A stretch of DNA of 64,000 nt from Hyphomicrobiales bacterium (GTDB lineage Bacteria > Pseudomonadota > Alphaproteobacteria > Rhizobiales > JAJFHC01). The notes under the pieces are model-generated. The model saw only the letters and a list, made by a program, of their open reading frames with translations. It had not been told where the DNA came from and searched no databases. Numbering within the stretch: position 1 is the stretch's first letter; the number at the start of each line of letters is the position of its first letter. Shown here in pieces: positions 1-64,000 of the stretch. Location of the stretch: assembly GCA_965198845.1 (NCBI GenBank), contig CBDAQD010000001.1, positions 119,778 to 183,777 on the forward strand, given 5' to 3'. The position numbers and the translations under genes are program-made.

Positions 1-30
1 GGCCGGAAACCGCCGGCTAGTCCTGTCTCG

Positions 31-61
31 AACAAAAAAGGCGCGCCCCGAAGGACGCGCC
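31..61 (-). terminator. Rho-independent terminator downstream of pnp
   Basis: On the minus strand GGCGCG(n)CGCGCC forms a hairpin followed by TTTTTTG, immediately 3' of the pnp stop. Confidence 0.7.
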
Positions 62-92
62 TCTTAATCGTATGACCTCGCGGTCGGATGGA

Positions 93-2282
93 TCAGCCGG
101 CTTCCTTTTCGGACTCTTCCTGCTTGATCTCCTCGCCGGTCTCCTGGTCGACCACCTTCATCGACAGGCGGACCTTGCCGCGGTTGTCGAAGCCGAGCAG
201 CTTGACCTTGACCTCATCGCCCTCGTTGACGACGTCAGTGACCTTGCCGACCCGGCGCGGAGCCAGTTCGGAAATGTGCACTAGACCGTCACGCTGACCG
301 AAGAAGTTCACGAAGGCGCCGAAGTCCATGACCTTGACGACCTTGCCGTCGTAGATCTCGCCGACTTCCGGCTCGGCCACGATGGAGTTGATCCACTTGA
401 GCGCCGCCTTGATCGAGGCACCGTCGCTGGAGGCAACCTTGATAGTGCCGTCGTCGGAGATATCGATCTTGGCACCGGTCTCCTCGACGATCTGGCGGAT
501 GACCTTGCCGCCCGACCCGATAACGTCACGGATCTTGTCGACAGGAATGGAGATCTGCTCGATGCGCGGAGCGTATTCGCCCATCTCCGGCCGCGCCTCG
601 GTGAGCGCCTTGGCCATCTCGCCCAGGATGTGCATGCGCCCACCCTTGGCCTGCTCCAGAGCGATGCCCATGATCTCCTCGGTAATGCCGGTGATCTTGA
701 TATCCATCTGGAGCGACGTGATGCCCTGATCGGAACCGGCAACCTTGAAGTCCATGTCGCCGAGATGGTCCTCGTCGCCGAGGATATCGGACAGCACCGC
801 GAAGCGGTCCTCTTCCTTGATCAGGCCCATGGCGATGCCGGCCACCGGCCGGCGGATCGGAACACCTGCATCCATGAGTGCGAGCGACGTGCCGCAGACC
901 GTTGCCATGGACGAGGACCCGTTCGATTCAGTGATCTCGGAGACCACACGAAGCGTGTAGGGGAATTCCTCCTTGGGCGGCAGGACCGGACGGATGGCGC
1001 GCCAGGCAAGCTTTCCGTGGCCGACTTCGCGGCGACCGGTGAAGCCGACGCGGCCGGTTTCGCCGACGGAGTAAGGCGGGAAGTTGTAATGCAGCAGGAA
1101 GGATTCCTTGTAGGTACCTTCCAGCGCATCGACGAACTGCTCGTCCTCGCCCGTGCCGAGCGTGGTGACCACGATCGCCTGGGTCTCGCCGCGGGTGAAC
1201 AGTGCCGTACCGTGCGTGCGCGGCAGGATCCCGACTTCGGCGACGATCGGGCGGACCGTGCTTAGGTCACGGCCGTCGATACGGACCTTGGTGTCCAGGA
1301 TCGAATTGCGGACGATGTTCTTTTCGAGAGACTTGAACGCCTCGCCGACCTGCTGCGGGTTCTCTCCGTCCTCGGAGTCTTCCGGGCAGAGTTCGGCCAT
1401 GACCTTGTCTTTGGTCTCGTCGACCATGTCGCGGCGGGTCGTCTTGTCCGCTTCGCCGTAGGCCTTGCGCAAATCGTCTTCCGCGATTGTCGCGACGCGG
1501 GCCGACAGTTCGGACAGATCCTGGACTTCGACGTCGCGAGGCTCGCGGGCGCACTTCTCAGCAAGGCTGATGATCGCGTCGATCACCGGCTGGAAGCCCT
1601 TGTGGCCGAAGGTCACCGCGCCGAGCATGATTTCCTCGGACAGTTCCTTGGCTTCGGACTCGACCATCAGGACAGCGTCCTCGGTGCCGGCCACGACAAG
1701 GTCGAGGTCGGTGTCGGGCATCTGGTCGAGGGACGGGTTCAGCACGTATTCGCCGTCGATGTATCCGACGCGCGCGGCGCCGATCGGACCCATGAACGGA
1801 ATCCCGGAAATCGTCAGCGCGGCGGACACCGCCACCATGGCAACGATGTCGGGATCGTTCTCCATGTCGTGGCTCATCACAGTGGCGATGATCTGGGTCT
1901 CGTTCTTGAAACCTTTTGCGAACAGCGGCCGGATTGGGCGGTCGATGAGGCGCGAGGTCAGGGTTTCCTTCTCGGAAGGACGGCCTTCACGCTTGAAAAA
2001 GCCGCCCGGAATCTTGCCGGCGGCGTAGGTTTTTTCCTGGTAGTTGACCGTGAGGGGAAAGAAGTCCAGACCGGGTTTCGGCTGACGTTCCGCGACCGCT
2101 GTCGCAAGAACCGTCGTGTCGCCGTAGCTGACCATGACGGCGCCGTCGGCCTGGCGGGCAATCTTGCCCGTTTCGATCACCAGCGGACGGTCGCCCCAGG
2201 TGATCTCTTCGCGATGTATTGTAAACATATTTCTTCCTGTACTGCCCCGTGCCGCATTTGAAACTTCCACCGCGGCTCGCAT
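93..2282 (-). CDS. pnp: Polyribonucleotide nucleotidyltransferase (PNPase)
   Basis: 729-aa ORF with RNase PH-like repeats and KH/S1 C-terminus ([12 protein letters not shown]..., [12 protein letters not shown] motifs). It lies downstream of rpsO as in the classical operon. Confidence 0.97.
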
Positions 2283-2374
2283 ATGGGGCTATGGAGCTGC
2301 CCGGCCCCATTGCCGGACGCTCGATTTGCAGTCGGCCTTGCGGTCCGTCACGGACCGGTCCGCCGAGAATTGCG

Positions 2375-2644
2375 TCAACGGCGAATGCCCAGACGCTTGA
2401 TGATGTCCTGATAACGAGCTTCGTCGCGCGACTTTACATAGTCGAGCAGACGACGGCGCTGGCTCACCATCTTGAGCAGACCACGGCGCGAATGATTGTC
2501 CTTCGCATGGGTCTTGAAGTGGTCGGTGAGATTCTTGATGCGCTCTGTGAGGATGGCCACCTGGACTTCCGGTGACCCGGTGTCGCCGCTCTTGGTGGCG
2601 AATTCGGTCATGAGCTCGCTCTTGCGCTCAGGCGTAATCGACAT
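2375..2644 (-). CDS. rpsO: 30S ribosomal protein S15
   Basis: MSITPERK...RLGIRR, 89 aa from the internal ATG at 2644. The ORF-track start at 2695 is an upstream extension. Confidence 0.95.
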
Positions 2645-2672
2645 CGTGTACTCCGTATGTTGGTGCCGGCCT

Positions 2673-3599
2673 TCAGCCGGCGAGGTTAAAGACACGCTTG
2701 GGATGAATGGCGCCCTGTTTCACTTCGGCCAGTGCGATCGGATTGCCCCCCGATGCGACCAAAACCGTTCCGTGAAGGATAGGAGCGTCACGCCCGCGTA
2801 AAATGACGGCCTGTCCTCGCTTGAGGCGGGCCGCCTCTGCTCCGCTTACGGCCAGTGCCGGGATGTCGTCCAGCGCGGTCTCCACGGAACACAAGTGTTC
2901 AGCCAGGCTGTCCTGGCCGGCCGGAATATGGCTCAACTCTTTGAGATAATCCAGCGAAATCATATCGTCTTCATCGAACGGCCCGACGCGGGTCCGGCGC
3001 AGTGCGCTGACGTGTCCGTAGGTTCCCAGCCGCCTGCCCATGTCGCGGGCGAGCGCGCGGACATATGTTCCCTTCGAACATTCCGCCTCGAAGACGGTTT
3101 CATCGGAACCTGTCATCTCGGCAATCGTCAGACTATCGATGGTGACGGCACGCGCCTCGAGTTCGACCTTCTCGCCCTCGCGGGCAAGGTCGTATGCCCT
3201 CTCGCCGTCTACCTTGATGGCGGAGTATTTCGGCGGGGTCTGCATGATCTCGCCGGTGAATTCGGGGAGAATCTGCTCGATGTCTTCCCGGGACGGGCGG
3301 CTGTCACTGCGCTCGGCGACATTTCCTTCGGCATCGTCGGTTTCGGTTTCCGCGCCCCAGGCAACCGTGAACCGGTAGGTCTTGGCGCCATCCATGACGT
3401 AGGAAACCGTCTTCGTGGCTTCGCCCAGAGCAATCGGAAGCAGGCCTGTTGCCAGCGGATCGAGGGTGCCGCCGTGACCGGCCTTCTGCGCGTCAAAGAT
3501 ACGCCGGACCGCACCGACGGCCTGGGTCGACGTCATGCCAAGCGGCTTGTCGAGAATCACCCAGCCATGCACCGGCCGGCCCCTGCGCCTCCTGGGCAT
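2673..3599 (-). CDS. truB: tRNA pseudouridine(55) synthase
   Basis: Has the TruB signature ([12 protein letters not shown]) and a PUA-like C-terminus. Position rbfA-truB-rpsO is conserved. Confidence 0.95.
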
Positions 3600-3604
3600 G
3601 GCCC

Positions 3605-4009
3605 TTAACCCGTTTCCTGGTCCCGCCCGGTCAGATCCTGCGCCACGCGCGGGTCATCGAGCAGCCGGTCGATGCTCGCCGACCGGTCGAAGGAGGTATC
3701 GAGTTCGAACCGCAGCTCAGGCGTGTGCTTCAAGCTGACGGCCCGTGAAAGAAAACCACGGATCTGCTTTCTCGAGCGCTGCAGCGCCTCGACAATCTCG
3801 GTCTGCCTGACGCCGCCCAGAGGCATGACATAGGCAGTCGCCTGCTTGAGATCGGGGCTGACGCTCACTTCGAGCACCGTGATGACGGCGCCGTCCAGAC
3901 CGGGATCGCTGATCTCACCGCGGGTGATCATGTCGGAAAGGGCGTGGCGCAACAGCTCTCCGACACGCAACTGCCGCTGGCTCGGCTGCCGGCCGCTTCG
4001 TGAAGACAT
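3605..4009 (-). CDS. rbfA: Ribosome-binding factor A
   Basis: 134 aa RbfA-like (LRVGELLRHALSDMI...). It sits downstream of infB. Confidence 0.93.
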   Translation of the reverse strand: MSSRSGRQPSQRQLRVGELLRHALSDMITRGEISDPGLDGAVITVLEVSVSPDLKQATAYVMPLGGVRQTEIVEALQRSRKQIRGFLSRAVSLKHTPELRFELDTSFDRSASIDRLLDDPRVAQDLTGRDQETG

Positions 4010-4061
4010 GTTGTCCTCTTGGATTCAAGTGGGGACCGGCGCAAAACCGCGCCGGTACCGG

Positions 4062-6626
4062 TTACAGGCTCCGGGCGACCTCTTCGACCTCGAAGCATTC
4101 AATCACGTCACCGACCTTGAGATCCTGATAGTTCTCGAAGGCCATGCCGCATTCCTGACCGCCGGCAACTTCCTTGACCTCGTCCTTGAAGCGCTTGAGC
4201 GTTGACAGCTTGCCTTCGTGGATGACGACATCGTCCCGGATCAGGCGGACGCTTGCGCCGCGCTGGACATTGCCTTCCGTGACCCGGCAGCCGGCGACCT
4301 TGCCGACCTTCGAGACGTTGAAGACCTCCAGGATCTCGGCATTGCCGAGGAAGTGTTCGCGCAGTGTCGGCGCGAGCATGCCCGACATGGCCGACTTCAC
4401 GTCGTCAACGAGATCGTAGATCACGTTGTAATAGCGGATCTCCAGCCCGGCCTGATCGGCGGCCTGGCGGGCCTGCTGGTTGGCGCGCACATTAAAGCCG
4501 ATGATGATCGCTTCGGATGCCGTGGCAAGCGACACGTCGGATTCCGTAATGCCGCCAACGCCGCTGTGGACGACCCGGGCGCCGACCTCTTCGGTGCCGA
4601 GATTGTCCAGCGCGCCGACAATGGCTTCCGCCGAACCCTGCACATCGGACTTGATCAGGATCGGGATTTCCTTGCGACCGGCTTCCTGGAGCTGATTCAT
4701 CATCTGCTCCAGCGAGCTGCGGGCCACCGGCGCACCGCGCATTTCGCGACGCTTGCGCTGCCTGTATTCGGTGATTTCGCGGGCACGACCCTCGTTCTCG
4801 ACGACAGCGAACTGGTCGCCGGCTTCGGGCGCACCGGTCAGACCAAGAACCTCGACCGGAACCGACGGCCCGGCAGTCTCGACGTTTTCGCCCTGGTCGT
4901 TGATCAGAGCCCGCACGCGGCCCCATTCCGCACCGGCGACAAAAATGTCACCGACATTGAGCGTGCCGCGCTGAACCAGAACGGTCGCGACCGGGCCCCG
5001 GCCGCGATCAAGCTTGGCCTCGATCACGATGCCGTCCGCATCGCGGTCGGGATTGGCCTTGAGCTCAAGCAGTTCGGACTGCAGAAGGATGGCCTCCTGA
5101 AGCTTGTCCAGGCCTGTCTTCTGCAGGGCAGACACCTCGACCTCGAGGACGTCGCCGCCCATGCTTTCGACGAACACATCGTTCTGAAGCAATTCGTTGC
5201 GGACGCGTGTCGGGTCACCGTCGGGTTTGTCGATCTTGTTGATCGCAACGATGATCGGTACCTCGGCGGCCTTGGCGTGGTTGATCGCTTCCTTGGTCTG
5301 CGGCATGACGCCGTCGTCAGCGGCAACGACCAGGACGACAATGTCCGTGGCCTTGGCGCCGCGGGCGCGCATCGCCGTGAAGGCCTCGTGGCCGGGAGTG
5401 TCGAGGAAGGTGATTTTCTGACCGTCCTCGCTGGTGATCTGGTAGGCGCCGATATGCTGCGTGATGCCGCCGGCTTCGCCCGCCACCACGTTGGTCTCGC
5501 GCATGGCGTCAAGCAGGGACGTCTTACCGTGGTCAACGTGACCCATGATCGTCACGACTGCGGCCCGGCCCTGAAGAACATCTTCGGTGTCCTCCTCGCC
5601 CATGATGCCTTCCTCGACATCGGCGTCGGAGACACGCTTTACGCTGTGGCCCAGTTCCTCGGCGACGAGTTGCGCCGTGTCGGCGTCGATAATGTCGTTG
5701 ATCTTGTGCATCTGCCCCTGCTTCATCAGCAGCTTGATGACATCGACGGCACGTTCCGCCATGCGGTTGGCGAGTTCCTGGATCGTGATGACTTCCGGAA
5801 CCACGACTTCGCGCGAAATCTTCTGCTGCGGATCGGAATCCTGTCCGGCGCGCTTCTCGCGCTCGCGTCTGCGGCGGATCGAAGCCAGAGACCGCTGGCG
5901 CGGCGAATCGTCAAGCGCATTCGAGATCGTAAGCTTGCCGCGGCGGCGCGGCTGATCGCCCTTGCGCCCCGGGCTGGACCTGTCGTCAGCCTTGCCCTTC
6001 CGTCCCTTCGGAGCCTCCGCCGGGCGCGGTGCCGCCGGCTTGGCGTCCTGGGCGGGACTCGGCTTCGTCGTTGCCGCGCCTTCCGACTCGGTCCGTTTCG
6101 CCGCTTCTTCCTCGGCTTTCTGGCGGGCTTCCTCCTCGGCCTTCAGGCGCGCGTCTTCCTCGGCCTGGCGTGCTTCGGCCGCCTCGCGCTCTATCTTCTG
6201 GGCTTCTTCTTCGGCGGACCGGCGGCGGGCTTCTTCCTCGGCACGCTTGCGTTCTTCGGCCTCGCGTACACGGGCATCCGCCAGAGCCTGCGCCCGGGCA
6301 TCCTTCTCTTCGTCGGTCAGCGTCCGGAGGACTACGCCCGAGCGCGAGTCGGCAGCATCGCTCGAACCCGTGTCCGGGGCCGGCTTCGTCGCCGCAGGCG
6401 TCTCGGCAGCCTTCTTGGGCTCCGCCTTCGCCTCGACCGGCGTCTCCGCAGCCTGACCCGGCGCGGTGATCGTGCGCTTGCGCTTCTTCTCGACTAGAAC
6501 CGACTTGGACCGGCCATGCGAAAAGTTCTGGCGCACATGTCCGGATTCGACAGTGCGCCGAAGGCTGAGCGTCTTGCCGCCTCTCGCCTTCGTCTTGTTT
6601 TCGCCTGTGTCCTTGGTTTCGCTCAT
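4062..6626 (-). CDS. infB: Translation initiation factor IF-2
   Basis: 854 aa with a low-complexity Ala/Glu/Arg-rich N-terminus, a GTPase domain ([25 protein letters not shown]) and the IF-2 C-terminal domain. Confidence 0.97.
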
Positions 6627-6688
6627 TCCACTTATACTTTCTTCCGCACCGCCTCAGACGGTGTCGAACACTACCCTACCGCACGCGT

Positions 6689-7288
6689 TTAGACCCCGAA
6701 GCCCTCGAGTCGCCGCGCCGCGGCGAGAAATTCGTCGCCAAGCCGTCCGCTGATCAGGCCAGCATGTACCACATTTGTACGCCCCAATGCCAAGCTCAAT
6801 TGCTCTATTTTAAAACAACTTACTATTCGCGTTTCACCCTCCGCACCCGGCCCTGCAGCAGCAACAAACTTTTTTCGCAGTTTTTTGCGACCGTCGTCCG
6901 CTCCGTCCGCCGCTTCTATCAGTATATCCGCCACACCCTTGGCAATCAGTCCTTCCACTTTCGCGAAGCCGGTCGAGACCAGACCGGCCCGGTTCGCCAG
7001 ACCAAGCAGATTCAGCGCCCGGTCCCTGAGAAGTGCCGCCACCAGATCTGCCAGGTCGGGCCGTGCTTCGGCTGGACCACGAAACGCCCGCGCGAACAGT
7101 TTCTTGTCCACAGCCCTGCCGATCAACTCGGCGCTGGCCGTGACCCAGACGCCGCGGCCCGGCAATTTGGCCTTTAGATCCGGCACAACGCGATTTTCCG
7201 GATCCAGTACGAACCTGATCAGGTCCTCGCGTGGCTGAACTGTCCGCGTGACGATACAGGTTCGTTCGGACATGTCATCGTCCGGCAA
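6689..7288 (-). CDS. YlxR(DUF448)/L7Ae-like RNA-binding protein of the nusA-infB operon
   Basis: 199 aa with an N-terminal C-x-V-T-R-like YlxR motif (RTCIVTR) between nusA and infB. This is the typical alphaproteobacterial fusion. Confidence 0.8.
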   Translation of the reverse strand: MPDDDMSERTCIVTRTVQPREDLIRFVLDPENRVVPDLKAKLPGRGVWVTASAELIGRAVDKKLFARAFRGPAEARPDLADLVAALLRDRALNLLGLANRAGLVSTGFAKVEGLIAKGVADILIEAADGADDGRKKLRKKFVAAAGPGAEGETRIVSCFKIEQLSLALGRTNVVHAGLISGRLGDEFLAAARRLEGFGV

Positions 7289-7295
7289 AGCGTCG

Positions 7296-8957
7296 TCAGG
7301 CCTGCTCGCTGTCTCCGGCGGGCACCTCTTCGGTGGCCTCGCCCGTTTCTTCGCCGGCCTCTTCGCCTTCCTCTTCCTCCTCCTGCGGACCCGCCAGATC
7401 CTCTTCCGTAATCCATCCGGCCTTCAGGCGCGCAGCCATGATCATAGCCTCGGCTTCCGCCGCGCTGATATCCATGCCGTCAAACAGACCCGGATGGCGT
7501 GTCACCTCGCCATCCTTGCGCTCGTTCCACCCCGTCAGCTCGTCGGTCGCACAGCCGGCAAAATCCTCAACGGACTTCACGTCGTCCTCACCCAGGGCGA
7601 CCATCATCGCGGTCGTCATGCCGGCGATCTCCCGGAGTTCTTCGGATACGCCCATCTCCTGGCATTTGGCCGAGAGCTCGGCCTCGATGCGCTCGAGATG
7701 CTCGCGGGCCCGCGCCTGGATCTCCGTCGCGGTTTCCTCATCGAAACCCTCGATGTCGGCCACTTCCTCGACCGGGACATAGGCGACCTCATCGATCGTG
7801 CTGAAGCCTTCGGACGCAAGCAGCTGCGCGATCATCTCGTCCACATCCAGCACTTCGGCGAACATTTCGCTGCGCTGAACGAATTCGGCCTGGCGACGCT
7901 CGGACTCCTCGGCCTCGGTCATGATGTCGATGTCCCAACCCGTGAGCTGCGACGCCAGACGAACATTCTGTCCGCGCCGGCCGATGGCCAGGCTCAACTG
8001 ATCGTCCGGCACGACCACCTCGATCCGTTCCGCATCTTCATCGAGCACGACCTTTACGACCTCGGCGGGCGCAAGCCCGTTGACGATGAATGTTGCGGCA
8101 TCGGGCGACCACTGAATGATATCGATCTTCTCGCCCTGCAGCTCGTTCACAACCGCCTGGACACGGCTGCCGCGCATGCCGACGCAGGCGCCGACGGGAT
8201 CGATCGAACTGTCCTTTGACAGAACGGCGATCTTTGCGCGGCTGCCCGGATCGCGTGCCACCGCCATGATCTCGATGATGCCGTCATAGATCTCCGGCAC
8301 TTCCTGGGAGAAAAGCTTGGCCATGAATTCCGGATGGGTCCGCGACAGGAAGATCTGCGGGCCGCGCTGCTCGCGTCGGACGTCGTAGACATAGGCCCTG
8401 ATGCGGTCACCGTTGCGGAAGTTCTCGCGCGGCAGCGATTCGTCGCGGCGGACAATCGCCTCGCCGCGACCAAGATCGACAATGACGTTGCCGTATTCGA
8501 CCCGCTTGACGATGCCGTGCACGATGTCGCCAATGCGATCCTTGTATTCCTCGTACTGGCGCTCGCGCTCGGCGTCGCGGACCTTCTGGACGATGACCTG
8601 CTTCGCGTTCTGCGCGGCAATGCGGCCGAAGTCGATCGGCGGCAGCGGCTCCGCGATGAAGTCGCCGACCTGGGCGGCAGGGTTGCGGGCCTTGGCCTCG
8701 TCCAGGCTGATCTGAACAGCCTCCATATCAACGGTCTCGACCACTTCGAGCAGGCGGTTCAACCTGATTTCGCCGGTATTCGGATCGATCTCGGCCCGGA
8801 TCTCGTTTTCACTTCCGTAACGCGATCTGGCCGCACGCTGGATCGCATCCTCCATGGCGCCGATGACGACTTCGCGTTCGATGGATTTCTCCCGTGCCAC
8901 CGAGTCGGCGATCTGGAGGAGTTCAAGCCTATTTGCACTAACGGCTGTTTCTGACAT
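7296..8957 (-). CDS. nusA: Transcription termination/antitermination factor NusA
   Basis: 553 aa with S1/KH domains and an acidic C-terminal tail. It lies between rimP and ylxR. Confidence 0.96.
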   Translation of the reverse strand: MSETAVSANRLELLQIADSVAREKSIEREVVIGAMEDAIQRAARSRYGSENEIRAEIDPNTGEIRLNRLLEVVETVDMEAVQISLDEAKARNPAAQVGDFIAEPLPPIDFGRIAAQNAKQVIVQKVRDAERERQYEEYKDRIGDIVHGIVKRVEYGNVIVDLGRGEAIVRRDESLPRENFRNGDRIRAYVYDVRREQRGPQIFLSRTHPEFMAKLFSQEVPEIYDGIIEIMAVARDPGSRAKIAVLSKDSSIDPVGACVGMRGSRVQAVVNELQGEKIDIIQWSPDAATFIVNGLAPAEVVKVVLDEDAERIEVVVPDDQLSLAIGRRGQNVRLASQLTGWDIDIMTEAEESERRQAEFVQRSEMFAEVLDVDEMIAQLLASEGFSTIDEVAYVPVEEVADIEGFDEETATEIQARAREHLERIEAELSAKCQEMGVSEELREIAGMTTAMMVALGEDDVKSVEDFAGCATDELTGWNERKDGEVTRHPGLFDGMDISAAEAEAMIMAARLKAGWITEEDLAGPQEEEEEGEEAGEETGEATEEVPAGDSEQA

Positions 8958-8979
8958 GGATCCTCTCCGTTCCTTTGAT

Positions 8980-9597
8980 CTATTTGTCCCGCTTCGGGGC
9001 TCCGTCGGCCCCGTTGTTCTGTTTCTTCAACGACTCACGCACCAGCTTGTCAGTCATGACCAGCCGAGCTTCCGCAATGCCGTCGAACGGCAACCCTATG
9101 ACGACGGGCTCCTGGCCCGGTTCCACTTCGAAATACAGGCGAACCTCACCGTCCTCGAATCCTTCGAGGACCCCGCGAAATCGGCGGCGTCCGGCCTGCA
9201 ATTCGACCATCTCGATCTTAGCCTCGTGGCCCGCCCAGCGTTCGAAATCGCCCGGCCGCACCAGCGGCCTGTCGATACCGGGTGACGAAACCTCGAGCAC
9301 GTAACCGCCGGGAACCGGATCCTCGACGTCCAGAATCGGAGAGAACGTGCGGCTCACCAGCTCACAGTCCTCGATCGTCATCGCGCCGTCCGGACGCTCG
9401 GCCATAATCTGGACCGTGCACCCGCTCTGCCCTGTCACGCGGACACGGACAAGACGGAAGCCGATGCCATCCAGCACGGGCTCCGCGAGTTCGGCAATCC
9501 GGCGCGCAAGCCCGGTCTCGCGCACAAGACGGCGCTCCAGATCATGCACATCATTCTCTAGTGTCATCGCGGCCATCGACACCGGTTCAAATAACAA
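8980..9597 (-). CDS. rimP: Ribosome maturation factor RimP
   Basis: RimP-like core (YVLEVSSPGIDRPL) directly upstream of nusA. The exact start is uncertain, with several in-frame Met codons. Confidence 0.9.
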   Translation of the reverse strand: MLFEPVSMAAMTLENDVHDLERRLVRETGLARRIAELAEPVLDGIGFRLVRVRVTGQSGCTVQIMAERPDGAMTIEDCELVSRTFSPILDVEDPVPGGYVLEVSSPGIDRPLVRPGDFERWAGHEAKIEMVELQAGRRRFRGVLEGFEDGEVRLYFEVEPGQEPVVIGLPFDGIAEARLVMTDKLVRESLKKQNNGADGAPKRDK

Positions 9598-9620
9598 AAA
9601 AAGCGGACCCCGCGGGGTCC
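9590..9620 (-). terminator. Rho-independent terminator downstream of trmB
   Basis: Minus strand GGACCCCGCGGGGTCC hairpin followed by GCTTTTTTTGTT. Confidence 0.7.
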
Positions 9621-9738
9621 ACTCTCAAAACATCCGGACTGGTCCGGCTATGTGAGAATGTCCATAGAACGCGCGGATCATAGCGGTTCGGATGGGGAAG
9701 GCAAGACCTTTTGTGAGTCGTCCCAGATGCCGCTTTCT

Positions 9739-10467
9739 TCAATCCGGCGCCGAGTGCCGCTCACGTCTCTCGAAAGTCAGATAGGCCGGGACCCTGCCGG
9801 CATCAAGAGCCTTGCGTTCGTATCGCGTCTGCGGCCAGTCGTCGGGCCTGTCACGCCAGTCGCGCGGCGACCGCGCCGTCCACCTGAAACCGCCATGACG
9901 ATGAACGTGCTCGAGCGTCCAGCGAACATAATCGGAGATGTCGGACGCAAACCTGAACTCTCCACCGTCAGTCAGGACGCGGGCCAGCCTGTCGAGGTTT
10001 TCGGCCGACACGAAACGGCGCTTGTTGTGCCGCAGCTTCGGCCACGGGTCAGGGTAAAGGAGAAAGATCCGTTCGAGGCAGGCGTCGGGCAGACGATCCA
10101 GAAGATCGCGCGCGTCATCGTCATGCACGCGGACATTGGAAACGGCATAATCCTCGATCTGCCGCAGCAGGCTCGCCACTCCGTTGATGAACGGTTCGCA
10201 TCCGACAAAACCGACGCCGGGATTGTTTACCGCCTGCCAGATGAGATGCTCGCCGCTGCCGAAGCCGATCTCAAGCCAGAGGCATTCACGAGGCGGATCG
10301 AAGAGATCCCCGAGAGACATGTCCGCAACAGCATCAAGGTCGACGCGAATCTCCGGCAGCAACTCGTCCATGAGACGCTGCTGCCCCTTGCGCAGCTTGT
10401 GGCCCTGGCGGCGGCCGTACAGGAGCCGGCGGTGATGTTCTGTGTCTGCGGACATGCCTTGCTGCAC
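9739..10467 (-). CDS. trmB: tRNA (guanine46-N7)-methyltransferase
   Basis: 242 aa with the SAM-MTase motif (LEIGFGSGEHL) and the TrmB family C-terminus. Confidence 0.93.
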   Translation of the reverse strand: MQQGMSADTEHHRRLLYGRRQGHKLRKGQQRLMDELLPEIRVDLDAVADMSLGDLFDPPRECLWLEIGFGSGEHLIWQAVNNPGVGFVGCEPFINGVASLLRQIEDYAVSNVRVHDDDARDLLDRLPDACLERIFLLYPDPWPKLRHNKRRFVSAENLDRLARVLTDGGEFRFASDISDYVRWTLEHVHRHGGFRWTARSPRDWRDRPDDWPQTRYERKALDAGRVPAYLTFERRERHSAPD

Positions 10468-10482
10468 CCCGCATTGGCGGCA

Positions 10483-11706
10483 TCAGGTCAAAGCCGACTT
10501 GATGCTCTCTGTCAGATCCGTGCGCTCCCAGGAAAAGCCGCCGTCATCGTCGGGTTCACGACCGAAATGCCCGTAAGCGGCAGTACGCTCGTAAATCGGA
10601 CGGCTGAGGCCGAGATGCTCACGAATGCCGCGCGGGCTCAGATCCATGACCTCGCCCAGCACGTTCTCGAGCCGCTCCTCGGAGACAGACCCGGTGCCAT
10701 GCAGATCGACATAGATCGACAGCGGCTTGGAAACGCCGATGGCGTAAGACAACTGGATTGTGCAGCGGTCCGCCAGCTCAGCCGCGACGACATTCTTGGC
10801 CAGATATCGTGCGGCATAGGCGGCAGAGCGGTCCACTTTCGTCGGGTCCTTGCCCGAGAATGCCCCGCCGCCGTGCGGTGCGGCACCACCGTAAGTGTCG
10901 ACAATGATCTTGCGGCCCGTCAGACCGGCGTCGCCGTCCGGACCGCCAATGACGAACTTTCCGGTCGGGTTGACGTAAAAATCCTCTTCGGGGCACATCC
11001 ATCCGTCAGGCAGAACGGCCTCGACAAACGGCCTGACACGGGCGCGAACATCGTCCTGGCTCAACCCTTCATCGTGCTGTGTCGATACCACGACGGACGT
11101 GGCGCGGACCGGCTTGCCGTTCTCGTAGGCCAGCGTGACCTGGCTCTTGGAATCCGGACCGAACCCTGTGCCACCGCCGTTATGCCGGGCGGCGGCCATG
11201 TCTCTCAATATCCGGTGCGAAAGGTAGATGGGCGCCGGCATGAGGTGTTCCGTCTCACGGCAGGCGTAACCGAACATGATGCCCTGATCGCCTGCGCCCT
11301 CGTCCTTGTTGCCAGCCGCATCGACACCCTGCGCGATGTCGGCTGACTGGCTGTGGACGTAGACCGCGACATCGGCATCGCGCCAGTGGAAACCGTCCTG
11401 CTCGTAGCCGATCTCCCGCACCGCGTTCCGGGCGATCTGCTCCAGCCGGTCGTGGGTGATGTCGGAAGGACCGCGGACCTCGCCGGCGAGTACGATGCGG
11501 TTTGTCGTGGTCAACGTTTCAACTGCGACACGCGACAGCGGATCAGCACCGAGATAGGCGTCGACGACGGCGTCGGAAATCCGGTCGCAAACCTTGTCGG
11601 GGTGGCCTTCAGAGACCGACTCGCTGGTGAACAGATAATTACTTCTTGGCACGGTATCCCTCTCCGGCTCGGCGGCGCCCGACGGCGCCGACCGTGATCC
11701 AGTCAT
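10483..11706 (-). CDS. metK: S-adenosylmethionine synthetase
   Basis: 407 aa with the MetK signatures ([13 protein letters not shown]; [19 protein letters not shown]). Confidence 0.97.
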
Positions 11707-11766
11707 TTAAGCGCGCGATGTTCTGACAAGGAATCGGGAGACGGTCAAGGATTTAGCAACCGGATA

Positions 11767-12189
11767 TCAGATTGCTGCATCTCCGTTCTGTTCGGCGAGG
11801 ATCTTGAGGAGTTCGACGATCTTGCGACGTACCGTCGGATCTCGGATTTCCGCAAATGCCTTATTAAGCTGCAGGCCTTCCGTGCTGTTCAGGAAGTCGA
11901 TCACACCGGGCTGGTCGTAGCCGTTGGTGCCGCCTTCGCCGACAAGTGCAGGATCGTCCGCAGGCATATCCTCAAAGAAGAACTGAACAGGCACATCAAG
12001 GATCTGGCCAATCTGAAACAGACGGCTGGCACTGATCCTGTTGCTGCCCTTTTCGTATTTCTGGACCTGTTGGAATGTCAGGCCAAGTTGTTCGCCCAGC
12101 TTTTCCTGGCTCATGCCAAGGAGAACCCGACGCAAACGTACGCGAGAACCAACGTGGACATCCACGGGATTTGGATGTTTCTCAACCAT
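11767..12189 (-). CDS. XRE-family helix-turn-helix transcriptional regulator
   Basis: 140 aa with an HTH_3-like motif (LGMSQEKLGEQLGLTFQQVQKYEKG). It is the conserved neighbour between lnt and metK in alphaproteobacteria. Confidence 0.85.
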   Translation of the reverse strand: MVEKHPNPVDVHVGSRVRLRRVLLGMSQEKLGEQLGLTFQQVQKYEKGSNRISASRLFQIGQILDVPVQFFFEDMPADDPALVGEGGTNGYDQPGVIDFLNSTEGLQLNKAFAEIRDPTVRRKIVELLKILAEQNGDAAI

Positions 12190-12322
12190 TTCTGTGAGCC
12201 CCTCCGAACGAACACCCCCGGTCCGTCACCGATCCGTTAGCCAGACGGAAATAATTAGGCTCTAGGCACGCTGCAATTGTCTAGTCGTCAGATGACCCGT
12301 GGTCAACCGAATTCCGTAGTTT

Positions 12323-13972
12323 TTACAAGTGCTTTGCGTCAATTGAACCTTCCCTGGTCTCACGTGAAGCACCCATTCTGAGGATCATAACAATAAAAAA
12401 TCCGATCAATACGAGAATCAGTACCGGCATATCGCGGTAACGGGCGTACAGGGTCGGGGGAAGCGCGGCCGGCAGTCTCGAATCGATGACGCCGGCGACC
12501 CCGATCCCGCGCTGGCGGACAATCCGGCCGAAAGGATCGACAATTGCCGAAATGCCGGTATTCGCGGCACGAACAAGCGGAAGCCCTTCTTCCACCGCAC
12601 GCAGGCGGGCCTGCTGGAAGTGCTGATGCGGGCCGATGCTGGTTCCGAACCAGGCGTCATTCGTGACATTCAGCAGCCAGCCGGGGCGTTTGGAAGATTC
12701 CACGACGGCACCCGGAAAAATCGCCTCGTAGCAGATCAGCGGACTAAAATCGGGCGCCGGCCCGGCAGCAAGGGTTTTCGGGCCGGGGCCTGCTTCGAAT
12801 CCCAGCGGAACAGCCACCAGCTTGCGTATTCCCAGTGGCCGCAGGACGGAATCAAGCGGCAAATATTCACCGAACGGAACGAGGTGGGTTTTGTCGTAGG
12901 TCGATTCGATCGCGCCATCGGAATTCACGACCAGTACGCTGTTGAAGACTTTTGCACCGCTTGAGATCTTGCCGTCGCCCGGCTTGCGCAAACCGCCCGT
13001 GATCAGGCGCGTGCCGTCCGGCAACAGAGCGGCAATAGCGGCCAGCGCTTCCGGCCGCCTGGCGAGCAGAAACGGCAGTGCGCTTTCGGGCCACACGAGA
13101 TGCGTGACATCGGCAATGCCCATGGTCTCGGGCGACGTCGCCTGGTTGGACATTTCGAGATAGCGCGCGAAGATCCGGTTCCGGTTCGCCGGAACCCATT
13201 TATCCTTTTGCGGAATGTTCGGTTGGACGACACGGACCCGCACATTGTCCACGAATGCGGCCGGCGCGTCGGTTAGCCGCAGGTAACCGAATGACACGAG
13301 GCCGGCAGCCAGGATGACCATGGAACACGGTCCGGCCAGGCGCTTCACCATGGCCGTCCGCCCCGCGGCGTATTCGTCAGCGAGCGTTGCCGGCGCCCCG
13401 ACAATCAGGATGACAATGAAGCCGAGTCCGTAAACTCCCCAGACCGATGCGGTCTGTGCCAGCAGGTCGGTTCCCGAAAAGGCGTAGCCGATCGAGTTCC
13501 AGGGAAAACCGGTAAGCACGTGTCCCCGGATCCACTCCAGGGCCGTCCAGCTCGAAGCGAGAGCGATGACGCGCGTGTAGCCGGTTGACCAGAAGACCGC
13601 CGCCAGAGCGCAAGCCGCCGCCGTAAACAGGCCCAGACCGGCGGGAAGAAGCACGAGTACGAACGGCACCATCCAGGCGAAGATCCGCGCCTCGACATAA
13701 AAGGCCTCGCCGACCCAGTAGAGGCCCGCCAGGAAATAGCCGAAGCCGAAACACCAGCCAATTACCGCACCGGAGAAAAAGGTCGAGACTGCGCGGCCGC
13801 GCTCGCTTGCCGCGCCGTCAAGCAGCCAGATCAGGATTGGAACAGTAAGAAAAAGGAGGGGAAACAGGTTCAGCGGCGCCATGGCCTGTGCGGATGCTGC
13901 ACCGGTCAGCACCGCCACAAGAGCGCGCCTCCAGCCCCACAAGACAACGATTCTCAGCGCAATCGCGCGCAT
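12323..13972 (-). CDS. lnt: Apolipoprotein N-acyltransferase
   Basis: 549 aa polytopic N-terminus plus a CN-hydrolase domain (CYEAIFPG, nitrilase-like). Confidence 0.93.
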   Translation of the reverse strand: MRAIALRIVVLWGWRRALVAVLTGAASAQAMAPLNLFPLLFLTVPILIWLLDGAASERGRAVSTFFSGAVIGWCFGFGYFLAGLYWVGEAFYVEARIFAWMVPFVLVLLPAGLGLFTAAACALAAVFWSTGYTRVIALASSWTALEWIRGHVLTGFPWNSIGYAFSGTDLLAQTASVWGVYGLGFIVILIVGAPATLADEYAAGRTAMVKRLAGPCSMVILAAGLVSFGYLRLTDAPAAFVDNVRVRVVQPNIPQKDKWVPANRNRIFARYLEMSNQATSPETMGIADVTHLVWPESALPFLLARRPEALAAIAALLPDGTRLITGGLRKPGDGKISSGAKVFNSVLVVNSDGAIESTYDKTHLVPFGEYLPLDSVLRPLGIRKLVAVPLGFEAGPGPKTLAAGPAPDFSPLICYEAIFPGAVVESSKRPGWLLNVTNDAWFGTSIGPHQHFQQARLRAVEEGLPLVRAANTGISAIVDPFGRIVRQRGIGVAGVIDSRLPAALPPTLYARYRDMPVLILVLIGFFIVMILRMGASRETREGSIDAKHL

Positions 13973-14047
13973 TAGACCTGCCGCATTTGTCCATGCCCGA
14001 TTCGCCGCGCCCCGGATAAACGGCGAATCGCCACCTAAACGGATAAC

Positions 14048-15202
14048 CTATTGAGGCGACGTTGTCTCGTGCGAGGTTTGCGGCTCGGCCGCATCCTGTG
14101 CGGTTTGCTCGGCGATCTTCTTGTCCGGTTCCTTCTCCGAATCTTTGTCCGGCTCTCTGTCCGGTTCCTTGTCCGGGCGATCGCGGCCGGCCTGGGGACG
14201 GCCGGGCCGGCGCGGCGACAGGTGAATGCGAAGCTTGCGCAACCGGCGCGGGTCGCCCTGGAGGACCTCGAACTCGATGCCGGACTCGTGACGAATCAAT
14301 TCGCCACGCACGGGAACGCGTCCGACCATGTCGAAGACCAGTCCGCCGAGCGTGTCGAAATCTTCGTCATCATCTTCGGATCCGAGTTCGAAGCCCAGGA
14401 TCTCTTCAAGTTCTTCGATCGGCATTCGCGCATCCGCATCGTAGCCGCCTTCGACATCGGCAATCATCGGCGCGTCATCAGCGTCGTGCTCGTCCTCGAT
14501 CTCACCGACAATTTCCTCGACCAGGTCCTCAATAGAGGCAAGCCCGTCGGTTCCGCCATACTCGTCGACGACGACCGCCATGTGGATTCGCGTCGACTGC
14601 ATTTTGGCGAGCAGATCGATTGCAGGCATGGACGGCGGAACGAACAGGACGTCGCGCCTGATCCTGGTATCTGACAGCGGCGTCGAAAGATCGGCTTTCG
14701 ACAGGTCGGGCACCGTCGTTGGCGGCTTGGCCGGCTGCTGCGGCGGCTTGGCCGTCTTCTTCGCGCGAGTCTTGCGCATGCCCTTAGCCGCGATCCAGCC
14801 CATGACATCCTTGATGTGGACCATGCCGATAGGATCGTCGAGCGTGTCTCGATAAACCGGAAGGCGCGAATGCCCGGCGGTGCGAAAGACGTCGATCAGA
14901 TCGCCGATCGACGCGACGTGTTCGACGGCCACGATATCGGCGCGCGGGACCATCACGTCCTCCACCCGGAGCTCGCCGAAAGCGAGGATATTCTGCAGCA
15001 TCGAACGCTCTTCGGCGGAAAGGCTGTCACCCTCCACTTCGTGCTGCTCGATCACGTCCTCCAGGCTTTCGCGAAGCGTGGTGTCGCCGTTGCCGCCAAG
15101 CGCACTTCTGATGCGCTGCCAGAAACGCGTCAGCACACTGCCCTGTGGTCGTTCGGAATTCTGAGTCGGATTAGACGGTTTGCTCTGTGTGACTTCTGTC
15201 AT
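14048..15202 (-). CDS. corC: CBS-domain/CorC-HlyC family transporter-associated protein
   Basis: 384 aa with a CBS pair plus a CorC_HlyC C-terminal domain, upstream of ybeY-phoH-miaB. It has an unusual low-complexity Asp/Lys/Glu/Pro-rich C-terminal tail. Confidence 0.88.
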
Positions 15203-15717
15203 CGGCGTGCGCCGGTCTCGCCGGCAGCCTCATGGTTAATCGTTTCTTTCCGGTCCAGGTACGGGTCGGCAATATCAAGGCGCGCAAGTGCGCGAATTTC
15301 AACCGCCTCCATGGCTTCCGCTTCCTCGGACGACTCATGATCATATCCCAAAAGATGAAGAAATCCGTGAACAACCAGATGACTGATGTGGTGTTCGACC
15401 GGTTTCCCCTGCGTTTCAGCCTCTCCGGACACTGTTTCGAAGGCCAGAATCACGTCGCCCAGAAGGCGGGGCAATGCGGGATCCGTTGATTCACCGCCCG
15501 GAAATGACAAGACGTTCGTCGCCCTGTCCTTGCCACGGTAGTCCCGGTTCAGGGTTCTGATCGCGTCATCCGATACCAGAGCCACGCTCAGTTCCGCGTT
15601 CCCGTGTTCCTGTTCCGGCAACTCGGCCAGTGCCGCATCCACGGCGGTTTCGACGAGTGTTTCAAGATTTTCGACGGCGGACCACTGTTCGCCGTCCACT
15701 GAGATATCGATGTTCAT
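15199..15717 (-). CDS. ybeY: rRNA maturation endoribonuclease YbeY
   Basis: 172 aa with the H-x-x-x-H-G-x-L-H-L-x-G-x-D-H zinc motif (HLVVHGFLHLLGYDHE). Confidence 0.95.
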   Translation of the reverse strand: MNIDISVDGEQWSAVENLETLVETAVDAALAELPEQEHGNAELSVALVSDDAIRTLNRDYRGKDRATNVLSFPGGESTDPALPRLLGDVILAFETVSGEAETQGKPVEHHISHLVVHGFLHLLGYDHESSEEAEAMEAVEIRALARLDIADPYLDRKETINHEAAGETGARR

Positions 15718-15741
15718 GGCTGCAGAGCCGGCTTCACTCTC

Positions 15742-16749
15742 TCACGCCTTGTTGGCCGCATCGTACGCGCGAACAATACGCGCAACGAGGGGATGACGCA
15801 CCACGTCCACATCGGTGAACTGCACGCGACCGATACCCTCGACACCCTTGAGCACGGCGTCCGCCTCCTTCAGACCGGACATCTGCCCGGGCGGCAGATC
15901 GACCTGAGAGGGATCACCGGTCACCACCATCCGGCTGTTCTCGCCGAGGCGCGTCAGGAACATCTTCATCTGCATCGTCGTGCAGTTCTGGGCCTCATCG
16001 AGAATGACATAGGAATGGGCCAGCGTACGTCCCCTCATGAACGCCAGCGGTGCGATCTCGATCGTGCCGTCCTCAAGGCCACGGCTTACCTGGCTTCCGG
16101 GCAGAACGTCATAGAGTGCGTCGTAAAGCGGCCGAAGATAGGGATCGACCTTCTCTTTCATGTCACCCGGCAGGAAGCCGAGGCGTTCACCGGCCTCAAC
16201 GGCCGGGCGGGACAGGATGATGCGGTCAACCTCACCAGCCACAAGGGCGGTCGCTGCAACCGCCACCGCAAGATAGGTCTTGCCGGTGCCGGCCGGACCG
16301 ATGCCGAAGGTCAGCTCGTGCGACTGCAGCGCCTGGATATAGGCCTTCTGTGCCGGCGAACGCGGCGAGATCACTCTCCGGCGTGTGCGGATCGTCACGT
16401 CTCCACCGGCATCATTGTCGCCGCCGCGATAGACCAGCGTGTTCATGCGAATGGCGCCGTCGACCTCACCCGGCCCGATCTCGAGGCCCTGCTTGAGGCG
16501 TTCGTACAATTCGTCGAGGACCCGTTGCGCGTTCCGGCAGGCATCAGGGCTGCCGGTGAGCGCCAGATGGTTCCCGCGCGGTGTCGCTTCAACACCGAGG
16601 CGATCCTCGATGAGGGCGAGATGCTGATCGTGCTGGCCGAAAAGCTGGGGCAACAGCCGATTGTCGTCAAAAGCGACCATGACGGTTTCTACGCCTGACG
16701 ATCCGCCGTCGAATGCCCGGGGCTGTTCCGGAAGGGAATCCGAACTCAA
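15742..16749 (-). CDS. phoH: PhoH-like ATPase
   Basis: 335 aa with Walker A ([11 protein letters not shown]) and the PhoH family pattern. Its start overlaps the miaB stop. Confidence 0.93.
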
Positions 16750-18152
16750 GATGCATGCTCCATCGGCTCGCCCGCAATTGACGCCTGACGGTCCTCGGAT
16801 CCGGACGCGCGGGCAGAGAGGCTGTTGGCGCCGACATCCTCGACCACCACATCGACCATGTCGCCGATCGAATGGCTTTCCGCGTCGAGATGCACCGCCT
16901 GGAGATAGGGCGAACGGCCGACCAACTGACCGTCCTTGCGGCCTGGTTTCTCAAGCAGGACCGTCATATGCCGTCCGCGGCAATTCTCGTTGAACGCTCT
17001 CTGCTGTTCATTCAGCACGTCCTGAAGCACAGCCAGCCGGTCCGACTTGACGTCTTCGGGCACCTGACCCGCCATGGTCGCCGCAGGCGTTCCGGGACGG
17101 ACGCTGTACTTGAACGAATAGGCCTGAGCGTAACCGACTTCCCGCACGAGCGACATGGTCGCTTCGAAATCGGCATCGGATTCTCCCGGGAATCCGACGA
17201 TGAAATCCGAAGATAGCGCAATGTCCGGACGGGCATCGCGAATCCGGGCCACAAGGTCGACATAGGAGTCGGCGGTATGTCCACGGTTCATGCTTGCCAG
17301 AATACGGTCCGACCCCGACTGCACGGGCAGATGCAGATAGGGCATCACCTGGGGTATGTCGCGGTGCGCGGCGATCAGCGTATCGTCCATGTCGCGCGGG
17401 TGGCTGGTGGTGTAACGCAAGCGCTCCAGTCCGTCGATCAGGCTGAGATGTTCCAGCAGGTTGCCGAGCGACCAGTCGCGGCCGTCCGGCCCCTCGCCAT
17501 GATAGGCATTGACGTTCTGACCCAGCAAGGTGATTTCGCGAACACCGGCATCGACAAGGTTGCGAACTTCCTCGGCAATCCTGGCGACAGGCCGCGAGAA
17601 TTCCGATCCGCGGGTATAGGGAACCACACAGAACGTGCAGAACTTGTCGCATCCTTCCTGAATGGTGACGAATGCGGTCACGCCGCGGGCCATGGTCTGG
17701 GCTCTTGTCGGCGCCGCGAGATGGTCGAACTTGTCCTCGACGGGAAAGTCCGTATCCAGGACCCCGCCAGTTCCGCGTGTCGCCCGGGCGACCAGCTCGG
17801 GAAGACGGTGGTAGGACTGCGGCCCGAACACCATGTCGACGACCGGAGCACGGCGCATGATCTCTGCGCCCTCGGCCTGGGCAACGCATCCGGCGACGCC
17901 GACGATCATCTCACCACCCCCGGCAACCCGCTCCTGCTTGAGCTGGCGAATTCGGCCGAGCTCCGAATAGACCTTTTCCGCCGCCTTTTCACGGATATGG
18001 CAGGTGTTCAGGATCACCATGTCGGCGCCTTCCGGCGACGACGCAGGCGCATAGCCGAGCGGAGCCAGGATGTCTGTCATACGTTGTGAGTCGTAGACGT
18101 TCATCTGGCAGCCGTAGGTCTTTACGAACAGCTTTTTGGGCGATTTGCTCAT
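16746..18152 (-). CDS. miaB: tRNA-2-methylthio-N6-dimethylallyladenosine synthase
   Basis: 468 aa with the UPF0004 N-terminus ([12 protein letters not shown]), a radical SAM CxxxCxxC and a TRAM domain. Confidence 0.96.
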
Positions 18153-18256
18153 GCGTTACCCGCTATAACCAGCCAAAGGCTCGATTGGGCCGCTTTCCTA
18201 AACCTTTTTGCGCCGGAGGCAAAGCCATTTGCCGCAGCGTCACCGGTGTCTTCATG

Positions 18257-19126
18257 TCAACCGGCGTTGACCGGGCGCCCCAGAAGCGCGGAAACATGGC
18301 CGTTCGCCACCTCCCGCTCACAATGTCGTGCGAGTTCCTTGCGGCTGGCAAACTGGTCCATCGTGACGGGTTCGTGGAAATGGGCAACCACGTCGATCGG
18401 CCCCATGCAGAGCGCACTCCAGAGGTGCGACAGCAATTCCATATCCCCGTACCAGGCGAAAAACGGCCGATGCAGGCGTCCGAGCGGCACCGAATGCAGC
18501 CGGGTGTAGACGATCGAGACCGGCTGCACGCGTACCTTGGTCTGCTCGCCACGCGCCGACGCGATCTCGCAGTCCGCCGCGCCCAGGAGCGCGCTCTTGA
18601 ACGGCAGGACCCGGTTGCCGTCGCTGCTGGTGCCTTCCGCGAAAAGCACCAGGTGATGTCCGCGCGATAACCGGTCCTGCATGGCATCACGGAACGCCGC
18701 GGTCGCCGATCGCTTTTCGCGGTTGACGAACATCGTGCGCTGCAAGCGCGCCAGAGTACCGAAGATGCCCCATTCGTTGACTTCGCGTTTGGCGACAAAG
18801 GAAACCGGCGTGCAGGCACTGAGGATAGGGATATCAAGCCACGAGCTGTGGTTCGCCGCGATCAGGCAACCGCCCTTTCGGATCGGTTCTCCGCGAATTT
18901 CGATCCTGGCGCCGAGCAACCGGCAAACCATACGGTGGTAGTAGTAGGGAAGCAGTTCAGCCCCGCGGTTCCAGACCCGGCGGAACAGGACCTGCATGGG
19001 CATCAGCGGCACAGTGATCACCACCATGCCGGCGACAATATAGAAACCGCGCAACGTGCCGACGAGGTCGGTCTCGCGTTGTGCGGCCCTGCGGCCTTCC
19101 GCAGCTGCTGCCTTAATCCTTGTCAT
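18257..19126 (-). CDS. PlsC-family lysophospholipid acyltransferase (possible lyso-ornithine lipid O-acyltransferase OlsA)
   Basis: 289 aa with the HX4D acyltransferase motif (NHSSWLD). Its position between miaB and fur matches, as I recall, the olsA locus of Sinorhizobium. The OlsA assignment is inference only. Confidence 0.8.
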   Translation of the reverse strand: MTRIKAAAAEGRRAAQRETDLVGTLRGFYIVAGMVVITVPLMPMQVLFRRVWNRGAELLPYYYHRMVCRLLGARIEIRGEPIRKGGCLIAANHSSWLDIPILSACTPVSFVAKREVNEWGIFGTLARLQRTMFVNREKRSATAAFRDAMQDRLSRGHHLVLFAEGTSSDGNRVLPFKSALLGAADCEIASARGEQTKVRVQPVSIVYTRLHSVPLGRLHRPFFAWYGDMELLSHLWSALCMGPIDVVAHFHEPVTMDQFASRKELARHCEREVANGHVSALLGRPVNAG

Positions 19127-19532
19127 CCGTCAGCGGTACGCCATAAAGCTCGAGACGGTGATCGACCAGTTTGAAACCCAGTTCCCTGGCAATCAGCTCC
19201 TGCAACCGTTCAATGTCCTCGTTGCGGAACTCGATCACATTGCCCGTCTGCAGATCGATCAGATGATCATGATGTTCGTCGGTGACCTGCTCGTAACGGG
19301 AACGGCCGTCCCGAAACTCGTGGCGTTCGAGAATGCCCGCATCCTCGAAGAGACGGACCGTCCGGTAGACGGTGGCAATGGATATGCGGTCGTCGATCTT
19401 GGACGCCCGCCGGTAGAGCTCCTCGACATCGGGATGGTCATCCGCATTGGACAGCACTTCCGCAATGACGCGGCGCTGCTCGGTCATGCGCATGCCCTTT
19501 TCAATGCACAGCTGTTCAAGATGACTTACCAC
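19113..19532 (-). CDS. fur: Fur-family metal-responsive transcriptional regulator
   Basis: 139 aa with a Fur family DNA-binding helix and an HHDH metal site (EHHDHLIDLQTG). It could be Fur, Mur or Irr-like. Confidence 0.88.
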   Translation of the reverse strand: MVSHLEQLCIEKGMRMTEQRRVIAEVLSNADDHPDVEELYRRASKIDDRISIATVYRTVRLFEDAGILERHEFRDGRSRYEQVTDEHHDHLIDLQTGNVIEFRNEDIERLQELIARELGFKLVDHRLELYGVPLTDDKD

Positions 19533-19617
19533 GGAATGCCTTCAGCTCTCTGATCTTGCCGGACGCCGCCTCGTTATATTTGCCGGTAACAGGTCATGCA
19601 ATTGGCAATTCGCAGTG

Positions 19618-20157
19618 TCAGGGAAGTTCCGCACGCAGGATAAGCGCATCATCGGACTGCCCGCCCGAGCCGTAATAGCCCGGCCGCCGGCCGACCTCGA
19701 CAAAGCCTCTCGACCGGTAGAGTTCGTGCGCCGCATCGTTGGTCGACGCCACCTCCAGGAACACCGAAGCCACGGCGTTTTTCAGGCGCAACATCATTTC
19801 ATCGACGAGTGCGGTCGCGACGCCTGATCGCCGCATGCCGGGGCGCACGGCCAGAGTCAGAATTTCGGCTTCTCCTGCAGCCTGCCGGAACAGGATCATG
19901 CCCGACGGTTCGGAATCGGAACCGACCGCGACAAGCGCCGCCGTTCCCGGCATTGCGAGCAGTTCGGCAAAGTCGCCGGCAGACCAGGGCCTGGCAAAGG
20001 AGGTTTCGTGTATTCCGGCGAGCAGATCTGCAGCGGCGGCGCCCGCGTCCTCGAACGTCAGAGGTTCCGGACTCAAGACTGCCGCTCCACACTCATCCGC
20101 GCCGGGAGCTTGGCGTCCGGTGCACGCAGATAGAGCGGCTCGGGCGGCGTGTCGCAC
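19618..20157 (-). CDS. rimI: GNAT-family N-acetyltransferase, probable ribosomal-protein-alanine acetyltransferase
   Basis: Acetyl-CoA binding motif (RRSGVATALV) downstream of tsaB. The annotated start overlaps tsaB by 85 nt. The true start is probably the TTG at 20076, which overlaps the tsaB TGA. Confidence 0.8.
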   Translation of the reverse strand: MRHAARAALSACTGRQAPGADECGAAVLSPEPLTFEDAGAAAADLLAGIHETSFARPWSAGDFAELLAMPGTAALVAVGSDSEPSGMILFRQAAGEAEILTLAVRPGMRRSGVATALVDEMMLRLKNAVASVFLEVASTNDAAHELYRSRGFVEVGRRPGYYGSGGQSDDALILRAELP

Positions 20158-20777
20158 ACAGGCCTCCCGGCCAGCGAGCAGACAAACGCGGCTGCATCGG
20201 GCTGCGTGTTCGTGCTCGCGACCGTTACCTCCTGCCGCGCACCACCCAGCGCGTCCTTAAGGAGATGTGCACCGGTGCCGCAAAGATAGAGATCATCGTC
20301 AGGCACGGCGCCGGCCGCCGCATCAACGGAAAGAACCTGCGGCTGCGTCAATTCCTGAACCGCGTCGGTGAAAATCTGCAGGTATAAATCGCCCCGTCTT
20401 GCATCAGTTACCGCGACGATGCGGCCTGGCATCACGTCATCGAGCTCATTTGCCGCAGTCAGTGCAATCGCTTCCAATGTCGACAGTGTCACGATCGGGA
20501 TTCCTGCCGCGAGAGAGAGCCCGCGGGCTGCCGCAACACCGACGCGGACACCGGTGAAGGTACCGGGCCCAACTGTTACACCAAGACGATCGATGTCCGC
20601 GTAGGTCGCCCCCGCAGTTGAGAGGACCCGTTCGATCATCGGTACGAGCACCTCGGCATGGCCGCGCTGACGGGCTTCAAACTCCTGCGCGAGCACAGTG
20701 CAGCCGTCAGCGTCAGTGAACTCGGCCAGTGCCACGGAACAGGCACCCAAGGCGGTGTCGAAGGCGAGTATCTTCAT
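20073..20777 (-). CDS. tsaB: tRNA threonylcarbamoyladenosine biosynthesis protein TsaB
   Basis: 234 aa inactive Kae1/YeaZ-like protein (MKILAFDTALGACSVAL). Confidence 0.9.
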   Translation of the reverse strand: MKILAFDTALGACSVALAEFTDADGCTVLAQEFEARQRGHAEVLVPMIERVLSTAGATYADIDRLGVTVGPGTFTGVRVGVAAARGLSLAAGIPIVTLSTLEAIALTAANELDDVMPGRIVAVTDARRGDLYLQIFTDAVQELTQPQVLSVDAAAGAVPDDDLYLCGTGAHLLKDALGGARQEVTVASTNTQPDAAAFVCSLAGRPVCDTPPEPLYLRAPDAKLPARMSVERQS

Positions 20778-20804
20778 TGCACGGATCGCGGTCGCGTATT
20801 GATC

Positions 20805-21518
20805 TCAGTCGGAGCCCGCGCTCTGGCTTGCCACAAGATCCGAGGTCTGATTGAACAGGATCTTCCGCTCCTCGTCGCTCGGCGGCGCAGAGCGCCGGAA
20901 TTCCTTGCCCAGATCAACGCCCTTCTGGACGGCCGGACGCTGCTTGATGGCGTTGCGCCAGCGGGCAACATTCGGAAATGCGTCGAGGGATTGTCCAAGC
21001 GGCTTTGCGATCAGAACCCAGGGCCAGGAGATGATATCGGCCACGGAATAGTCGCCCAGAATGAACTCCCGGCCCTCGAGGCGGCGTTCCAGCACGCCCA
21101 GGCATCGGTCATATTCATTGGCATAGCGCTCGCGCGAATAGTCCTGGCCTTCCTGCGGCGCATAGTTGACGAAATGACTGAGCTGGCCCGCCATCGGCCC
21201 CTGATTGCCAACCTGCCAGAACAGCCACTCGAGCGCCTCCTTGCGGCCGACCGGGTCGGACGGGATGAACTTTCCGGTCTTCTCGGCGAGATAAAACAGG
21301 ATCGCGCCGGATTCGAACACGCTGACAGGATCGCCCGCGACGTCGTGATCGACGATCGCCGGCATGCGGTGGTTCGGGCTGATTTCGAGGAATTCCGGCT
21401 TGAACTGATCGCCCTTGCCGATATTGACGGGCACCAGCCTGTACTCGAGGCCGCATTCCTCGAGCATGATCGATGCCTTCCAGCCATTGGGCGTCGGCCA
21501 GTAATAGAGATCGATCAT
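20805..21518 (-). CDS. Glutathione S-transferase (YfcG/Nu-class like)
   Basis: 237 aa with a thioredoxin-like N-terminus (IDLYYWPTPNGWKASIMLEE) and a GST C-terminal domain. Confidence 0.88.
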   Translation of the reverse strand: MIDLYYWPTPNGWKASIMLEECGLEYRLVPVNIGKGDQFKPEFLEISPNHRMPAIVDHDVAGDPVSVFESGAILFYLAEKTGKFIPSDPVGRKEALEWLFWQVGNQGPMAGQLSHFVNYAPQEGQDYSRERYANEYDRCLGVLERRLEGREFILGDYSVADIISWPWVLIAKPLGQSLDAFPNVARWRNAIKQRPAVQKGVDLGKEFRRSAPPSDEERKILFNQTSDLVASQSAGSD

Positions 21519-22723
21519 GCCGCGCCGCTTTCCTCGCCGGGGACGACGACACCGGACGCCACGAGCGTCTCGATCTCATCGCCGCCAAGGCCGAAATCGT
21601 CCAGGATCTCGCGGCTGTGCTCGCCGAGCAACGGCGCGCCGCGACGATGGGTTGCCGGGGTCCCGGAGAACTGCGCAGCCGTGCGGGTCTGGCGCAGGGG
21701 GCCGGCCGTAGGATGATCTGATTCACTGAGAATGCCGTTCGCGACGATCTGCGGATGCCCGATCACCTCGCTGCGGCGCAGGACCGGCGCACAGGGCACG
21801 TCCTCCGATTCGAGACGCTCCAGCCACTCGGCCGATGTCCGCGTACGCAGGACGTCCTGGGTAAGGTTCAGCCGGTCGTCGATATTGTGGCTGCGCAAGG
21901 TCGGCGTCTTGAAACGCTCGTCCTCCAGCCATTCCGGGCGTTCGAGCGCGCGCACCAGCCCCTGCCACTCCTTGTCCGACTGCACGGCAACGCTGATGTA
22001 GCCGTCTTCGGTTTCGTAGATCAGGTCGATGAAACTCTGTGCCTTCTCCTGCGGCGATTCCTGACCGACGAAGGTCTGGCTCGACATGTCCGACGCCCAC
22101 AGGAAGGACAGGACCGTATCCAGCATGGACAGCTTGATGTGCTGCCCCTCGCCGGTCCGCGCCCGGGCCAGAAGCGCCGCACTGATCGCCTGGGCGGCGG
22201 CGAAGCCAGTGAGCTTGTCGGGCAGGATTGTGCGCACCAGACGCGGGCGGACCTGATCGGAACCGCCCTGGATAGTGGTCAGTCCTGAAAGCGCCTGGAT
22301 GAGAGGATCGTAGACCGGCTTCTTCGCGTATGGTCCCTCGAACCCGAACCCGGCGATCGACACATAGACGATGTCCGGGGCGACCTCCCGGATCGCCTCC
22401 TCGCCGATACCCATGCGGTCAACCACACCCGGCCGGAAATTCTGGACGAATACGTCGGCGTCGGCCGCCAGCGTCTTCAGCACCTCGATACCGCGCGGGT
22501 CCTTCAGATTGAGCGCAAGCGAGCGCTTGTTGCGGTTGTTGTTGAGAAAGGATGCGGACATGCCCGCACGCCGGCTCGATACCGCGCGCGTAAAGTCGCC
22601 GCCGTTCGGATTCTCGATCTTGATAACATCCGCCCCCTGGTCGGCGAGGATCATCGTCGACAGCGGCCCGGAAACCATGGCGGTCAGATCGATCACCCTG
22701 ATGCCTTCAAGTGGACCGGACAT
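21515..22723 (-). CDS. CoA-transferase family III protein (CaiB/BaiF-like)
   Basis: 402 aa with the conserved N-terminus IRVIDLTAMVSGPLSTMILADQGADVIKIE. Confidence 0.88.
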   Translation of the reverse strand: MSGPLEGIRVIDLTAMVSGPLSTMILADQGADVIKIENPNGGDFTRAVSSRRAGMSASFLNNNRNKRSLALNLKDPRGIEVLKTLAADADVFVQNFRPGVVDRMGIGEEAIREVAPDIVYVSIAGFGFEGPYAKKPVYDPLIQALSGLTTIQGGSDQVRPRLVRTILPDKLTGFAAAQAISAALLARARTGEGQHIKLSMLDTVLSFLWASDMSSQTFVGQESPQEKAQSFIDLIYETEDGYISVAVQSDKEWQGLVRALERPEWLEDERFKTPTLRSHNIDDRLNLTQDVLRTRTSAEWLERLESEDVPCAPVLRRSEVIGHPQIVANGILSESDHPTAGPLRQTRTAAQFSGTPATHRRGAPLLGEHSREILDDFGLGGDEIETLVASGVVVPGEESGAA

Positions 22724-22907
22724 GCTTCATCTTCTCCTTGTCAATGCCAACGCCATATGCGCGGAGCGATTCTGGCCAGATGTCACGTTCGGTCAATCTA
22801 GCCCGTGATTGGAAATTCGCCAGGAGTGTAGCGGTACAGCACAGAAAATTGAAACGGCCACCTCCGTGGAGATGGCCGCATGAAATATCGCGTGTCCGCT
22901 TTGCCGG

Positions 22908-23465
22908 TCAGATAGGCCGGACTTCATTCACTTCAGGAATGAAGTGACGCAGCAGGTTCTCGATGCCGTGCTTCAGCGTGGCGGTGGAGCTGGGGCATCC
23001 GGCGCAGGCGCCCTGCATGTGGAGATACACGATCCCCTCGCGGAAGCCGTGGAAGGTGATGTCCCCGCCATCCTGGGCAACGGCCGGGCGGACGCGCGTA
23101 TCCAGCAATTCCTTGATCGTGCCGACGATCGCTTCATCGGCCTCGTCATAATTGCCTTCGTCTTCCGCTTCCTCGACGGCATCGGCCGCGAGAATCGGGG
23201 CATCCGACATGAAATGCTCCATGATCACGCCAAGAATGGCCGGCTTGAGATGCTGCCATTCGTTCTCGTCCTTGGTGACGGTGATGAAGTCGGAGCCGAG
23301 AAATACGCCGGTGACGCCGCTGATCTCAAACAGACGCGCCGCGAGCGGAGATTGAGCCGCCGCTTCCGGGTCGCGGAAATCGCGGGTCGCATTGCCCAGT
23401 ACCGCCCTGCCGGGCAGAAACTTCAGGGTCGCGGGGTTCGGCGTGGCTTCCGTCTGGATGAACAT
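22908..23465 (-). CDS. NifU-family Fe-S cluster assembly protein (Nfu N-terminal domain plus NifU C-terminal CxxC)
   Basis: 185 aa from the Met at 23465 (MFIQTEATPNPATLKF...), with C-terminal CAGCPSS. The ORF-track start, TTG at 23558, is an extension. Confidence 0.88.
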   Translation of the reverse strand: MFIQTEATPNPATLKFLPGRAVLGNATRDFRDPEAAAQSPLAARLFEISGVTGVFLGSDFITVTKDENEWQHLKPAILGVIMEHFMSDAPILAADAVEEAEDEGNYDEADEAIVGTIKELLDTRVRPAVAQDGGDITFHGFREGIVYLHMQGACAGCPSSTATLKHGIENLLRHFIPEVNEVRPI

Positions 23466-23635
23466 TGATCGCCCTCCGGCGTCTGGGCCCGGTACCGTCA
23501 AAAACCTACCAGGCTGTCGGTTTAGATGAATTCTAAAGTACAGAGATGGCAAGATCAAATGGCGCCGTCAAGGCGGTGCCGGGAAAAACCTGCGAAAAAA
23601 CGGAATCATTTCCGCATGGCGGATATCCGGGAAGA

Positions 23636-24145
23636 TCAGGCCAGCGTATCGATCAATTCGTCCGTGAGGTCGCCGGGAACGATCGTGATCGGGATGGGGA
23701 ACGTTCCGGCCGCGCCACTCGCCAGCATGGATACAAGCGGTCCCGGACCTTCCTTTTCCGTGGATGCGCCCAGAACCAGGATGGCAATATCCTCATCTTC
23801 CTCGATGAGACCAACCAGTTCCTCCACCATGTTGCCTTCACGGATCACGGATTCCGCCTTGATACCGGAGCAGCTTTCGGCTTCCGCCATCATCCGGTCA
23901 AGCAACCGGCGTGCCTCTTCCTCGGCCTCTTCCCGCATGATGTTGCCGACGCCGATCCAGTGCTGGAAATCGCCGGGCGCAATAACGCGCAGCAGCGTGA
24001 CACCACCGCCGGTGTGTTCGGCACGTTTTGCAGCGAAGTGCAGTGCCCGTTCGCTTTCGGCCGTGCCGTCGACAATGACGAGGAACTTCCGGCTGTGGCC
24101 TTCCTCGAAGCTTGCGCGTTTGCGGTTCTTGATCATGGGCGCCAT
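23636..24145 (-). CDS. uspA: Universal stress protein (UspA family)
   Basis: UspA fold motifs (KFLVIVDGTAESERAL, ILVLGASTEKEGPG). The start was chosen at MAPMIKN and is uncertain. The ORF extends to 24172. Confidence 0.8.
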   Translation of the reverse strand: MAPMIKNRKRASFEEGHSRKFLVIVDGTAESERALHFAAKRAEHTGGGVTLLRVIAPGDFQHWIGVGNIMREEAEEEARRLLDRMMAEAESCSGIKAESVIREGNMVEELVGLIEEDEDIAILVLGASTEKEGPGPLVSMLASGAAGTFPIPITIVPGDLTDELIDTLA

Positions 24146-24178
24146 GCTGCCAGCCTGCCGCTGACGCGGCAAGGCAAT

Positions 24179-25243
24179 TTAAAGAGGTCCAAGATTGCCG
24201 CCACGGGCGGATCCGATGAAGCCGACGACCTTGCGGACATCGTTCATGATGGGCGCGGCAATCGCCCGCGCCTGTGCCGCGCCGGCGCTCAGCAGGCTGT
24301 CGATGTGATCCGGATTGTCCATGAGCTTGGACATTTCCGTCGCGATCGGACTCAGCTTCTCGACCGAGAGATCCGCCAGATCCTGCTTGAACGTGGAGAA
24401 CTGACCGCCGCCATATTGCGACAGCGCGCCCTCGACTGTGGTCTCGTTGAGAGCCGCGTAAATGCCGACAAGATTTGCTGCTTCCGGCCTCTCCTCCAGT
24501 CCATCCGGCTCGCTCGGCAACGGTTCTGGATCGGTCTTCGCCTTGCGGATCTTCTTGGCGATCGTATCGGCATCGTCGGTCAGATTGATGCGGGACAGGT
24601 CGGACGGATCCGACTTGCTCATCTTCTTGGTACCGTCACGCAATGACATGACGCGCGTGGCCGGGCCTGTGATCAGCGGCTCGGTCAGCGGGAAAAATTC
24701 CGGATCGAAACCGTTGGCTGCAATCGAGTCTGCGAAATCGACATTGAATTTCTGGGCAATGTCGCGCGTCAGTTCGAGATGCTGCTTCTGGTCGTCACCG
24801 ACCGGGACGTGGGTTGCCTTGTAGGCCAGAATGTCGGCGGCCATCAGCGCCGGGTATGCGAACAATCCGACCGAGGCGTTCTCCCGATGCTTGCCGGCCT
24901 TCTCCTTGAACTGGGTCATGCGGTTGAGCCAGCCCATGCGCGCGACGCAGTTGAAGACCCATGCGAGTTCCGCATGCTCTGCGACCTGGCTCTGGTTGAA
25001 GACGATGTGTTTCTCGGGGTCGATACCGCTGGCAACAAACGCCGCCGTCACTTCGCGCGTGTTATGAGCGAGTTCCGCCGGATCCTGCCAGACCGTGATC
25101 GCGTGCTGATCCACGACGCAGTAAATGCAGTCGTGGGTATCCTGCAGAGCAACGAAACGCGTGATCGCTCCGAGATAGTTCCCCAGATGAAGGTTTCCGG
25201 TCGGCTGAACGCCGGAAAAGACACGCGATGCATGAGCGGTCAT
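24179..25243 (-). CDS. trpS: Tryptophan--tRNA ligase
   Basis: 354 aa class I aaRS with HIGH-like ([12 protein letters not shown]) and KMSKS motifs. Confidence 0.96.
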
Positions 25244-25324
25244 AGTTCTCTGACTCCTGTTAGCGCGGGCGGTATATGGCCCAATCGCCGGGGCAGACGC
25301 AAGCCCTTCGCATCGGTGTAATCG

Positions 25325-26884
25325 TCAGCGTTTGCGGAAATAGCCGATCAGTTCGGAAGCGCGCGCCGCGCCGGTCAGCTCGGTGGCAACAAAAAACACT
25401 GCGGCTCCGCCAGCGACCATTCCGGCCAGTACGAGAATCCGCATTTCCAGGGCAACGTCGACGCTGAACCAGGGCGCAAGCCAGATCTGTGCGATCCAGA
25501 GCACACCGCCCATCACCGCACTTGCCAGGATGATCAGCGGCACGCGGCGCCGGTTCTGTTCGTCGAAGAAGAACTGGCCACGTTTTTCAAGCGCCCAGGC
25601 CAGCAAACCGACATTGATCCATGCGGCAACAGAGGTGGCCAGCGCGATGCCGATATGCCCGAAGAACGGGAAAAGAGCGAGGCTTCCGGCGATGTTGGCC
25701 GCGACGCCGACGCCTGCAAACAGCATCGGTGTGCGGGTGTCCTCGCGGGCGAAAAAGCCGGGCGAGAACACCTTGATGAGGACAAAGGCCGGCAGGCCCA
25801 CGGCAAAGGCGGCAAGCGCCATGCCGGTCTGCATGGTGTCCGCCGCCGTGAACACGCCGCGCTCGAACAGGACATGGATGATCGGCAGGGGCATCGCCAC
25901 GAGAGCCGCCGCTGCCGGCACGGTCAGCAGCATGGCAAACTCCAGCGCCCGGTTCTGGCTTTCGTCCGCCCCTTGCATGTCTTCGGCCCGCAGTTTGCGG
26001 GACAGATCGGGCAGCAGGACGATCCCGATGGCGATACCGACAACGCCCAGCGGCAACTGATAGACCCGGTCCGCGAAATAGAGATAAGAGACGGCGCTGT
26101 CCTGGAACGAGGCGATGATGGTGCCGATCAGCAGATTGACCTGGGTGATCCCGCCGGCGATCACACCAGGAATTCCCAGCGTGACAAGGCGACGGACGCC
26201 ATCGGTCATTCGCGGGCGGCGCAGTTTCAGAAAATAGCCTTCGCGGCGCGCTGCCCAGATCAGCATCAGAAGCTGCAACAGGCCGGCGACCGACACGCCC
26301 CAGGCCAGCATGGTGCCGGTCAGCACCTTGTCATCCCAGAACGCGAACGCCGCGATGGCCAGAAGGCCGATCAGGACGATGTTGAGGATGATGGGTGCGG
26401 CGGCAGCGGCGGCGAATTTGTTAACGCTATTGAGGATGCCGCTGTAGAGCGCCACCAGGGACATGAACATGAGATAAGGGAAAGCGATGGCCGTCAGCAC
26501 ACGGGCAAGATCAAGCTTGTCGGGCGTATCGCTGAAGCCGGGCGCGATGACATAGATCAGCCAGGGCATGCTGATTTCGGCGATGACCGTGATCGTGATC
26601 AGCGCCACCAGAAGCGCCGACAGCGCCTCCTCGCCGAACCGGCGTGCAGAGTCCTGCCCCTCCCCGACCACCCGCTTGGAGAACAGGGGCACGAACGCGG
26701 CATTGAACGCCCCCTCCCCGAACAGGCGGCGGAACAGGTTTGGAAACCGGAAGGCCACAACAAAGGCGTCGGCCACCGGTCCGGTTCCGAGGATGGCGGC
26801 AAACAGCATGTCTCGGATGAAACCCAGCACCCGACTGATCAGTGTCATGCCGCCAACAGTTGCGGCCGATCTCAGCAGCGTCAT
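25325..26884 (-). CDS. murJ: Lipid II flippase MurJ (MviN)
   Basis: 519 aa polytopic membrane protein with the MurJ family N-terminus (FPNLFRRLFGEGAFNAAFVPLF). Confidence 0.95.
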   Translation of the reverse strand: MTLLRSAATVGGMTLISRVLGFIRDMLFAAILGTGPVADAFVVAFRFPNLFRRLFGEGAFNAAFVPLFSKRVVGEGQDSARRFGEEALSALLVALITITVIAEISMPWLIYVIAPGFSDTPDKLDLARVLTAIAFPYLMFMSLVALYSGILNSVNKFAAAAAAPIILNIVLIGLLAIAAFAFWDDKVLTGTMLAWGVSVAGLLQLLMLIWAARREGYFLKLRRPRMTDGVRRLVTLGIPGVIAGGITQVNLLIGTIIASFQDSAVSYLYFADRVYQLPLGVVGIAIGIVLLPDLSRKLRAEDMQGADESQNRALEFAMLLTVPAAAALVAMPLPIIHVLFERGVFTAADTMQTGMALAAFAVGLPAFVLIKVFSPGFFAREDTRTPMLFAGVGVAANIAGSLALFPFFGHIGIALATSVAAWINVGLLAWALEKRGQFFFDEQNRRRVPLIILASAVMGGVLWIAQIWLAPWFSVDVALEMRILVLAGMVAGGAAVFFVATELTGAARASELIGYFRKR

Positions 26885-26942
26885 GATTCGTCAGTATGGG
26901 AAGGCTTTTCCGCAATACAAGCGGGAGCTTGCATCACAGTAC

Positions 26943-29759
26943 TCACTCTGCCGCCGCGACCTCGTCCGAAGACTTGTCCTCGGCCTTGTCCGCAGCCTTG
27001 GTCTTAGGCGAGAGAATTGCCATGAGGTGACGACGGATTGCCGCCTGCCGGTTGCCGTTGGTGATCTTCTGACCGGTCAGGTCCTTGACATAGAAGACGT
27101 CGACGGCGCGCTCGCCGAATGTGGCGATATGGGCCGATGCGATGTTGATATTCAGACGGTAGAACGCGCTGGTCAGATCGTAGAGCAGGCCCGGCCGGTC
27201 GAGACCGGCGACCTCGATGACCGTGAAGATGTTCGAGCTCTCGTTGTCGAGCAGGACCTGCGGCTCAACGGTGAACGCCTTGATGCGGCCCTTCGGACGC
27301 GCCTGCTTGGCGATCATCTCCGGCAGGCGCACCTCCCCGCGCAGCGCCTTTTCCATGGTTTCGGCAATGCGCCGGGCGCGGCGCATTTCGTCTTCCGAAT
27401 TCTCGAATTCGCGCTGGATCATGATGGAATCAAGCGCCATGCCGTTGGCGGTCGTGAAGATCTGGGCATCGGCGATATTGGCCCCGGAAGCCGCACAGGC
27501 GCCGGTGAGCACCGCCAGAAGACGCGGGTGGTCGGCTGTGAAGACGGTTAGTTCGGTAATGGCCGTGAACTCATCGGTCTTGACCTCGGTCACGACGGCA
27601 TCGCCGGACTCGCGGGCACGCGTGATGAGCCTGGCATGGTCGACCTGGCGGTCGACCCCGACATTGAGCCAGTAAGGCTCGTAATGCATGTCGAGATAGT
27701 CCTGCATGCGCTTCTTCGGCCAGTCGGCGAAGCGTTCCCTGAACAGGTCCTGCGCCTCGGCGACACGTTCGTCACGGGCGATCGCCGTATGGCCGCCCGC
27801 CAGCACCGGCTCGGCCTCGTAATAGAGCGTGCGCAGAAGCTGGCCCTTCCAGCCGTTCCACACGCCCGGCCCGACGGCCTTGATATCGGCAACGGTCAGG
27901 ATGATCAGGAGCTTGAGTCGCTCCGGGCTCTGCACGATCTCGCAGAAGTCGAGGATGGTCTTGAAGTCGTTGAGGTCGCGCATCTGGGCGAACGTGCTCA
28001 TGACCAGATGGTTCTCGACCAGCCACGCTGCTGTTTCCGTCTCCGCGGCGTCGAGCCCGAAGCGGGGTCCGAGCTTGCGCGCCACCCGGGCGCCGGCGAT
28101 CGAGTGGTCCTCCTTACGGCCCTTGGCGATGTCATGCAGGAACTGGGCGACGTAAAGCGCGCGGCGGCTCTTCTTGACCGTGTGGATGATCTTGTCGGAG
28201 AGCGGGTGTTCGCCGGCCAGCTCGCCGCGGTCGATCTGTGCGAGCACGCCCACCGACTGCAGCAGGTGCTCGTCCACCGTGTAGTGGTGGTACATGTTGA
28301 ACTGCATCATGGCGACGATGCGGCCGAATTCCGGGACGAATTTTCCGAGCACGCCGGCCTCGTTCATCTTGCGCAGAATGGTCTCGGGATCGTTGCGAGA
28401 GGTCAGCGTCTCCATGAACAGGCGGTTGGCTTCCGGATCGTTGCGGACGTCCTTGTCGATCAGCCTGAGTGAACGCGTGACCAGCTGCAACACGTTGGGG
28501 TGGATCGCCACATTGTGTCTGTCGGCCAGGTAGAACATGCGGATCAGGTTGACCGGATCCTTCCTGAAAGCCTCGTCGTCACGCACGGTGATGCGGCCGG
28601 CGTCGAGGTCGAACACTTTCGACTCTGTGATGCCTGACACCTTGCGCTTGCGGAGTTGGGCGAACATCCGGCTCATCATCGGCGCCTTCTTGACCTTCTC
28701 CGCCTCCAGCACCGAACACAGGATACGAGTCAGATCGCCGACGTTCTTGGCGATGAGAAAGTAGTGCTTCATGAAGCGTTCGACGTGACTGAGACCGCCG
28801 TGGGCGGTGTAGCCGAGCCGTTCGGCAAGTTCGGGCTGATGCTCGAAGCCGAGACGGTCCTCTCCCCTGCCCGTCATGAAATGCAGATGGCAGCGCACCG
28901 CCCAGAGGAAGTCCTCGCACTTGCTGAATTTGCGGTATTCCGATGCCGTGAAGACGCCGGCGCGCACAAGCGCCGCGCTGGTCGGCACCCGGTAATAATA
29001 CTTGCCGATCCAGAACAGCGTGTGCAGGTCGCGCATGCCGCCCTTGCCGTCCTTGACGTTGGGCTCGACCTTGTAGCGCGACTCGCCGCTGCGCTGATGG
29101 CGCACGTCGCGCTCGATCAGCTTGGTCTCGATGAATTCCGCGCCGGTTCCGGCGACAACTTCGCTGTCGAAGCGTTCCGCCAGCGACCCGAACAGAGCCT
29201 TGTCGCCCCAGAGGTATCGCGCCTCGAGGATGGCGGTGCGGATGGTAAGATCGGATTTAGACAGCCGCATGCACTCATCGACGCTGCGGGTGGCGTGACC
29301 CACCTTGAAGCCGAGATCCCAGAGCAGATAGAGCATGTACTCGACCACGCTCTCGCCCCAGGGTGTCTGCTTGTAGGGCAGCAGGAACAGGAGGTCGATG
29401 TCGGAGCCGGGCGCCAGGGTGCCGCGGCCGTAGCCGCCCACCGCGACGACGCAGATGCGCTCCGCGGCGGACGGGTTCTTCGCCATGTAGATGTGCGTGA
29501 CGGTGAAGTCGTAAATGACCCGAATCAGCTCGTCCTGGATGTGGGACAGGTTGGCCGCGCAGCGCGTCCCCCTGCCGTCGGCCATGAGGCGCGCCTCGGC
29601 CACCTTGCGGCCCTCAGCTACGGTTTCCTTGAGGTGCTCGAGGACGTGCTTGCGCAGTGCCGTGTCGCTGCCGCCGTGCTGCTTGAACAGGGCCGTCAGT
29701 TCGCCGCGCAGGCGGTCGGCGTCGATCAGGTCCGTCGGATCTTTGATGGCCTCGGCCAT
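26943..29759 (-). CDS. glnD: Bifunctional uridylyltransferase/uridylyl-removing enzyme GlnD
   Basis: 938 aa with a nucleotidyltransferase N-terminus, an HD domain and two C-terminal ACT domains. Confidence 0.96.
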   Translation of the reverse strand: MAEAIKDPTDLIDADRLRGELTALFKQHGGSDTALRKHVLEHLKETVAEGRKVAEARLMADGRGTRCAANLSHIQDELIRVIYDFTVTHIYMAKNPSAAERICVVAVGGYGRGTLAPGSDIDLLFLLPYKQTPWGESVVEYMLYLLWDLGFKVGHATRSVDECMRLSKSDLTIRTAILEARYLWGDKALFGSLAERFDSEVVAGTGAEFIETKLIERDVRHQRSGESRYKVEPNVKDGKGGMRDLHTLFWIGKYYYRVPTSAALVRAGVFTASEYRKFSKCEDFLWAVRCHLHFMTGRGEDRLGFEHQPELAERLGYTAHGGLSHVERFMKHYFLIAKNVGDLTRILCSVLEAEKVKKAPMMSRMFAQLRKRKVSGITESKVFDLDAGRITVRDDEAFRKDPVNLIRMFYLADRHNVAIHPNVLQLVTRSLRLIDKDVRNDPEANRLFMETLTSRNDPETILRKMNEAGVLGKFVPEFGRIVAMMQFNMYHHYTVDEHLLQSVGVLAQIDRGELAGEHPLSDKIIHTVKKSRRALYVAQFLHDIAKGRKEDHSIAGARVARKLGPRFGLDAAETETAAWLVENHLVMSTFAQMRDLNDFKTILDFCEIVQSPERLKLLIILTVADIKAVGPGVWNGWKGQLLRTLYYEAEPVLAGGHTAIARDERVAEAQDLFRERFADWPKKRMQDYLDMHYEPYWLNVGVDRQVDHARLITRARESGDAVVTEVKTDEFTAITELTVFTADHPRLLAVLTGACAASGANIADAQIFTTANGMALDSIMIQREFENSEDEMRRARRIAETMEKALRGEVRLPEMIAKQARPKGRIKAFTVEPQVLLDNESSNIFTVIEVAGLDRPGLLYDLTSAFYRLNINIASAHIATFGERAVDVFYVKDLTGQKITNGNRQAAIRRHLMAILSPKTKAADKAEDKSSDEVAAAE

Positions 29760-29940
29760 GGCGGTCTTCGGCTGTCCTCGTGGTGGCGATTGCGCGGCGC
29801 AAGCGGCGCTGCGCGCTACGGCTCCGGTCTAAAGCATAGCAGCTTCGAGCGAAAGACCGACTATCGAACCGATGCGACCTGCCTATTGAATTGGCAGGCC
29901 GGTGACAGTGGCAAATGTGTTGAAGCGGAATTGCTCCAGC

Positions 29941-30228
29941 CTAACTAATCAGCAGGACGAAAAAAATTGGATAAACAGAAAATGCGCCGAGCGCCTTCCA
30001 ATATTTAGACCGAAATAGGTAGATAACTCCGATAAGAGCGGGAACAAATATCAAAGGATGGAAATACCTACCTGCTCCATACGCTAATGCAAGTGCCCCG
30101 GCCTCAGAGCCCAAAACAAAACCGAATCCGAGCAACGCCAAGAGTGGCAGCGCAACAGAGGTTAGAAATCCCGAGATAACTTCTTTGAGAATTTCAGATC
30201 TTTTGTTTTGACTCATTCTGACACTCAA
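29941..30228 (-). CDS. Hypothetical small membrane protein (3 predicted TM helices) in an AT-rich insertion
   Basis: 95-aa ORF in a stretch of markedly lower GC than the flanks. It has three hydrophobic segments and no recognisable family. Confidence 0.45.
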   Translation of the reverse strand: MSVRMSQNKRSEILKEVISGFLTSVALPLLALLGFGFVLGSEAGALALAYGAGRYFHPLIFVPALIGVIYLFRSKYWKALGAFSVYPIFFVLLIS

Positions 30229-30442
30229 ATTTCTTGAAAACTCATGTTAGCGTGACCCGAAGTTGTTAAGGAATCATGTCCAGTTCACTGGCCAAGATGA
30301 GCGCGATTGTCTGCTGTACAGGCCGGCCAAGAAACGCTATCCAGTCCCCATGCCCGCGCTTCGGCACAGCTTCAACCGAATATCGTGACGTCCGATCAAG
30401 GGCGTCAGCACTGGTTGTGCGGGCGGGTTTTATAATCCTGTA

Positions 30443-30493
30443 AAGCGCCAGATCAGCGTGCACGGCCGGGTTCGATTCCCGGGGCGCCTACCA
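30443..30493 (+). other. tRNA-like 3' element: T-arm, acceptor 3' strand and encoded CCA, with a possible short 5' pairing strand but no anticodon arm
   Basis: CCGGGTTCGATTCCCGG is a canonical T-stem-loop (30466-30482), followed by GGCGCCT-A-CCA. Upstream AAGCGCC (30443-49) can pair 6/7 with the 3' strand. No D or anticodon arms are recognisable. Confidence 0.5.
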
Positions 30494-30764
30494 TTACCTC
30501 CTTCACTCGCTTATTTGCAGTTTACGTTAACTGGAGATTTCATAGTCAATTTCGTTGCATTTGAGCAACATTACTGGTGCATATGTGCACAAACGGCGAA
30601 TTTCTGCCATGACAACTGTTGCCAAGGCGCACGATCTGCAGTATCTCCCCGCTCCCCGTCACGTCTGTCTGAATGACTGTGGGCCGAGTTCCGGATACTC
30701 GCCCGGTGCGGACCGCCCTGCGGATGCCGTATGCCGACATCGGATCAGACGATCGGGAGACCCT

Positions 30765-30816
30765 GCATATGCAGCTCGGTCGGCGAGCGTTTCGGGTTCG
30801 ACTCCCGGCATATGCT
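30765..30816 (+). other. tRNA-shaped minihelix lacking the anticodon arm (acceptor stem, D-arm, T-arm)
   Basis: GCATATG-CA-GCTC-GGTCGGC-GAGC-GTT-TCGGGTTCGACTCCCGG-CATATGC-T has a 7-bp acceptor stem, a D stem-loop with GG and a canonical TpsiC arm. Only 3 nt sit where the anticodon arm and variable loop should be. Caveat: the acceptor pairing comes from the palindrome GCATATGC. Confidence 0.4.
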
Positions 30817-30817
30817 C

Positions 30818-30888
30818 AGCGATGTAGCTCAGTGGGAGAGCACCAGACTTTAATCTGGCGGACGAGGGTTCAACTCCCTCCATCCTCA
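30818..30888 (+). tRNA. tRNA gene (Lys-UUU-like anticodon region, but aberrant)
   Basis: TA-GCTCAGTGGGAGAGC D-arm, CCAGA-CTTTAA-TCTGG anticodon arm and GAGGGTTCAACTCCCTC T-arm. An antisense pseudo-ORF MEGVEPSSARL is typical of tRNA genes. In my reading the anticodon loop is one nt short, and the 5' acceptor strand (AGCGATG) mispairs with the 3' strand (CATCCTC) at its first 3 nt. It may be a pseudo-tRNA or a junction-damaged gene. Confidence 0.6.
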
Positions 30889-31429
30889 AGAGGCCTTGAA
30901 AGCCTTTGGGTTAAAACCCGACACGTTTAGGTCGTGTTCAAAATTAGGGGTTTCGGGGCCGGCCTGCGAGGCCGGCCGAACGCCGCTCATGGCCTTTGGG
31001 TCGTGGCACGGCACGACGCCGGCACCGCCCTTCGCCGGCGGCCCGCGCACCGGAAGACGGTGAAGGCGGGTCCGGACCAGGCGGCATGCGGATCTTCCGC
31101 AGGGCCACCCCGTCCGGGCTCCCCGACACCCGCTCGCCGGAGCCCGCCGCCAGCCGAGGTCAGCCGGCCCCGGGGCTCATTTGTCTGACGGGCAGAGCCT
31201 TGACCCGTCACGCTTCCGAAGGCGCAGGCCTTGGGAAACACCATGCCGGTGAACCGGCGCACGGAATTCGAACCGGACGGCAATGCGTCCCCCGTCACCA
31301 CCCCGGGGGAGCCACGCGGACCCGTCTGGACATTGAAGAGGGTGGATCAGCCTGACTATCAGGCGCCAACACGAGAAAGGACGTTAGAGCGCATGACATA
31401 GCGACGCTGACGACGAAAGGAGAAGACCC

Positions 31430-32572
31430 ATGTTGAAGATTTTTGAGAGGATGCTCGGTTTCGAACGCGTCCTTATCCGAGAGAACGAGCGCGCGGTCGC
31501 GCTCCACAAGGGACGTTTCATGGGAATCCTAGGTCCGGGTGAACACCGGCTGCCGAACCGCGGCAGGCGGCTCGAGATCGAAAAGCACGATCTGACACGC
31601 CCGGAATTCGTCTCGGCGTTTGATACGGCGCTGTACCGCGAGATGCCGGATGAGGCGGCACAGCACCTCACCGAGGTGCGGACCGGCCGGCACGAGGTCG
31701 CGCTCGTGTTCCGCGACGGGCGTCTGCACGGCATCCTGAAGCCGGACGGACGTTCGGTGTTCTGGACCGATGCCGGACCGTGGACCGTCGAAACCGTCGA
31801 TGTAGCCGACGAGCTCGAGGTACCGGTCGATATCGCCAAGCGGCTGATCCGTGCGGCGAAGCTCGACCGTGTCGTCCAGTTCGATGTGGGTGAGGGCCAG
31901 ACCGGTTTGCTCCACGTCGACGGCGAGTTCGTCCGGACGCTCGGGGCCGGTGCCCACATGTTCTGGAACGTCGGCCGTAAGGTTCAGGTCAAGCTGATCG
32001 ACACCCGTCGTCAGGCCCTTGACGTGGCCGGGCAGGAGATCCTGACCAAGGATCGTGTCACGATCCGGATCAACGTTGCCGCGGAGTTCCGCGTCACCGA
32101 TCCGGTGAAGGCCGCAACCGAGGTCAAGGACTTCACCGAGACGCTCTACAGGGCGCTGCAGTTCGCGTTCCGCAAGACGCTCGGCACCAAGACGCTCGAC
32201 CAGATCCTTGAGAACAAGGTGACGGTCGACGCCGAGGCTGCCGAGAAGGTCCGCGCGGAGATGGCCGACATCGGTGTCGAGGTCGGTGAGATCGCCCTGA
32301 AGGACGTGATCCTGCCGGGCGACATGCGCGAGATCCTGAACCAGGTCGTGGCCGCGGAGAAGGAGGCGGAAGCCAACGTCATCCGCCGGCGCGAGGAGAC
32401 GAACGCCACGCGTTCGCTGCTTAACACGGCCAAGGTCATGGCCGAGAACCCGGTCATGCTCCGGCTCAAGGAGCTCGAGGCTCTCGAGCAGATCGCCGAG
32501 AAGGTTGAGCGCCTGACGGTGCACAACGGTACCGGCGGGCTCATGAACGACCTCGTCAAGCTGCGCGACTGA
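31430..32572 (+). CDS. SPFH/band-7 domain protein (stomatin/HflK-like, no obvious TM anchor)
   Basis: 380 aa whose C-terminal half matches the SPFH fold plus a coiled coil (ILTKDRVTIRINVAAEFRVTDPVKAA...DIGVEVGEIALKDVILPGD). AAAGGAG SD lies 7 nt upstream. A GC-rich hairpin follows the stop at 32601-32630. Confidence 0.8.
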   Translation: MLKIFERMLGFERVLIRENERAVALHKGRFMGILGPGEHRLPNRGRRLEIEKHDLTRPEFVSAFDTALYREMPDEAAQHLTEVRTGRHEVALVFRDGRLHGILKPDGRSVFWTDAGPWTVETVDVADELEVPVDIAKRLIRAAKLDRVVQFDVGEGQTGLLHVDGEFVRTLGAGAHMFWNVGRKVQVKLIDTRRQALDVAGQEILTKDRVTIRINVAAEFRVTDPVKAATEVKDFTETLYRALQFAFRKTLGTKTLDQILENKVTVDAEAAEKVRAEMADIGVEVGEIALKDVILPGDMREILNQVVAAEKEAEANVIRRREETNATRSLLNTAKVMAENPVMLRLKELEALEQIAEKVERLTVHNGTGGLMNDLVKLRD

Positions 32573-32991
32573 CGCGGCCCGGGAGGTCACCGGAAAAGAT
32601 GCCGCCCCCTGGCGATGTGCGGGGGGCGGCGTTATCAACAATATGAGTTGATTCACTGTGCACCGCTATCGGCGCGAATGAATAATCAAAATTATTATAT
32701 TCGCCGGCAGGCAATCAGTTCTTATCTCGCGAGCGCACGCTTCGGTCTGCAGTAGATTTTAACGCGGAGTTTTTGACAGTAAATGGGCCTCTAAGAGGTT
32801 CAGGCCTATTTCGAACCTCAGATATTGCCGCGCTTACTTGTCGATAAACTGATTTTCGGATTTCACTCCGATCCATATGCGTTCCTACCTTCTCCCTCGG
32901 CATCAAGAGTTCCTCCCCGGATGAACGCGCGTTAACGAATCCTAATGATTGTTAACGAATCGATGATATCAGTCGCGAATCACCGGTTCCA

Positions 32992-33010
32992 CTGCAATTT
33001 GCAGTATAAT
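32992..33010 (+). promoter_or_regulatory. Palindromic operator (CTGCAATTTGCAG) abutting a TATAAT -10 box, 35 nt upstream of the deaminase-fusion ORF
   Basis: Perfect 13-bp palindrome at 32992-33004 immediately followed by TATAAT (33005-33010). The ATG is at 33045. Two direct copies of GTTAACGAATC (32929-39, 32952-62) lie just upstream. Confidence 0.5.
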
Positions 33011-33044
33011 GAATTAGAATTGTGTAAATTTTGGGCCCCGCTAA

Positions 33045-34628
33045 ATGAATTTAAACGAGCAAAGTTCACGACCAGAATTGTTGATCGGACTTGTAGGTCC
33101 CATTGGCGTGGACATGGATACAGTGACTGAATGCTTGAAGGAAGAACTTGGTAAGGTTCGTTACAAATCAGAAGTGATACACGTCACTACGATAATGCGT
33201 GCAATTGAAAATGCGGAATCAGTTGATGAGAACGATTATGCCGCCAAATATCATTCTCTAATCGACCTCGCGGATGAATTTCGAAAAAGATGTAAGGACA
33301 ACTCAGCCCTAGCTGGCCTCGCTATGACAGAAATACGCAGTCGACGAGAGGCCCTTACATCCGAACTGAGAACCAAATTCGACGCCAAAGACGATGATGT
33401 TATTCCATCAGAGTCTACCGCCTACATTATCAGGCAATTTAAGCGACCTGAAGAAATCAAACTTATGAGAACTACGTATGGAAGAAAATTCATTCAGTTT
33501 TCTGTTTATTCCAGCCGAAGAGAGCGAATTGAGCGGATAACAGGAAAAATTCAAAAAAACAGCAGACGCGCCTTAGAGCGATCAGATTGTGAATCTGAAG
33601 CCACAAATCTGGTACAAAAGGATTTTAATGAAAAGAATAATGAATTTGGCCAACGAATAAGTGATGTATTTCACACTGGTGATGTGTTTGTTTACGGGAA
33701 CGATAAGAAAGATATCTCTCATACAGTTTCGAGATTCATCAGAGCATTCTTTGGTGACAATTCAATTTCGCCAAATCGAGATGAATACGGCCTTTACACC
33801 GCTGCGGCATCGTCTCTGAGGTCTGCCGACCTTTCCCGACAGGTTGGAGCGGCGATTTTTTCAGACGCAGGCGAAATTATCTCGATGGGTAGCAACGAGG
33901 TGCCGAAGTCCGGCGGTGGAACTTACTGGCACGGAGATGAAAATCTTCACAGAGATGTCGATGAGGGTCACGACCCAAATCACAAGAGGAAGACTGAGAT
34001 CCTATTTGATTTTATATCTCAATTGGCAAAGCTGAAGCGCTTGGAAGGAGTTGGAGACACAGAAGCCGAGATCGATAATTTTGCGGAGGAATTACTGAAA
34101 GAAGACCCAATTAAGAATTCACTGCTTATGGACATAATCGAATTTGGACGTATGACACATGCGGAAATGTCCGCGATCATGGATGCAGCGCGAACAGGTC
34201 GATCTACAAAAAACGCAACTCTATTTTGCACGACTTTTCCCTGTCACATGTGCGCGAAACACATAGTAGGTGCTGGCATAAAGCGTGTCGTTTTTTTGGA
34301 GCCATATCCCAAGAGTTATGCCGACGACCTCCATCGGGATTCCATTACATTCGAAGATCGATCGCCTGAGAAGGTTCTCTTCGAACCATTCATTGGAATT
34401 TCGCCAAGGCGGTACCGCGACATATTTGAGAAAGGCAGAAGAAAGGACAGTGAGGGGAACTTAGTTGAGTGGTATGAAGGCGAACCACTTCCTAGAATTG
34501 AAGATAGAAGCGCTGCATACCTGTCCAACGAGCAACCGGCAATTGCATCCAGCCTAGGCGACATTTTCGAGGAGCTTCAGGCTCAAGTATCCCCTAAGCC
34601 CACTCGTGACTCTGATCAACCGAATTAG
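33045..34628 (+). CDS. Kinase-like N-terminal domain fused to a dCMP/cytidine-deaminase-fold domain (candidate nucleotide-depleting anti-phage deaminase)
   Basis: 527 aa. The C-terminus carries the CDA zinc motifs (THAEMSAIMDAAR ... FCTTFPCHMCAKHIVGAGIKRVVFLEPYP), close to the dCMP deaminase and ComEB consensus HAE..PCxxCA..AGI. The N-terminus LIGLVGPIGVDMDTV resembles a degenerate dephospho-CoA-kinase/dNMP-kinase P-loop (IGLTGGIGSGKSTV). The gene sits in a low-GC cassette. Confidence 0.75.
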   Translation: MNLNEQSSRPELLIGLVGPIGVDMDTVTECLKEELGKVRYKSEVIHVTTIMRAIENAESVDENDYAAKYHSLIDLADEFRKRCKDNSALAGLAMTEIRSRREALTSELRTKFDAKDDDVIPSESTAYIIRQFKRPEEIKLMRTTYGRKFIQFSVYSSRRERIERITGKIQKNSRRALERSDCESEATNLVQKDFNEKNNEFGQRISDVFHTGDVFVYGNDKKDISHTVSRFIRAFFGDNSISPNRDEYGLYTAAASSLRSADLSRQVGAAIFSDAGEIISMGSNEVPKSGGGTYWHGDENLHRDVDEGHDPNHKRKTEILFDFISQLAKLKRLEGVGDTEAEIDNFAEELLKEDPIKNSLLMDIIEFGRMTHAEMSAIMDAARTGRSTKNATLFCTTFPCHMCAKHIVGAGIKRVVFLEPYPKSYADDLHRDSITFEDRSPEKVLFEPFIGISPRRYRDIFEKGRRKDSEGNLVEWYEGEPLPRIEDRSAAYLSNEQPAIASSLGDIFEELQAQVSPKPTRDSDQPN

Positions 34629-34652
34629 AATCTTCCCGCGATCACGCCACGA

Positions 34653-35399
34653 TCACTTCGCGTCGTGGAAGATGATGCCGAGGGTGTGGCGGCGGCCGGA
34701 TCGCAATCGGCTCACGCCGTGGCGCATGTTGACCCGGTATATGCCGCGTTTTCCTTCGACCGGCCGGTGGTGGACCGGGAAGATCGCCGCATCGCCGCGT
34801 GTGAGCGGCACGACCTCCGCACGCGACTGCATGCGCGGACGCTGCTCGGTCAGCACGAATTCGCCGCCGGTGAAGTCTTTGCCCGGATCCGACAGCAGCA
34901 CCGCAACCTGGAGCGGAAAGACAAGCTCACCGTAGACATCCTGGTGAAGACAGTTGTAGTCGCCCTCGCCATACTGCAGCAGCAGGGGCGTCGGCCGTGT
35001 CTGGCCGGCGTCGTGACAGCGCCCGAGATAGACCTCGAGCGTCTCCGGATAACGCGTCTCCAGTTTCATCGCTTCGTTCCACCGGTTGGCGATGCGGGCG
35101 AGGGGAGGGTAGAGCGTCTCGCGCAATTCGGCGACGACCTCCGGCAGCGGATAGGCGAAGTACTTGTACTCGCCGCGGCCGAATCCGTGCCGGCTCATAT
35201 GGATATGGCTGCGGAACGGCGCCTCTTCCGGATAGAGGCCGGCGACCGCCCGGCACTGTGCCGCAGGCAGCAGCTTTTCTATCAAAGCAAAGCCGGAATC
35301 TTTCAGTTCGCCTTCGATGGCCGTCCAATCTGTCGCATGCATGGCTTTTTCCGCGCAAAGTCGCCGTGAGTCCCTTGACTTCATATTGGGGCTCCACAT
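34653..35399 (-). CDS. 2OG-Fe(II) oxygenase superfamily protein (prolyl-4-hydroxylase-like)
   Basis: HxD...H iron triad candidates (LHQDVYGE ... MRHGVSRL) and a P4Hc-like fold. Start uncertain, with an alternative Met at MHATDW. Confidence 0.7.
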   Translation of the reverse strand: MWSPNMKSRDSRRLCAEKAMHATDWTAIEGELKDSGFALIEKLLPAAQCRAVAGLYPEEAPFRSHIHMSRHGFGRGEYKYFAYPLPEVVAELRETLYPPLARIANRWNEAMKLETRYPETLEVYLGRCHDAGQTRPTPLLLQYGEGDYNCLHQDVYGELVFPLQVAVLLSDPGKDFTGGEFVLTEQRPRMQSRAEVVPLTRGDAAIFPVHHRPVEGKRGIYRVNMRHGVSRLRSGRRHTLGIIFHDAK

Positions 35400-35550
35400 A
35401 TACCCGCCACCCGTTTCCTGCGCCCGTTGCGGCTCGCGGTCCGTGGTGAGGGATTTCAGGCGGAAAAATTAACCGTCGCGGCACGATTTTGGATGCATTC
35501 GTCTGCGCCGGGAGTAAGGTTTATAGAGACATAAAAACAGGACCAAAACC

Positions 35551-35742
35551 ATGTCCTATTATGCTGCAGCTCTGGATCGGGCGATCGAAGTGTTCGGCAC
35601 CCGTGACAGGGCTGAAGAATGGCTCGAAAAAATGAGCAGCGATCTAGGGTCGGCGCCGAAGAAACTTCTGGATACCAAAGACGGCTTTGAGCGGGTGTTG
35701 CGGCATCTGCACTCGGTCGATATTGCGCTCAATCTGCACTGA
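35551..35742 (+). CDS. ParS/MbcA-like antitoxin domain protein (DUF2384), apparently orphan
   Basis: 63 aa whose C-terminus WLEKMSSDLGSAPKKLLDTKDGFERVLRHLHSVDIAL matches the DUF2384 toxin-binding domain consensus of RES-Xre antitoxins (WL..P...LGG..PLDLL.T..G...V...L..IE.G). No RES-domain gene follows. The 3' end overlaps the convergent acyltransferase gene. Confidence 0.55.
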   Translation: MSYYAAALDRAIEVFGTRDRAEEWLEKMSSDLGSAPKKLLDTKDGFERVLRHLHSVDIALNLH

Positions 35743-37207
35743 GCGGCTGCTCCGCCTGACCTGTCGCTGACGCTGCGCGCGGCTGCGCAACGGCAACGCG
35801 CGGTTTGAGCAGGTGGGCGATCGAATTGGCGTAAAACGCGAGCAGGCCGGCGTCGTCGCGGTTTGCCCGATAGGCTGCTCCATCCGCAACCACCAGCCTC
35901 CGCATGGTCAGCATGCGCAAACCCACCTCGATTCCATATTCCAGGTCAGCCCGCGGCACGTGGACGTGGGCTCCGTTGGCTTTGAGACGCGTGACCAGAT
36001 CGAGCACGCGCGCTTTCAGTTCCAACGCGGTGAAGGACCGGTCCGGATCAGCCATGAAGACCGTCGCCACCATGGAAACCGGCAGGGCAGGGACGATGGC
36101 CGCCACCGCCGCCATGAGCCTGTGGCCGAGCTGCTCGATCTCTGCGTTGCGCTTGACGTCGCCGGCCGTCCGGAAGTCGACGTTGCGGGCGGCAAGATAG
36201 CGCCGCAGGGAAACCGGCTCGCCGAAGCTGACGCAGGCATAGCCGTTCCGGTACCAGCGTCCGCGCAGCGCAAGGCCGATATTGCGCAGGACGAATTGCA
36301 GCACGGCCAGCGGCGAGAAATGGAATTCCGCCTTGCCGTCGTTCGTGGTGGCGGTCGTCAGCACCCGGTCCTCAAGAATGCGGTCGTAGTTGAGCGCAAC
36401 GGGAATGAACACCACGTCCCGCGCGCCGTCGGGATCGAAGCCCGAAACCATGTAACTGAGCAGACCAAACTTCGGCACTCTTATACGGCCGTCGCGGCTC
36501 AGGCCACCTTCCGGAAACACAGCCTGGGTTACGCCGGAGCGGGTCGCCATGTGCACATAGCGGGACAGTACCTTGCGGTAGAGCGGATCTCTGGAATTGC
36601 GGCGGATGAAGTAGGCGCCCATGGACGCGATCAGGCGGCGCAGCCCCCAGATCCGGGCCCATTCGCCAACGGCATAGCTGAGCGCGGACGACGCTGCCGC
36701 CAGATAGGTGACGAGCACATAGTCCATGTTGGAGCGGTGGTTGATGACGAAGACCACGGCTGAGTCGGGTGCCACCTTGCTCAGCGATTCCTCATTCAGA
36801 TACCCCAGACGCACCCGGTAAAGCAGCGTCGAGAGCCAGCGAGCGCCACGCGTGCCGATCCGGAAATACGCATAGGCGCTGAAGGACGGCACGATCTCGC
36901 GGGCATACCGGCGCGCGCGCTCCATGGCGACGTCGCGTGGAACGCCCGCCTCGTTGGCATGTCTTTCGACCGCGTGCAGCACCTCATGGTCATGGAGGAC
37001 CTGGTCGATGAGAACCTGGCGGCGGGTCAGCTTGAACGGCTGGATATGCAGATGAAGCCGAGCGTTCAGTTCTTCGATCGCCCGGTTGGCGCGGCGGCGC
37101 AATGCCCAGCGCACGCTCGGAATGAGCAGCCGGTCGAGCAACGCCCACATGGCGAGGACCGCTGCCAGCACGACCACCCACATCGGTAGCGTGACAGTTG
37201 TGAACAT
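35729..37207 (-). CDS. Glycerol-3-phosphate/lysophospholipid acyltransferase family protein (PlsB-like)
   Basis: 492 aa with an N-terminal TM segment, the HX4D motif (VINHRSNMDYVL) and the acyltransferase blocks FPEGGLSRDG. Confidence 0.8.
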   Translation of the reverse strand: MFTTVTLPMWVVVLAAVLAMWALLDRLLIPSVRWALRRRANRAIEELNARLHLHIQPFKLTRRQVLIDQVLHDHEVLHAVERHANEAGVPRDVAMERARRYAREIVPSFSAYAYFRIGTRGARWLSTLLYRVRLGYLNEESLSKVAPDSAVVFVINHRSNMDYVLVTYLAAASSALSYAVGEWARIWGLRRLIASMGAYFIRRNSRDPLYRKVLSRYVHMATRSGVTQAVFPEGGLSRDGRIRVPKFGLLSYMVSGFDPDGARDVVFIPVALNYDRILEDRVLTTATTNDGKAEFHFSPLAVLQFVLRNIGLALRGRWYRNGYACVSFGEPVSLRRYLAARNVDFRTAGDVKRNAEIEQLGHRLMAAVAAIVPALPVSMVATVFMADPDRSFTALELKARVLDLVTRLKANGAHVHVPRADLEYGIEVGLRMLTMRRLVVADGAAYRANRDDAGLLAFYANSIAHLLKPRVAVAQPRAASATGQAEQPLSAD

Positions 37208-37249
37208 CCGCTGCTCCCTTCACCGCGAGAGTGCAGTGCCGGACGCGGG

Positions 37250-40081
37250 TCAGGCAAGATCCTTTCGCTGAGCAGCCTTAAGCCGGTAAATCAGGTCAAG
37301 CGCCTCCCGCGGCGTCAGATCATCCGGCAGGATTTCGTCCAGCGCCTCATCTAAGGCGCTTCTGCCAGGCGCGCGCGGTGCCGCCGCCCCCTGAGGCCGG
37401 GCGGCTGTGAACAGGGGCAGGTCGTCGACCAGGTCCGCCTTGGGACTGTTCTGCTCGCCGCGCTCCAGAGCGGCCAGCACATCGGCCGCCCGGTCGATGA
37501 CGACCGGCGGCAGCCCCGCAAGCTTGGCGACCTGGATACCATAGGAGCGATCCGCCGATCCGGGTGCGACCTCATGCAGGAAGATAACCTCGCCGTCCCA
37601 TTCCTTGACTTTCATCGTGGCGTTGGCGAGCCGGGGCAGGGTCTCGGCAAGTGCGGTCAGTTCATGGAAGTGGGTGGCGAACAGGGCCCGGCACCGATTG
37701 ACCTCGTGCAGATGCTCGACGCAGGCCCAGGCAATCGACAGACCGTCGAAAGTTGCGGTGCCGCGGCCGATCTCGTCGAGGATGACGAGGGACCGCTCGC
37801 CGGCCTGATTGAGGATGGTGGCGGTCTCGACCATTTCGACCATGAAGGTGGAGCGGCCGCGCGCCAGATCGTCCGCCGCGCCGACCCGGCTGAAGAGCCG
37901 GTCGACCACACCGATATGCGCATCCGCTGCGGGAACGAAGGATCCCATCTGCGCCAGTATCGCAATGAGGGCGTTCTGGCGCAGGAATGTCGACTTACCC
38001 GCCATGTTCGGACCGGTCAGGAGCCAGATCGAGCGGCTTTCGGCCTCGCCGTCGCCTGTCGGCACGGAGAGATCGCAGTCGTTGGGCACGAAACCCGCCT
38101 CGCCGCCGGCGGCAAGTGCCGCTTCGACAACCGGATGACGGGCTGCCGTGATCCGGAACGCGAGGCTGTCGTCGACCCTGGGTCTGGTCAGGCGCACGCG
38201 CTCGGCAAGATCGCCGAGGGCCGCCGCGACATCGAGCTCGGCCAGAGCGTCGGCAACGGAACCGATGTTCCGGCTGGCCGCATCGACCGCCGCCACGAGC
38301 CGGTCGAAAATCTCCAGCTCGATACCGACGGCACGGTCGGCCGCAGACGAGATGCGCGACTGCAGATCGGCAAGCTCGGCGGTCGTAAACCGCATCGCAT
38401 TGGCCATGGTCTGGCGATGGATGAAGTCTGCGTCATGTGGCGGGTTCATCAGGGTCGCGCCGTGCTGTGCCGAGACCTCGATGAAATAACCCAGCACGTT
38501 GTTGTGCTTCACCTTGAGCGACTTGATGCCCGTCGCTTCCGCATATTGCGCCTGCAGACCGGCGACGATCTTGCGGCTCTCGTCGCGAAGGCGCCTGTTC
38601 TCGTCGAGCGCCTCGTCGTAGCCGGGCCTGACGAAGCCGCCGTCGCGCGCCATCAGCGGCAGCTCATCGTCAAGCGCCACCTCGAGGAGCTGTTCAAGAC
38701 TCTCGTCGGCCGACCCCAGAACCGCGAGCGCCGAGGCGACCTCATCGGGCGGCGGCGCCAGGCCGGCCTTGTCCGTCAGCGCCGGCAATTCGCGGGCGAC
38801 GGAGAGGCCGTCACGCAGCGCCGCCAGATCGCGGGGACCGCCGCGACCGACGGTGAGCCGCGCAAGCGCGCGGGCGAGATCAGGGCACTGGCGCAGGGCT
38901 TCGCGCATCCGCCCCCGGATCTCATAGGCTTCGACGAAGAAGTCGACCGCGTCCAGCCGCCGGTTGATCGCCGTTGGATCGGTCAGCGGCGCGGCGAGGC
39001 GCGCAGCCAGCTTGCGCGCGCCGGATCCGGTGACCGTGCGGTCGACCACCGACAACAGGGAGCCCTTGCGTTCGCCCGAAAGCGTGCGCACGAGTTCCAG
39101 ATTGGTCCGTGTCGCCGGGTCGATCATCATGGCCGTGCCGCGGCGCTCACGCACCGGCGGCGCCAGGACCGGCATCCGCCCGACCTGGGTGACGGCGACA
39201 TAGTCGACCAGGGCACCGCAGGCGGCGATCTCCGGGCGGCTGAAGTCGCCGAAACTGTCGAGGGCGGCCACCTTGAAGACGTCCTTCAGGCGGCGCTCGG
39301 CGGTCTGGCTGTCGAAGCGGCTCGAGGCCAACGGCGTGAGGGCCGTGTCGAAGCCGATCCAGACTTCGCCAAATTCCGGATCCTGATAGAGCGACTCGGG
39401 CAGAATGATCTCGGACGGTTCGAGCCGGGCCAGATCCGTGGCGAGCGCGCGCGGCCCCGTCTCCGTGACCATGAGCGTGCCGGTCGAGATATCGACCCAG
39501 GCGAGCGCCAGAGGCCGATCGTCGCTTTTGACCCGGGACACCGCCGCCAGGAAATTGTGCCCTCGGGTGTCGAGCAGACTGTCTTCGGTGAGCGTTCCGG
39601 GTGTGACGTGGCGGACGATCTCACGGCGCACGACGGCCTTGGCGCCGCGCTTCTTGGCTTCCGCCGGATCTTCGGTCTGCTCGCAGACGGCGACGCGAAA
39701 TCCCTGCTTGATCAGGCGCTCGAGATAATCCTCCGCGGCATGAACCGGAACCCCGCACATGGGAATGTCGTCACCCTGGTGACGGCCGCGCTTGGTCAGC
39801 GTGATACCGAGCGCCTCCGACGCGACGACCGCGTCGTCGAAGAACAACTCGTAGAAGTCGCCCATGCGGTAGAACAGCAGACTGCCGGGATTGGCGTCCT
39901 TGATCTCGTGATACTGCGCCATCATCGGCGTCATGGCGGCGGTCTTGGCCTCTGGCTTTGCCGGCGCCGGCGCATCATCGCGCGGTGAATCGGCGACCGG
40001 TTCCGGAGTGCACGGCGGCGTCTGGGCTGCAGCAGAATTCGACATGGCCGGAACCCTACCAGATGGAGCCCCGGCGCTCAC
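37250..40081 (-). CDS. mutS: DNA mismatch repair protein MutS
   Basis: The conserved N-terminus [34 protein letters not shown] begins at about 39934, preceded by a possible roughly 50-aa extension. Walker [10 protein letters not shown] and the HTH C-terminus are present. Confidence 0.93.
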
Positions 40082-40231
40082 GAGCGGGTCACCAGTTTTC
40101 CCCCGGAAAACCGGGGCCCGAAACGCCGGGCCTTTACACTAATTGCCGATTGTCTTGTGAACGCAATGCGGGGCATCTAAGCTGGCCGACCCCGCAAAAT
40201 CAGCGAACAACAGAAGAAGAATCAATTCGTT

Positions 40232-42511
<2,280 letters not shown>

Positions 42512-42519
42512 ACCGTCCG

Positions 42520-43458
42520 CTAGCTCGGCTGGGCGTCGGGCGCACCAAAATGGGTGAAGTAGCGTTCGTTGATCGCCGACACCGGCAACACGATGAGCAC
42601 GTCGGTGGTGTTGAACTGGTGATCGATCACCGCGCCTTCGCCGAAATAGGCGCCCAGACGCAGATACCCCTTGATCAGTGGCGGCAGGGCGCGCAACGCT
42701 TCGCGGGCGTTTACCTCTTCAGCGGGCAGCCGGTTCATCTCGACATAGAGCTCAGGCAGAGCCCGGACGCGCCACTCGTGCGGCGCGCGATGATGGTGAT
42801 GCAGCATGCTCAATGGGAGCGATAACGCTTCCGGGTCAATGCCTTCGAGGCTTGCGCAGCCGAACATGACATCGAGACCATAGACCCGGACATAGTTCCA
42901 GATTCCCTGCCAGAGCAGCTCGACGGTTGGCTTGGTCCGGTAAGGCGCCAGGACGCACGATCGTCCCAGTTCTAGGAACCGCAGGTCGCTCCGGGCTTCG
43001 ATCAGCGGCGCGATATCGAACTCGTCAGCCGTGTAGAAGCCGCCGTGGATGTCCGCCACCTCCTGGCGGAGTAGCCTGTATGTGCCGACAAGGTTGCCAT
43101 CTTCGAGAACGAGTTCTGGGTCGCTGCTTTCGCCGGTTGTGTGATCGACCACCAGAAGATGATCGCAGATTTCGTCGAAGGCATCGCTGTCGCGCCCGCT
43201 GCGCAGCATCACCTCGTCCGGGCGGGCATCCAGTTCCTCGTAGAACACCTTGTATCTGAGACGCTGTGAGACCTCGACTTCGGCCTTGCTGCCGGCCAGC
43301 CGGACCACCATTGATCCCTTGCGGCCGAGTTCCTCGCCCGGCGCAAATGCAGAAGGAACCCGAGGAGAGACCTCGTCCTTCAACACACTTCCGGTGGTCG
43401 TCGCTCGGGCTGTCACGTGACGAAGATCCCCTGCTTCCGCAACATCCAGGACTTTCAT
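42520..43458 (-). CDS. GNAT-family N-acyltransferase, OlsB-like (ornithine lipid N-acyltransferase candidate)
   Basis: 312 aa. Its size, its position next to the malic enzyme and mutS, and a conserved central block (FDEICDHLLVVDH) resemble OlsB. The assignment is by recalled synteny and family resemblance. Confidence 0.6.
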   Translation of the reverse strand: MKVLDVAEAGDLRHVTARATTTGSVLKDEVSPRVPSAFAPGEELGRKGSMVVRLAGSKAEVEVSQRLRYKVFYEELDARPDEVMLRSGRDSDAFDEICDHLLVVDHTTGESSDPELVLEDGNLVGTYRLLRQEVADIHGGFYTADEFDIAPLIEARSDLRFLELGRSCVLAPYRTKPTVELLWQGIWNYVRVYGLDVMFGCASLEGIDPEALSLPLSMLHHHHRAPHEWRVRALPELYVEMNRLPAEEVNAREALRALPPLIKGYLRLGAYFGEGAVIDHQFNTTDVLIVLPVSAINERYFTHFGAPDAQPS

Positions 43459-43578
43459 GATGCAAGTCTCCCGTTCTGCGAGGCGTTCAGGCCAAGTGCA
43501 GGGAGCGCACGTGAGATGCCCGGTGAAGCCCCATCACCATGTCATAAAGCGCCCGCATATAAAAGTTTGATGACGGAC

Positions 43579-43633
43579 GCGTTTGTCGCACACGACAAAC
43601 GGAAACTAGTTTACGTAAACGTCAATTCAATTG
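43579..43633. promoter_or_regulatory. Three tandem perfect palindromes in the olsB-like upstream / histidine-kinase downstream region
   Basis: CGTTTGTCG-cacA-CGACAAACG (43579-43600), GTTTACGTAAAC (43608-43619) and TCAATTcAATTGA (43621-43633). Confidence 0.45.
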
Positions 43634-43645
43634 ATGCGAGAGAAT

Positions 43646-45545
43646 TCAGGTCTTCGCCGTGGTCAGGCGCGCGAGAACGGTCTCGAGCAATTCCGGCTCA
43701 ACGGGCTTGGCCAGGTAATCGTCCATGCCCGCCGCGATGCAGGCATCGCGATCCTCCTCGAAGGCATTTGCCGTCAGCGCCACAATCGGGAGCTGTTTTC
43801 CGCCGTTTTCCGCCTCTCGCGAGCGGATAGCGCGAGTCGCCTCCAGGCCATCCATTTCCGGCATGTGCATGTCCATCAGGATCACATCGAAGGCTTCGTC
43901 GGTGCTCTGTTCTTCAACGGCCTCCAAGGCCAGCACCCCATTGACCACATGGCAGACATCGTGCCCGGAACGCTCCAGGAGAGCGCATGCGAGTATGGCA
44001 TTGACGTCATTATCTTCAGCCAGAAGAACCCGCAATGGCCTCACTTCCACGGTTTCGAACGGGTCGGCAACTGATTCGCCCGAACTGTCGTCGGGGTCGA
44101 TTCGCTGTTCCGAAGCCCCCAGAGCCGTCAAACGATCAATGATGGAATTGCGACGCAACGGCTTGATCAGATAACCGTCGAAGCCGGCGTCACGGAGCTG
44201 CGGAAGACTCTGCCTTTGCTCCGGAGCGAGCAGCACCAGCGTGCGCGGCCGGCAATTGTTCGATGTCTCATCGGAAAGCGCGCGCGGAAACTCCAGGGCC
44301 GCTTCCAGGCCGACAGTCGCATCGATGATGACGATATCCGGCATTGCGGTTCTGTCTTTCACACCCCGGAGACGGTCAAGCAGGGCGCCCGGACCGGCGA
44401 CCATTTCCACGGTAGCGCCATATTCCGAGGCATAGGACGAAATGGTGTTTCCGGTCACCGCATCACTGCTGGCGCAGAAGACGCTGATGCCGGTCAGGAC
44501 TGGGGCGGTGTCGGACGCGGTGACGGCACCACCGCGTTCGAGAACCAGACGGATCCGGAATTCAGATCCTTCGCCTGGTGCGCTGTGCACCGAGACGTCG
44601 CCCTGCATGGCCTCGACCAGCCGGCGCGTGATCGCCAGCCCAAGACCGGTTCCGCCGTGACGGCGGGAGAGCGTGGAATCCGCCTGTCTGAATTCCTCGA
44701 AAATGGTCTCAAGCTCTTCCGACCGCATGCCGATCCCCGTATCGACGATGCGAAAGAGCAGCGTGTCTCCGGACCCCGACGTTGCGGCGCCGTCGCGCTC
44801 GACAAAGATGGACACGCCGCCTTCGTCCGTGAACTTGATCGCGTTGCCGGCGAGATTCAGAAGGATCTGCCGCAGCCTCGGCTCGTCGCCGCAATAGTCG
44901 GCACCGAGTGACGGGTCGATGTGGCACGCCACCGAAATCTGCTTTGCGTGGGCCCTGGGCGCCAGGAGTTCGGTGACGTCCTCGACCATGCGGACAAGGT
45001 CGAACGGCGCATGCCGCAGGTCGAGCTGACCCGCCTCGATCTTCGAAAAGTCCAGGATCTCGTCGATCAGATTGAGCAGGACCTCGCCCGACTGATGGGC
45101 GCTAGACACATAGGACTGCTGTTCCTGACTGAGTTTCGTATCCTTGAGCAGGCGCAGCATGCCCAGCACGCCATTCATCGGTGTGCGGATTTCATGACTC
45201 ATGGTCGCCAGAAACATGGACTTGGCGCTGTTGGCCTGCTCGGCCTGATCCCGCGCCGCCTCCAGCTCGCGCTCGGTGTCACGCAGGGCCGTGATCCTGC
45301 TATGGGCCTCAAGCCAGGCATAAAGGGCTCCACAGGCGCCGAGGATGGCGAAGGTCGCCACCAGTTCGGCGCTGATCTCGAGAACACGGCCGGCAAAGAA
45401 CAGATCAAGCAAAATGACCAGGCTGGCGCCCACGCCCAGGATGATCGCGACGGTCGAGGCCACGGCGGCGAAATTCGCATTCTGCCAGGGCCAGCGGTGC
45501 GATGGCGCCGTCTCCAGTTCCAGCTTTGCCTGTCGTTCCTGCATA
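43646..45545 (-). CDS. Hybrid sensor histidine kinase/response regulator (TM, HisKA, HATPase_c, two REC domains)
   Basis: H-box SHEIRTPMNG, an HATPase N/G boxes region and two receiver domains (...VLLAEDNDVN..., D-containing). Start chosen at MQERQAKLE (45545). The ORF-track start at 45967 adds 140 aa with no domain and overlaps the divergent gene. Confidence 0.85.
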
Positions 45546-45685
45546 CCCGGTATCTCCGCTCGCCCCTCCGAACGGTGAATGTGACCACAGTATGCTTGAG
45601 AAATGCTTACTTCCCGTGCCGATTCGGCCGGCCGGCGGCGGGGATCGATCATGGCATTCAGTTCAGGCATGCTAGGGTAGGGGGC

Positions 45686-46696
45686 ATGCGGGCACTCGAT
45701 TTCCACGAAGACGATATCGGCCAGGTGCAAATTGTCGCCGCCTCCAACAGGGCGTGGTGCGAGGAAGAGCTGCGCAAGCTCAACGCGTTTGCCAAGGCGC
45801 ACGAGGATCCGGACGGTGCCGGCTGGACCGACATGTATATCCGGGGCGAAGAGCCGGATGCCCTGAGCACACTCGGCCTCGACAGAGACCGCGTCGCAGC
45901 CTGTCTCGAGCAGGTCACGGAAAGCTTCGATCGAATCTCCACCGGCTATGCCGATCACCGCGAGCAACTGAAGGGGACCGATGCCTTCGGCCCGTCAGAT
46001 GGCGCGGCAATCGTCGTGCATTTTGCAGACGACGGTACAATCGAGATGCTGTGGTGCATCCTGCCGCCTCCCACAACCCCTGACAGCTGGTTCATGGCGC
46101 ACATTCTTGCCGAACTGGGCAAGGCCGAGCCCCTGACCCTGATCGACTGGGTCGGCGAGAAGGTGATCGACCTGTCCTCTCCGGAGCAAATCGCCGGCTA
46201 TGTGAAGTACGGAGAGGCTCCCGGTGTTTCATACGACAGGCCCGGTGAAACCACGCAGATTCTGACTGGGCGCGTTTCGCGCTGGCTGCCGATGATCGGG
46301 CTGGGCGCCGGCTTGACATTTCTCTGCTGGCTGGTGCTGGACCCAGGGCTCAAGCGGCAGATCGCGATCGTGGGCGGCGCATTGGTCACGTTGGCTGCGG
46401 TTGTCCCGGCACTTCCGGGAGCATTTCGCCTGCGCCTGCTCGAGGACGGATTTGAAGTCACGACATTCTGGAAGCGGCAGTTCTGGCCCTGGAAGGACGT
46501 GGAGCATTTCCGCGTCGTCTGCCCGCACAAGGAGAACCTGGTCGGCTGGAACATCAGGCAGGATGACGACCTTGAAGATATCGGCTTGTTCGCCGGCCTG
46601 CCGCCGGTCGACGGGCATCTTTCGGACACCTTCGGCATGGATGCCCAGGACCTGGCCGACCTCATGGAGTCCTGGCGCGCCCGCGGCTCGCCCTGA
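45686..46696 (+). CDS. Hypothetical membrane protein
   Basis: 336 aa from ATG 45686 (MRALDFHEDD...) with two TM helices near residues 225-270. The ORF-track start at 44921 is an antisense extension through the kinase gene. Confidence 0.55.
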   Translation: MRALDFHEDDIGQVQIVAASNRAWCEEELRKLNAFAKAHEDPDGAGWTDMYIRGEEPDALSTLGLDRDRVAACLEQVTESFDRISTGYADHREQLKGTDAFGPSDGAAIVVHFADDGTIEMLWCILPPPTTPDSWFMAHILAELGKAEPLTLIDWVGEKVIDLSSPEQIAGYVKYGEAPGVSYDRPGETTQILTGRVSRWLPMIGLGAGLTFLCWLVLDPGLKRQIAIVGGALVTLAAVVPALPGAFRLRLLEDGFEVTTFWKRQFWPWKDVEHFRVVCPHKENLVGWNIRQDDDLEDIGLFAGLPPVDGHLSDTFGMDAQDLADLMESWRARGSP

Positions 46697-46772
46697 TACC
46701 CCCACTCTTCCCGAAATTACGATGATCGCCGAACCGGTATGCACACCATCGCGGAGGCTCCGGAAAACTGGC

Positions 46773-47219
46773 TCAGCTCTTACCCCAGGCTGCGTGTATT
46801 TCACTGTAAAGGGCATCCGCCTTGCCATCGGCGTCATCACAACTCATGTAGGCAATTCCGAGCGCCGCATACTGGCCCGGATATGCTCGGACCAAATTGA
46901 GCAATGTGAGAGAAGCGGCAACGGACAACTCACCGTTTGCCGCCAACACTCTCGCGCAGTCGGCCAGCGGTTGTGAAAGCGGATGTGGGCATCTTTCCTG
47001 CCACAGGTCGATGAGCTTCAGCAGCGTGACTCCGGAAATGTCAGTGCCGCGCGGCGCGCGGGCGAGCTCATCGAGAACCAGGAAAGACGCGTTGTCAGAA
47101 ATGGTTTGCGCCAGTTCCATCAACCGGACGCACTCCGCCTCATTGTCATAAGGAAGTCTGCAATCGATCAGTGCAGAAAACTCATCCTCGGTCATTGCAG
47201 TATTACCCATGGCTGTCAC
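46773..47219 (-). CDS. Hypothetical protein (148 aa, no recognisable family)
   Basis: ORF in a lower-GC patch immediately downstream of the frameshifted envelope-protein gene, in the same orientation. Confidence 0.45.
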   Translation of the reverse strand: MTAMGNTAMTEDEFSALIDCRLPYDNEAECVRLMELAQTISDNASFLVLDELARAPRGTDISGVTLLKLIDLWQERCPHPLSQPLADCARVLAANGELSVAASLTLLNLVRAYPGQYAALGIAYMSCDDADGKADALYSEIHAAWGKS

Positions 47220-47333
47220 GCTGGATTGATCATATGAGAATCGTCGCGCTCGATCAGCCTTACACGATGGGCGACATTAGACCGGGTCGCTGTGTGGCGT
47301 CCTGAATGCCGAAAGTCTTAGATATCCGAGCCT

Positions 47334-49023
47334 TCAAGGTCTTTTAACCGACCAGGCCGACGTATTGCCGCTTTCAAACCCATCGGTAAAGATTTGACCC
47401 AACTGCACTTCGCCTTTGAGGAAGAACCCGGTTTCGATCCGGTCGGCAATGCGGGAAGTGACGTTCGGCCCGGCGGTAACCTTGAAGCCCTCGGTCCACG
47501 AGACATACCCTTCGACACCCATGGCGAAGGCATTGGTGAGAGGGACCTTAAAGCCAGCATGGCCGCTCACCGTCGGCCTCGTCGCGTTGCCCTTTAACAC
47601 AACGACGCCATTGCTGCGGGCGGTCAGCTTCTGAAACGCAAGCCCGCCACTAATGCCCACACCCGGCCGGATGATGGTTCTGCCGCCATTGTCGTTGATG
47701 TTCCACTCAATGTCGACGCGCCCTCTGACACCGATGGATTCGATATCGCCGGTCAGCGGCAGGACACCCGGGAACAGCTCGTTCCCCAGTTCATCGATCC
47801 ACAGCTTCTTCTGGTCAACCTCGACACTGAATTTGAGGTCGCCATCCTCCAGGAAAACACGGGGCAGAATAAACCCGGCACCGCCTGTGAAGACTGTTCC
47901 GGTCGGGGCTTCGAGAAACTGGTTGAAAGCCGGCAGGCGGATTTGGTTCTGGCCCAGAACGTTCACGCCAACGCCAAAATTCACGATCGGCACGAGATTG
48001 TGGTGAATGAAGTCAAGCCCGCCTTCCTGATGATCCGTCCTTGCGTGATCGGTTACATTCCGTTGCACTTCAGATATCTGGATTTCCGGAAGCGGGTCCG
48101 CTTTCCGGCCTGACGGCGAAGTTTCGACCACGTCGCTGGTCTTCTGTTTTCCGAGCTTGTCAACGCCGGATTCGAACTCCGTCAGATCTGTTTCGAACCG
48201 GTCGACATTTTCCTTGAGAAGCAAACTGAACTTTCTGGCCCGCTCGACATCGGGCTCAGACAAATCGGCGGTTTCATCAAACGGTCTGTCAGGATTCCTC
48301 TTGCCCGCAAGCCGGACGAGCAATTCGCTGAGCTTCTTGAGACCTGCAAATTGCGATTCAATTGCGCTGCCAACCGCCTTTTCGGCGTCTTCAAGCGCCT
48401 TGGCCGCTTCCGCTTCTTTGCTGGTAATGGTTCCCGGGTTGTCGGGAAGATCGGGCAGCCGCTTCAGCAATTCGCGCAATTCGGAAAGATCGGCTTTGAG
48501 ATCGTTCTTACTACCGATGGCGCGGTAAATCTCAGTTTGGTTGCTGCCAATTTTCGAAAACAGTGTATCTCTGTAATTGGTCCATTCTTTCTCAATTTTG
48601 TTGATACGCAGGGCTTCTGTCCCTATCGCATCTGCAAGCTTCCCGACGCGGTCCGCCAGTGGAGCATCCTCACCAGCAGTCAGTTGTTCCTGCCTGGCCA
48701 AGTGTAGCTTGAAAATCTTTCTCCAGGTCCTGTCGAGCTCTTTGCCTGCGTTTCGATGCCCGGTCCGCCTGGGACCATGCAAAGTCAAAATCCTCTTCGA
48801 TCTGCTTTTGACTCGCCTCCAGTTCGTCGATCCGTTTGCACAACCGCTTGTAGTTTTCGATTGTCTGTTTCGCCCGCTCGATAAGTTGAGACCGATCCAG
48901 GGCTCCGCTCGGGACCGCGGTCTGGCTTTGCGCCAGAAGCGGTCCGACCGGCGCGATTGTCATCAACGCCGCCGCCAGTCCAAAAACAACAGATTTCGAT
49001 AAAACGCCCCTGACAGACCCCAT
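47334..49023 (-). pseudogene. Secreted coiled-coil / C-terminal beta-barrel-like envelope protein, split by a frameshift near 48670-48790
   Basis: The 117-aa ORF (48670-49023) carries a signal peptide (MGSVRGVLSKSVVFGLAAALMTIAPVGPLLAQS) and a coiled coil. The 484-aa ORF (47334-48788) continues the coiled coil and ends in an alternating hydrophobic beta-rich region (GFKVPLTNAFAMGVEGYVSWTEGFKVTAG...GEVQLGQIF). The two are offset by one frame and overlap by 119 nt. Confidence 0.5.
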
Positions 49024-49504
49024 CGTCGCCTCCGCAAGGGTTGTTCAATGCAACCCGCGACCCTGTTTTCAACCCCCAGACCTGACACCCTAACGAGTCT
49101 GCCGGACATTTGCAGTGGTAAACGGACTCGGAAGACGATCCATCAACTGGTCTTTCAAACCTGCCCGCCAAACCGAAGATTGTCGCTGGAATGCCAAACC
49201 GCCCCGTCCCGCCCGAGGAGGCGAAGACGGGATGGAGCGGTCCGTGGCTCTTATCGAGCCGCCCGCCGGCGTGATGGCACCGGCGGGGCAGCGTCCGATC
49301 CATGCTCTTCTCCTAGCCAGACTATCTTCGCGACCCGGACTATGAGCGCGAGCTTGTCGCCATGGTCACCCATCTGGCGACCGAGCGTGAGCCTTCGTCT
49401 AAAACCAACTGAAGACGGTGCTTTCGCGCGGCTCAGATTTTTGCGAGCAGGTTTTCGGCCAATCAGCCGAATCCGATCCTTTATCAATTCAGGACGCAGG
49501 CGCC

Positions 49505-50245
49505 CTAACGATGGTGTTGACCTGCGCCGTAAAACGCCTTCTCCCAGGCTTTTTGGGCCTTGTAGCCCTCCCGGATAAATGGCGTGAAGACCGAAAGCTT
49601 CAGTATAGATTTGTTGGTCAGGCTGGCCGGGAACCGCGTCGGCTTCTCGAAATCGACGAACAGGACCACCCGCACCTTGTCGGTATGGTTCCACGCCTCA
49701 TGCTCATAGGCATCGTCAAAGATCAGCGCCTCGCCTTCCTTCCAGTGGCAGATCTGGTCGTCAACCCGGATGCCGACCTTGTCCGGCTCGTCCGGCACGA
49801 TCAGCCCGAGATGGAAACGCAAGACGCCGTTATAGGGACCGCGGTGCGGCGGCAGGTGTTTGCCCGGCTCGAAGATGGAGAACATGGCCGACTTCAGACC
49901 CGGAATCTTCTGAAGGATGCGCCAGGTCTCCGGGCATTGGCGGACCGCCTCCTCGCTGCGGATGCCGTAGCCGTACATAAGGAAGGTCTTCCAGTCGTTG
50001 TCGGAGGAAATGGAGCGCACCTCCGACGCAATCTCGTGGAACGCCGGCAAATCGCCTTTGCGCACCAGAAGCTGATCAAGCTCCGCTCTGATCAGCTCCC
50101 ACTCCGCTTCGACTTCGCGTGCCCAGGGAAAGACGTCCTTGTCGAAGACCGGCGGGTTGCCAACGGTCGAGTATTTGAGGTTCAGTCCCTCCGCACCGTC
50201 GACCAGCCTTTGCACCATGCGCGCCGCCAGACCGGGCCGCGACAT
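49505..50245 (-). CDS. Aspartyl/asparaginyl beta-hydroxylase family protein (LpxO-like)
   Basis: From MSRPGLAARM; AspH family blocks (KHLPPHRGPYNGVLRFHLGL, WKEGEALIFDDAYEHEAWN). Confidence 0.85.
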   Translation of the reverse strand: MSRPGLAARMVQRLVDGAEGLNLKYSTVGNPPVFDKDVFPWAREVEAEWELIRAELDQLLVRKGDLPAFHEIASEVRSISSDNDWKTFLMYGYGIRSEEAVRQCPETWRILQKIPGLKSAMFSIFEPGKHLPPHRGPYNGVLRFHLGLIVPDEPDKVGIRVDDQICHWKEGEALIFDDAYEHEAWNHTDKVRVVLFVDFEKPTRFPASLTNKSILKLSVFTPFIREGYKAQKAWEKAFYGAGQHHR

Positions 50246-50536
50246 GGTGTCCTCCAGGCCTTCGGTCTTCAGTTTCTGCTCGCCACTGTGCTCCGTCACC
50301 TGTTCCCTCGCCGATATTGCCCACTCATCTTGACGGCGCGACCGAGCCCGATCGCGCATATGGGGCTGAAGTTGCGATTAGTCTCACAGCGACGCCGGGA
50401 ATTGGTCAATGGTTTTGCGTTGCACCGCGCGCCCGGACGTCTCAGATTTTCGACTCGATTTCATATCAGGATAGCCCCCGCTACGCCAATAGGGGCCCTG
50501 CCATCCGCGTCAATTGACGGCAAGCGCCGACGCGTG

Positions 50537-52069
50537 TCAGGCCGTAACCCGCAGCCGCTCGGCATGGCCGCGATAGGCCAGTGCCTCGGCGATGTGGACG
50601 CGACCGATTTGCTCTACGCCCTCCAGATCCGCAAGCGTGCGGGCGACCCGCAGAACGCGGTGATAGCCGCGTGCGCTGAGACCCATGGCGTCTGCCGCAT
50701 CGCCCAGCAAAGTGAGACCGGCCGGGTCGGGCTGCGCCAGTTTCTCGAGCAGCTCTCCATCGACCTCGGCATTGGTGCGCAGGGCATCAGCGCCGGCGTC
50801 ATCGAAACGCTCGCGCTGACGCCGGCGTGCGGCAGCAACCCTCGCGGCCACGGTTTCGCTGGCCTCCCGGGGCGGCGCCAGGACCAGGTCGCGAGCCGCC
50901 ACCGGAGCGACTTCGATATGGAGGTCGATGCGGTCGAGCAGGGGGCCTGAGATGCGAGCCTGATAGTCCGCCGCGCACCGCTCGCCACGCCGGCAAACAT
51001 GACCCGGCATTCCGGCCCGGCCACAGCGGCAGGGGTTCATGGCGGCGACAAGCTGGATGCGCGCCGGATAGGTGACATGGTGATTGGCACGGGCGATCGT
51101 GACATCGCCGGTCTCCAGCGGCTGGCGCAAGGCATCCAGCACGCGGGGTGCGAATTCGGGAAGCTCGTCGAGGAACAGGACGCCCAGATGGGCAAGCGAG
51201 ACCTCGCCCGGCCGGGCCTTGGGGCCGCCACCGACAAGAGCCGCCTGACTTGCCGAATGATGCGGACTGCGGAACGGCCTGCGCCGACTGATCCGGCCGC
51301 CCTCGATCTGGCCGGCAATGCTGGCGATCATCGACACGTCGAGCATCTCGCGCACGTCCATCGCGGGCAGAATTGACGGCAGGCGCTGGGCCAGCATCGA
51401 CTTGCCGGCACCCGGCGGACCGACCATGAGCATGTTGTGGCCGCCGGCGGCCGCCACTTCGAGCGCGCGCTTTGCCGTCTCCTGTCCCTTGATATCGGCC
51501 AGGTCCGGGCCGCCCGCACCGTCGTCAACCTCGCCCGGCGACGGCCGGGACATGACCTGGGAGCCCTTGAAGTGATTGACGATCTGGATCAGGTCTCCCG
51601 GCGCCAGAATGTCGACCTCCGCGCCGGCCCAGGCCGCCTCGCCACCCTGATCCTTCGGACAGATCAATCCGCGGCCTGCCGCATGCGCGCTGATTGCCGC
51701 GGGCAGCGCACCGGTCACCGTCGTCAACATGCCGCCGAGCGACAGCTCTCCCAACACGCTGTAGGCCTCGAGCGCGCCGCCGTCGACAATGCCCAACGCC
51801 GCCATCAGACCAAGTGCAATCGGCAGGTCGTAATGGCTGCCTTCCTTGGGCAGGTCGGCCGGCGCCAGATTCACGATGATGCGCTTAGGCGGCAGACCGA
51901 GGCCGATTGCCGTCAGGGCCGCGCGGACCCGCTCGCGGCTTTCAGCCACCGCCTTGTCGGGCAGACCGACGATGATAAAGGCCGGAAGACCGGACGACAG
52001 CTGCACCTGGACATCGACCGGCACCGCCTCGATGCCGTTAAAGGCGACCGTTGCAACATGGGCGACCAT
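50537..52069 (-). CDS. comM: Mg-chelatase-like AAA+ ATPase YifB/ComM
   Basis: 510 aa with an N-terminal Lon-like domain, Walker A (GPPGAGKSMLA), sensor motifs and a C-terminal ChlI-like domain. Confidence 0.93.
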   Translation of the reverse strand: MVAHVATVAFNGIEAVPVDVQVQLSSGLPAFIIVGLPDKAVAESRERVRAALTAIGLGLPPKRIIVNLAPADLPKEGSHYDLPIALGLMAALGIVDGGALEAYSVLGELSLGGMLTTVTGALPAAISAHAAGRGLICPKDQGGEAAWAGAEVDILAPGDLIQIVNHFKGSQVMSRPSPGEVDDGAGGPDLADIKGQETAKRALEVAAAGGHNMLMVGPPGAGKSMLAQRLPSILPAMDVREMLDVSMIASIAGQIEGGRISRRRPFRSPHHSASQAALVGGGPKARPGEVSLAHLGVLFLDELPEFAPRVLDALRQPLETGDVTIARANHHVTYPARIQLVAAMNPCRCGRAGMPGHVCRRGERCAADYQARISGPLLDRIDLHIEVAPVAARDLVLAPPREASETVAARVAAARRRQRERFDDAGADALRTNAEVDGELLEKLAQPDPAGLTLLGDAADAMGLSARGYHRVLRVARTLADLEGVEQIGRVHIAEALAYRGHAERLRVTA

Positions 52070-52127
52070 GGCGCGTTCCCTTGTTCAGGGAGTGTTACGG
52101 CCCGGCGTCCATCAATCTGTCTAACGG

Positions 52128-52811
52128 TCAGGCGCTATCCTGCGCTGAGGGTTCGCGGGCGCCGGGCACATCGCCCGCGGCGATCTGGTCGGCGAACTGA
52201 TGGTTGCGGTCCCGGTGGCCGGCCTCGTCGGCACGGACGGCGATCACGACGTCCCGCAGGGTCGCGTCCGCGGGAAGGTTCCAGTAATCGATGGCGAGGG
52301 CCGGCGCCGGCGGATTCTCGTGACGGCCGGCGTCGATTTCTTCCAGATACTGGGTGTAGCTGACCACCGCTTCTTCCTCGAGATAACCGACGATCCGGTG
52401 GGCCGTTCGCGGCGCGAACAGGTAGAGGAAGAAGTAGAAGTTGTAGAAGATGGCCTGCGTGATCATGATCAGCGCACGCTCGAACAGGGTCGGCTGGGCG
52501 ATCTTGATGAACGTCATCAGATGCATGCGCTCGTTCTCGGCCTCGTCCAGCAGTTCGCGGATCCAGCCTTCGTCGTCCCGGATGTACCGCAGGGCCTTGA
52601 GATGCTGGAGCAGACCGCCGACCATGCCGGGGACGGCGGCAACCGTTTCGAGCACGACCGCGCGATGGCCATAGCGCTTGGCAAAAAGCCGGTCGGCGAA
52701 GAACCTCAAGAACTTAACGAAACCCAGCGCGATACGGTCGCGTCCGCCCTGCGGCTCGTGATGCGCCTTGAGGTCGATATTGTGGCCTTTGAGATCTGCG
52801 TTGGTGGTCAT
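52128..52811 (-). CDS. aox: Alternative oxidase (cyanide-insensitive ubiquinol oxidase, AOX)
   Basis: 227 aa with all four diiron-carboxylate AOX motifs: [30 protein letters not shown] and [12 protein letters not shown]. Confidence 0.9.
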
Positions 52812-52878
52812 GGCTCACATCTCCTCTCGGGATCAATAGTGAGTGCCCCATAAACTCATGTGTTGCGGGGCCTTGGCC

Positions 52879-52906
52879 TTGACAATAGCTTCTTTAAGTG
52901 TATATA
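52879..52906 (+). promoter_or_regulatory. Sigma70-like promoter (TTGACA-16-TATATA) upstream of marR, in the aox-marR divergent region
   Basis: TTGACA at 52879-52884 and TATATA at 52901-52906. The marR ATG at 52915 is only about 8 nt downstream. Confidence 0.5.
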
Positions 52907-52914
52907 CATCTTTT

Positions 52915-53367
52915 ATGAACGAAGATAGCGGAAATCTCGACGAACCGGGCATCGGCACCTGCGCCTGTGCGAACTTACGCCGCACCACACGGCTGGTCAC
53001 CCAGGCCTATGACGCAGCATTGAAACCTGCGGGGCTTCGGGCAACCCAGTTCACGGCTCTTGCGGCCCTGGCCAACAATCCGGAGATCCGCCAAAGCGAG
53101 CTCGCGGAATTGCTCGGAATGGACGGCACGACGCTGACACGGAATCTGAAGATCCTTCTGAAAGCCGGTTGGATCAAAATCGGCCGGGCCGAAGACCAGC
53201 GGATCCGGCTGGTCTCGATCACCGAGGACGGACAGCAGGTCCTGGAGCGCGCCATTCCGCTGTGGCGGGAGATCCAGACGAGATTCGTTTCCGGTCTCGG
53301 CGTGTACACGTTGTCCGGGTTTTTGGGCGTGGTCGCAAAAGCAAAGGATGTCGCCACACGGGAGTAA
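52915..53367 (+). CDS. MarR-family transcriptional regulator
   Basis: 150 aa from ATG 52915 with a winged helix (LGMDGTTLTRNLKILLKAGWIKIGRAEDQRIRLVSITEDG). The ORF-track GTG start at 52843 would bury the promoter. Confidence 0.85.
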   Translation: MNEDSGNLDEPGIGTCACANLRRTTRLVTQAYDAALKPAGLRATQFTALAALANNPEIRQSELAELLGMDGTTLTRNLKILLKAGWIKIGRAEDQRIRLVSITEDGQQVLERAIPLWREIQTRFVSGLGVYTLSGFLGVVAKAKDVATRE

Positions 53368-53415
53368 AAATTTTTGCACTAAAACTTGTATCTACATCTA
53401 ATAGGAGATCAGACG

Positions 53416-54093
53416 ATGTACAGTCAAGAGCAACAATACGAATGGACAACACTGCAAAAAGCCGTCCTCGCCGGGCTTGTTGCCGCACTGTTCGGCACGG
53501 CCTATCTCGTCGGCACCCAGAACTGGCTGACCAACGACAACCAGACCTTCATCGCGCCGATCGCGGTCACGGCCACGGTACCGGTTGCACTGTTCCTTGC
53601 CGCCTATGGCCTGTCGGCCCGGTTCCGCGATTTCGTGCTTGCACAGGATCTGCGCCTGCTGACGGCGATCCATCTGTGGCGCGTGATCGGTTTCGTGTTC
53701 CTCGCAGCGTATTCGTTCGGCGTCCTGCCCGGCCTGTTTGCATGGCCCGCAGGTGTCGGTGACGTCCTGGTTGGCATAACCGCCATTTTCGTGGTCGCGA
53801 AGATGGATCGTGATCCGGACTTCGTCACGACGAACGGCTATCTCGGCTTCCACTTCATGGGGCTTGCCGATTTCGTCATCGCCATCGGCTCGGCAGGTCT
53901 TGCTTCCGGCGCATTCCCCGGACTCGTTTCCAACGGGCTGACCAGCGCGGCGATGGACGTGTGGCCGCTCAATATCGCGCCGAGCTTCCTGGTTCCGGCC
54001 TTCATCATCCTGCACCTGGCGGCGCTGTTCAAAGTCCGTCATCTGCGGAAGACCCGCGCCGCAACCCTCTCCGCCGCGCCGCACGCAGCCTGA
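53416..54093 (+). CDS. Hypothetical polytopic membrane protein (about 6 TM)
   Basis: 226 aa from MYSQEQQ. It is hydrophobic throughout and lies downstream of marR in the same orientation. Confidence 0.6.
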   Translation: MYSQEQQYEWTTLQKAVLAGLVAALFGTAYLVGTQNWLTNDNQTFIAPIAVTATVPVALFLAAYGLSARFRDFVLAQDLRLLTAIHLWRVIGFVFLAAYSFGVLPGLFAWPAGVGDVLVGITAIFVVAKMDRDPDFVTTNGYLGFHFMGLADFVIAIGSAGLASGAFPGLVSNGLTSAAMDVWPLNIAPSFLVPAFIILHLAALFKVRHLRKTRAATLSAAPHAA

Positions 54094-54151
54094 CAAACCG
54101 GGCGGGCGACAGGCCCGCCCTTTCGCCCAAACGCAGAGACAGGAAACCGGC

Positions 54152-54691
54152 ATGGTCGAACAGCATCACAGACGAACCCCGACACCCGTACAGCCGGGCC
54201 TCATCGGACTTGCGGACAAAACCGTCTTCATCCGGGCCAGTCTCGTTGCCGCCGTTCTTGGGTCGGTGCTCACGGTCCTCAACCAACCTGCAGCGGTTTT
54301 CGGAACCAGACCGTTCGACACGCTCCCTCTCGCCCTGGTTTATCTGACACCCTTTGTCGTTGTGGTGGCCTCCCAGCTCCTCGGCAAGCGACAAGCCTTC
54401 GGCGACGCCGGCGTCATCGGATACAGACGCGTCCCCGGTTTGATTGCCACGGCATCAGGAAACGGCATTCCGGCACGAGCCGTCGCTGTGGGACTCGTGG
54501 TCGGAAGCTTGAATACGGGGCTCGTCGCAGCGGTGGCAATCTCTGCCGGCGACGGCCTCTCGAGTTTGCCAGCGGCCCTGATCGCCCAGGCATTCATCCT
54601 GCCGATCATATTCGGCCTGCTTTCACAGGCACTCGCCTACTGGCGAACCCTGGCAGTCCTCCAAGGAGGTTCCGCCACTCAAAACGCCTGA
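54152..54691 (+). CDS. Membrane protein with tandem NrtS-like (putative nitrate/nitrite transporter) repeats
   Basis: 179 aa. Both halves show the NrtS-like pattern (SLVAAVLGSVLTVLNQ...LALVYLTPFVVVVASQ and VAVGLVVGSLNTGLVAAVA...IAQAFILPIIFGLLSQ). Assigned by pattern memory. Confidence 0.5.
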   Translation: MVEQHHRRTPTPVQPGLIGLADKTVFIRASLVAAVLGSVLTVLNQPAAVFGTRPFDTLPLALVYLTPFVVVVASQLLGKRQAFGDAGVIGYRRVPGLIATASGNGIPARAVAVGLVVGSLNTGLVAAVAISAGDGLSSLPAALIAQAFILPIIFGLLSQALAYWRTLAVLQGGSATQNA

Positions 54692-54723
54692 CCCGTTGAC
54701 CCCAGTACAGAAAGGAACACGCC

Positions 54724-54912
54724 ATGACTGCCCAGATCCATCCTCACCAGAAATCCCTGTGGAGCAGGATCCTCGACTGGTCCAGAGCGCTGGATGATGC
54801 GCTCGATCACAATCCCGGCGAGGAGTCGGTGAAGCGGCTGACGCGGGACGTTGCCGCACTCGAGAACCGGATTCGAGAACTTGAGCACAGGGCAGAAGCG
54901 AACCGGCGGTAA
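54724..54912 (+). CDS. Hypothetical small protein (62 aa, predicted coiled coil)
   Basis: Short ORF with a helical heptad character (LTRDVAALENRIRELEHRAEANRR). No family recognised. Confidence 0.3.
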   Translation: MTAQIHPHQKSLWSRILDWSRALDDALDHNPGEESVKRLTRDVAALENRIRELEHRAEANRR

Positions 54913-54999
54913 GCCGCCGCTGGGGCGCGCGTGCCCTCCAAATGAAAAGGCCGGGCGGAAAGATTCCGCCCGGCCTCTGCATTCTGCAATCTTTGCGTC

Positions 55000-56757
55000 C
55001 TATGCCGCCTTGATATCCTTCAGGAACGAGTCGACCTCGGTGCGCAATGCATCGGCCTGGGACCGCAGTTCGCTCGCCGTGCTGAGCACCTGAGACGCAG
55101 CACTGCCGGTCTCGCTGGACGCCTTGGTGACCTCCAGGATGTTGGAAGACACTTCCTGCGTGCCTTTGGCGGCTTCGGCGACGTTGCGCGCGATCTCCTG
55201 GGTCGCCGCAGTCTGCTGTTCGACCGCTGCCGCCACTGCGGACGATCGTTCGGCAATCTGCTCGATGACACTGCCGATCCGGTTGACGGCCTCAACAGAT
55301 TCATCCGTGGACGACTGGATATCCGCGATCTGGGAGCCGATCTCCTCGGTCGCCTTGGCGGTCTGCTCCGCAAGCGTCTTGACCTCCGAGGCCACAACCG
55401 CGAATCCCTTGCCGGCCTCGCCGGCGCGTGCGGCCTCAATGGTCGCATTGAGCGCCAGCAGGTTGGTCTGCTCGGCAATGTCGGAGATCAGAGTCACGAC
55501 CTCGCCGATGCTCTGAGCCGCACGGGCAAGGCCCATGACGTTCTCGTTGGCCTTGTCGACCTCCGTGACCGCGTCGGATGCCGCATTCCTCGACTGGTCG
55601 ACCTGACCGGCAATCTCGGCAATCGAGGCATTGAGCTCCTCGGTCGCTGCTGCCACGGTCTGGACGTTGGTCGAGGCCTGCTCCGCCGCCGCCGCAACTG
55701 CGCTCGACTGGACGTTGGTTTCTTCCGCGGTTGCTGAAAGCGCTTCCGACGACGACTGCATCTGGCCCGAAGCTTCGGTGACAGTCGCCAAGGTTCTGGA
55801 GATCACGTCATCGAAGGAATGCGTCCGATCATCTATGACCTGCGCCCGGCGCTGCTGCGCGTCCTGCACCACGGTCTGCTCGGCCTCGAGTTCCCGCGCC
55901 CTGATCGTGTTGTCCTTGAAAACCTGAACCGCGTCGGCCATCTCGCCGATTTCGTTCTTGATGCCGATTCCCGGAATTTCAGCATCGAGATTGTCATTGG
56001 CGAGCTCACCCATCGCAGCGGTCATGGCATGCATCGGACGCGTTACGGACCATGCCACCAGGAACCAGCCGGCCAGGCCGGCCGATATCGTGACAATGAT
56101 TGAAATTATGATGAGCCAGTTCAGAGCCGCGAGCTCGTGGTGTTCGGCTGTACGGGCCGCGGCAAGAGCGAAATCGCCCAGTTCCGAAAGCAGCGCTTCA
56201 AGCTCATGATCGAGCTTCTCCGCTTCGGCCTCGATCTTCTCGCCCAGCAAAATGCCTTCCTTCACCTTGCCGGCCGCGAAGAGAGCGATGACTTCCTCGG
56301 CATGCTTCTCGAAGGCGGTATGTTCCTTCTCGATGGCCAGGAGCGCCTCAAGCACATGCCTGAACTCTTTCTTTTCCGCTTCCGTGTGAGCCACTTCGAG
56401 TGCGTGCTCTGCGAGCTTCTCGCCCTGCTTGATCTCCTCCGTCACCTTGTGACTGTATTTCCGGAAGCTCTTGACCGACTTCTCGTAGTGCTTCCGGGCT
56501 TCCGGATTGTATTCCTCTTCGATGGCGAATCGCAGGAACTTCTCAAACTGGATGGTCTGCTCGAGCTAGTGCGCGGTGATGTCCGTCACCATCCGCGTCA
56601 GAGGCATGTTTTCCTCTGCCAGTGCGACCAGTTCCTGGCCAATCTTGTTCATCTGATAAATCGCAAAGCCCGAGATGCCGATCATCGCGGCAACGCACAG
56701 GCCGATAACGCCAAGAATCTTGGTCCGGATCTTCGCGTTGTTCATTGCACCCAACAT
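55000..56757 (-). pseudogene. Methyl-accepting chemotaxis protein interrupted by an in-frame TAG
   Basis: The 63-aa ORF (TM1 and the start of the periplasmic domain, MLGAMNNAKIRTKILGVIGLCVAAMIGISG...) and the 481-aa ORF (rest of the sensor, TM2, HAMP, MCP signalling domain) are in the same frame. They are separated only by TAG (revcomp cta at 56566-56568). Confidence 0.7.
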
Positions 56758-57186
56758 TGTCTCACCCTTCCGTAGTCATGTCCCGCCAGACGCGACTGCG
56801 CCGCGGCTAAGGAATCGGGTTCCCGCACCGCGACAAACAGGCGATCGCACAGCATCTTCGATAGAAGGTTGGGTCGAAATTCTGGTGACACGCCGACGGC
56901 CGGCCAGGCCGCTGGATCCCGCAAAAGCAGTCCGTCAGACTACAAAGACCGTCCCAGTCGGAACGGCAGTTTTCAGCTTTCCGGATATGTCACGTCGGTA
57001 TCTCCCAGCCCCGCATCGACACAGGCCAATGCGGCATCACCCGCACATAGAGTTCAACAGATCGCGGTTAATGACGATTTAAAGAAGATATCCAAATCTC
57101 ATTATGGATAGGTAACATCTATTTATGGCGATAGCGGTCAGGCCGGCCGGCAAGACACTCAATGCAAATAGACCAGCCCGCTCGCT

Positions 57187-58251
57187 TCAAGGTCTTACGG
57201 CGCTAAATCCAACGAGTTTGCGCTGATCCTCGTCCCACAATGCAAGCCGGACACATTTCAGACTCTCCAGGAGCGTCAGGCGATTCATTGCCTTCAGTTC
57301 CGGCGAAGCGTCGAGGCATTCCTGGAGGCGGTAGTTCGGAATGCGGCTGTTGAGATGATGGATGTGATGCAGCCCGATATTTCCTGTAAACCACTGCAAC
57401 AGGCGCGGGAGGACATAGTAGGAGCTGCCCCCCAGAGCGGCGACCTGCATATTCCAGTCGTCTGACTGATCCCAGAGCGTGTCTTCGAACTGGTGCTGCA
57501 CGAAGAACAGCCAAACGCCGGCCCAGGCGCCGATCAATGCGACGGGCGCGAACACCATCAAGACAGGGCCGGCGCCCAATGTGGCGAACAGGCCACCGTA
57601 AAACGCAATCAGCGCAGCGTTCAGGGACAGAACGCTTATCCAGGCCTCCTTCGAAAGCCACATGCCGCCTGAGGGGATGCGCTGAAAGACCAGGAAGTAA
57701 AGCGGTGCGCCGATCACCACAAGAATGACCGGATTGCGGTAGAGACGGTAGCGCAGGCGCCCCAGACGCGAGAGACCGAGATATTCCCTGACCGTCAGCG
57801 TGTCGATATCACCGACGCCGCGGCGGCCGAGATCCCCGGAAGACGCATGATGCAACGCATGGGCCTTGCGCCAGAAACCGTAGGGCGTGAGCGTCAGCAC
57901 CGAAATTATCCGGCCGATGGTGTCGTTCGCGCGCCGGGATTTGAAATACGAGCCATGCCCGCAGTCGTGCTGGATCACGAACAGCCGCAGGAGAAAACCT
58001 CCGGCAACAACCGACAGAGCGAGCGGGAGCCAATAACCGTATTCCAGGCTCGCGAACATCAGAACGATCAGAGCGACAAATCCTGACGCCGTGATCATGA
58101 GTTGCGCCACGCTGCGCCAGGTATCCGCTTCCCGATATGCCGCACAATGAGCAAACAGGCGACGCGCGACCTGGCTCGGATCGTCGTCCTGTCCTGTGTC
58201 GCAATCGACGGACTCCGCCGCCGGCCCGCGTTGCAGTTCTTGTGCGTTCAA
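57187..58251 (-). CDS. Membrane fatty-acid desaturase
   Basis: 354 aa with three histidine boxes (HDCGHGS, HALHHASSGD, HHIHHL) and TM segments. Confidence 0.9.
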   Translation of the reverse strand: MNAQELQRGPAAESVDCDTGQDDDPSQVARRLFAHCAAYREADTWRSVAQLMITASGFVALIVLMFASLEYGYWLPLALSVVAGGFLLRLFVIQHDCGHGSYFKSRRANDTIGRIISVLTLTPYGFWRKAHALHHASSGDLGRRGVGDIDTLTVREYLGLSRLGRLRYRLYRNPVILVVIGAPLYFLVFQRIPSGGMWLSKEAWISVLSLNAALIAFYGGLFATLGAGPVLMVFAPVALIGAWAGVWLFFVQHQFEDTLWDQSDDWNMQVAALGGSSYYVLPRLLQWFTGNIGLHHIHHLNSRIPNYRLQECLDASPELKAMNRLTLLESLKCVRLALWDEDQRKLVGFSAVRP

Positions 58252-58339
58252 ATCCCCTGCCCCCTCGGATTCGTGTGTCGAATCGAATGCCCGTCCCTAG
58301 AGATGACTGATTCCCGTCATGCCAGGCAAACTGAAAAAG

Positions 58340-58384
58340 AAATGCGGATACAAAAATGCCGGGGCTTTGTTTCCTTGGCCCCGG
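58340..58384 (-). terminator. Rho-independent terminator downstream of cspA
   Basis: Minus strand GCCGGGGC-12nt-GCCCCGGC hairpin followed by TTTTTGTATCC. Confidence 0.7.
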
Positions 58385-58397
58385 CATGAACTCGGCA

Positions 58398-58604
58398 TCA
58401 GTCGGCGAGTTTTAGGTTCTCGGCAGCACTCTTGCCGTTGCGCCCTTCGACCAGTTCGTACTCGATACGCTGGCCTTCCTGCAGATCACTCAGACCTGCT
58501 TTCTCAACGGCGGAGATGTGGACGAACGCATCGCTCCCACCGCCTTCGGGCTCGATAAACCCGAAGCCCTTGGTCGCATTGAACCATTTTACTGTTCCGA
58601 CAGT
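58398..58604 (-). CDS. cspA: Cold-shock protein (CspA family)
   Basis: MTVGTVKWFNATKGFGFIEPEGGGSDAFVHISAV... (68 aa from the Met at 58604). A leader of about 230 nt follows upstream, typical for csp genes. Confidence 0.93.
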   Translation of the reverse strand, partial: TVGTVKWFNATKGFGFIEPEGGGSDAFVHISAVEKAGLSDLQEGQRIEYELVEGRNGKSAAENLKLAD

Positions 58605-58836
58605 CATCGCGGATTCCTTCATAGCAAGTAACGTTCCGCCGCCTGGGAGCGGCAGGGTCTCAGATCAACATAGTTAGGGGGATCGGGCGCTCGGTCGCCG
58701 GATGGACAACGAAGAACTTGAGCCGCCGTATATGGCAATCTTGATGGCGGCACACTATGGGCAAATGACGGGAATCACAAATCAAAAACAGCCGCAGTTG
58801 CAGGCAAGGACAATGAAAGTCAGGGCTTGCAGACGA

Positions 58837-59781
58837 TCAGAGGCGGGCCTCGACCGCATCCCAGATCAGCGCCGCGATGTCGGGACCGCCGAACTTCTTG
58901 ACCTCGCGGATGCCCGTAGGAGAGGTGACATTAATCTCGGTCAGCAGGTCGCCGATGACGTCGATGCCGACAAAGATCAATCCGCGTTTCTTCAGTTCCG
59001 GACCTAGCGCTTCGCAGATCTCGCGATCGCGGGCGCTCATCTCGATCGGTTCGGGGCGGCCACCGACATGCATATTCGACCTTGTCTCCCCCTCTGCCGG
59101 TACGCGGTTGATGGCGCCGACCGGTTCTCCGTCAACCAGAATGATCCGCTTGTCGCCCGCGCGCACATCCGGAAGATACTGCTGGGCAATGAAGGGCTCC
59201 GGGAAAGCCTGCTCGAAAATCTCCAGAAGCGACGCCAGGTTTTCATCGCCGGCCGACAGGCGGAATACGCCGGCACCGCCATTGCCGTAGAGCGGCTTGA
59301 CGATGATGTCGCCAAATTCCCGACGGAAGGCTCCAATCTCTTCCACGTCGCGCGTGATAAGCGTCGGCGGCATGAACTGCGCATAGTCCATGACAAAAAC
59401 CTTTTCCGGCGCGTTGCGGACCTCCGAGGGATTGTTCACGACGAGAGTGTCCGGATGGATCCGTTCAAGCAAATGCGTCGTCGTGATGTAGGTCATGTTG
59501 AAGGGAGGATCCTGGCGCAGATGGATGACATCGAGCTCGGCCAGGTCCTGACGGCGTTCGTCACTCAGCGAAAAGTGATTCCCGATCTCGTCGCGCACGT
59601 CGAGCGTCGAGCCCCGCGCCGACACGATGCCGTCACGCATCGCGAGTGCATTCGGCACGTAGTAGAAGATTTCGTGGCCGCGCCGGCTGGCCTCAAGCAG
59701 GATCGCAAACGTCGAGTCGCCACGAATATCGATGGTGTCGATCGGATCCATCTGAACGGCAATTTTGAGGGGCATGGTCAT
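58837..59781 (-). CDS. gshB: Glutathione synthetase
   Basis: 314 aa with an ATP-grasp fold and the GshB N-terminus ([36 protein letters not shown]). Confidence 0.95.
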
Positions 59782-59836
59782 CGTGCTCTTTCGTCATCGC
59801 ATCCTGCGGCGCGGGCGCCTCCGGACCCGTCATGGC

Positions 59837-60229
59837 CTAAAAGCCGTCCGCCGTAAAGGCCCCCTCAACATGATGAGGCAGGCGGCGTCCGCAAACCGCC
59901 ACAACATCGAACCGGCAATCGCAATCGAGGTCCGGCATCTTTTCGGCAAACCAATGACCGGCTGCGGCAACCACGCGTCGCTGCTGGCGGGGTGTCACGG
60001 CTTCAAGAGCTTCGGTCAAGGTCGGTCTGACCTTGACCTCGACAAAAGCGGTGATGCCGCCCCGGCGCACTATGAGATCCACTTCGCCGACCGGCGTACG
60101 ATAGCGCCGATCCAGCACCCGGTATCCCTTTGACACCAGATAGACCGCCGCGACGGCCTCGCCAATCAGGCCGCGCCGACGCGTTGCGCGGTCATGCGCC
60201 TCACCGGAACGCAGCCGAACGCCGGTCAC
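59837..60229 (-). CDS. yraN: YraN-family (UPF0102) endonuclease
   Basis: 130 aa with a PD-(D/E)xK-like core (GEVDLIVRRGGITAFVEVKVR). Conserved neighbour of rsmI. Confidence 0.9.
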   Translation of the reverse strand: MTGVRLRSGEAHDRATRRRGLIGEAVAAVYLVSKGYRVLDRRYRTPVGEVDLIVRRGGITAFVEVKVRPTLTEALEAVTPRQQRRVVAAAGHWFAEKMPDLDCDCRFDVVAVCGRRLPHHVEGAFTADGF

Positions 60230-61143
60230 CCGGTTGTGTCCTGCCGGGCCTTGATCGCAAGAGCGCGGGAATAGAGATCGCGCCGCGAACGCCCGGTGCG
60301 CTCAACTAGGGACGCCGCCGCGGCCTTGACGGGCATGGTCTCCAGAGCCTCGCCGAGCATTGCATCGACCGCTTCGTCGCTGAGCACCTCGGCCGCTCCC
60401 GGCGGCGAGACGACGACGGCGACCTCGCCGCGCGGCGCGGGCTCTGACCGGTAGGACGCGGCCATTTCACCCAGATCGCCGCGCCGGACTTCCTCGTGCA
60501 GCTTCGTGAGTTCGCGCGCGACACAAACCTGCCGCGCGCCCAGCACTTCGGACATGGCGTCGAGGCTCGCCGCGAGCCGCTTGGGCGACTCAAAGAAGAT
60601 CAGCGTCGCCGGAACCGTCTTCAGTTCTTCGAGCACCTGCCGGCGGGCACCGGCTTTCACCGGCAGGAAGCCCGCGAACAGGAATCGGTCGCTCGGCAGA
60701 CCGGCGACACTCAATGCCGCAAGCGCAGCCGACGGCCCGGGGATGGGGCTGACAAAGACATTCTCCGCAGCAGCTTCGGCGACGAGCTTGAAGCCCGGAT
60801 CCGAGACAAGGGGCGTGCCGGCATCAGACACCAGCGCAATGATCTCGTCGTTCTGCAATGCCCTCAGGACCGCCGGGCGAACCTTTTCCGCATTGTGATC
60901 GTGGTAGGGCTTGAGAGATGCCGTTATGCCGAAGTGGCCGGTCAATTTGCGCGTAACGCGGGTGTCTTCACACAGAATAGTGTCGGCTGCCGCGAGGGTC
61001 TCGAGCGCCCGCAGGGAGATGTCGCCCAGATTCCCGATCGGGGTCGCCACAATATAGAGACCCGCCCGGATCGGCCGAGCGGGAATCTTGCGGCCTTCGA
61101 CCACAAAATGGCGTTCCTGCGATCCGGCCTTATCCTTATTCAC
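60226..61143 (-). CDS. rsmI: 16S rRNA (cytidine1402-2'-O)-methyltransferase
   Basis: 305 aa with the tetrapyrrole-methylase fold and the RsmI motif (LYIVATPIGNLGDISLRALETLAAADTILCEDTRVTRKL). Confidence 0.94.
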   Translation of the reverse strand: MNKDKAGSQERHFVVEGRKIPARPIRAGLYIVATPIGNLGDISLRALETLAAADTILCEDTRVTRKLTGHFGITASLKPYHDHNAEKVRPAVLRALQNDEIIALVSDAGTPLVSDPGFKLVAEAAAENVFVSPIPGPSAALAALSVAGLPSDRFLFAGFLPVKAGARRQVLEELKTVPATLIFFESPKRLAASLDAMSEVLGARQVCVARELTKLHEEVRRGDLGEMAASYRSEPAPRGEVAVVVSPPGAAEVLSDEAVDAMLGEALETMPVKAAAASLVERTGRSRRDLYSRALAIKARQDTTG

Positions 61144-61375
61144 GGTCTGTTTCCGCCGTCATATTGCCGCCGTTATCCACCGTTAGGCGTCCCTGTCCCT
61201 TTATTGGTACGAATCGTCGCTGATTTTGCCGTTAACCCTGTGCCCGGTTTTACTTACCGGGTATATTCCAGTAGCCTAAGATCAGTGCTCCGAATCCGAA
61301 AGGATTCGTTCGCGAGGGGGTGTGGGATCGATTGCGGCAGGGTGTCCCCGGAGTTCAAGCAGAGGCCGATGGGTC

Positions 61376-62608
61376 ATGACAGGCATTCTTCGCGGTGGGC
61401 TTGAGTCCACCGGAAACGGCATGCTCAGGCGATTTGCGCAGCTGACGTTGCTCGCTGCAGGTCTCGGTCTTGCGGGATGCGCGGGAAGCAGCAGCATCTT
61501 TGGCGGATCCAAATCGACAGCCCCTGCGGTCACGGAAAATCAGGTCGAAAACATCAATACCGGCGGTTCTGCAGTCAAGGTCGCGCTGCTGCTTCCGCTG
61601 ACCGCGCGTGGACAGGCCGGCGAAATCGCCAAGGGTCTGAAAGAAGCAGGCGAACTGGCCCTGTTTGATACCAACAATCCCGGCATTGTTCTTATCCCTA
61701 AGGACACACGGGGCACGCCCGGCGGCGCGCAGGCGGCCGCAAAGGCGGCGGTCGAAGAGGGTGCCGAACTGATTCTGGGTCCGCTGTTCGCCGGATCCGT
61801 GAAGGCGGTGACCCCGGTGGCGCAGGCCGCCAACGTGCCCGTTCTGGCCTTCTCGACGGACAAGACCGTGGCCGGCAACGGCGTGTACCTCCTGAGTTTC
61901 CTGCCCAGTCAGGAAGTGACGCGGGTCGTTCAGTATGCGGCAACGCGCGGTGCCAAGAACTTCGGCGCTCTTCTGCCGGGATCGCCCTACGGAACGCTGA
62001 TTGAGCAAAGCATGGTCTCGTCGGTTCCGCGGCGCGGCGGCAAGATTGTGAGCGTCGCCAAATACGGCCGGTCGGCAAGCGGTCTCGATCAGCCGGTGAA
62101 ACAGGTGGGCGAAGCAGCCAAGACCGGGAAGATCCAGGCGCTCATGGTTGCCGAAGGCGGCACTATGCTGAAGACCGTCGGTCCCATGCTGCGCGACGCG
62201 GGCGTCGACACATCTAGGGTGCAGTTGCTGGGTACGGGCCTCTGGGACGAGCCGGGTATCGGCGCCGTGCCGGGCCTCACGGGAGGCTGGTTCGCCGGAC
62301 CGTCGCCGTCTTCCAAGGGCGCGTTCGAGCGCCGGTTCAAGAGCGCATACGGGCGCCAGCCGCCCCGCATAGCGAGCCTCGCCTATGATGCGGTAAGTCT
62401 TTCCGTCGCGCTCTCGCGCAACGCACAGGGCGACCGTTTCACGCAGACCAGGCTGACCAATCCGGAAGGGTTCGCGGGTGTGGACGGCTTGTTCCGCTTC
62501 CTGCGCAACGGCCTCAACCAGCGCGGACTTGCGGTGATCGAGGTGACGGCATCCGGCTCCCGCGTTGTCAGCCCGCCGCCGACACGTTTCTCCGGCGCCG
62601 GTTTCTAG
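61376..62608 (+). CDS. Periplasmic-binding-fold lipoprotein (LpoA/LppC-like penicillin-binding protein activator or branched-chain amino-acid-binding family)
   Basis: Lipobox LAGC after a signal peptide, then a type I periplasmic binding fold. It is divergent from rsmI, as lpoA is in many proteobacteria. Start chosen at ATG 61376; the ORF track gives 61322. Confidence 0.75.
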   Translation: MTGILRGGLESTGNGMLRRFAQLTLLAAGLGLAGCAGSSSIFGGSKSTAPAVTENQVENINTGGSAVKVALLLPLTARGQAGEIAKGLKEAGELALFDTNNPGIVLIPKDTRGTPGGAQAAAKAAVEEGAELILGPLFAGSVKAVTPVAQAANVPVLAFSTDKTVAGNGVYLLSFLPSQEVTRVVQYAATRGAKNFGALLPGSPYGTLIEQSMVSSVPRRGGKIVSVAKYGRSASGLDQPVKQVGEAAKTGKIQALMVAEGGTMLKTVGPMLRDAGVDTSRVQLLGTGLWDEPGIGAVPGLTGGWFAGPSPSSKGAFERRFKSAYGRQPPRIASLAYDAVSLSVALSRNAQGDRFTQTRLTNPEGFAGVDGLFRFLRNGLNQRGLAVIEVTASGSRVVSPPPTRFSGAGF

Positions 62609-62614
62609 GCACTT

Positions 62615-63823
62615 TCACCGCGAAATCGCTTCAACCAGAGCGTTCAGGACCGGGCGCCCGGTGGCCGTCGCACGGATTCGGCCTGCCGGATCATCGCCAT
62701 CGAGTTCAATCAATCCGTCCGCCTGAAGCCCGTCGAGCACGGATTGATCGGGACGGTGCCCGGCCAAAGCCGCATACCGTTCCAGATCAAGCCCCTCGAC
62801 CAGACGCAGGCCCATGAGTAGCAATTCAGTGGCCTGGTCGCTCATTGAAAGGGTGTCACGGACGGTCGCGCCGTGACCGTGCGCATTGACACGTTCCAGC
62901 CAGGTTTCAGGATGCGGTTCACTGTAGAGGGCAAGGCGATCGTTGCCAGCGGCGATCCGTGCATGGGCTCCGGGCCCGACGCCAGCATATTCGCCATAAC
63001 GCCAGTAAACCAGGTTGTGCCGGCATTCCGCGCCTAGACGCGCATGGTTCGAGATTTCATAAGCCGGCAGACCGGCGGACTCGCAGTCTTCCTGTGTCGC
63101 GTCGTACAGCGCGCGGGCTGCGTCATCGTCCGGAACGACGAGAACGCCCTTGCGATGAAGGTCGGCGAAGCGCGTTCCCGGTTCGATGGTGAGCTGGTAG
63201 AGCGACAGATGATCTATCGCCAGCGCAAGCGCCTGCGCCAGTTCCCGTCGCCAGTCGGCAAGCGGCTGGCCCGGGCGGGCATAGATGAGATCAAAGGAGA
63301 CGCGGTCGAATGCCCGACGAGCGATTCCGAAAGCAGCGATCGCCTCTTCGGCCGTATGCTGCCGGCCCAGAAAACGCAGGGCGTCATCGCTTAGCGACTG
63401 GACGCCGAGTGACACCCGGTTGACCCCGGCAACCCGGTATCCCTCGAAACGCCCGGCCTCGACGCTGGTCGGGTTTGCTTCAAGCGAGATCTCGGCATCA
63501 CGATCGACCGTCCACAGGCCGGCGATTGCATCCAGAACTGCCGAAACGGTCGCCGGCTCCATGAGAGACGGTGTGCCACCGCCGAAAAAAATGCTGCTGA
63601 CCCTGCGGCCCGGCGCCAGTTCGGCGAAATACTCGAGTTCGCGCACCAGTGCCGCTGCAAATGCATGCTGATCTACGGCAGCGTGCCGGACGTGGGAATT
63701 GAAGTCGCAATAGGGACACTTGGCCTTGCAGAACGGCCAGTGCACGTAAACACCGAAGCCGGCACGATCAGCACCCTGCGCGCCGGCATCGCGCTCATGT
63801 GTCAACGGTTCCGAAGCATTCAT
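62615..63823 (-). CDS. hemW: Radical SAM heme chaperone HemW (coproporphyrinogen III oxidase-like)
   Basis: From [10 protein letters not shown], with the radical SAM motif [10 protein letters not shown] and a HemN C-terminal domain. The ORF-track start at 63985 is an upstream extension. Confidence 0.9.
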
Positions 63824-64000
63824 CGACCATTTTCCGGAACGCAACGGCACGATGGGAAATCGCGTGCTTTGCGTCCGGATCCATTTCGCCGAACGTTTCC
63901 CGGTAGCCGTCCGCAAGGAACGCGGGATCGTAACCGAAGCCCCGGTCTCCGCGCGGCGGCCAGACCATTGTGCCGGCCACTTCACCTTCGAACTCCTCGG
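63795..64000 (-). CDS. rdgB: Non-canonical purine NTP pyrophosphatase RdgB (3' part only, gene continues past the window end)
   Basis: The C-terminal block GFGYDPAF...[20 protein letters not shown] matches the Ham1/RdgB family. The reading frame stays open to position 64000. Confidence 0.8.

What the first reader, a model, noticed from the sequence alone, without database searches (positions are those of the whole stretch)
29760..37250. About 7.5-kb mosaic insertion between glnD and mutS
In the Rhizobiales genomes I recall, glnD and mutS are direct neighbours (mutS-glnD-murJ-trpS). Here they are separated by AT-rich DNA with a small membrane-protein ORF, tRNA-like elements, an SPFH protein, the deaminase cassette, a 2OG oxygenase, an orphan ParS-like antitoxin ORF and a PlsB-like acyltransferase. 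GC content alternates sharply (about 45-50% around 29.9-30.8 kb and 32.6-34.6 kb versus above 60% elsewhere), which suggests several acquisition events at a tRNA-associated hotspot. No integrase remains.
Basis: inference. Interest (0 to 1): 0.6.

Follow-up and report, generated by a model that had tools for sequence, protein, structure and literature searches.

The report
Phage-defence cassette beside tRNA-like slipin leader
The stretch between glnD and mutS is mostly an old gene block shared with related bacteria; only a 2-kb low-GC cassette carrying a known anti-phage dCTP deaminase is a recent arrival, and the "tRNA-like elements" are a conserved, apparently undescribed tandem tRNA-mimic RNA that always precedes the neighbouring slipin gene.

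Summary

- **Shared block.** A close relative (L084, about 86-92% nucleotide identity) has the same order: glnD, leader, slipin, PF09859 oxygenase, 63-aa ParS fragment, PlsB-like acyltransferase, mutS. These genes have host-like GC3 (0.77-0.85; the 63-aa ParS fragment 0.61) and diverge in step with glnD and mutS.
- **Variable pieces.** Only two low-GC pieces differ from L084:
  - 32630-34649 (2,020 bp) is an intact DcdV-type anti-phage dCTP deaminase with 415 bp of its own upstream DNA. It sits in the 97-bp spacer between the convergent slipin and oxygenase genes.
  - 29867-30465 is an indel next to glnD that holds an ORF with no homologues.
- **No tRNA hotspot.** None of 80 Hyphomicrobiales loci has a tRNA gene between mutS and glnD. 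There is no integrase and no att-type repeat.
- **tRNA-like elements.** They belong to a tandem tRNA-mimic family found upstream of slipin in all 75 other loci with enough upstream sequence. Covariation is strong. Module 1 usually has G3·U70 and an encoded CCA. The "anticodons" are unconstrained. I found no Rfam family and no paper describing it.

The parts
26943..29759 (-). glnD (PII uridylyltransferase), left flank; 94% aa identity to L084.
   Evidence: Pfam GlnD_UR_UTase/HD/ACT; tblastn.
29867..30341 (.). Low-GC (44-50%) segment absent from L084. It contains a 95-aa ORF with no homologues, 29941-30228(-).
   Evidence: blastn breakpoints. GC3 0.41. No homologue among 5.8 billion proteins or 1.84 billion representatives.
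30342..30493 (+). Element 'a': a structured RNA-like element ending in a T-arm, GGCGCCT and ACCA. It is 91% identical in L085. L084 keeps only the 3' 28 nt.
   Evidence: Alignment A1; alifold and identity; restricted to window, L085 and L084.
30554..30647 (+). Conserved palindrome GTTGCATTTGAGCAAC (30554-30569) and promoter-like TTGCCA-N17-TATCTC (30619-30647) upstream of the leader RNA.
   Evidence: Conserved blocks in the family alignments. Inferred, not shown.
30655..30764 (+). 5' domain of the leader RNA, with two covarying hairpins.
   Evidence: alifold and pair counts on 53 sequences.
30765..30818 (+). tRNA-like module 1. In this lineage it is reduced: 7-bp acceptor GCATATG/CATATGC, D arm and T arm, no anticodon arm, and 'TCA' in place of N-CCA.
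   Evidence: Family model R1 hits 30762-30887 at 87.9 bits, E 4e-24. 96% identity to L084.
30819..30888 (+). tRNA-like module 2: full cloverleaf with a short acceptor and a 6-nt loop CTTTAA. L084 has CGTTTAA and L085 has CTGTTAA.
   Evidence: ARAGORN and Rfam. 97% identity to L084.
30889..30980 (+). Three to four small hairpins following module 2; 98% identical to L084.
30981..31429 (+). GC-rich (68-77%) non-coding spacer, then a highly conserved 74-nt stretch before the slipin ATG. No + strand intrinsic terminator.
   Evidence: No codon periodicity. Substitutions against L084 are not 3-periodic, 22/14/15. Terminator scan.
31430..32572 (+). Slipin-family SPFH protein: 380 aa, no TM segment, three N-terminal beta repeats, an SPFH core and a long helix.
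32601..32629 (+). Slipin terminator hairpin. This is the last base shared with L084 before the cassette.
   Evidence: Junction sequences.
32630..34649 (+). Window-specific 2,020-bp low-GC cassette: 415 bp non-coding upstream DNA (candidate promoter or DifV-like regulator), the anti-phage dCTP deaminase gene (33045-34628) and a 21-bp tail. L084 has 37 bp here.
   Evidence: PADLOC dCTPase 1.5e-162. NCBIfam NF041025 465 bits, cut-off 400. HAE and PCHxC motifs invariant.
34653..35399 (-). PF09859 (Oxygenase-NA) 2OG-Fe(II) oxygenase. Conserved in L084 (89% aa) and L085 (71%).
35551..35742 (+). 63-aa ORF equal to the C-terminal half of a ParS/Xre antitoxin, with no RES toxin. It is under purifying selection between the window and L084, and absent from L085.
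   Evidence: NCBIfam NF049845 positions 55-106 of 112, 39.6 bits, below the cut-off of 90. Codon-position identities 93.7/100/82.5%.
35729..37207 (-). PlsB/GPAT-like acyltransferase, 42 bp downstream of mutS. Conserved in L084 (92%) and L085 (72%).
37250..40081 (-). mutS, right flank.
   Evidence: Pfam MutS I-V.

Best explanation
The glnD-mutS interval is a clade-specific block of resident genes with two small strain-level indels. It is not one island.

**Shown**
- The slipin gene with its roughly 0.9-kb structured leader, the PF09859 oxygenase, the ParS-C-terminal mini-ORF and the PlsB-like acyltransferase are collinear with a close relative. They have host composition.
- The only clearly recent horizontal arrival is a 2,020-bp low-GC cassette (32630-34649). 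It lies in the short spacer between the convergent slipin and oxygenase genes. It replaces the U-tract of the slipin terminator and the oxygenase terminator hairpin.
- The cassette encodes an intact single-gene DcdV-type anti-phage dCTP deaminase.

**Inferred**
- From the family: on phage infection the enzyme deaminates dC nucleotides, starving phage DNA synthesis of dCTP. In uninfected cells it is probably held off by a labile regulator encoded in the co-inserted 415 bp, by analogy with DifV.
- Insertion was by recombination without an integrase.

**The tRNA-like elements**
- They are the local copy of a tandem tRNA-mimic RNA that is part of the slipin transcription unit across Hyphomicrobiales.
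- Module 1 is typically a tRNA-Ala-like acceptor (G3·U70, encoded CCA) with an unconstrained anticodon loop.
- Module 2 starts at that CCA, so RNase P cleavage at module 2 would release module 1 with a finished 3' end. This is inferred.
For: **Collinearity**
- blastn of L084 against the window gives three collinear blocks. They are broken only at 29867-30465 and 32630-34649.
- L084 gene order is trpS-murJ-glnD-slipin-oxygenase-ParS fragment-GPAT-mutS. L085 has slipin-DUF1287-oxygenase-GPAT-mutS.
- Amino-acid identities of the block genes (89-97% to L084; 71-86% to L085) track glnD and mutS (94%/94%; mutS 79%).
- GC3 is 0.85, 0.77 and 0.79 for slipin, oxygenase and GPAT, against 0.42 for the deaminase.

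**Cassette**
- The empty-site spacer in L084 keeps both terminators.
- PADLOC dCTPase 1.5e-162. NCBIfam antiphage_deaminase 465 bits, above the 400 cut-off.
- Catalytic HAE and PCxxC motifs are invariant.
- Homologues in Labrys and Rhodopseudomonas are likewise solitary 41-49% GC cassettes, with low-GC upstream DNA, in 65-67% GC hosts.
- DcdV/DifV biology: bioRxiv 10.1101/2021.03.31.437871.

**tRNA-mimic family**
- ARAGORN finds the modules upstream of slipin in 69 loci.
- 97.4% of cells are paired, 26 of 38 pairs show compensatory change, and the covariation score is 0.481 against 0.170 (shuffled) and at most 0.131 (slid).
- G3·U70 in 33 of 52 sequences and CCA in 43 of 52.
- A covariance model built without the window hits it at 87.9 bits. 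It hits 75 of 75 slipin loci with enough upstream DNA. In 1.62 Mb of control loci it hits only genuine tRNA-Ser, at 22 bits or less.
- Against L084, modules and hairpins are 96-98% identical while third codon positions are 68-75%.
Against: - No genome closer than about 86-92% nucleotide identity could be retrieved, so the timing and direction of each indel rest on two relatives.
- The cassette has no target-site duplication, inverted repeats or recombinase, so the insertion mechanism is unproven.
- No DifV-like RNA could be demonstrated. The upstream 185 nt folds no better than shuffles (z -0.48). Upstream regions of homologues share no sequence.
- For indel A, a single deletion in L084 is more parsimonious than an insertion here. 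L085 shares element 'a' with the window.
- In the window lineage, module 1 lacks both the anticodon arm and an intact CCA. The Ala-acceptor idea therefore cannot apply unchanged to this copy.
- Co-transcription of the leader with slipin is supported only by the absence of predicted terminators.
Confidence: 0.8

Rival explanations
1. One reading: the whole 29760-37250 interval is a mosaic genomic island, built up by repeated integrations at a tRNA-linked hotspot, with the integrase since lost.
For: glnD and mutS abut in 17 of 80 Hyphomicrobiales loci. None of the interval's genes occurs between them in any of the 80. GC alternates sharply. tRNA-like sequences are present.
Against: - L084 and L085 share the block, with host-like composition and core-like divergence.
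- No tRNA gene lies at this junction in 80 relatives.
- No att-type direct repeats.
- The tRNA-like elements are conserved upstream of slipin in unrelated neighbourhoods.
Confidence: 0.05
2. The deaminase cassette is ancestral to the clade and was deleted in L084 and replaced in L085. It would then be a loss elsewhere, not a gain here.
For: Only two relatives are available. L085 carries a different gene (DUF1287) at the same junction, so this spot turns over. Indel A is probably a deletion in L084.
Against: - L084's 97-bp spacer contains both complete convergent terminators, as expected of an undisturbed site. The window lacks the U-tract and the oxygenase terminator.
- Cassette GC3 is 0.42 against 0.8 for the host, so it is unameliorated.
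- The nearest protein homologue is only 57% identical, and such homologues sit as isolated cassettes in unrelated loci.
Confidence: 0.12
3. The tRNA-like elements are ordinary tRNA genes or decaying pseudo-tRNAs with no function of their own.
For: Each module scores above the Rfam tRNA gathering threshold (52-60 bits). Module 2 loops usually look like real anticodon loops, CU-NNN-AA. In the window lineage module 1 has lost its anticodon arm.
Against: - The anticodon differs between orthologous copies. Module 1 loops are 4-8 nt.
- Module 2 has only a 3-5 bp acceptor and no CCA. The modules abut or overlap.
- Stems nevertheless covary strongly.
- The element is 96-98% identical between window and L084, where synonymous sites are 68-75%.
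- Position relative to slipin is fixed in 75 of 75 loci.
Confidence: 0.05
4. The leader is purely a cis-acting processing or stability element of the slipin mRNA. Its tRNA shape recruits RNase P or Z, and there is no trans-acting or aminoacylated product.
For: Constant same-strand position 304-544 nt upstream of the ATG. No predicted terminators in between. Anticodon arms are dispensable in several lineages. This lineage lacks an intact CCA.
Against: G3·U70 is the commonest state at pair 3:70 (33 of 52) while neighbouring pairs change freely. An encoded CCA is kept in 43 of 52. Neither is needed for mere endonucleolytic processing.
Confidence: 0.35

Closest known systems
Anti-phage dCTP deaminase / DcdV-DifV (Tal et al. 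2022 and Hsueh et al. 2022, from my own knowledge; preprint 10.1101/2021.03.31.437871, read)
   Same: About 530-aa two-domain protein: a conserved N-terminal kinase-like region and a C-terminal dCMP-deaminase domain with HAE/PCxxC. It scores above the NCBIfam equivalog cut-off and matches the PADLOC model. It is a single-gene cassette preceded by same-strand non-coding DNA.
   Different: Only 57% identical to the nearest database protein. No DifV-like RNA could be recognised. Defence activity is untested. The cassette lies between two convergent resident genes, not in a defence island or prophage.
Core-gene-flanked defence hotspots (e.g. E. coli pan-genome defence islands, PMC10121019, listed but not read)
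   Same: A short intergenic spot between conserved genes holds different cargo in related genomes: the deaminase here, nothing in L084, DUF1287 in L085. No recombinase is present.
   Different: Only three genomes were compared. Only one of the three cargoes is a known defence gene.
tRNA-gene-targeted genomic islands
   Same: Compositionally foreign DNA lies close to tRNA-like sequence, including a T-arm/ACCA fragment.
   Different: There is no intact tRNA target, no repeat of its 3' end, and no integrase. The tRNA-like sequences are conserved in relatives and belong to the slipin unit.
tRNA mimics: the tmRNA tRNA-like domain, YrlA (bacterial Y RNA) and tRNA-Ala
   Same: - D- and T-loop signatures of an L-shaped fold.
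- Module 1 shares G3·U70, an encoded CCA and a dispensable anticodon with tmRNA.
- The modules give weak partial hits to the YrlA model (28-36 bits).
   Different: - Two modules in tandem, inside a roughly 330-nt structured RNA upstream of an SPFH gene.
- No tag reading frame, and ARAGORN finds no tmRNA.
- Far below the YrlA gathering score (69 bits), and no Ro60 gene nearby.
- The discriminator base is variable.
mutS-rpoS polymorphic region of enteric bacteria (from my own knowledge)
   Same: A junction next to mutS that carries different lineage-specific genes in related taxa.
   Different: Different partner gene and different taxa. Here the variation is mostly between genera, with lineage-conserved metabolic genes.

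Membership tests
tRNA-targeted integrative genomic island | Intact tRNA or tmRNA gene at one boundary | tested here: not met
   ARAGORN finds one non-canonical tRNA-like element in 64 kb. There is no tRNA between mutS and glnD in 80 relatives.
tRNA-targeted integrative genomic island | Direct repeat of the tRNA 3' end at the far boundary (attL/attR) | tested here: not met
   The repeat finder gives only a 16-nt T-arm match between two different tRNA-like elements 326 bp apart. Junction sequences show no duplication.
tRNA-targeted integrative genomic island | Integrase or recombinase gene, or a remnant of one | tested here: not met
   No such Pfam domain in any ORF of at least 60 aa in the interval.
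tRNA-targeted integrative genomic island | Whole element absent from close relatives | tested here: not met
   L084 and L085 carry most of the interval. Only 32630-34649 and 29867-30465 are missing from L084.
Anti-phage dCTP deaminase (DcdV type) | Scores above the curated family threshold | tested here: met
   NCBIfam NF041025, 465 bits against a cut-off of 400. PADLOC dCTPase 1.5e-162.
Anti-phage dCTP deaminase (DcdV type) | Zinc-deaminase catalytic motifs HAE and PCxxC, plus a conserved N-terminal kinase-like domain | tested here: met
   H372-A-E374 and P399-C-H-x-C403 are invariant in 10 homologues. The N-terminal G15-x-V-G-P-I-G-x-D23 block is also invariant. Pfam dCMP_cyt_deam_1 covers residues 246-418.
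Anti-phage dCTP deaminase (DcdV type) | Cognate inhibitory RNA (DifV) encoded immediately 5' on the same strand | tested here: inconclusive
   415 bp of low-GC non-coding DNA came in with the gene. It shows no distinctive fold and no similarity to the upstream regions of homologues. The literature reports no conservation either.
Anti-phage dCTP deaminase (DcdV type) | Depletes dCTP and protects against phage | not testable with these tools
   Needs cloning, phage challenge and dNTP measurement.
Canonical tRNA gene | 7-nt anticodon loop with an anticodon conserved among orthologues | tested here: not met
   Window loop is 6 nt. Orthologous copies read as Lys, Asn, Met, Thr, Ile, Arg and others. 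Module 1 loops are 4-8 nt.
Canonical tRNA gene | 7-bp acceptor stem with room for 5' and 3' processing between neighbouring genes | tested here: not met
   Module 2 acceptor is 3-5 bp. The modules abut or overlap by 0-3 nt.
tmRNA | Detected by ARAGORN or the Rfam tmRNA models; contains a tag reading frame | tested here: not met
   No tmRNA reported by ARAGORN. Rfam tmRNA models give 11-13 bits against a gathering score of 47, over the T-arm only.
YrlA / bacterial Y RNA | Reaches the Rfam gathering score (69 bits) | tested here: not met
   28-36 bits, partial matches.
YrlA / bacterial Y RNA | Encoded next to a Ro60 (rsr, TROVE) gene | tested here: not met
   No TROVE domain among the proteins of the interval, nor among the called neighbours in L084-L087. 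The rest of the genome was not searched.
RES-Xre (ParST/MbcTA) type II toxin-antitoxin | Full-length antitoxin with an adjacent RES toxin gene | tested here: not met
   The ORF matches only positions 55-106 of 112 of the antitoxin model, at 39.6 bits against a cut-off of 90. Its 3' end overlaps the convergent acyltransferase gene, and there is no RES ORF.
SPFH / stomatin-like (slipin) proteins | Band_7 domain and SPFH fold followed by a long helix | tested here: met

The most novel reading that the evidence does not exclude
The tandem tRNA-like RNA upstream of slipin is an undescribed functional RNA class. Module 1 would be a tmRNA-like, non-decoding acceptor: G3·U70, an encoded CCA, and release by RNase P cleavage at module 2. 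AlaRS could charge it. It would act together with the downstream soluble SPFH protein. That protein's beta-repeat, SPFH and long-helix build resembles a miniature major vault protein, which would make the pair a bacterial vault-like ribonucleoprotein or a tRNA-status sensor for it.
Probability: 0.2. Interest if true: 0.85.

Novelty: new variant of a known kind. Interest (0 to 1): 0.55.

Why it matters
**For the original question.** A GC-mosaic stretch between two usually adjacent core genes need not be one island. Here it reduces to one ordinary single-gene defence cassette plus resident genes. The cassette adds a divergent dCTP deaminase (57% identity to the nearest relative) at a clean, recombinase-free insertion site. 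That site could be used to study how such minimal defence genes move.

**The unexpected result.** A selectively maintained pair of tRNA mimics is tied to one SPFH gene. It is present in all 75 slipin loci that carry enough upstream DNA, plus the window and L084, across Mesorhizobium, Nitratireductor and many uncultured Hyphomicrobiales. Automatic annotation will mislabel these as tRNAs with odd anticodons or as pseudogenes. If module 1 is aminoacylated or bound by the slipin assembly, it would be a new use of tRNA mimicry in bacteria. It would also give a handle on the unknown function of soluble bacterial SPFH proteins.

Tried and rejected
- **Source contig.** Exact-sequence look-ups with the deaminase, GlnD and P0001 found nothing on record.
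- **Plasmids and phages.** blastn of the whole interval gave only single-gene hits to the oxygenase and acyltransferase on plasmids, and nothing in phages.
- **Viral contigs.** Two pattern scans for the tRNA-like junction found nothing.
- **Junction repeats.** A search for direct or inverted repeats found nothing beyond chance.
- **Self-similarity.** blastn of the non-coding stretches against the window and 80 loci showed no repeats.
- **Small ORF.** The 95-aa membrane ORF has no homologue in either large protein library. It may not be a gene.
- **Pseudogene in the GC-rich spacer.** Rejected: no codon periodicity, and substitutions are not 3-periodic.
- **tmRNA and YrlA.** Both identities for the tRNA-like elements were considered and rejected on score and context.
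- **DifV-like RNA.** Neither a distinctive fold nor conservation was detected.
- **Literature.** Searches for tRNA-like together with slipin, SPFH, stomatin, Band-7 or Mesorhizobium, and for 'tandem tRNA-like', found nothing relevant.

Full report
**1. Observation**

All the listed features are present.

- Pfam, NCBIfam and PADLOC identify the following:
  - glnD (26943-29759, -)
  - an SPFH/Band_7 protein (31430-32572, +)
  - a 527-aa deaminase (33045-34628, +)
  - a PF09859 2OG oxygenase (34653-35399, -)
  - a 63-aa ORF matching only the C-terminal toxin-binding domain of Xre/MbcA/ParS antitoxins (35551-35742, +)
  - a PlsB/GPAT-like acyltransferase (35729-37207, -)
  - mutS (37250-40081, -)
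- The 95-aa three-helix ORF at 29941-30228 (-) has no family hit.
- ARAGORN and Rfam find one tRNA-like element at 30818-30888 (53.8 bits) with a 6-nt anticodon loop.
- GC falls to 47-50% at 29.8-30.6 kb and 38-49% at 32.6-34.6 kb.
- GC3 is 0.41-0.42 for the small ORF and the deaminase, against 0.77-0.86 for their neighbours. The 32-35 kb stretch is the strongest tetranucleotide outlier in the window.
- No integrase or transposase domain is detectable.

**2. The junction across the order**

A GlnD-based scan of one genome per species returned 80 Hyphomicrobiales loci. The best has only 66% GlnD identity.

- mutS lies upstream of glnD on the same strand in about 52 loci. The gap is under 200 bp in 17, and 0.45-8.8 kb in the others.
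- Where the gap is filled, the genes are conserved within lineages and are metabolic or regulatory:
  - Cu-ATPase, DUF305 and aldo-keto reductase in Mesorhizobium
  - ADH and OsmC
  - GGDEF-EAL
  - ABC transporters
  - malic enzyme, with an inverted mutS, in Brucella and Phyllobacterium
- None of the window's genes occurs in any of these gaps.
- No tRNA gene lies between mutS and glnD in any locus.

The junction is therefore evolutionarily plastic, but it is not a tRNA-linked integration site.

**3. Close relatives decide the question**

The slipin search found proteins 94% and 86% identical, and their contigs were retrieved.

- L084 has trpS-murJ-glnD-slipin-oxygenase-ParS fragment-acyltransferase-mutS-malic enzyme.
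- L085 has slipin-DUF1287-oxygenase-acyltransferase-mutS.
- blastn of L084 against the window gives three collinear blocks at 86-92% identity. They are interrupted only at window 29867-30465 (11 bp in L084) and 32630-34649 (37 bp in L084).
- Amino-acid identities of the block genes are 89-97% to L084 and 71-86% to L085. These match GlnD and MutS.
- Third codon positions are 68-75% identical in glnD, the acyltransferase and the oxygenase.
- Among 82 other slipin loci, none has the oxygenase, acyltransferase, mutS or glnD nearby.

The block is specific to this small clade, and within the clade it is resident rather than recently acquired.

**4. The cassette (32630-34649)**

- *Identification.*
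  - It matches the PADLOC dCTPase model at 1.5e-162.
  - It scores 465 bits against the NCBIfam equivalog 'anti-phage dCTP deaminase', whose cut-off is 400.
  - The HAE and PCHxC zinc-deaminase motifs and an N-terminal G-rich block are invariant among ten homologues.
  - The nearest database relative is 57% identical, and many homologues are named anti-phage dCTP deaminase in Rhizobiales.
  - By sequence, PDB holds only dCMP-deaminase domain relatives.
- *Junctions.*
  - The left junction follows the slipin terminator hairpin (32601-32629).
  - The right junction is 3 bp before the oxygenase stop codon.
  - L084's spacer holds that same hairpin with its U-tract, plus the oxygenase terminator hairpin. 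This is an intact empty site.
  - No target duplication or terminal repeats are visible.
- *Family habit.* In Labrys and Rhodopseudomonas the homologous gene is also a solitary 41-49% GC cassette, with 300-500 bp of low-GC upstream DNA, in a 65-67% GC chromosome.
- *Regulator.*
  - In Vibrio, DcdV is inhibited by DifV, a 152-174-nt RNA encoded immediately 5' on the same strand. DifV is not conserved in sequence among homologues.
  - The 415 bp that came with this gene is the obvious candidate, but I could not substantiate it.

**5. Indel A (29867-30465)**

- The left 475 bp is low-GC and holds the ORF with no homologue among 5.8 billion proteins or 1.84 billion representatives.
- The right 124 bp is the 5' part of element 'a' (30342-30493). 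This structured element ends in a T-arm, GGCGCCT and ACCA.
- Element 'a' is 91% identical in L085, with a compensatory change. L084 retains only its 3' 28 nt, with a degraded T-loop.
- One deletion in L084 explains both boundaries better than two independent events. This segment was therefore probably acquired before the window and L084 split.

**6. The tRNA-like elements**

- *Conservation.*
  - The roughly 950 bp upstream of slipin is conserved in L084 (91.6%), in L085, in Nitratireductor sp. XY-223 and in Mesorhizobium amorphae. In the last two genomes slipin has entirely different neighbours.
  - A metagenome scan with slipin gave 80 more loci.
  - ARAGORN finds one or two same-strand tRNA-like modules at a fixed place upstream in 69 of them. 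The predicted anticodons are spread across the code, and many loops are 6 or 8 nt.
- *Structure.* On 52 non-redundant sequences, excluding the window and L084:
  - 97.4% of cells are paired, against 81.5% in shuffles and at most 50% when partners are slid.
  - 26 of 38 pairs show compensatory change.
  - The covariation score is 0.481, against 0.170 (shuffled) and at most 0.131 (slid).
- *Module 1*:
  - It has a 7-bp acceptor, with G1-C72 in 41 of 52, C2-G71 in 39 of 52 and G3·U70 in 33 of 52.
  - An encoded CCA is present in 43 of 52.
  - The discriminator base varies, and anticodon loops are 4-8 nt.
- *Module 2*:
  - It begins 0-3 nt after that CCA or overlaps it.
  - Its acceptor is only 3-5 bp, and it has no CCA.
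  - Its loop is 7 nt in 50 of 52, usually CU-NNN-AA.
- *Specificity of the model.*
  - Covariance model R1 hits the window at 30762-30887 (87.9 bits, E 4e-24) and L084 at 95.4 bits.
  - In 1.62 Mb of control loci it hits only genuine tRNA-Ser, at 22 bits or less.
  - It hits 75 of 83 slipin loci. The eight misses have under 400 bp of upstream sequence.
- *Selection.* Against L084, module 1 is 96% identical, module 2 is 97% and the following hairpins are 98%. This matches first and second codon positions rather than neutral sites.
- *Upstream features.* The family shares a GTTGC..GCAAC palindrome, a TTGC-N17-TAT promoter-like motif and a 5' domain with two covarying hairpins.
- *Downstream features.*
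  - The GC-rich spacer is non-coding.
  - No + strand intrinsic terminator is predicted before slipin in three loci.
- *This lineage.* Module 1 has lost its anticodon arm and has 'TCA' in place of N-CCA. Module 2's loop is CTTTAA here, CGTTTAA in L084 and CTGTTAA in L085.
- *Prior description.* Rfam holds no family for this beyond the generic tRNA model and weak YrlA hits of 28-36 bits against a gathering score of 69. Six literature searches found nothing.

**7. The slipin protein**

- The AF2 model has mean pLDDT 83. It shows three N-terminal five-stranded beta repeats, an SPFH core and a long helix, with no transmembrane segment.
- Foldseek aligns 406-466 columns to vault proteins at E 4e-11 to 4e-8.
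- The vault-like build, next to a small structured RNA, is a lead only.

**8. Other residents**

- The 63-aa ParS-like ORF differs from L084 at 0 second, 4 first and 11 third codon positions. It is therefore a maintained mini-gene and not debris. It lacks the N-terminal half of the antitoxin and any RES partner.
- The oxygenase and the acyltransferase behave as ordinary resident genes.

**9. History and mechanism**

The order below is inferred.

1. The clade ancestor placed slipin with its leader, the oxygenase and the acyltransferase beside mutS.
2. The ParS fragment and the low-GC ORFan segment were added before the window and L084 split. L084 later deleted part of the latter.
3. The dCTP deaminase cassette entered the slipin/oxygenase terminator spacer in the window's lineage alone. 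This was probably by recombination rather than site-specific integration. L085 holds DUF1287 at the same spot.

The defence mechanism is taken from the characterised family and was not tested here.

**10. Verdict**

- The island itself is ordinary.
- The tandem tRNA-mimic leader of slipin appears to be new and is the part worth following.

Noticed in passing
window 30342-30493 (+); L085 1264-1424: Element 'a': a roughly 150-nt structured element ending in a T-arm, GGCGCCT and ACCA. It is 91% identical between the window and L085, far above the surrounding non-coding DNA, and shows one compensatory pair change. It is truncated in L084 and absent from all other loci. It is not recognised as a tRNA or tmRNA.
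   Followed up: partly
L123, L132, L148, L164, L167; L157 and L161: Some family members have lost module 2's anticodon arm (T-loop spacing 45-52 nt; R1 scores 52-63 bits). L157 and L161 carry an extra T-arm/CCA mini-helix after module 2.
   Followed up: no
window 35551-35742 (+); L084 12139-12330: The orphan 63-aa ParS-C-terminal ORF is under purifying selection (no second-position changes, 11 third-position changes). It overlaps the 3' end of the convergent acyltransferase gene by 14 bp. It may act as stand-alone immunity against RES toxins.
   Followed up: partly
L085 3568-4257: The slipin/oxygenase spacer that holds the deaminase here holds a DUF1287 gene in L085 and nothing in L084. This makes it a micro-hotspot between convergent terminators.
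   Followed up: partly
L081 4700-6560; L082 4400-6566: Anti-phage dCTP deaminase genes in Labrys and Rhodopseudomonas are also isolated 41-49% GC cassettes in 65-67% GC chromosomes. This suggests either persistent low GC or frequent transfer for this family in Rhizobiales.
   Followed up: partly
L001-L080, upstream of glnD: The mutS-glnD gap ranges from 11 bp to more than 8 kb across Hyphomicrobiales. Its cargo is lineage-conserved, for example a Cu-ATPase/DUF305/aldo-keto reductase set in nine Mesorhizobium loci. In 23 loci no mutS was found in the upstream sequence available (full ~10 kb in about 14; under 9 kb, some under 1 kb, in the rest).
   Followed up: partly
window 31356-31429: The 74 nt before the slipin ATG are nearly invariant in the window, L084, L085 and Nitratireductor (3 differences from L084). 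This is more than a ribosome-binding site needs.
   Followed up: no
window 32920-32965: A direct repeat, GTTAACGAATC twice about 22 bp apart, lies in the cassette's upstream DNA. A TATAAT box lies about 35 nt before the deaminase ATG. These are possible operator and promoter elements.
   Followed up: no
window 37250-40081: The mutS ORF runs 943 aa from a GTG. Relatives' genes were called at 894 aa, yet tblastn aligns the full 943 aa to L084 at 94%. The true start is uncertain.
   Followed up: no
window 11-13 kb, 47-49.5 kb, 50.5-52.5 kb: Other compositional outliers in the window: GC 0.55-0.58 at the first two and 0.67-0.69 at the third, with raised tetranucleotide distance.
   Followed up: no

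Follow-up and report, generated by a model that had tools for sequence, protein, structure and literature searches.

A conserved, apparently undescribed pair of tRNA look-alikes in the slipin leaders of Hyphomicrobiales

Results and Discussion

Many Hyphomicrobiales carry, in the 5′ leader of a slipin gene, a conserved pair of tRNA look-alikes that appear not to decode and that are apparently undescribed: the pair has no family in Rfam 15, and a text search of the literature found no paper describing it. By comparison with these leaders, two adjacent elements in the window (the whole 64-kb stretch of DNA that we analyzed) were shown to be that genome's copy of this twin module.

Three T-loops and two kinds of element in the window

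A sequence-only reading of this region had pointed out three T stem-loops within 420 bp. The motif GGTTCRAYTCC indeed occurs at 30469, 30795 and 30867, each time on the + strand, and exactly these three copies are present in the 64-kb window against 0.10 expected, a count not reached by any of 100 shuffles. These T-loops are real, they are not random, and they are of two kinds: the first lies in a tRNA gene (element 1) that is separate from the module, sits 5′ of the putative leader promoter and is unrelated, while the others lie in elements 2 and 3, units A and B of the twin module. Two units without an anticodon arm had been claimed; this holds for element 2 and fails for element 1, a complete cloverleaf whose 5′ half is present, so that there is one such unit and not two.

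Element 2 (30765-30816, + strand), recognized as unit A from its fold and its alignment to the family covariance model R1, has the fold that had been proposed for it, running from acceptor stem through D-arm, 3-nt linker and T-arm to the 3′ acceptor strand. Its 7-bp acceptor pairs GCAUAUG (30765-30771) with CAUAUGC (30809-30815), between which lie CA, the D-arm (30774-30788), the linker G-UU and the T-arm (30792-30808), and the 3′ end consists of U73 followed by CA instead of CCA. The minimum free energy structure accounts for 94% of the ensemble (z = -2.8). The description of this element as a tRNA minus exactly its anticodon arm was borne out by the R1 alignment, in which 17 model positions, precisely those of the anticodon arm, are deleted and all others are aligned. 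The GCATATGC palindrome, suspected of creating this acceptor stem by itself, is simply that stem and is not enriched window-wide (10 occurrences versus 4.6 expected; 7 of 100 shuffles reached that count). A role for GCATATG palindromes as a repeated operator was ruled out, there being no such enrichment.

Element 3 (30818-30888, + strand), identified as unit B by ARAGORN, the Rfam tRNA model and the family alignment, has a 4-bp acceptor, GAUG (30821-30824) with CAUC (30881-30884), as in most of the family, together with a D-arm (30827-30841), an anticodon stem (30843-30847 with 30854-30858) and a T-arm (30864-30880), and it has no CCA. The 6-nt anticodon loop previously read here was found (CUUUAA, 30848-30853); mispairing had also been read in the acceptor, and Rfam marks non-pairs there at 1:72 and 3:70. 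This element scored 53.8 bits against the Rfam tRNA model RF00005 (gathering threshold 29 bits), and ARAGORN returned ‘tRNA-??? anticodon (tt)’. It was the only one of the three called by ARAGORN and by Rfam at the gathering threshold; element 2 was not reported at the RF00005 threshold of 29 bits. Generic tools thus formally gave roughly the picture, named beforehand as speaking against the minihelix reading, of a single ordinary tRNA and of further motifs that fail covariance scoring, although the element 3 call is itself aberrant. That outcome is misleading: the family-specific model R1, built without the window, recovers elements 2 and 3 together, scoring 91.8 bits (E = 2e-24) over its full length at 30759-30900.

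The twin module is tied to slipin genes

We examined 71 distinct slipin loci for which 750 nt or more of the upstream region was available. All 71 had T-loop motifs on the coding strand, between -308 and -564 relative to slipin, and 64 loci contained two full-size units; the background frequency of the motif was 46 in 514 kb, counting both strands. In the window, the unit B T-loop lies 563 nt upstream of the slipin ATG at 31430, on the same strand and within the 300-650 nt required of a family member. Carriers include Mesorhizobium, Nitratireductor, Devosia and others (for example Nitratireductor sp. XY-223, a Mesorhizobium huakuii-type contig and Devosia sp. CN2-171), with slipin identities among loci of 56% to 94%. 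R1 scored 99.7 bits on locus L100; in other Hyphomicrobiales DNA (the GlnD-locus set, about 1.6 Mb) no score exceeded 22 bits. The family sequences form a phylogenetically clumped sample, with an Infernal effective sequence number of 2.06.

Other associations were sought as well. GlnD synteny provided 80 species-level relatives of at most 66% identity, and none of the 60 of these that were scanned with ARAGORN had a tRNA upstream of glnD, which indicates that the module is not tied to glnD. When the intergenic region was compared by BLAST with the GlnD loci and with the rest of the window, only noise resulted, searches of phage tRNA arrays with elements 2 and 3 gave only generic D- and T-arm matches, and no neighboring gene other than slipin was conserved across the slipin loci.

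This distribution bears on whether the motifs are scars of integrase-mediated island insertion, either duplicated att sites or recombination junctions. The variable glnD-mutS interval, the low-GC defense gene inserted nearby and the survival of only a 3′ fragment of element 1 in L100 are what such a history could leave, but we consider it extremely unlikely. No integrase was seen among flanking ORFs within 7 kb on either side, and the three T-arms are not copies of a single tRNA 3′ end (the best repeat spans 16 nt and is generic T-arm sequence), in keeping with the earlier statement that the three segments differ and are not simple att duplications. Att duplications, moreover, have no 5′ acceptor strands or D-arms, whereas elements 2 and 3 each possess both, and these two elements keep their distance and orientation to slipin even where the genomic surroundings are unrelated.

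Both cloverleaves covary while their anticodons vary

In alignment A4 (59 sequences, not including the window), 96.7% of cells were paired and 27 of the 39 pairs showed compensatory changes; both cloverleaves covary, in all eight helices of units A and B. None of 500 shuffles reached the observed values, and slid controls were 36-49% paired. What covaries in the unit B acceptor is the 4-bp helix, a full 7-bp acceptor being present in a few loci. Hardly any variation is seen in the D- and T-loops, on which the tRNA elbow depends. About 50 of the 59 unit A copies encode N73-CCA, and unit B begins 0-3 nt later. An outer helix between the unit A CCA and a downstream UGG was rejected (3.05 pairs versus 3.02 in permuted controls, the observed value being equaled or exceeded in 171 of 500 permutations).

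We weighed the view that these are decaying tRNA pseudogenes under no selection, to which the aberrations of the window copies (no anticodon arm, a 6-nt loop, outer acceptor mismatches) and the truncated, decayed element 1 of L100 lend some color. Decay, however, would not spare the D- and T-arms while randomizing the anticodon loops alone, and it is hard to reconcile with covariation in all eight helices of a pair found in 71 of 71 loci across genera, loci that are not near-identical strains given slipin identities as low as 56%. Between the window and L100, the block at 30612-30975 is 96.7% identical, better conserved than coding sequence (core genes about 86%; adjacent spacers 72-78%), and every difference within units A and B is unpaired or preserves a pair; a two-sequence RNAalifold of the whole block carried no covariation information. 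We therefore regard decay as highly improbable.

Ordinary decoding tRNAs co-transcribed with slipin, as in tRNA-tufB operons, with merely mutated copies in the window, would account for the 43-72 bits that both units score against the Rfam tRNA model in other loci, for the ARAGORN isotypes assigned to many units and for the CCA usually encoded by unit A. The loops speak against this. Anticodons differ at orthologous positions, with 16 types in unit B and 12 or more in unit A; unit A loops range from 4 to 8 nt (7 nt in 21 of 59) and comprise 46 different sequences; and among the isotypes assigned by ARAGORN are Leu, Ser and Tyr for units of 72-77 nt, without the long variable arm. Unit B has no CCA, and in most loci only its four acceptor pairs covary. 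Its loop keeps a 7-nt Y32-U33-NN-U36-A37-A38 context in 57 of 59 members (U36 in 43 of the 57) while positions 34 and 35 vary freely, the 6-nt loop being found in 2 of 59. We judge a decoding role very unlikely.

A last structural alternative is a Y-RNA-like fold, in which the element 2 T-arm, an acceptor-like hairpin and the element 3 D-arm would form a permuted tRNA-like domain. Bacterial Y RNAs such as YrlA build a tRNA mimic from a T-arm, an acceptor-like helix and a D-arm (Chen et al., 2014, PMC4201824). A match to the Rfam YrlA model at 30789-30841 (29.3 bits, E = 5.5e-4 in a 1.2-kb search) does cover model positions 28-81, that is, T-arm, hairpin and D-arm, but it falls far below the RF02553 gathering threshold of 69 bits and leaves the Ro-binding stem unmatched, and any two abutting tRNAs would yield such a partial match. 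We found no Ro-binding stem and no adjacent rsr, with no TROVE/Rsr among the ten flanking ORFs scanned (24179-40081). The covariation fits two ordinary cloverleaves, and since each unit's own acceptor stem covaries, a hairpin of the A 3′ and B 5′ strands is excluded as the conserved fold. We regard the Y-RNA-like fold as the least credible of the readings that we weighed.

Taken together, the slipin-linked distribution, the covariation, the free anticodon loops and the R1 score argue for a tRNA mimic kept for its shape, and not for a pseudogene or an att scar; on these alignments, the twin units are shown to be tRNA mimics selected for cloverleaf and elbow shape rather than for decoding. Among the three origins suggested beforehand, decayed genes and recombination junctions can be set aside for elements 2 and 3, whereas tRNA-derived structured RNAs are strongly supported by the comparative data, because the family is kept across genera, covaries heavily and leaves its anticodons unconstrained.

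The aberrations of the window copies look lineage-specific. The positional homolog of unit A in locus L224 has a complete anticodon arm, that of L100 differs from the window at unpaired positions only, and in the clade comprising the window, L100, L224 and L225, CA replaces CCA after unit A. The window lineage has lost a dispensable anticodon arm and one C of the CCA from unit A. Unit B of L100 has a 7-nt loop, CGUUUAA; in the window lineage this loop has lost one nucleotide.

A conserved promoter-like site and structured domains in the slipin leader

The gene downstream of the module (31430-32572, + strand) encodes a 380-aa slipin family protein (SPFH/Band 7, stomatin-like; Pfam Band_7, 1.7e-29), which matches stomatin structures and whose homologs are labeled ‘slipin family protein’ by NCBI. 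Exact-protein searches found no match for the window slipin or deaminase, and PADLOC found no defense match for slipin. The glnD-mutS interval varies between relatives, and an anti-phage gene of low GC content has been inserted next to the locus.

The slipin leader is about 650-800 nt long. Column conservation revealed a promoter-like site at 30618-30646 (+ strand), with a -35 element TTGCCA (30618-30623), a 17-nt spacer and a -10 element TATCTC (30641-30646). Across 48 aligned loci the conserved columns read cTTGC and TA(T/A) (T in 45, G in 42, T in 46 and A in 43 of the 48), separated by 17 unconserved positions, and 41 of the 48 sequences matched TTGNNN-N16-18-TANNNN; a generic sigma-70 scan found no promoter. 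We infer that this site starts the leader, with transcription probably beginning near 30653. No terminator-like site was seen on the + strand between unit B and the slipin start codon, and co-transcription of module and slipin from this promoter is likewise what the sequence suggests.

A structured 5′ domain upstream of unit A (30653-30763, + strand), conserved in 68 loci, contains the hairpins GGGCCGAG...CUCGCCC and GGUGCGG...CCGUAUGCC and a GGGA motif just 5′ of unit A. Compensatory change was seen in 13 of its 16 predicted pairs, and it is 94-100% identical to L100, versus 72-78% for the neighboring spacer. Unit B is followed by a series of hairpins (30891-30977, + strand) that is conserved across loci and 96-98% identical to L100: AGGC-CUUGAAA-GCCU (30891-30905), a degenerate T-arm-like hairpin GGG-UUAAAA-CCC (30908-30919), CACG-UUUAGGU-CGUG (30922-30936), which covaries (e.g., GC in 24 versus CG in 20 at one pair), and GGCCGGCC-UGCGA-GGCCGGCC (30957-30977), all on the + strand. 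Beyond these lies a G+C-rich distal part (30990-31170, + strand), identified by conservation over 68 loci and by BLAST matches to L224 and L225, which has no consistent reading frame. No ORF is common to the loci, so the stretch from unit B to slipin was judged to contain no conserved small ORF.

Possible processing and recognition of the module

Our best explanation, which we think modestly probable, is that the slipin-leader twin tRNA mimics belong to a promoter-driven leader that is cut like a tRNA-mRNA co-transcript. The conserved promoter some 110 nt upstream of unit A would drive transcription of the slipin leader, which would be handled as such a co-transcript; RNase P and the tRNA 3′-end machinery would cut at unit A, whose 7-bp acceptor and encoded N73-CCA, found in most species, suggest that it would come free as a small RNA resembling a tRNA. 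Unit B, with a 4-bp acceptor in most loci and no CCA, would stay behind on the slipin mRNA, giving it a structured 5′ end that would set its stability or translation. Cutting of the leader by tRNA-processing machinery is suggested by the conserved promoter-like site together with the lack of a terminator before slipin. The mechanism also draws support from the lack of any conserved neighboring gene besides slipin and from the N73-CCA that most unit A copies encode 0-3 nt ahead of unit B. Against it, a 4-bp acceptor like that of unit B makes a poor RNase P substrate by textbook criteria, and in the window clade, with CA instead of CCA, any CCA-dependent step would be impaired exactly there.

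Some features are not needed for a pure processing signal. Unit B keeps U33, U36, A37 and A38 in its loop, which hints that the loop may be recognized by some anticodon-loop-binding factor. On a reading that we regard as rather unlikely, the module would bind instead of being cut: it would sense, or act as a decoy for, some factor that binds tRNA, such as an aminoacyl-tRNA synthetase, a modification enzyme, EF-Tu, an anticodon nuclease or a toxin, either in cis as a riboregulator of slipin translation or in trans as a released RNA. The loop context of unit B, kept in 57 of 59 with positions 34 and 35 free, and the near-invariant elbow loops would suit such binding, as would the unit A pair G3.U70 (37 of 59) with N73-CCA, features usable by AlaRS-type recognition, and the anti-phage gene inserted beside the locus. 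Against this, no candidate partner gene is conserved beside the module, slipin has no PADLOC defense match, and G3.U70 is not universal (AU in 11, GC in 6; A-U in the window), the discriminator base also being variable across the family.

Returning to the processed leader, we tentatively raise a broader proposal, which on balance we doubt: the slipin leader may represent an unrecognized class of large structured RNA, conserved over some 0.55 kb, that couples slipin to the state of the tRNA machinery, with unit A CCA-ended, possibly aminoacylated (G3.U70) and non-decoding, and with the unit B loop read by a specific factor. The domains of this proposed class are a promoter-proximal one, the two tRNA mimics, the anticodon-arm-like hairpins and the G+C-rich distal part.

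Comparison with known systems

The E. coli thrU-tyrU-glyT-thrT-tufB operon is a tRNA-mRNA co-transcript with essential decoding tRNAs and fixed anticodons. The module resembles it in having abutting cloverleaves on the same strand upstream of a protein gene, with no terminator between, and in that tRNA-type processing would part the RNA units from the mRNA. It differs in its free anticodons, its 4-8-nt loops and its unit B, usually with a 4-bp acceptor and no CCA, and in the 300-450 nt of further conserved structure before the gene. Plant mitochondrial t-elements and the MALAT1 mascRNA are non-decoding tRNA shapes in longer transcripts, retained because RNase P and RNase Z recognize them; like them, the module is non-decoding by our comparisons and may release a small tRNA-like RNA, its cleavage being a prediction, but they are eukaryotic or organellar single units, whereas the module is bacterial and has two units in tandem within a 5′ leader.

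The tRNA-like domain of tmRNA has an acceptor, T-arm and D-loop, no functional anticodon, a CCA and G3.U70. Unit A is similar in its frequent G3.U70 and, in the window, its missing anticodon arm, but the module has neither an mRNA-like tag region nor pseudoknots, and the window unit A has A3-U70 and no CCA. The E. coli thrS operator is a leader that mimics one specific anticodon arm and binds its own product. Here too tRNA-mimicking hairpins stand in a 5′ leader, with extra 7-nt-loop hairpins after unit B, but the mimics are whole cloverleaves with variable anticodons before the gene of a membrane-scaffold protein that is not known to bind RNA. Polycistrons of irregular tRNAs have been attributed to Acidobacteria, near toxin-antitoxin genes (Mukai et al., 2017, PMC5389517); elements 2 and 3 share with these the clustering, the diverse anticodons and the apparent lack of decoding, but lie in slipin leaders of Hyphomicrobiales.

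Genome pipelines will mislabel the twin units as tRNA, pseudo-tRNA or ‘undetermined’ isotype, inflating and confusing the tRNA gene sets of Mesorhizobium, Devosia, Nitratireductor and relatives. The module is also a natural experiment in which parts of a tRNA are needed without decoding: strong covariation preserves the acceptor, D-arm and T-arm, the unit A anticodon arm can shrink to nothing, as in the window, and in unit B the geometry of the loop is retained though the anticodon itself is not. The module further suggests that a widespread SPFH membrane protein is connected with tRNA-type processing or recognition of RNA, a link that is unstudied and for which the culturable rhizobia offer a tractable test bed.

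A long-variable-arm tRNA(UAU) gene upstream of the leader

Element 1 had been described as lacking a recognizable 5′ half and grouped with the minihelices; both descriptions were mistaken. Family covariation and homologs identify it as a complete 94-nt tRNA(UAU)-type gene with a long variable arm (30400-30493, + strand) and thus a whole, if unusual, tRNA gene. It has a 7-bp acceptor (GGGCGUC/GGCGCCU) followed by an encoded A73-CCA, a V-arm GCGC-CAGAUCA-GCGU (4-bp stem, 7-nt loop), a T-arm CCGGG-UUCGAUU-CCCGG and a 7-nt anticodon loop, UUUAUAA, closed by a U.U pair and presenting the anticodon UAU. ARAGORN made no call on it, and Rfam gave no RF00005 report at the gathering threshold (29 bits); its best Rfam match was tRNA-Sec, with 21.7 bits, and a Cereibacter homolog reached 35.9 bits against this model. 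A permuted tmRNA was rejected, the match reaching 12.9 bits (gathering threshold 47) over 17 nt of T-loop alone and ARAGORN calling no tmRNA.

A 90-nt gene on plasmid pA of Cereibacter sphaeroides, called tRNA-Ile(tat) by ARAGORN, shares 78% identity with element 1. L224 has an ortholog with a compensatory V-stem change, while L100 retains only a truncated, decayed 3′ fragment. The family has a short D-loop (4-5 nt), a 6-bp anticodon stem and compensatory change in 23 of 26 pairs. Allo-tRNAs have a 12-bp acceptor branch, partitioned 8/4 or 9/3 between acceptor and T-stem, with a long V-arm, a tRNA-Sec-like short D-loop, a longer anticodon stem and often the anticodon UAU (Mukai et al., 2017, PMC5389517). 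Element 1 resembles allo-tRNA(UAU) in its V-arm, D-loop, anticodon stem and anticodon, in its association with mobile DNA and in its doubtful use in translation; unlike them, its family has a 7/5 architecture, with a 7-bp acceptor and a 5-bp T-stem that both covary. A literature search on long-arm UAU tRNAs in phages returned nothing relevant. Homologs were also found in IMG/VR phage tRNA arrays, where this well-defined long-arm tRNA(UAU) family is common. Element 1 is a resident member of the family, which is otherwise seen in such arrays and on a plasmid.

A cluster of tRNA-like elements upstream of a slipin gene

Three copies of the T-loop motif GGTTCRAYTCC are present in the 64-kb window (30469, 30795 and 30867), always on the plus strand, against an expectation of 0.10, and none of 100 shuffles gave three. 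ARAGORN, run over the whole window, called a single gene, element 3 (30818-30888, +), labeling it "tRNA-???" with a two-base anticodon, which corresponds to the 6-nt anticodon loop described in the sequence-only reading; this element was also the sole Rfam match at gathering thresholds (tRNA, 53.8 bits). The fold that the same reading had assigned to element 2 (30765-30816, +) was recovered as the minimum free energy structure, which accounted for 94% of the ensemble (z = -2.8). Because of the motif statistics, the ARAGORN and Rfam results and this fold, we consider the observation of three clustered T-loops real. A permissive Rfam scan of 30200-31400 returned weak matches to tRNA-Sec (30401-30488, 21.7 bits), to YrlA (30789-30841, 29.3 bits, where the gathering score is 69) and to permuted tmRNA (12.9 bits, T-loop only).

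The three elements (30400-30888, +) are preceded by four minus-strand genes, trpS (24179-25243), murJ (25325-26884), glnD (26943-29759) and a small membrane ORF of 95 aa (29941-30228), and followed by a gene for a slipin, a 380-aa SPFH/Band 7 protein (31430-32572, +). Beyond it are an anti-phage dCTP deaminase gene (33045-34628, +) and, on the minus strand, genes for a 2OG oxygenase (34653-35399) and a PlsB-like acyltransferase (35729-37207), and mutS (37250-40081). GlnD was at most 66% identical to its relatives in 80 species-level genomes, indicating that the organism belongs to the Hyphomicrobiales and is without a close reference, and an ARAGORN scan detected no tRNA upstream of glnD in any of 60 GlnD-relative loci.

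The closest relative, identified by a protein search with GlnD, was L100, a 62-kb contig whose GlnD (P0001) is 94% identical and whose layout is the same (mutS, plsB-like, oxygenase, slipin, the cluster, glnD) except that the deaminase is missing. Elements 2 and 3 are present there and differ from the window at six positions only. These are the base on the 5′ side of the acceptor, the linker (GUUU versus GCUU), each of the two T-loops, position 2 of element 3 (G.U to A-U) and the element 3 anticodon loop, which is CUUUAA in the window and CGUUUAA in L100 (called tRNA-Lys by ARAGORN); every stem is intact. Nucleotide identity to L100 was 96.7% over the block 30612-30975, compared with about 93% for slipin, about 86% for the flanking core genes and 72–78% for the spacers next to the block.

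As a separate observation, the deaminase (PADLOC dCTPase, 540 bits; NCBIfam NF041025, 465 bits) lies within a 43% GC islet, in a low-GC stretch of about 32600-35000, and in L100 slipin directly adjoins the oxygenase gene. This has the appearance of a recent insertion of a single defence gene.

Twin units accompany slipin genes across loci

Hundreds of slipin homologs (56–94% identity) were found, with the NCBI label "slipin family protein" in Mesorhizobium, Nitratireductor, Hoeflea, Devosia and Breoghania. In L224, whose slipin is 86% identical to that of the window, element 1 is followed, at the element 2 position, by a full-length tRNA-like unit whose loop has 6 nt, and then by an element 3 homolog (loop CUGUUAA), while in Nitratireductor sp. 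XY-223 (L225; slipin 79%) a "tRNA-Arg(gcg)" precedes a unit with loop CCUGUAA. Devosia sp. CN2-171 and a contig of Mesorhizobium huakuii type carried the pair as well.

When the slipin protein was used to scan metagenomes, 80 loci were returned, of which 71 were distinct and had 750 nt or more of sequence upstream. In all 71, T-loop motifs lay between -308 and -564 on the coding strand, against a background of 46 motifs in 514 kb. Two full-size units, 68–82 nt apart, were found in 64 of the 71, three of which add a third short unit; five had one full and one short unit (e.g., L261, L270, L286, L302, L305), and the remaining two had a single motif, yet both were full-length matches to the family model. 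Gene neighbors of slipin vary by locus, and slipin is therefore the only constant partner.

The third short unit seen after unit B (the element 3 counterpart) in some leaders consists of a GNRA-type hairpin and a T-arm, with its T-loop 40–48 nt past unit B in L295, L299 and L288; the short unit of the five loci that have a single full unit is of this kind too. All that the window shows at the position of the third unit (30908-30919) is a degenerate GGGUUAAAACCC hairpin.

The twin module is under structural selection and does not decode

We scored an alignment of 59 distinct family sequences, from which the window was left out, against a double-cloverleaf structure. Paired cells amounted to 96.7%, compared with 36–49% in slid controls, and changes on both sides were seen in 27 of 39 pairs, with 365 compensatory cells; none of 500 shuffles matched these values, which come from a phylogenetically clumped sample with an effective sequence number of 2.06.

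Unit A, the counterpart of element 2, has a covarying 7-bp acceptor and an encoded N73-CCA in about 50 of the 59 sequences. Its pair 3:70 (alignment columns 14/85) is G.U in 37 of 59, AU in 11 and GC in 6, and A-U in the window copy; G3.U70 is the AlaRS-type identity pair, used by tmRNA too. The anticodon stem is usually CCGGA/UCCGG, and the loop ranges from 4 to 8 nt, with 46 different sequences and a length of 7 nt in only 21 of 59. Unit B begins 0–3 nt past the unit A CCA in most loci, lacks a CCA and has an invariant D-stem. Only four of its acceptor pairs covary in most loci, the full 7-bp acceptor being confined to one subgroup (e.g., L289, L299). Of 59 unit B loops, 57 are 7 nt long; positions 34 and 35 are free and the rest of the pattern is Y32, U33, U36 (43/57), A37 and A38. 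In all, 16 different anticodons were found.

These family features explain the apparent defects noted for elements 2 and 3 in the sequence-only reading: in most members only four unit B acceptor positions pair, and the missing anticodon arm of element 2 is the extreme of a unit A loop that is unconstrained family-wide. A covariance model (R1) built from the alignment scored 91.8 bits (E = 2e-24) on window positions 30759-30900 and 99.7 bits on L100, while nothing in other Hyphomicrobiales DNA (about 1.6 Mb) scored above 21.7 bits. It aligned the window with a deletion of exactly 17 positions, the unit A anticodon arm.

ARAGORN isotypes of family units were chaotic (Phe, Leu, Met, Asn, Thr, Ile, Arg, Lys, Gln, Ser, Cys, Tyr, Asp, Pro, Ala and "Stop"), and many units were called "???" and assigned 2- or 4-base anticodons. 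Those called Leu, Ser or Tyr were just 72–77 nt and hence had no long arm, and neighboring units abutted or overlapped by 1–3 nt. Rfam reported "tRNA" alone (43–72 bits) at 20 slipin loci with units. We are highly confident that elements 2 and 3 form a twin tRNA-like module that is conserved, selected for its structure, non-decoding and tied to slipin genes, and we class it among tRNA-like structured elements.

Genuine tRNAs, Y-RNA, tmRNA, pseudogenes and att scars were considered as alternative readings of the module; each was contradicted by specific tests. Rfam 15 holds no family for this RNA besides tRNA, and a full-text literature search found no published description; the closest published idea is that of "polycistrons of irregular tRNAs," which was attributed to Acidobacteria (Mukai et al., PMC5389517).

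Solitary tRNA-like sequences with perfect 7-bp acceptors, in which the D-arm is joined straight to the T-arm without an anticodon arm, were also seen on viral contigs: L183 312-348 (+), L174 near 3567-3601 (minus), L140 near 98-132 (minus) and L162 2085-2118 (+). Four were observed against about 0.4 by chance, and ARAGORN called no tRNA in these loci.

Organization of the slipin leader

Conservation of the leader extends from about 30630 to about 31170 (68 loci). Hairpins 5′ of unit A covary, compensatory change being seen in 13 of their 16 predicted pairs, and 5′ of these lie a cTTGC box (30618-30623 in the window) and a TA(T/A) box (30641-30646), separated by 17 unconserved positions. TTGNNN-N16-18-TANNNN was matched by 41 of 48 sequences, and we regard the two boxes as a predicted promoter signature. 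Short hairpins with 7-nt loops follow unit B, among which 30922-30936 covaries clearly. The 300–450 nt before slipin contained no reading frame common to the loci and no plus-strand terminator-like site; both results, like the changing gene neighbors of slipin, are relevant to the interpretation as a leader.

This arrangement suggests, tentatively and with rather less than an even chance of being right, that the module belongs to the 5′ leader of slipin and that the tRNA-maturation machinery would act on it. Unit A has all the features that an excisable tRNA-like RNA would show, and unit B has those expected if it were retained on the mRNA. The main competing suggestion gives the twin module a binding, decoy or sensor role, in favor of which are the preserved anticodon-loop geometry of unit B and the frequent G3.U70 of unit A.

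Two palindromes accompany the promoter-like site, GTTGC-N6-GCAAC (30553-30568) just upstream, which is kept in L100, and CAAC-T-GTTG (30612-30620), which overlaps it; they could be an operator. An insertion of about 140 nt (about 31190-31330), gapped in 57–96% of the 68 aligned loci, is specific to the lineage of the window, L100 and L224.

Element 1 belongs to a phage-associated tRNA(UAU) family

Element 1 (30400-30493, +), taken in the sequence-only reading for a 3′ fragment without a 5′ half, is a whole gene. A BLAST search for distant plasmid matches paired 30391-30493 with Cereibacter plasmids at 78% identity; the stretch matched there is a 90-nt gene (ARAGORN, tRNA-Ile(tat); Rfam, tRNA-Sec, 35.9 bits). 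Pairwise alignment with it set the start at 30400, with an intact acceptor (GGGCGUC/GGCGCCU) and a compensatory difference at pair 4:69. The Cereibacter copy neighbors toxin-antitoxin, Fic and DUF927 genes.

IMG/VR pattern scans located the family in phage tRNA arrays of up to 30–34 tRNAs each, several of which also carry tRNA-Ile(GAU). Members of 90–93 nt with anticodon UAU include L082 903-993 (-), L083 1600-1690 (-), L086 10793-10883 (-), L087 4754-4845 (+), L094 5060-5151 (+), L096 4832-4923 (+), L098 2064-2154 (+) and L081 5010-5099 (+). Alignment of 14 members showed a 7-bp acceptor, a 5-bp T-stem, a 4-bp D-stem with a 4–5-nt loop, a 6-bp anticodon stem and a 4-bp variable-arm stem, with compensatory change in 23 of 26 pairs and A73 and CCA each in 13 of 14. 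The anticodon loop (YUUAUAA) and variable-arm loop (CAGAUCA; lone exception CAGAUUA in L224) are near-invariant, a conservation partly built in by scans that required both loop sequences. The L224 ortholog occupies the same place and has a compensatory variable-arm stem (GCGC/GCGU to GCUC/GAGU). About 590 bp (window about 29867-30455), with the small ORF and the 5′-most two thirds of element 1, are missing from L100, which retains only a decayed, mutated T-arm and 3′ end, CCGGUUUCGUUUCCCGG GGCGGCU GCCA (L100 about 9860-9905, minus strand).

The family is well defined and common in phage tRNA arrays, and we found no description of it in the literature. Among published classes allo-tRNA(UAU) comes nearest, which is abundant, inactive in translation assays and located near transposons and toxin-antitoxin genes (PMC5389517); allo-tRNAs are defined by 8/4 or 9/3 geometry, whereas the element 1 family is 7/5 and so by definition is not allo-tRNA.

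Phage arrays also contained tRNAs with the amber-suppressor-type anticodon CUA, labeled "tRNA-Pyl" by ARAGORN (L087 9024-9097 (+); L091 9653-9728 (-)), and further irregular tRNA-like genes that it missed or called oddly (L082 about 1040-1115 (-); L087 4600-4750 (+)), one example of such genes being a GAU-anticodon unit with the non-canonical T-loop GGCAGAG.
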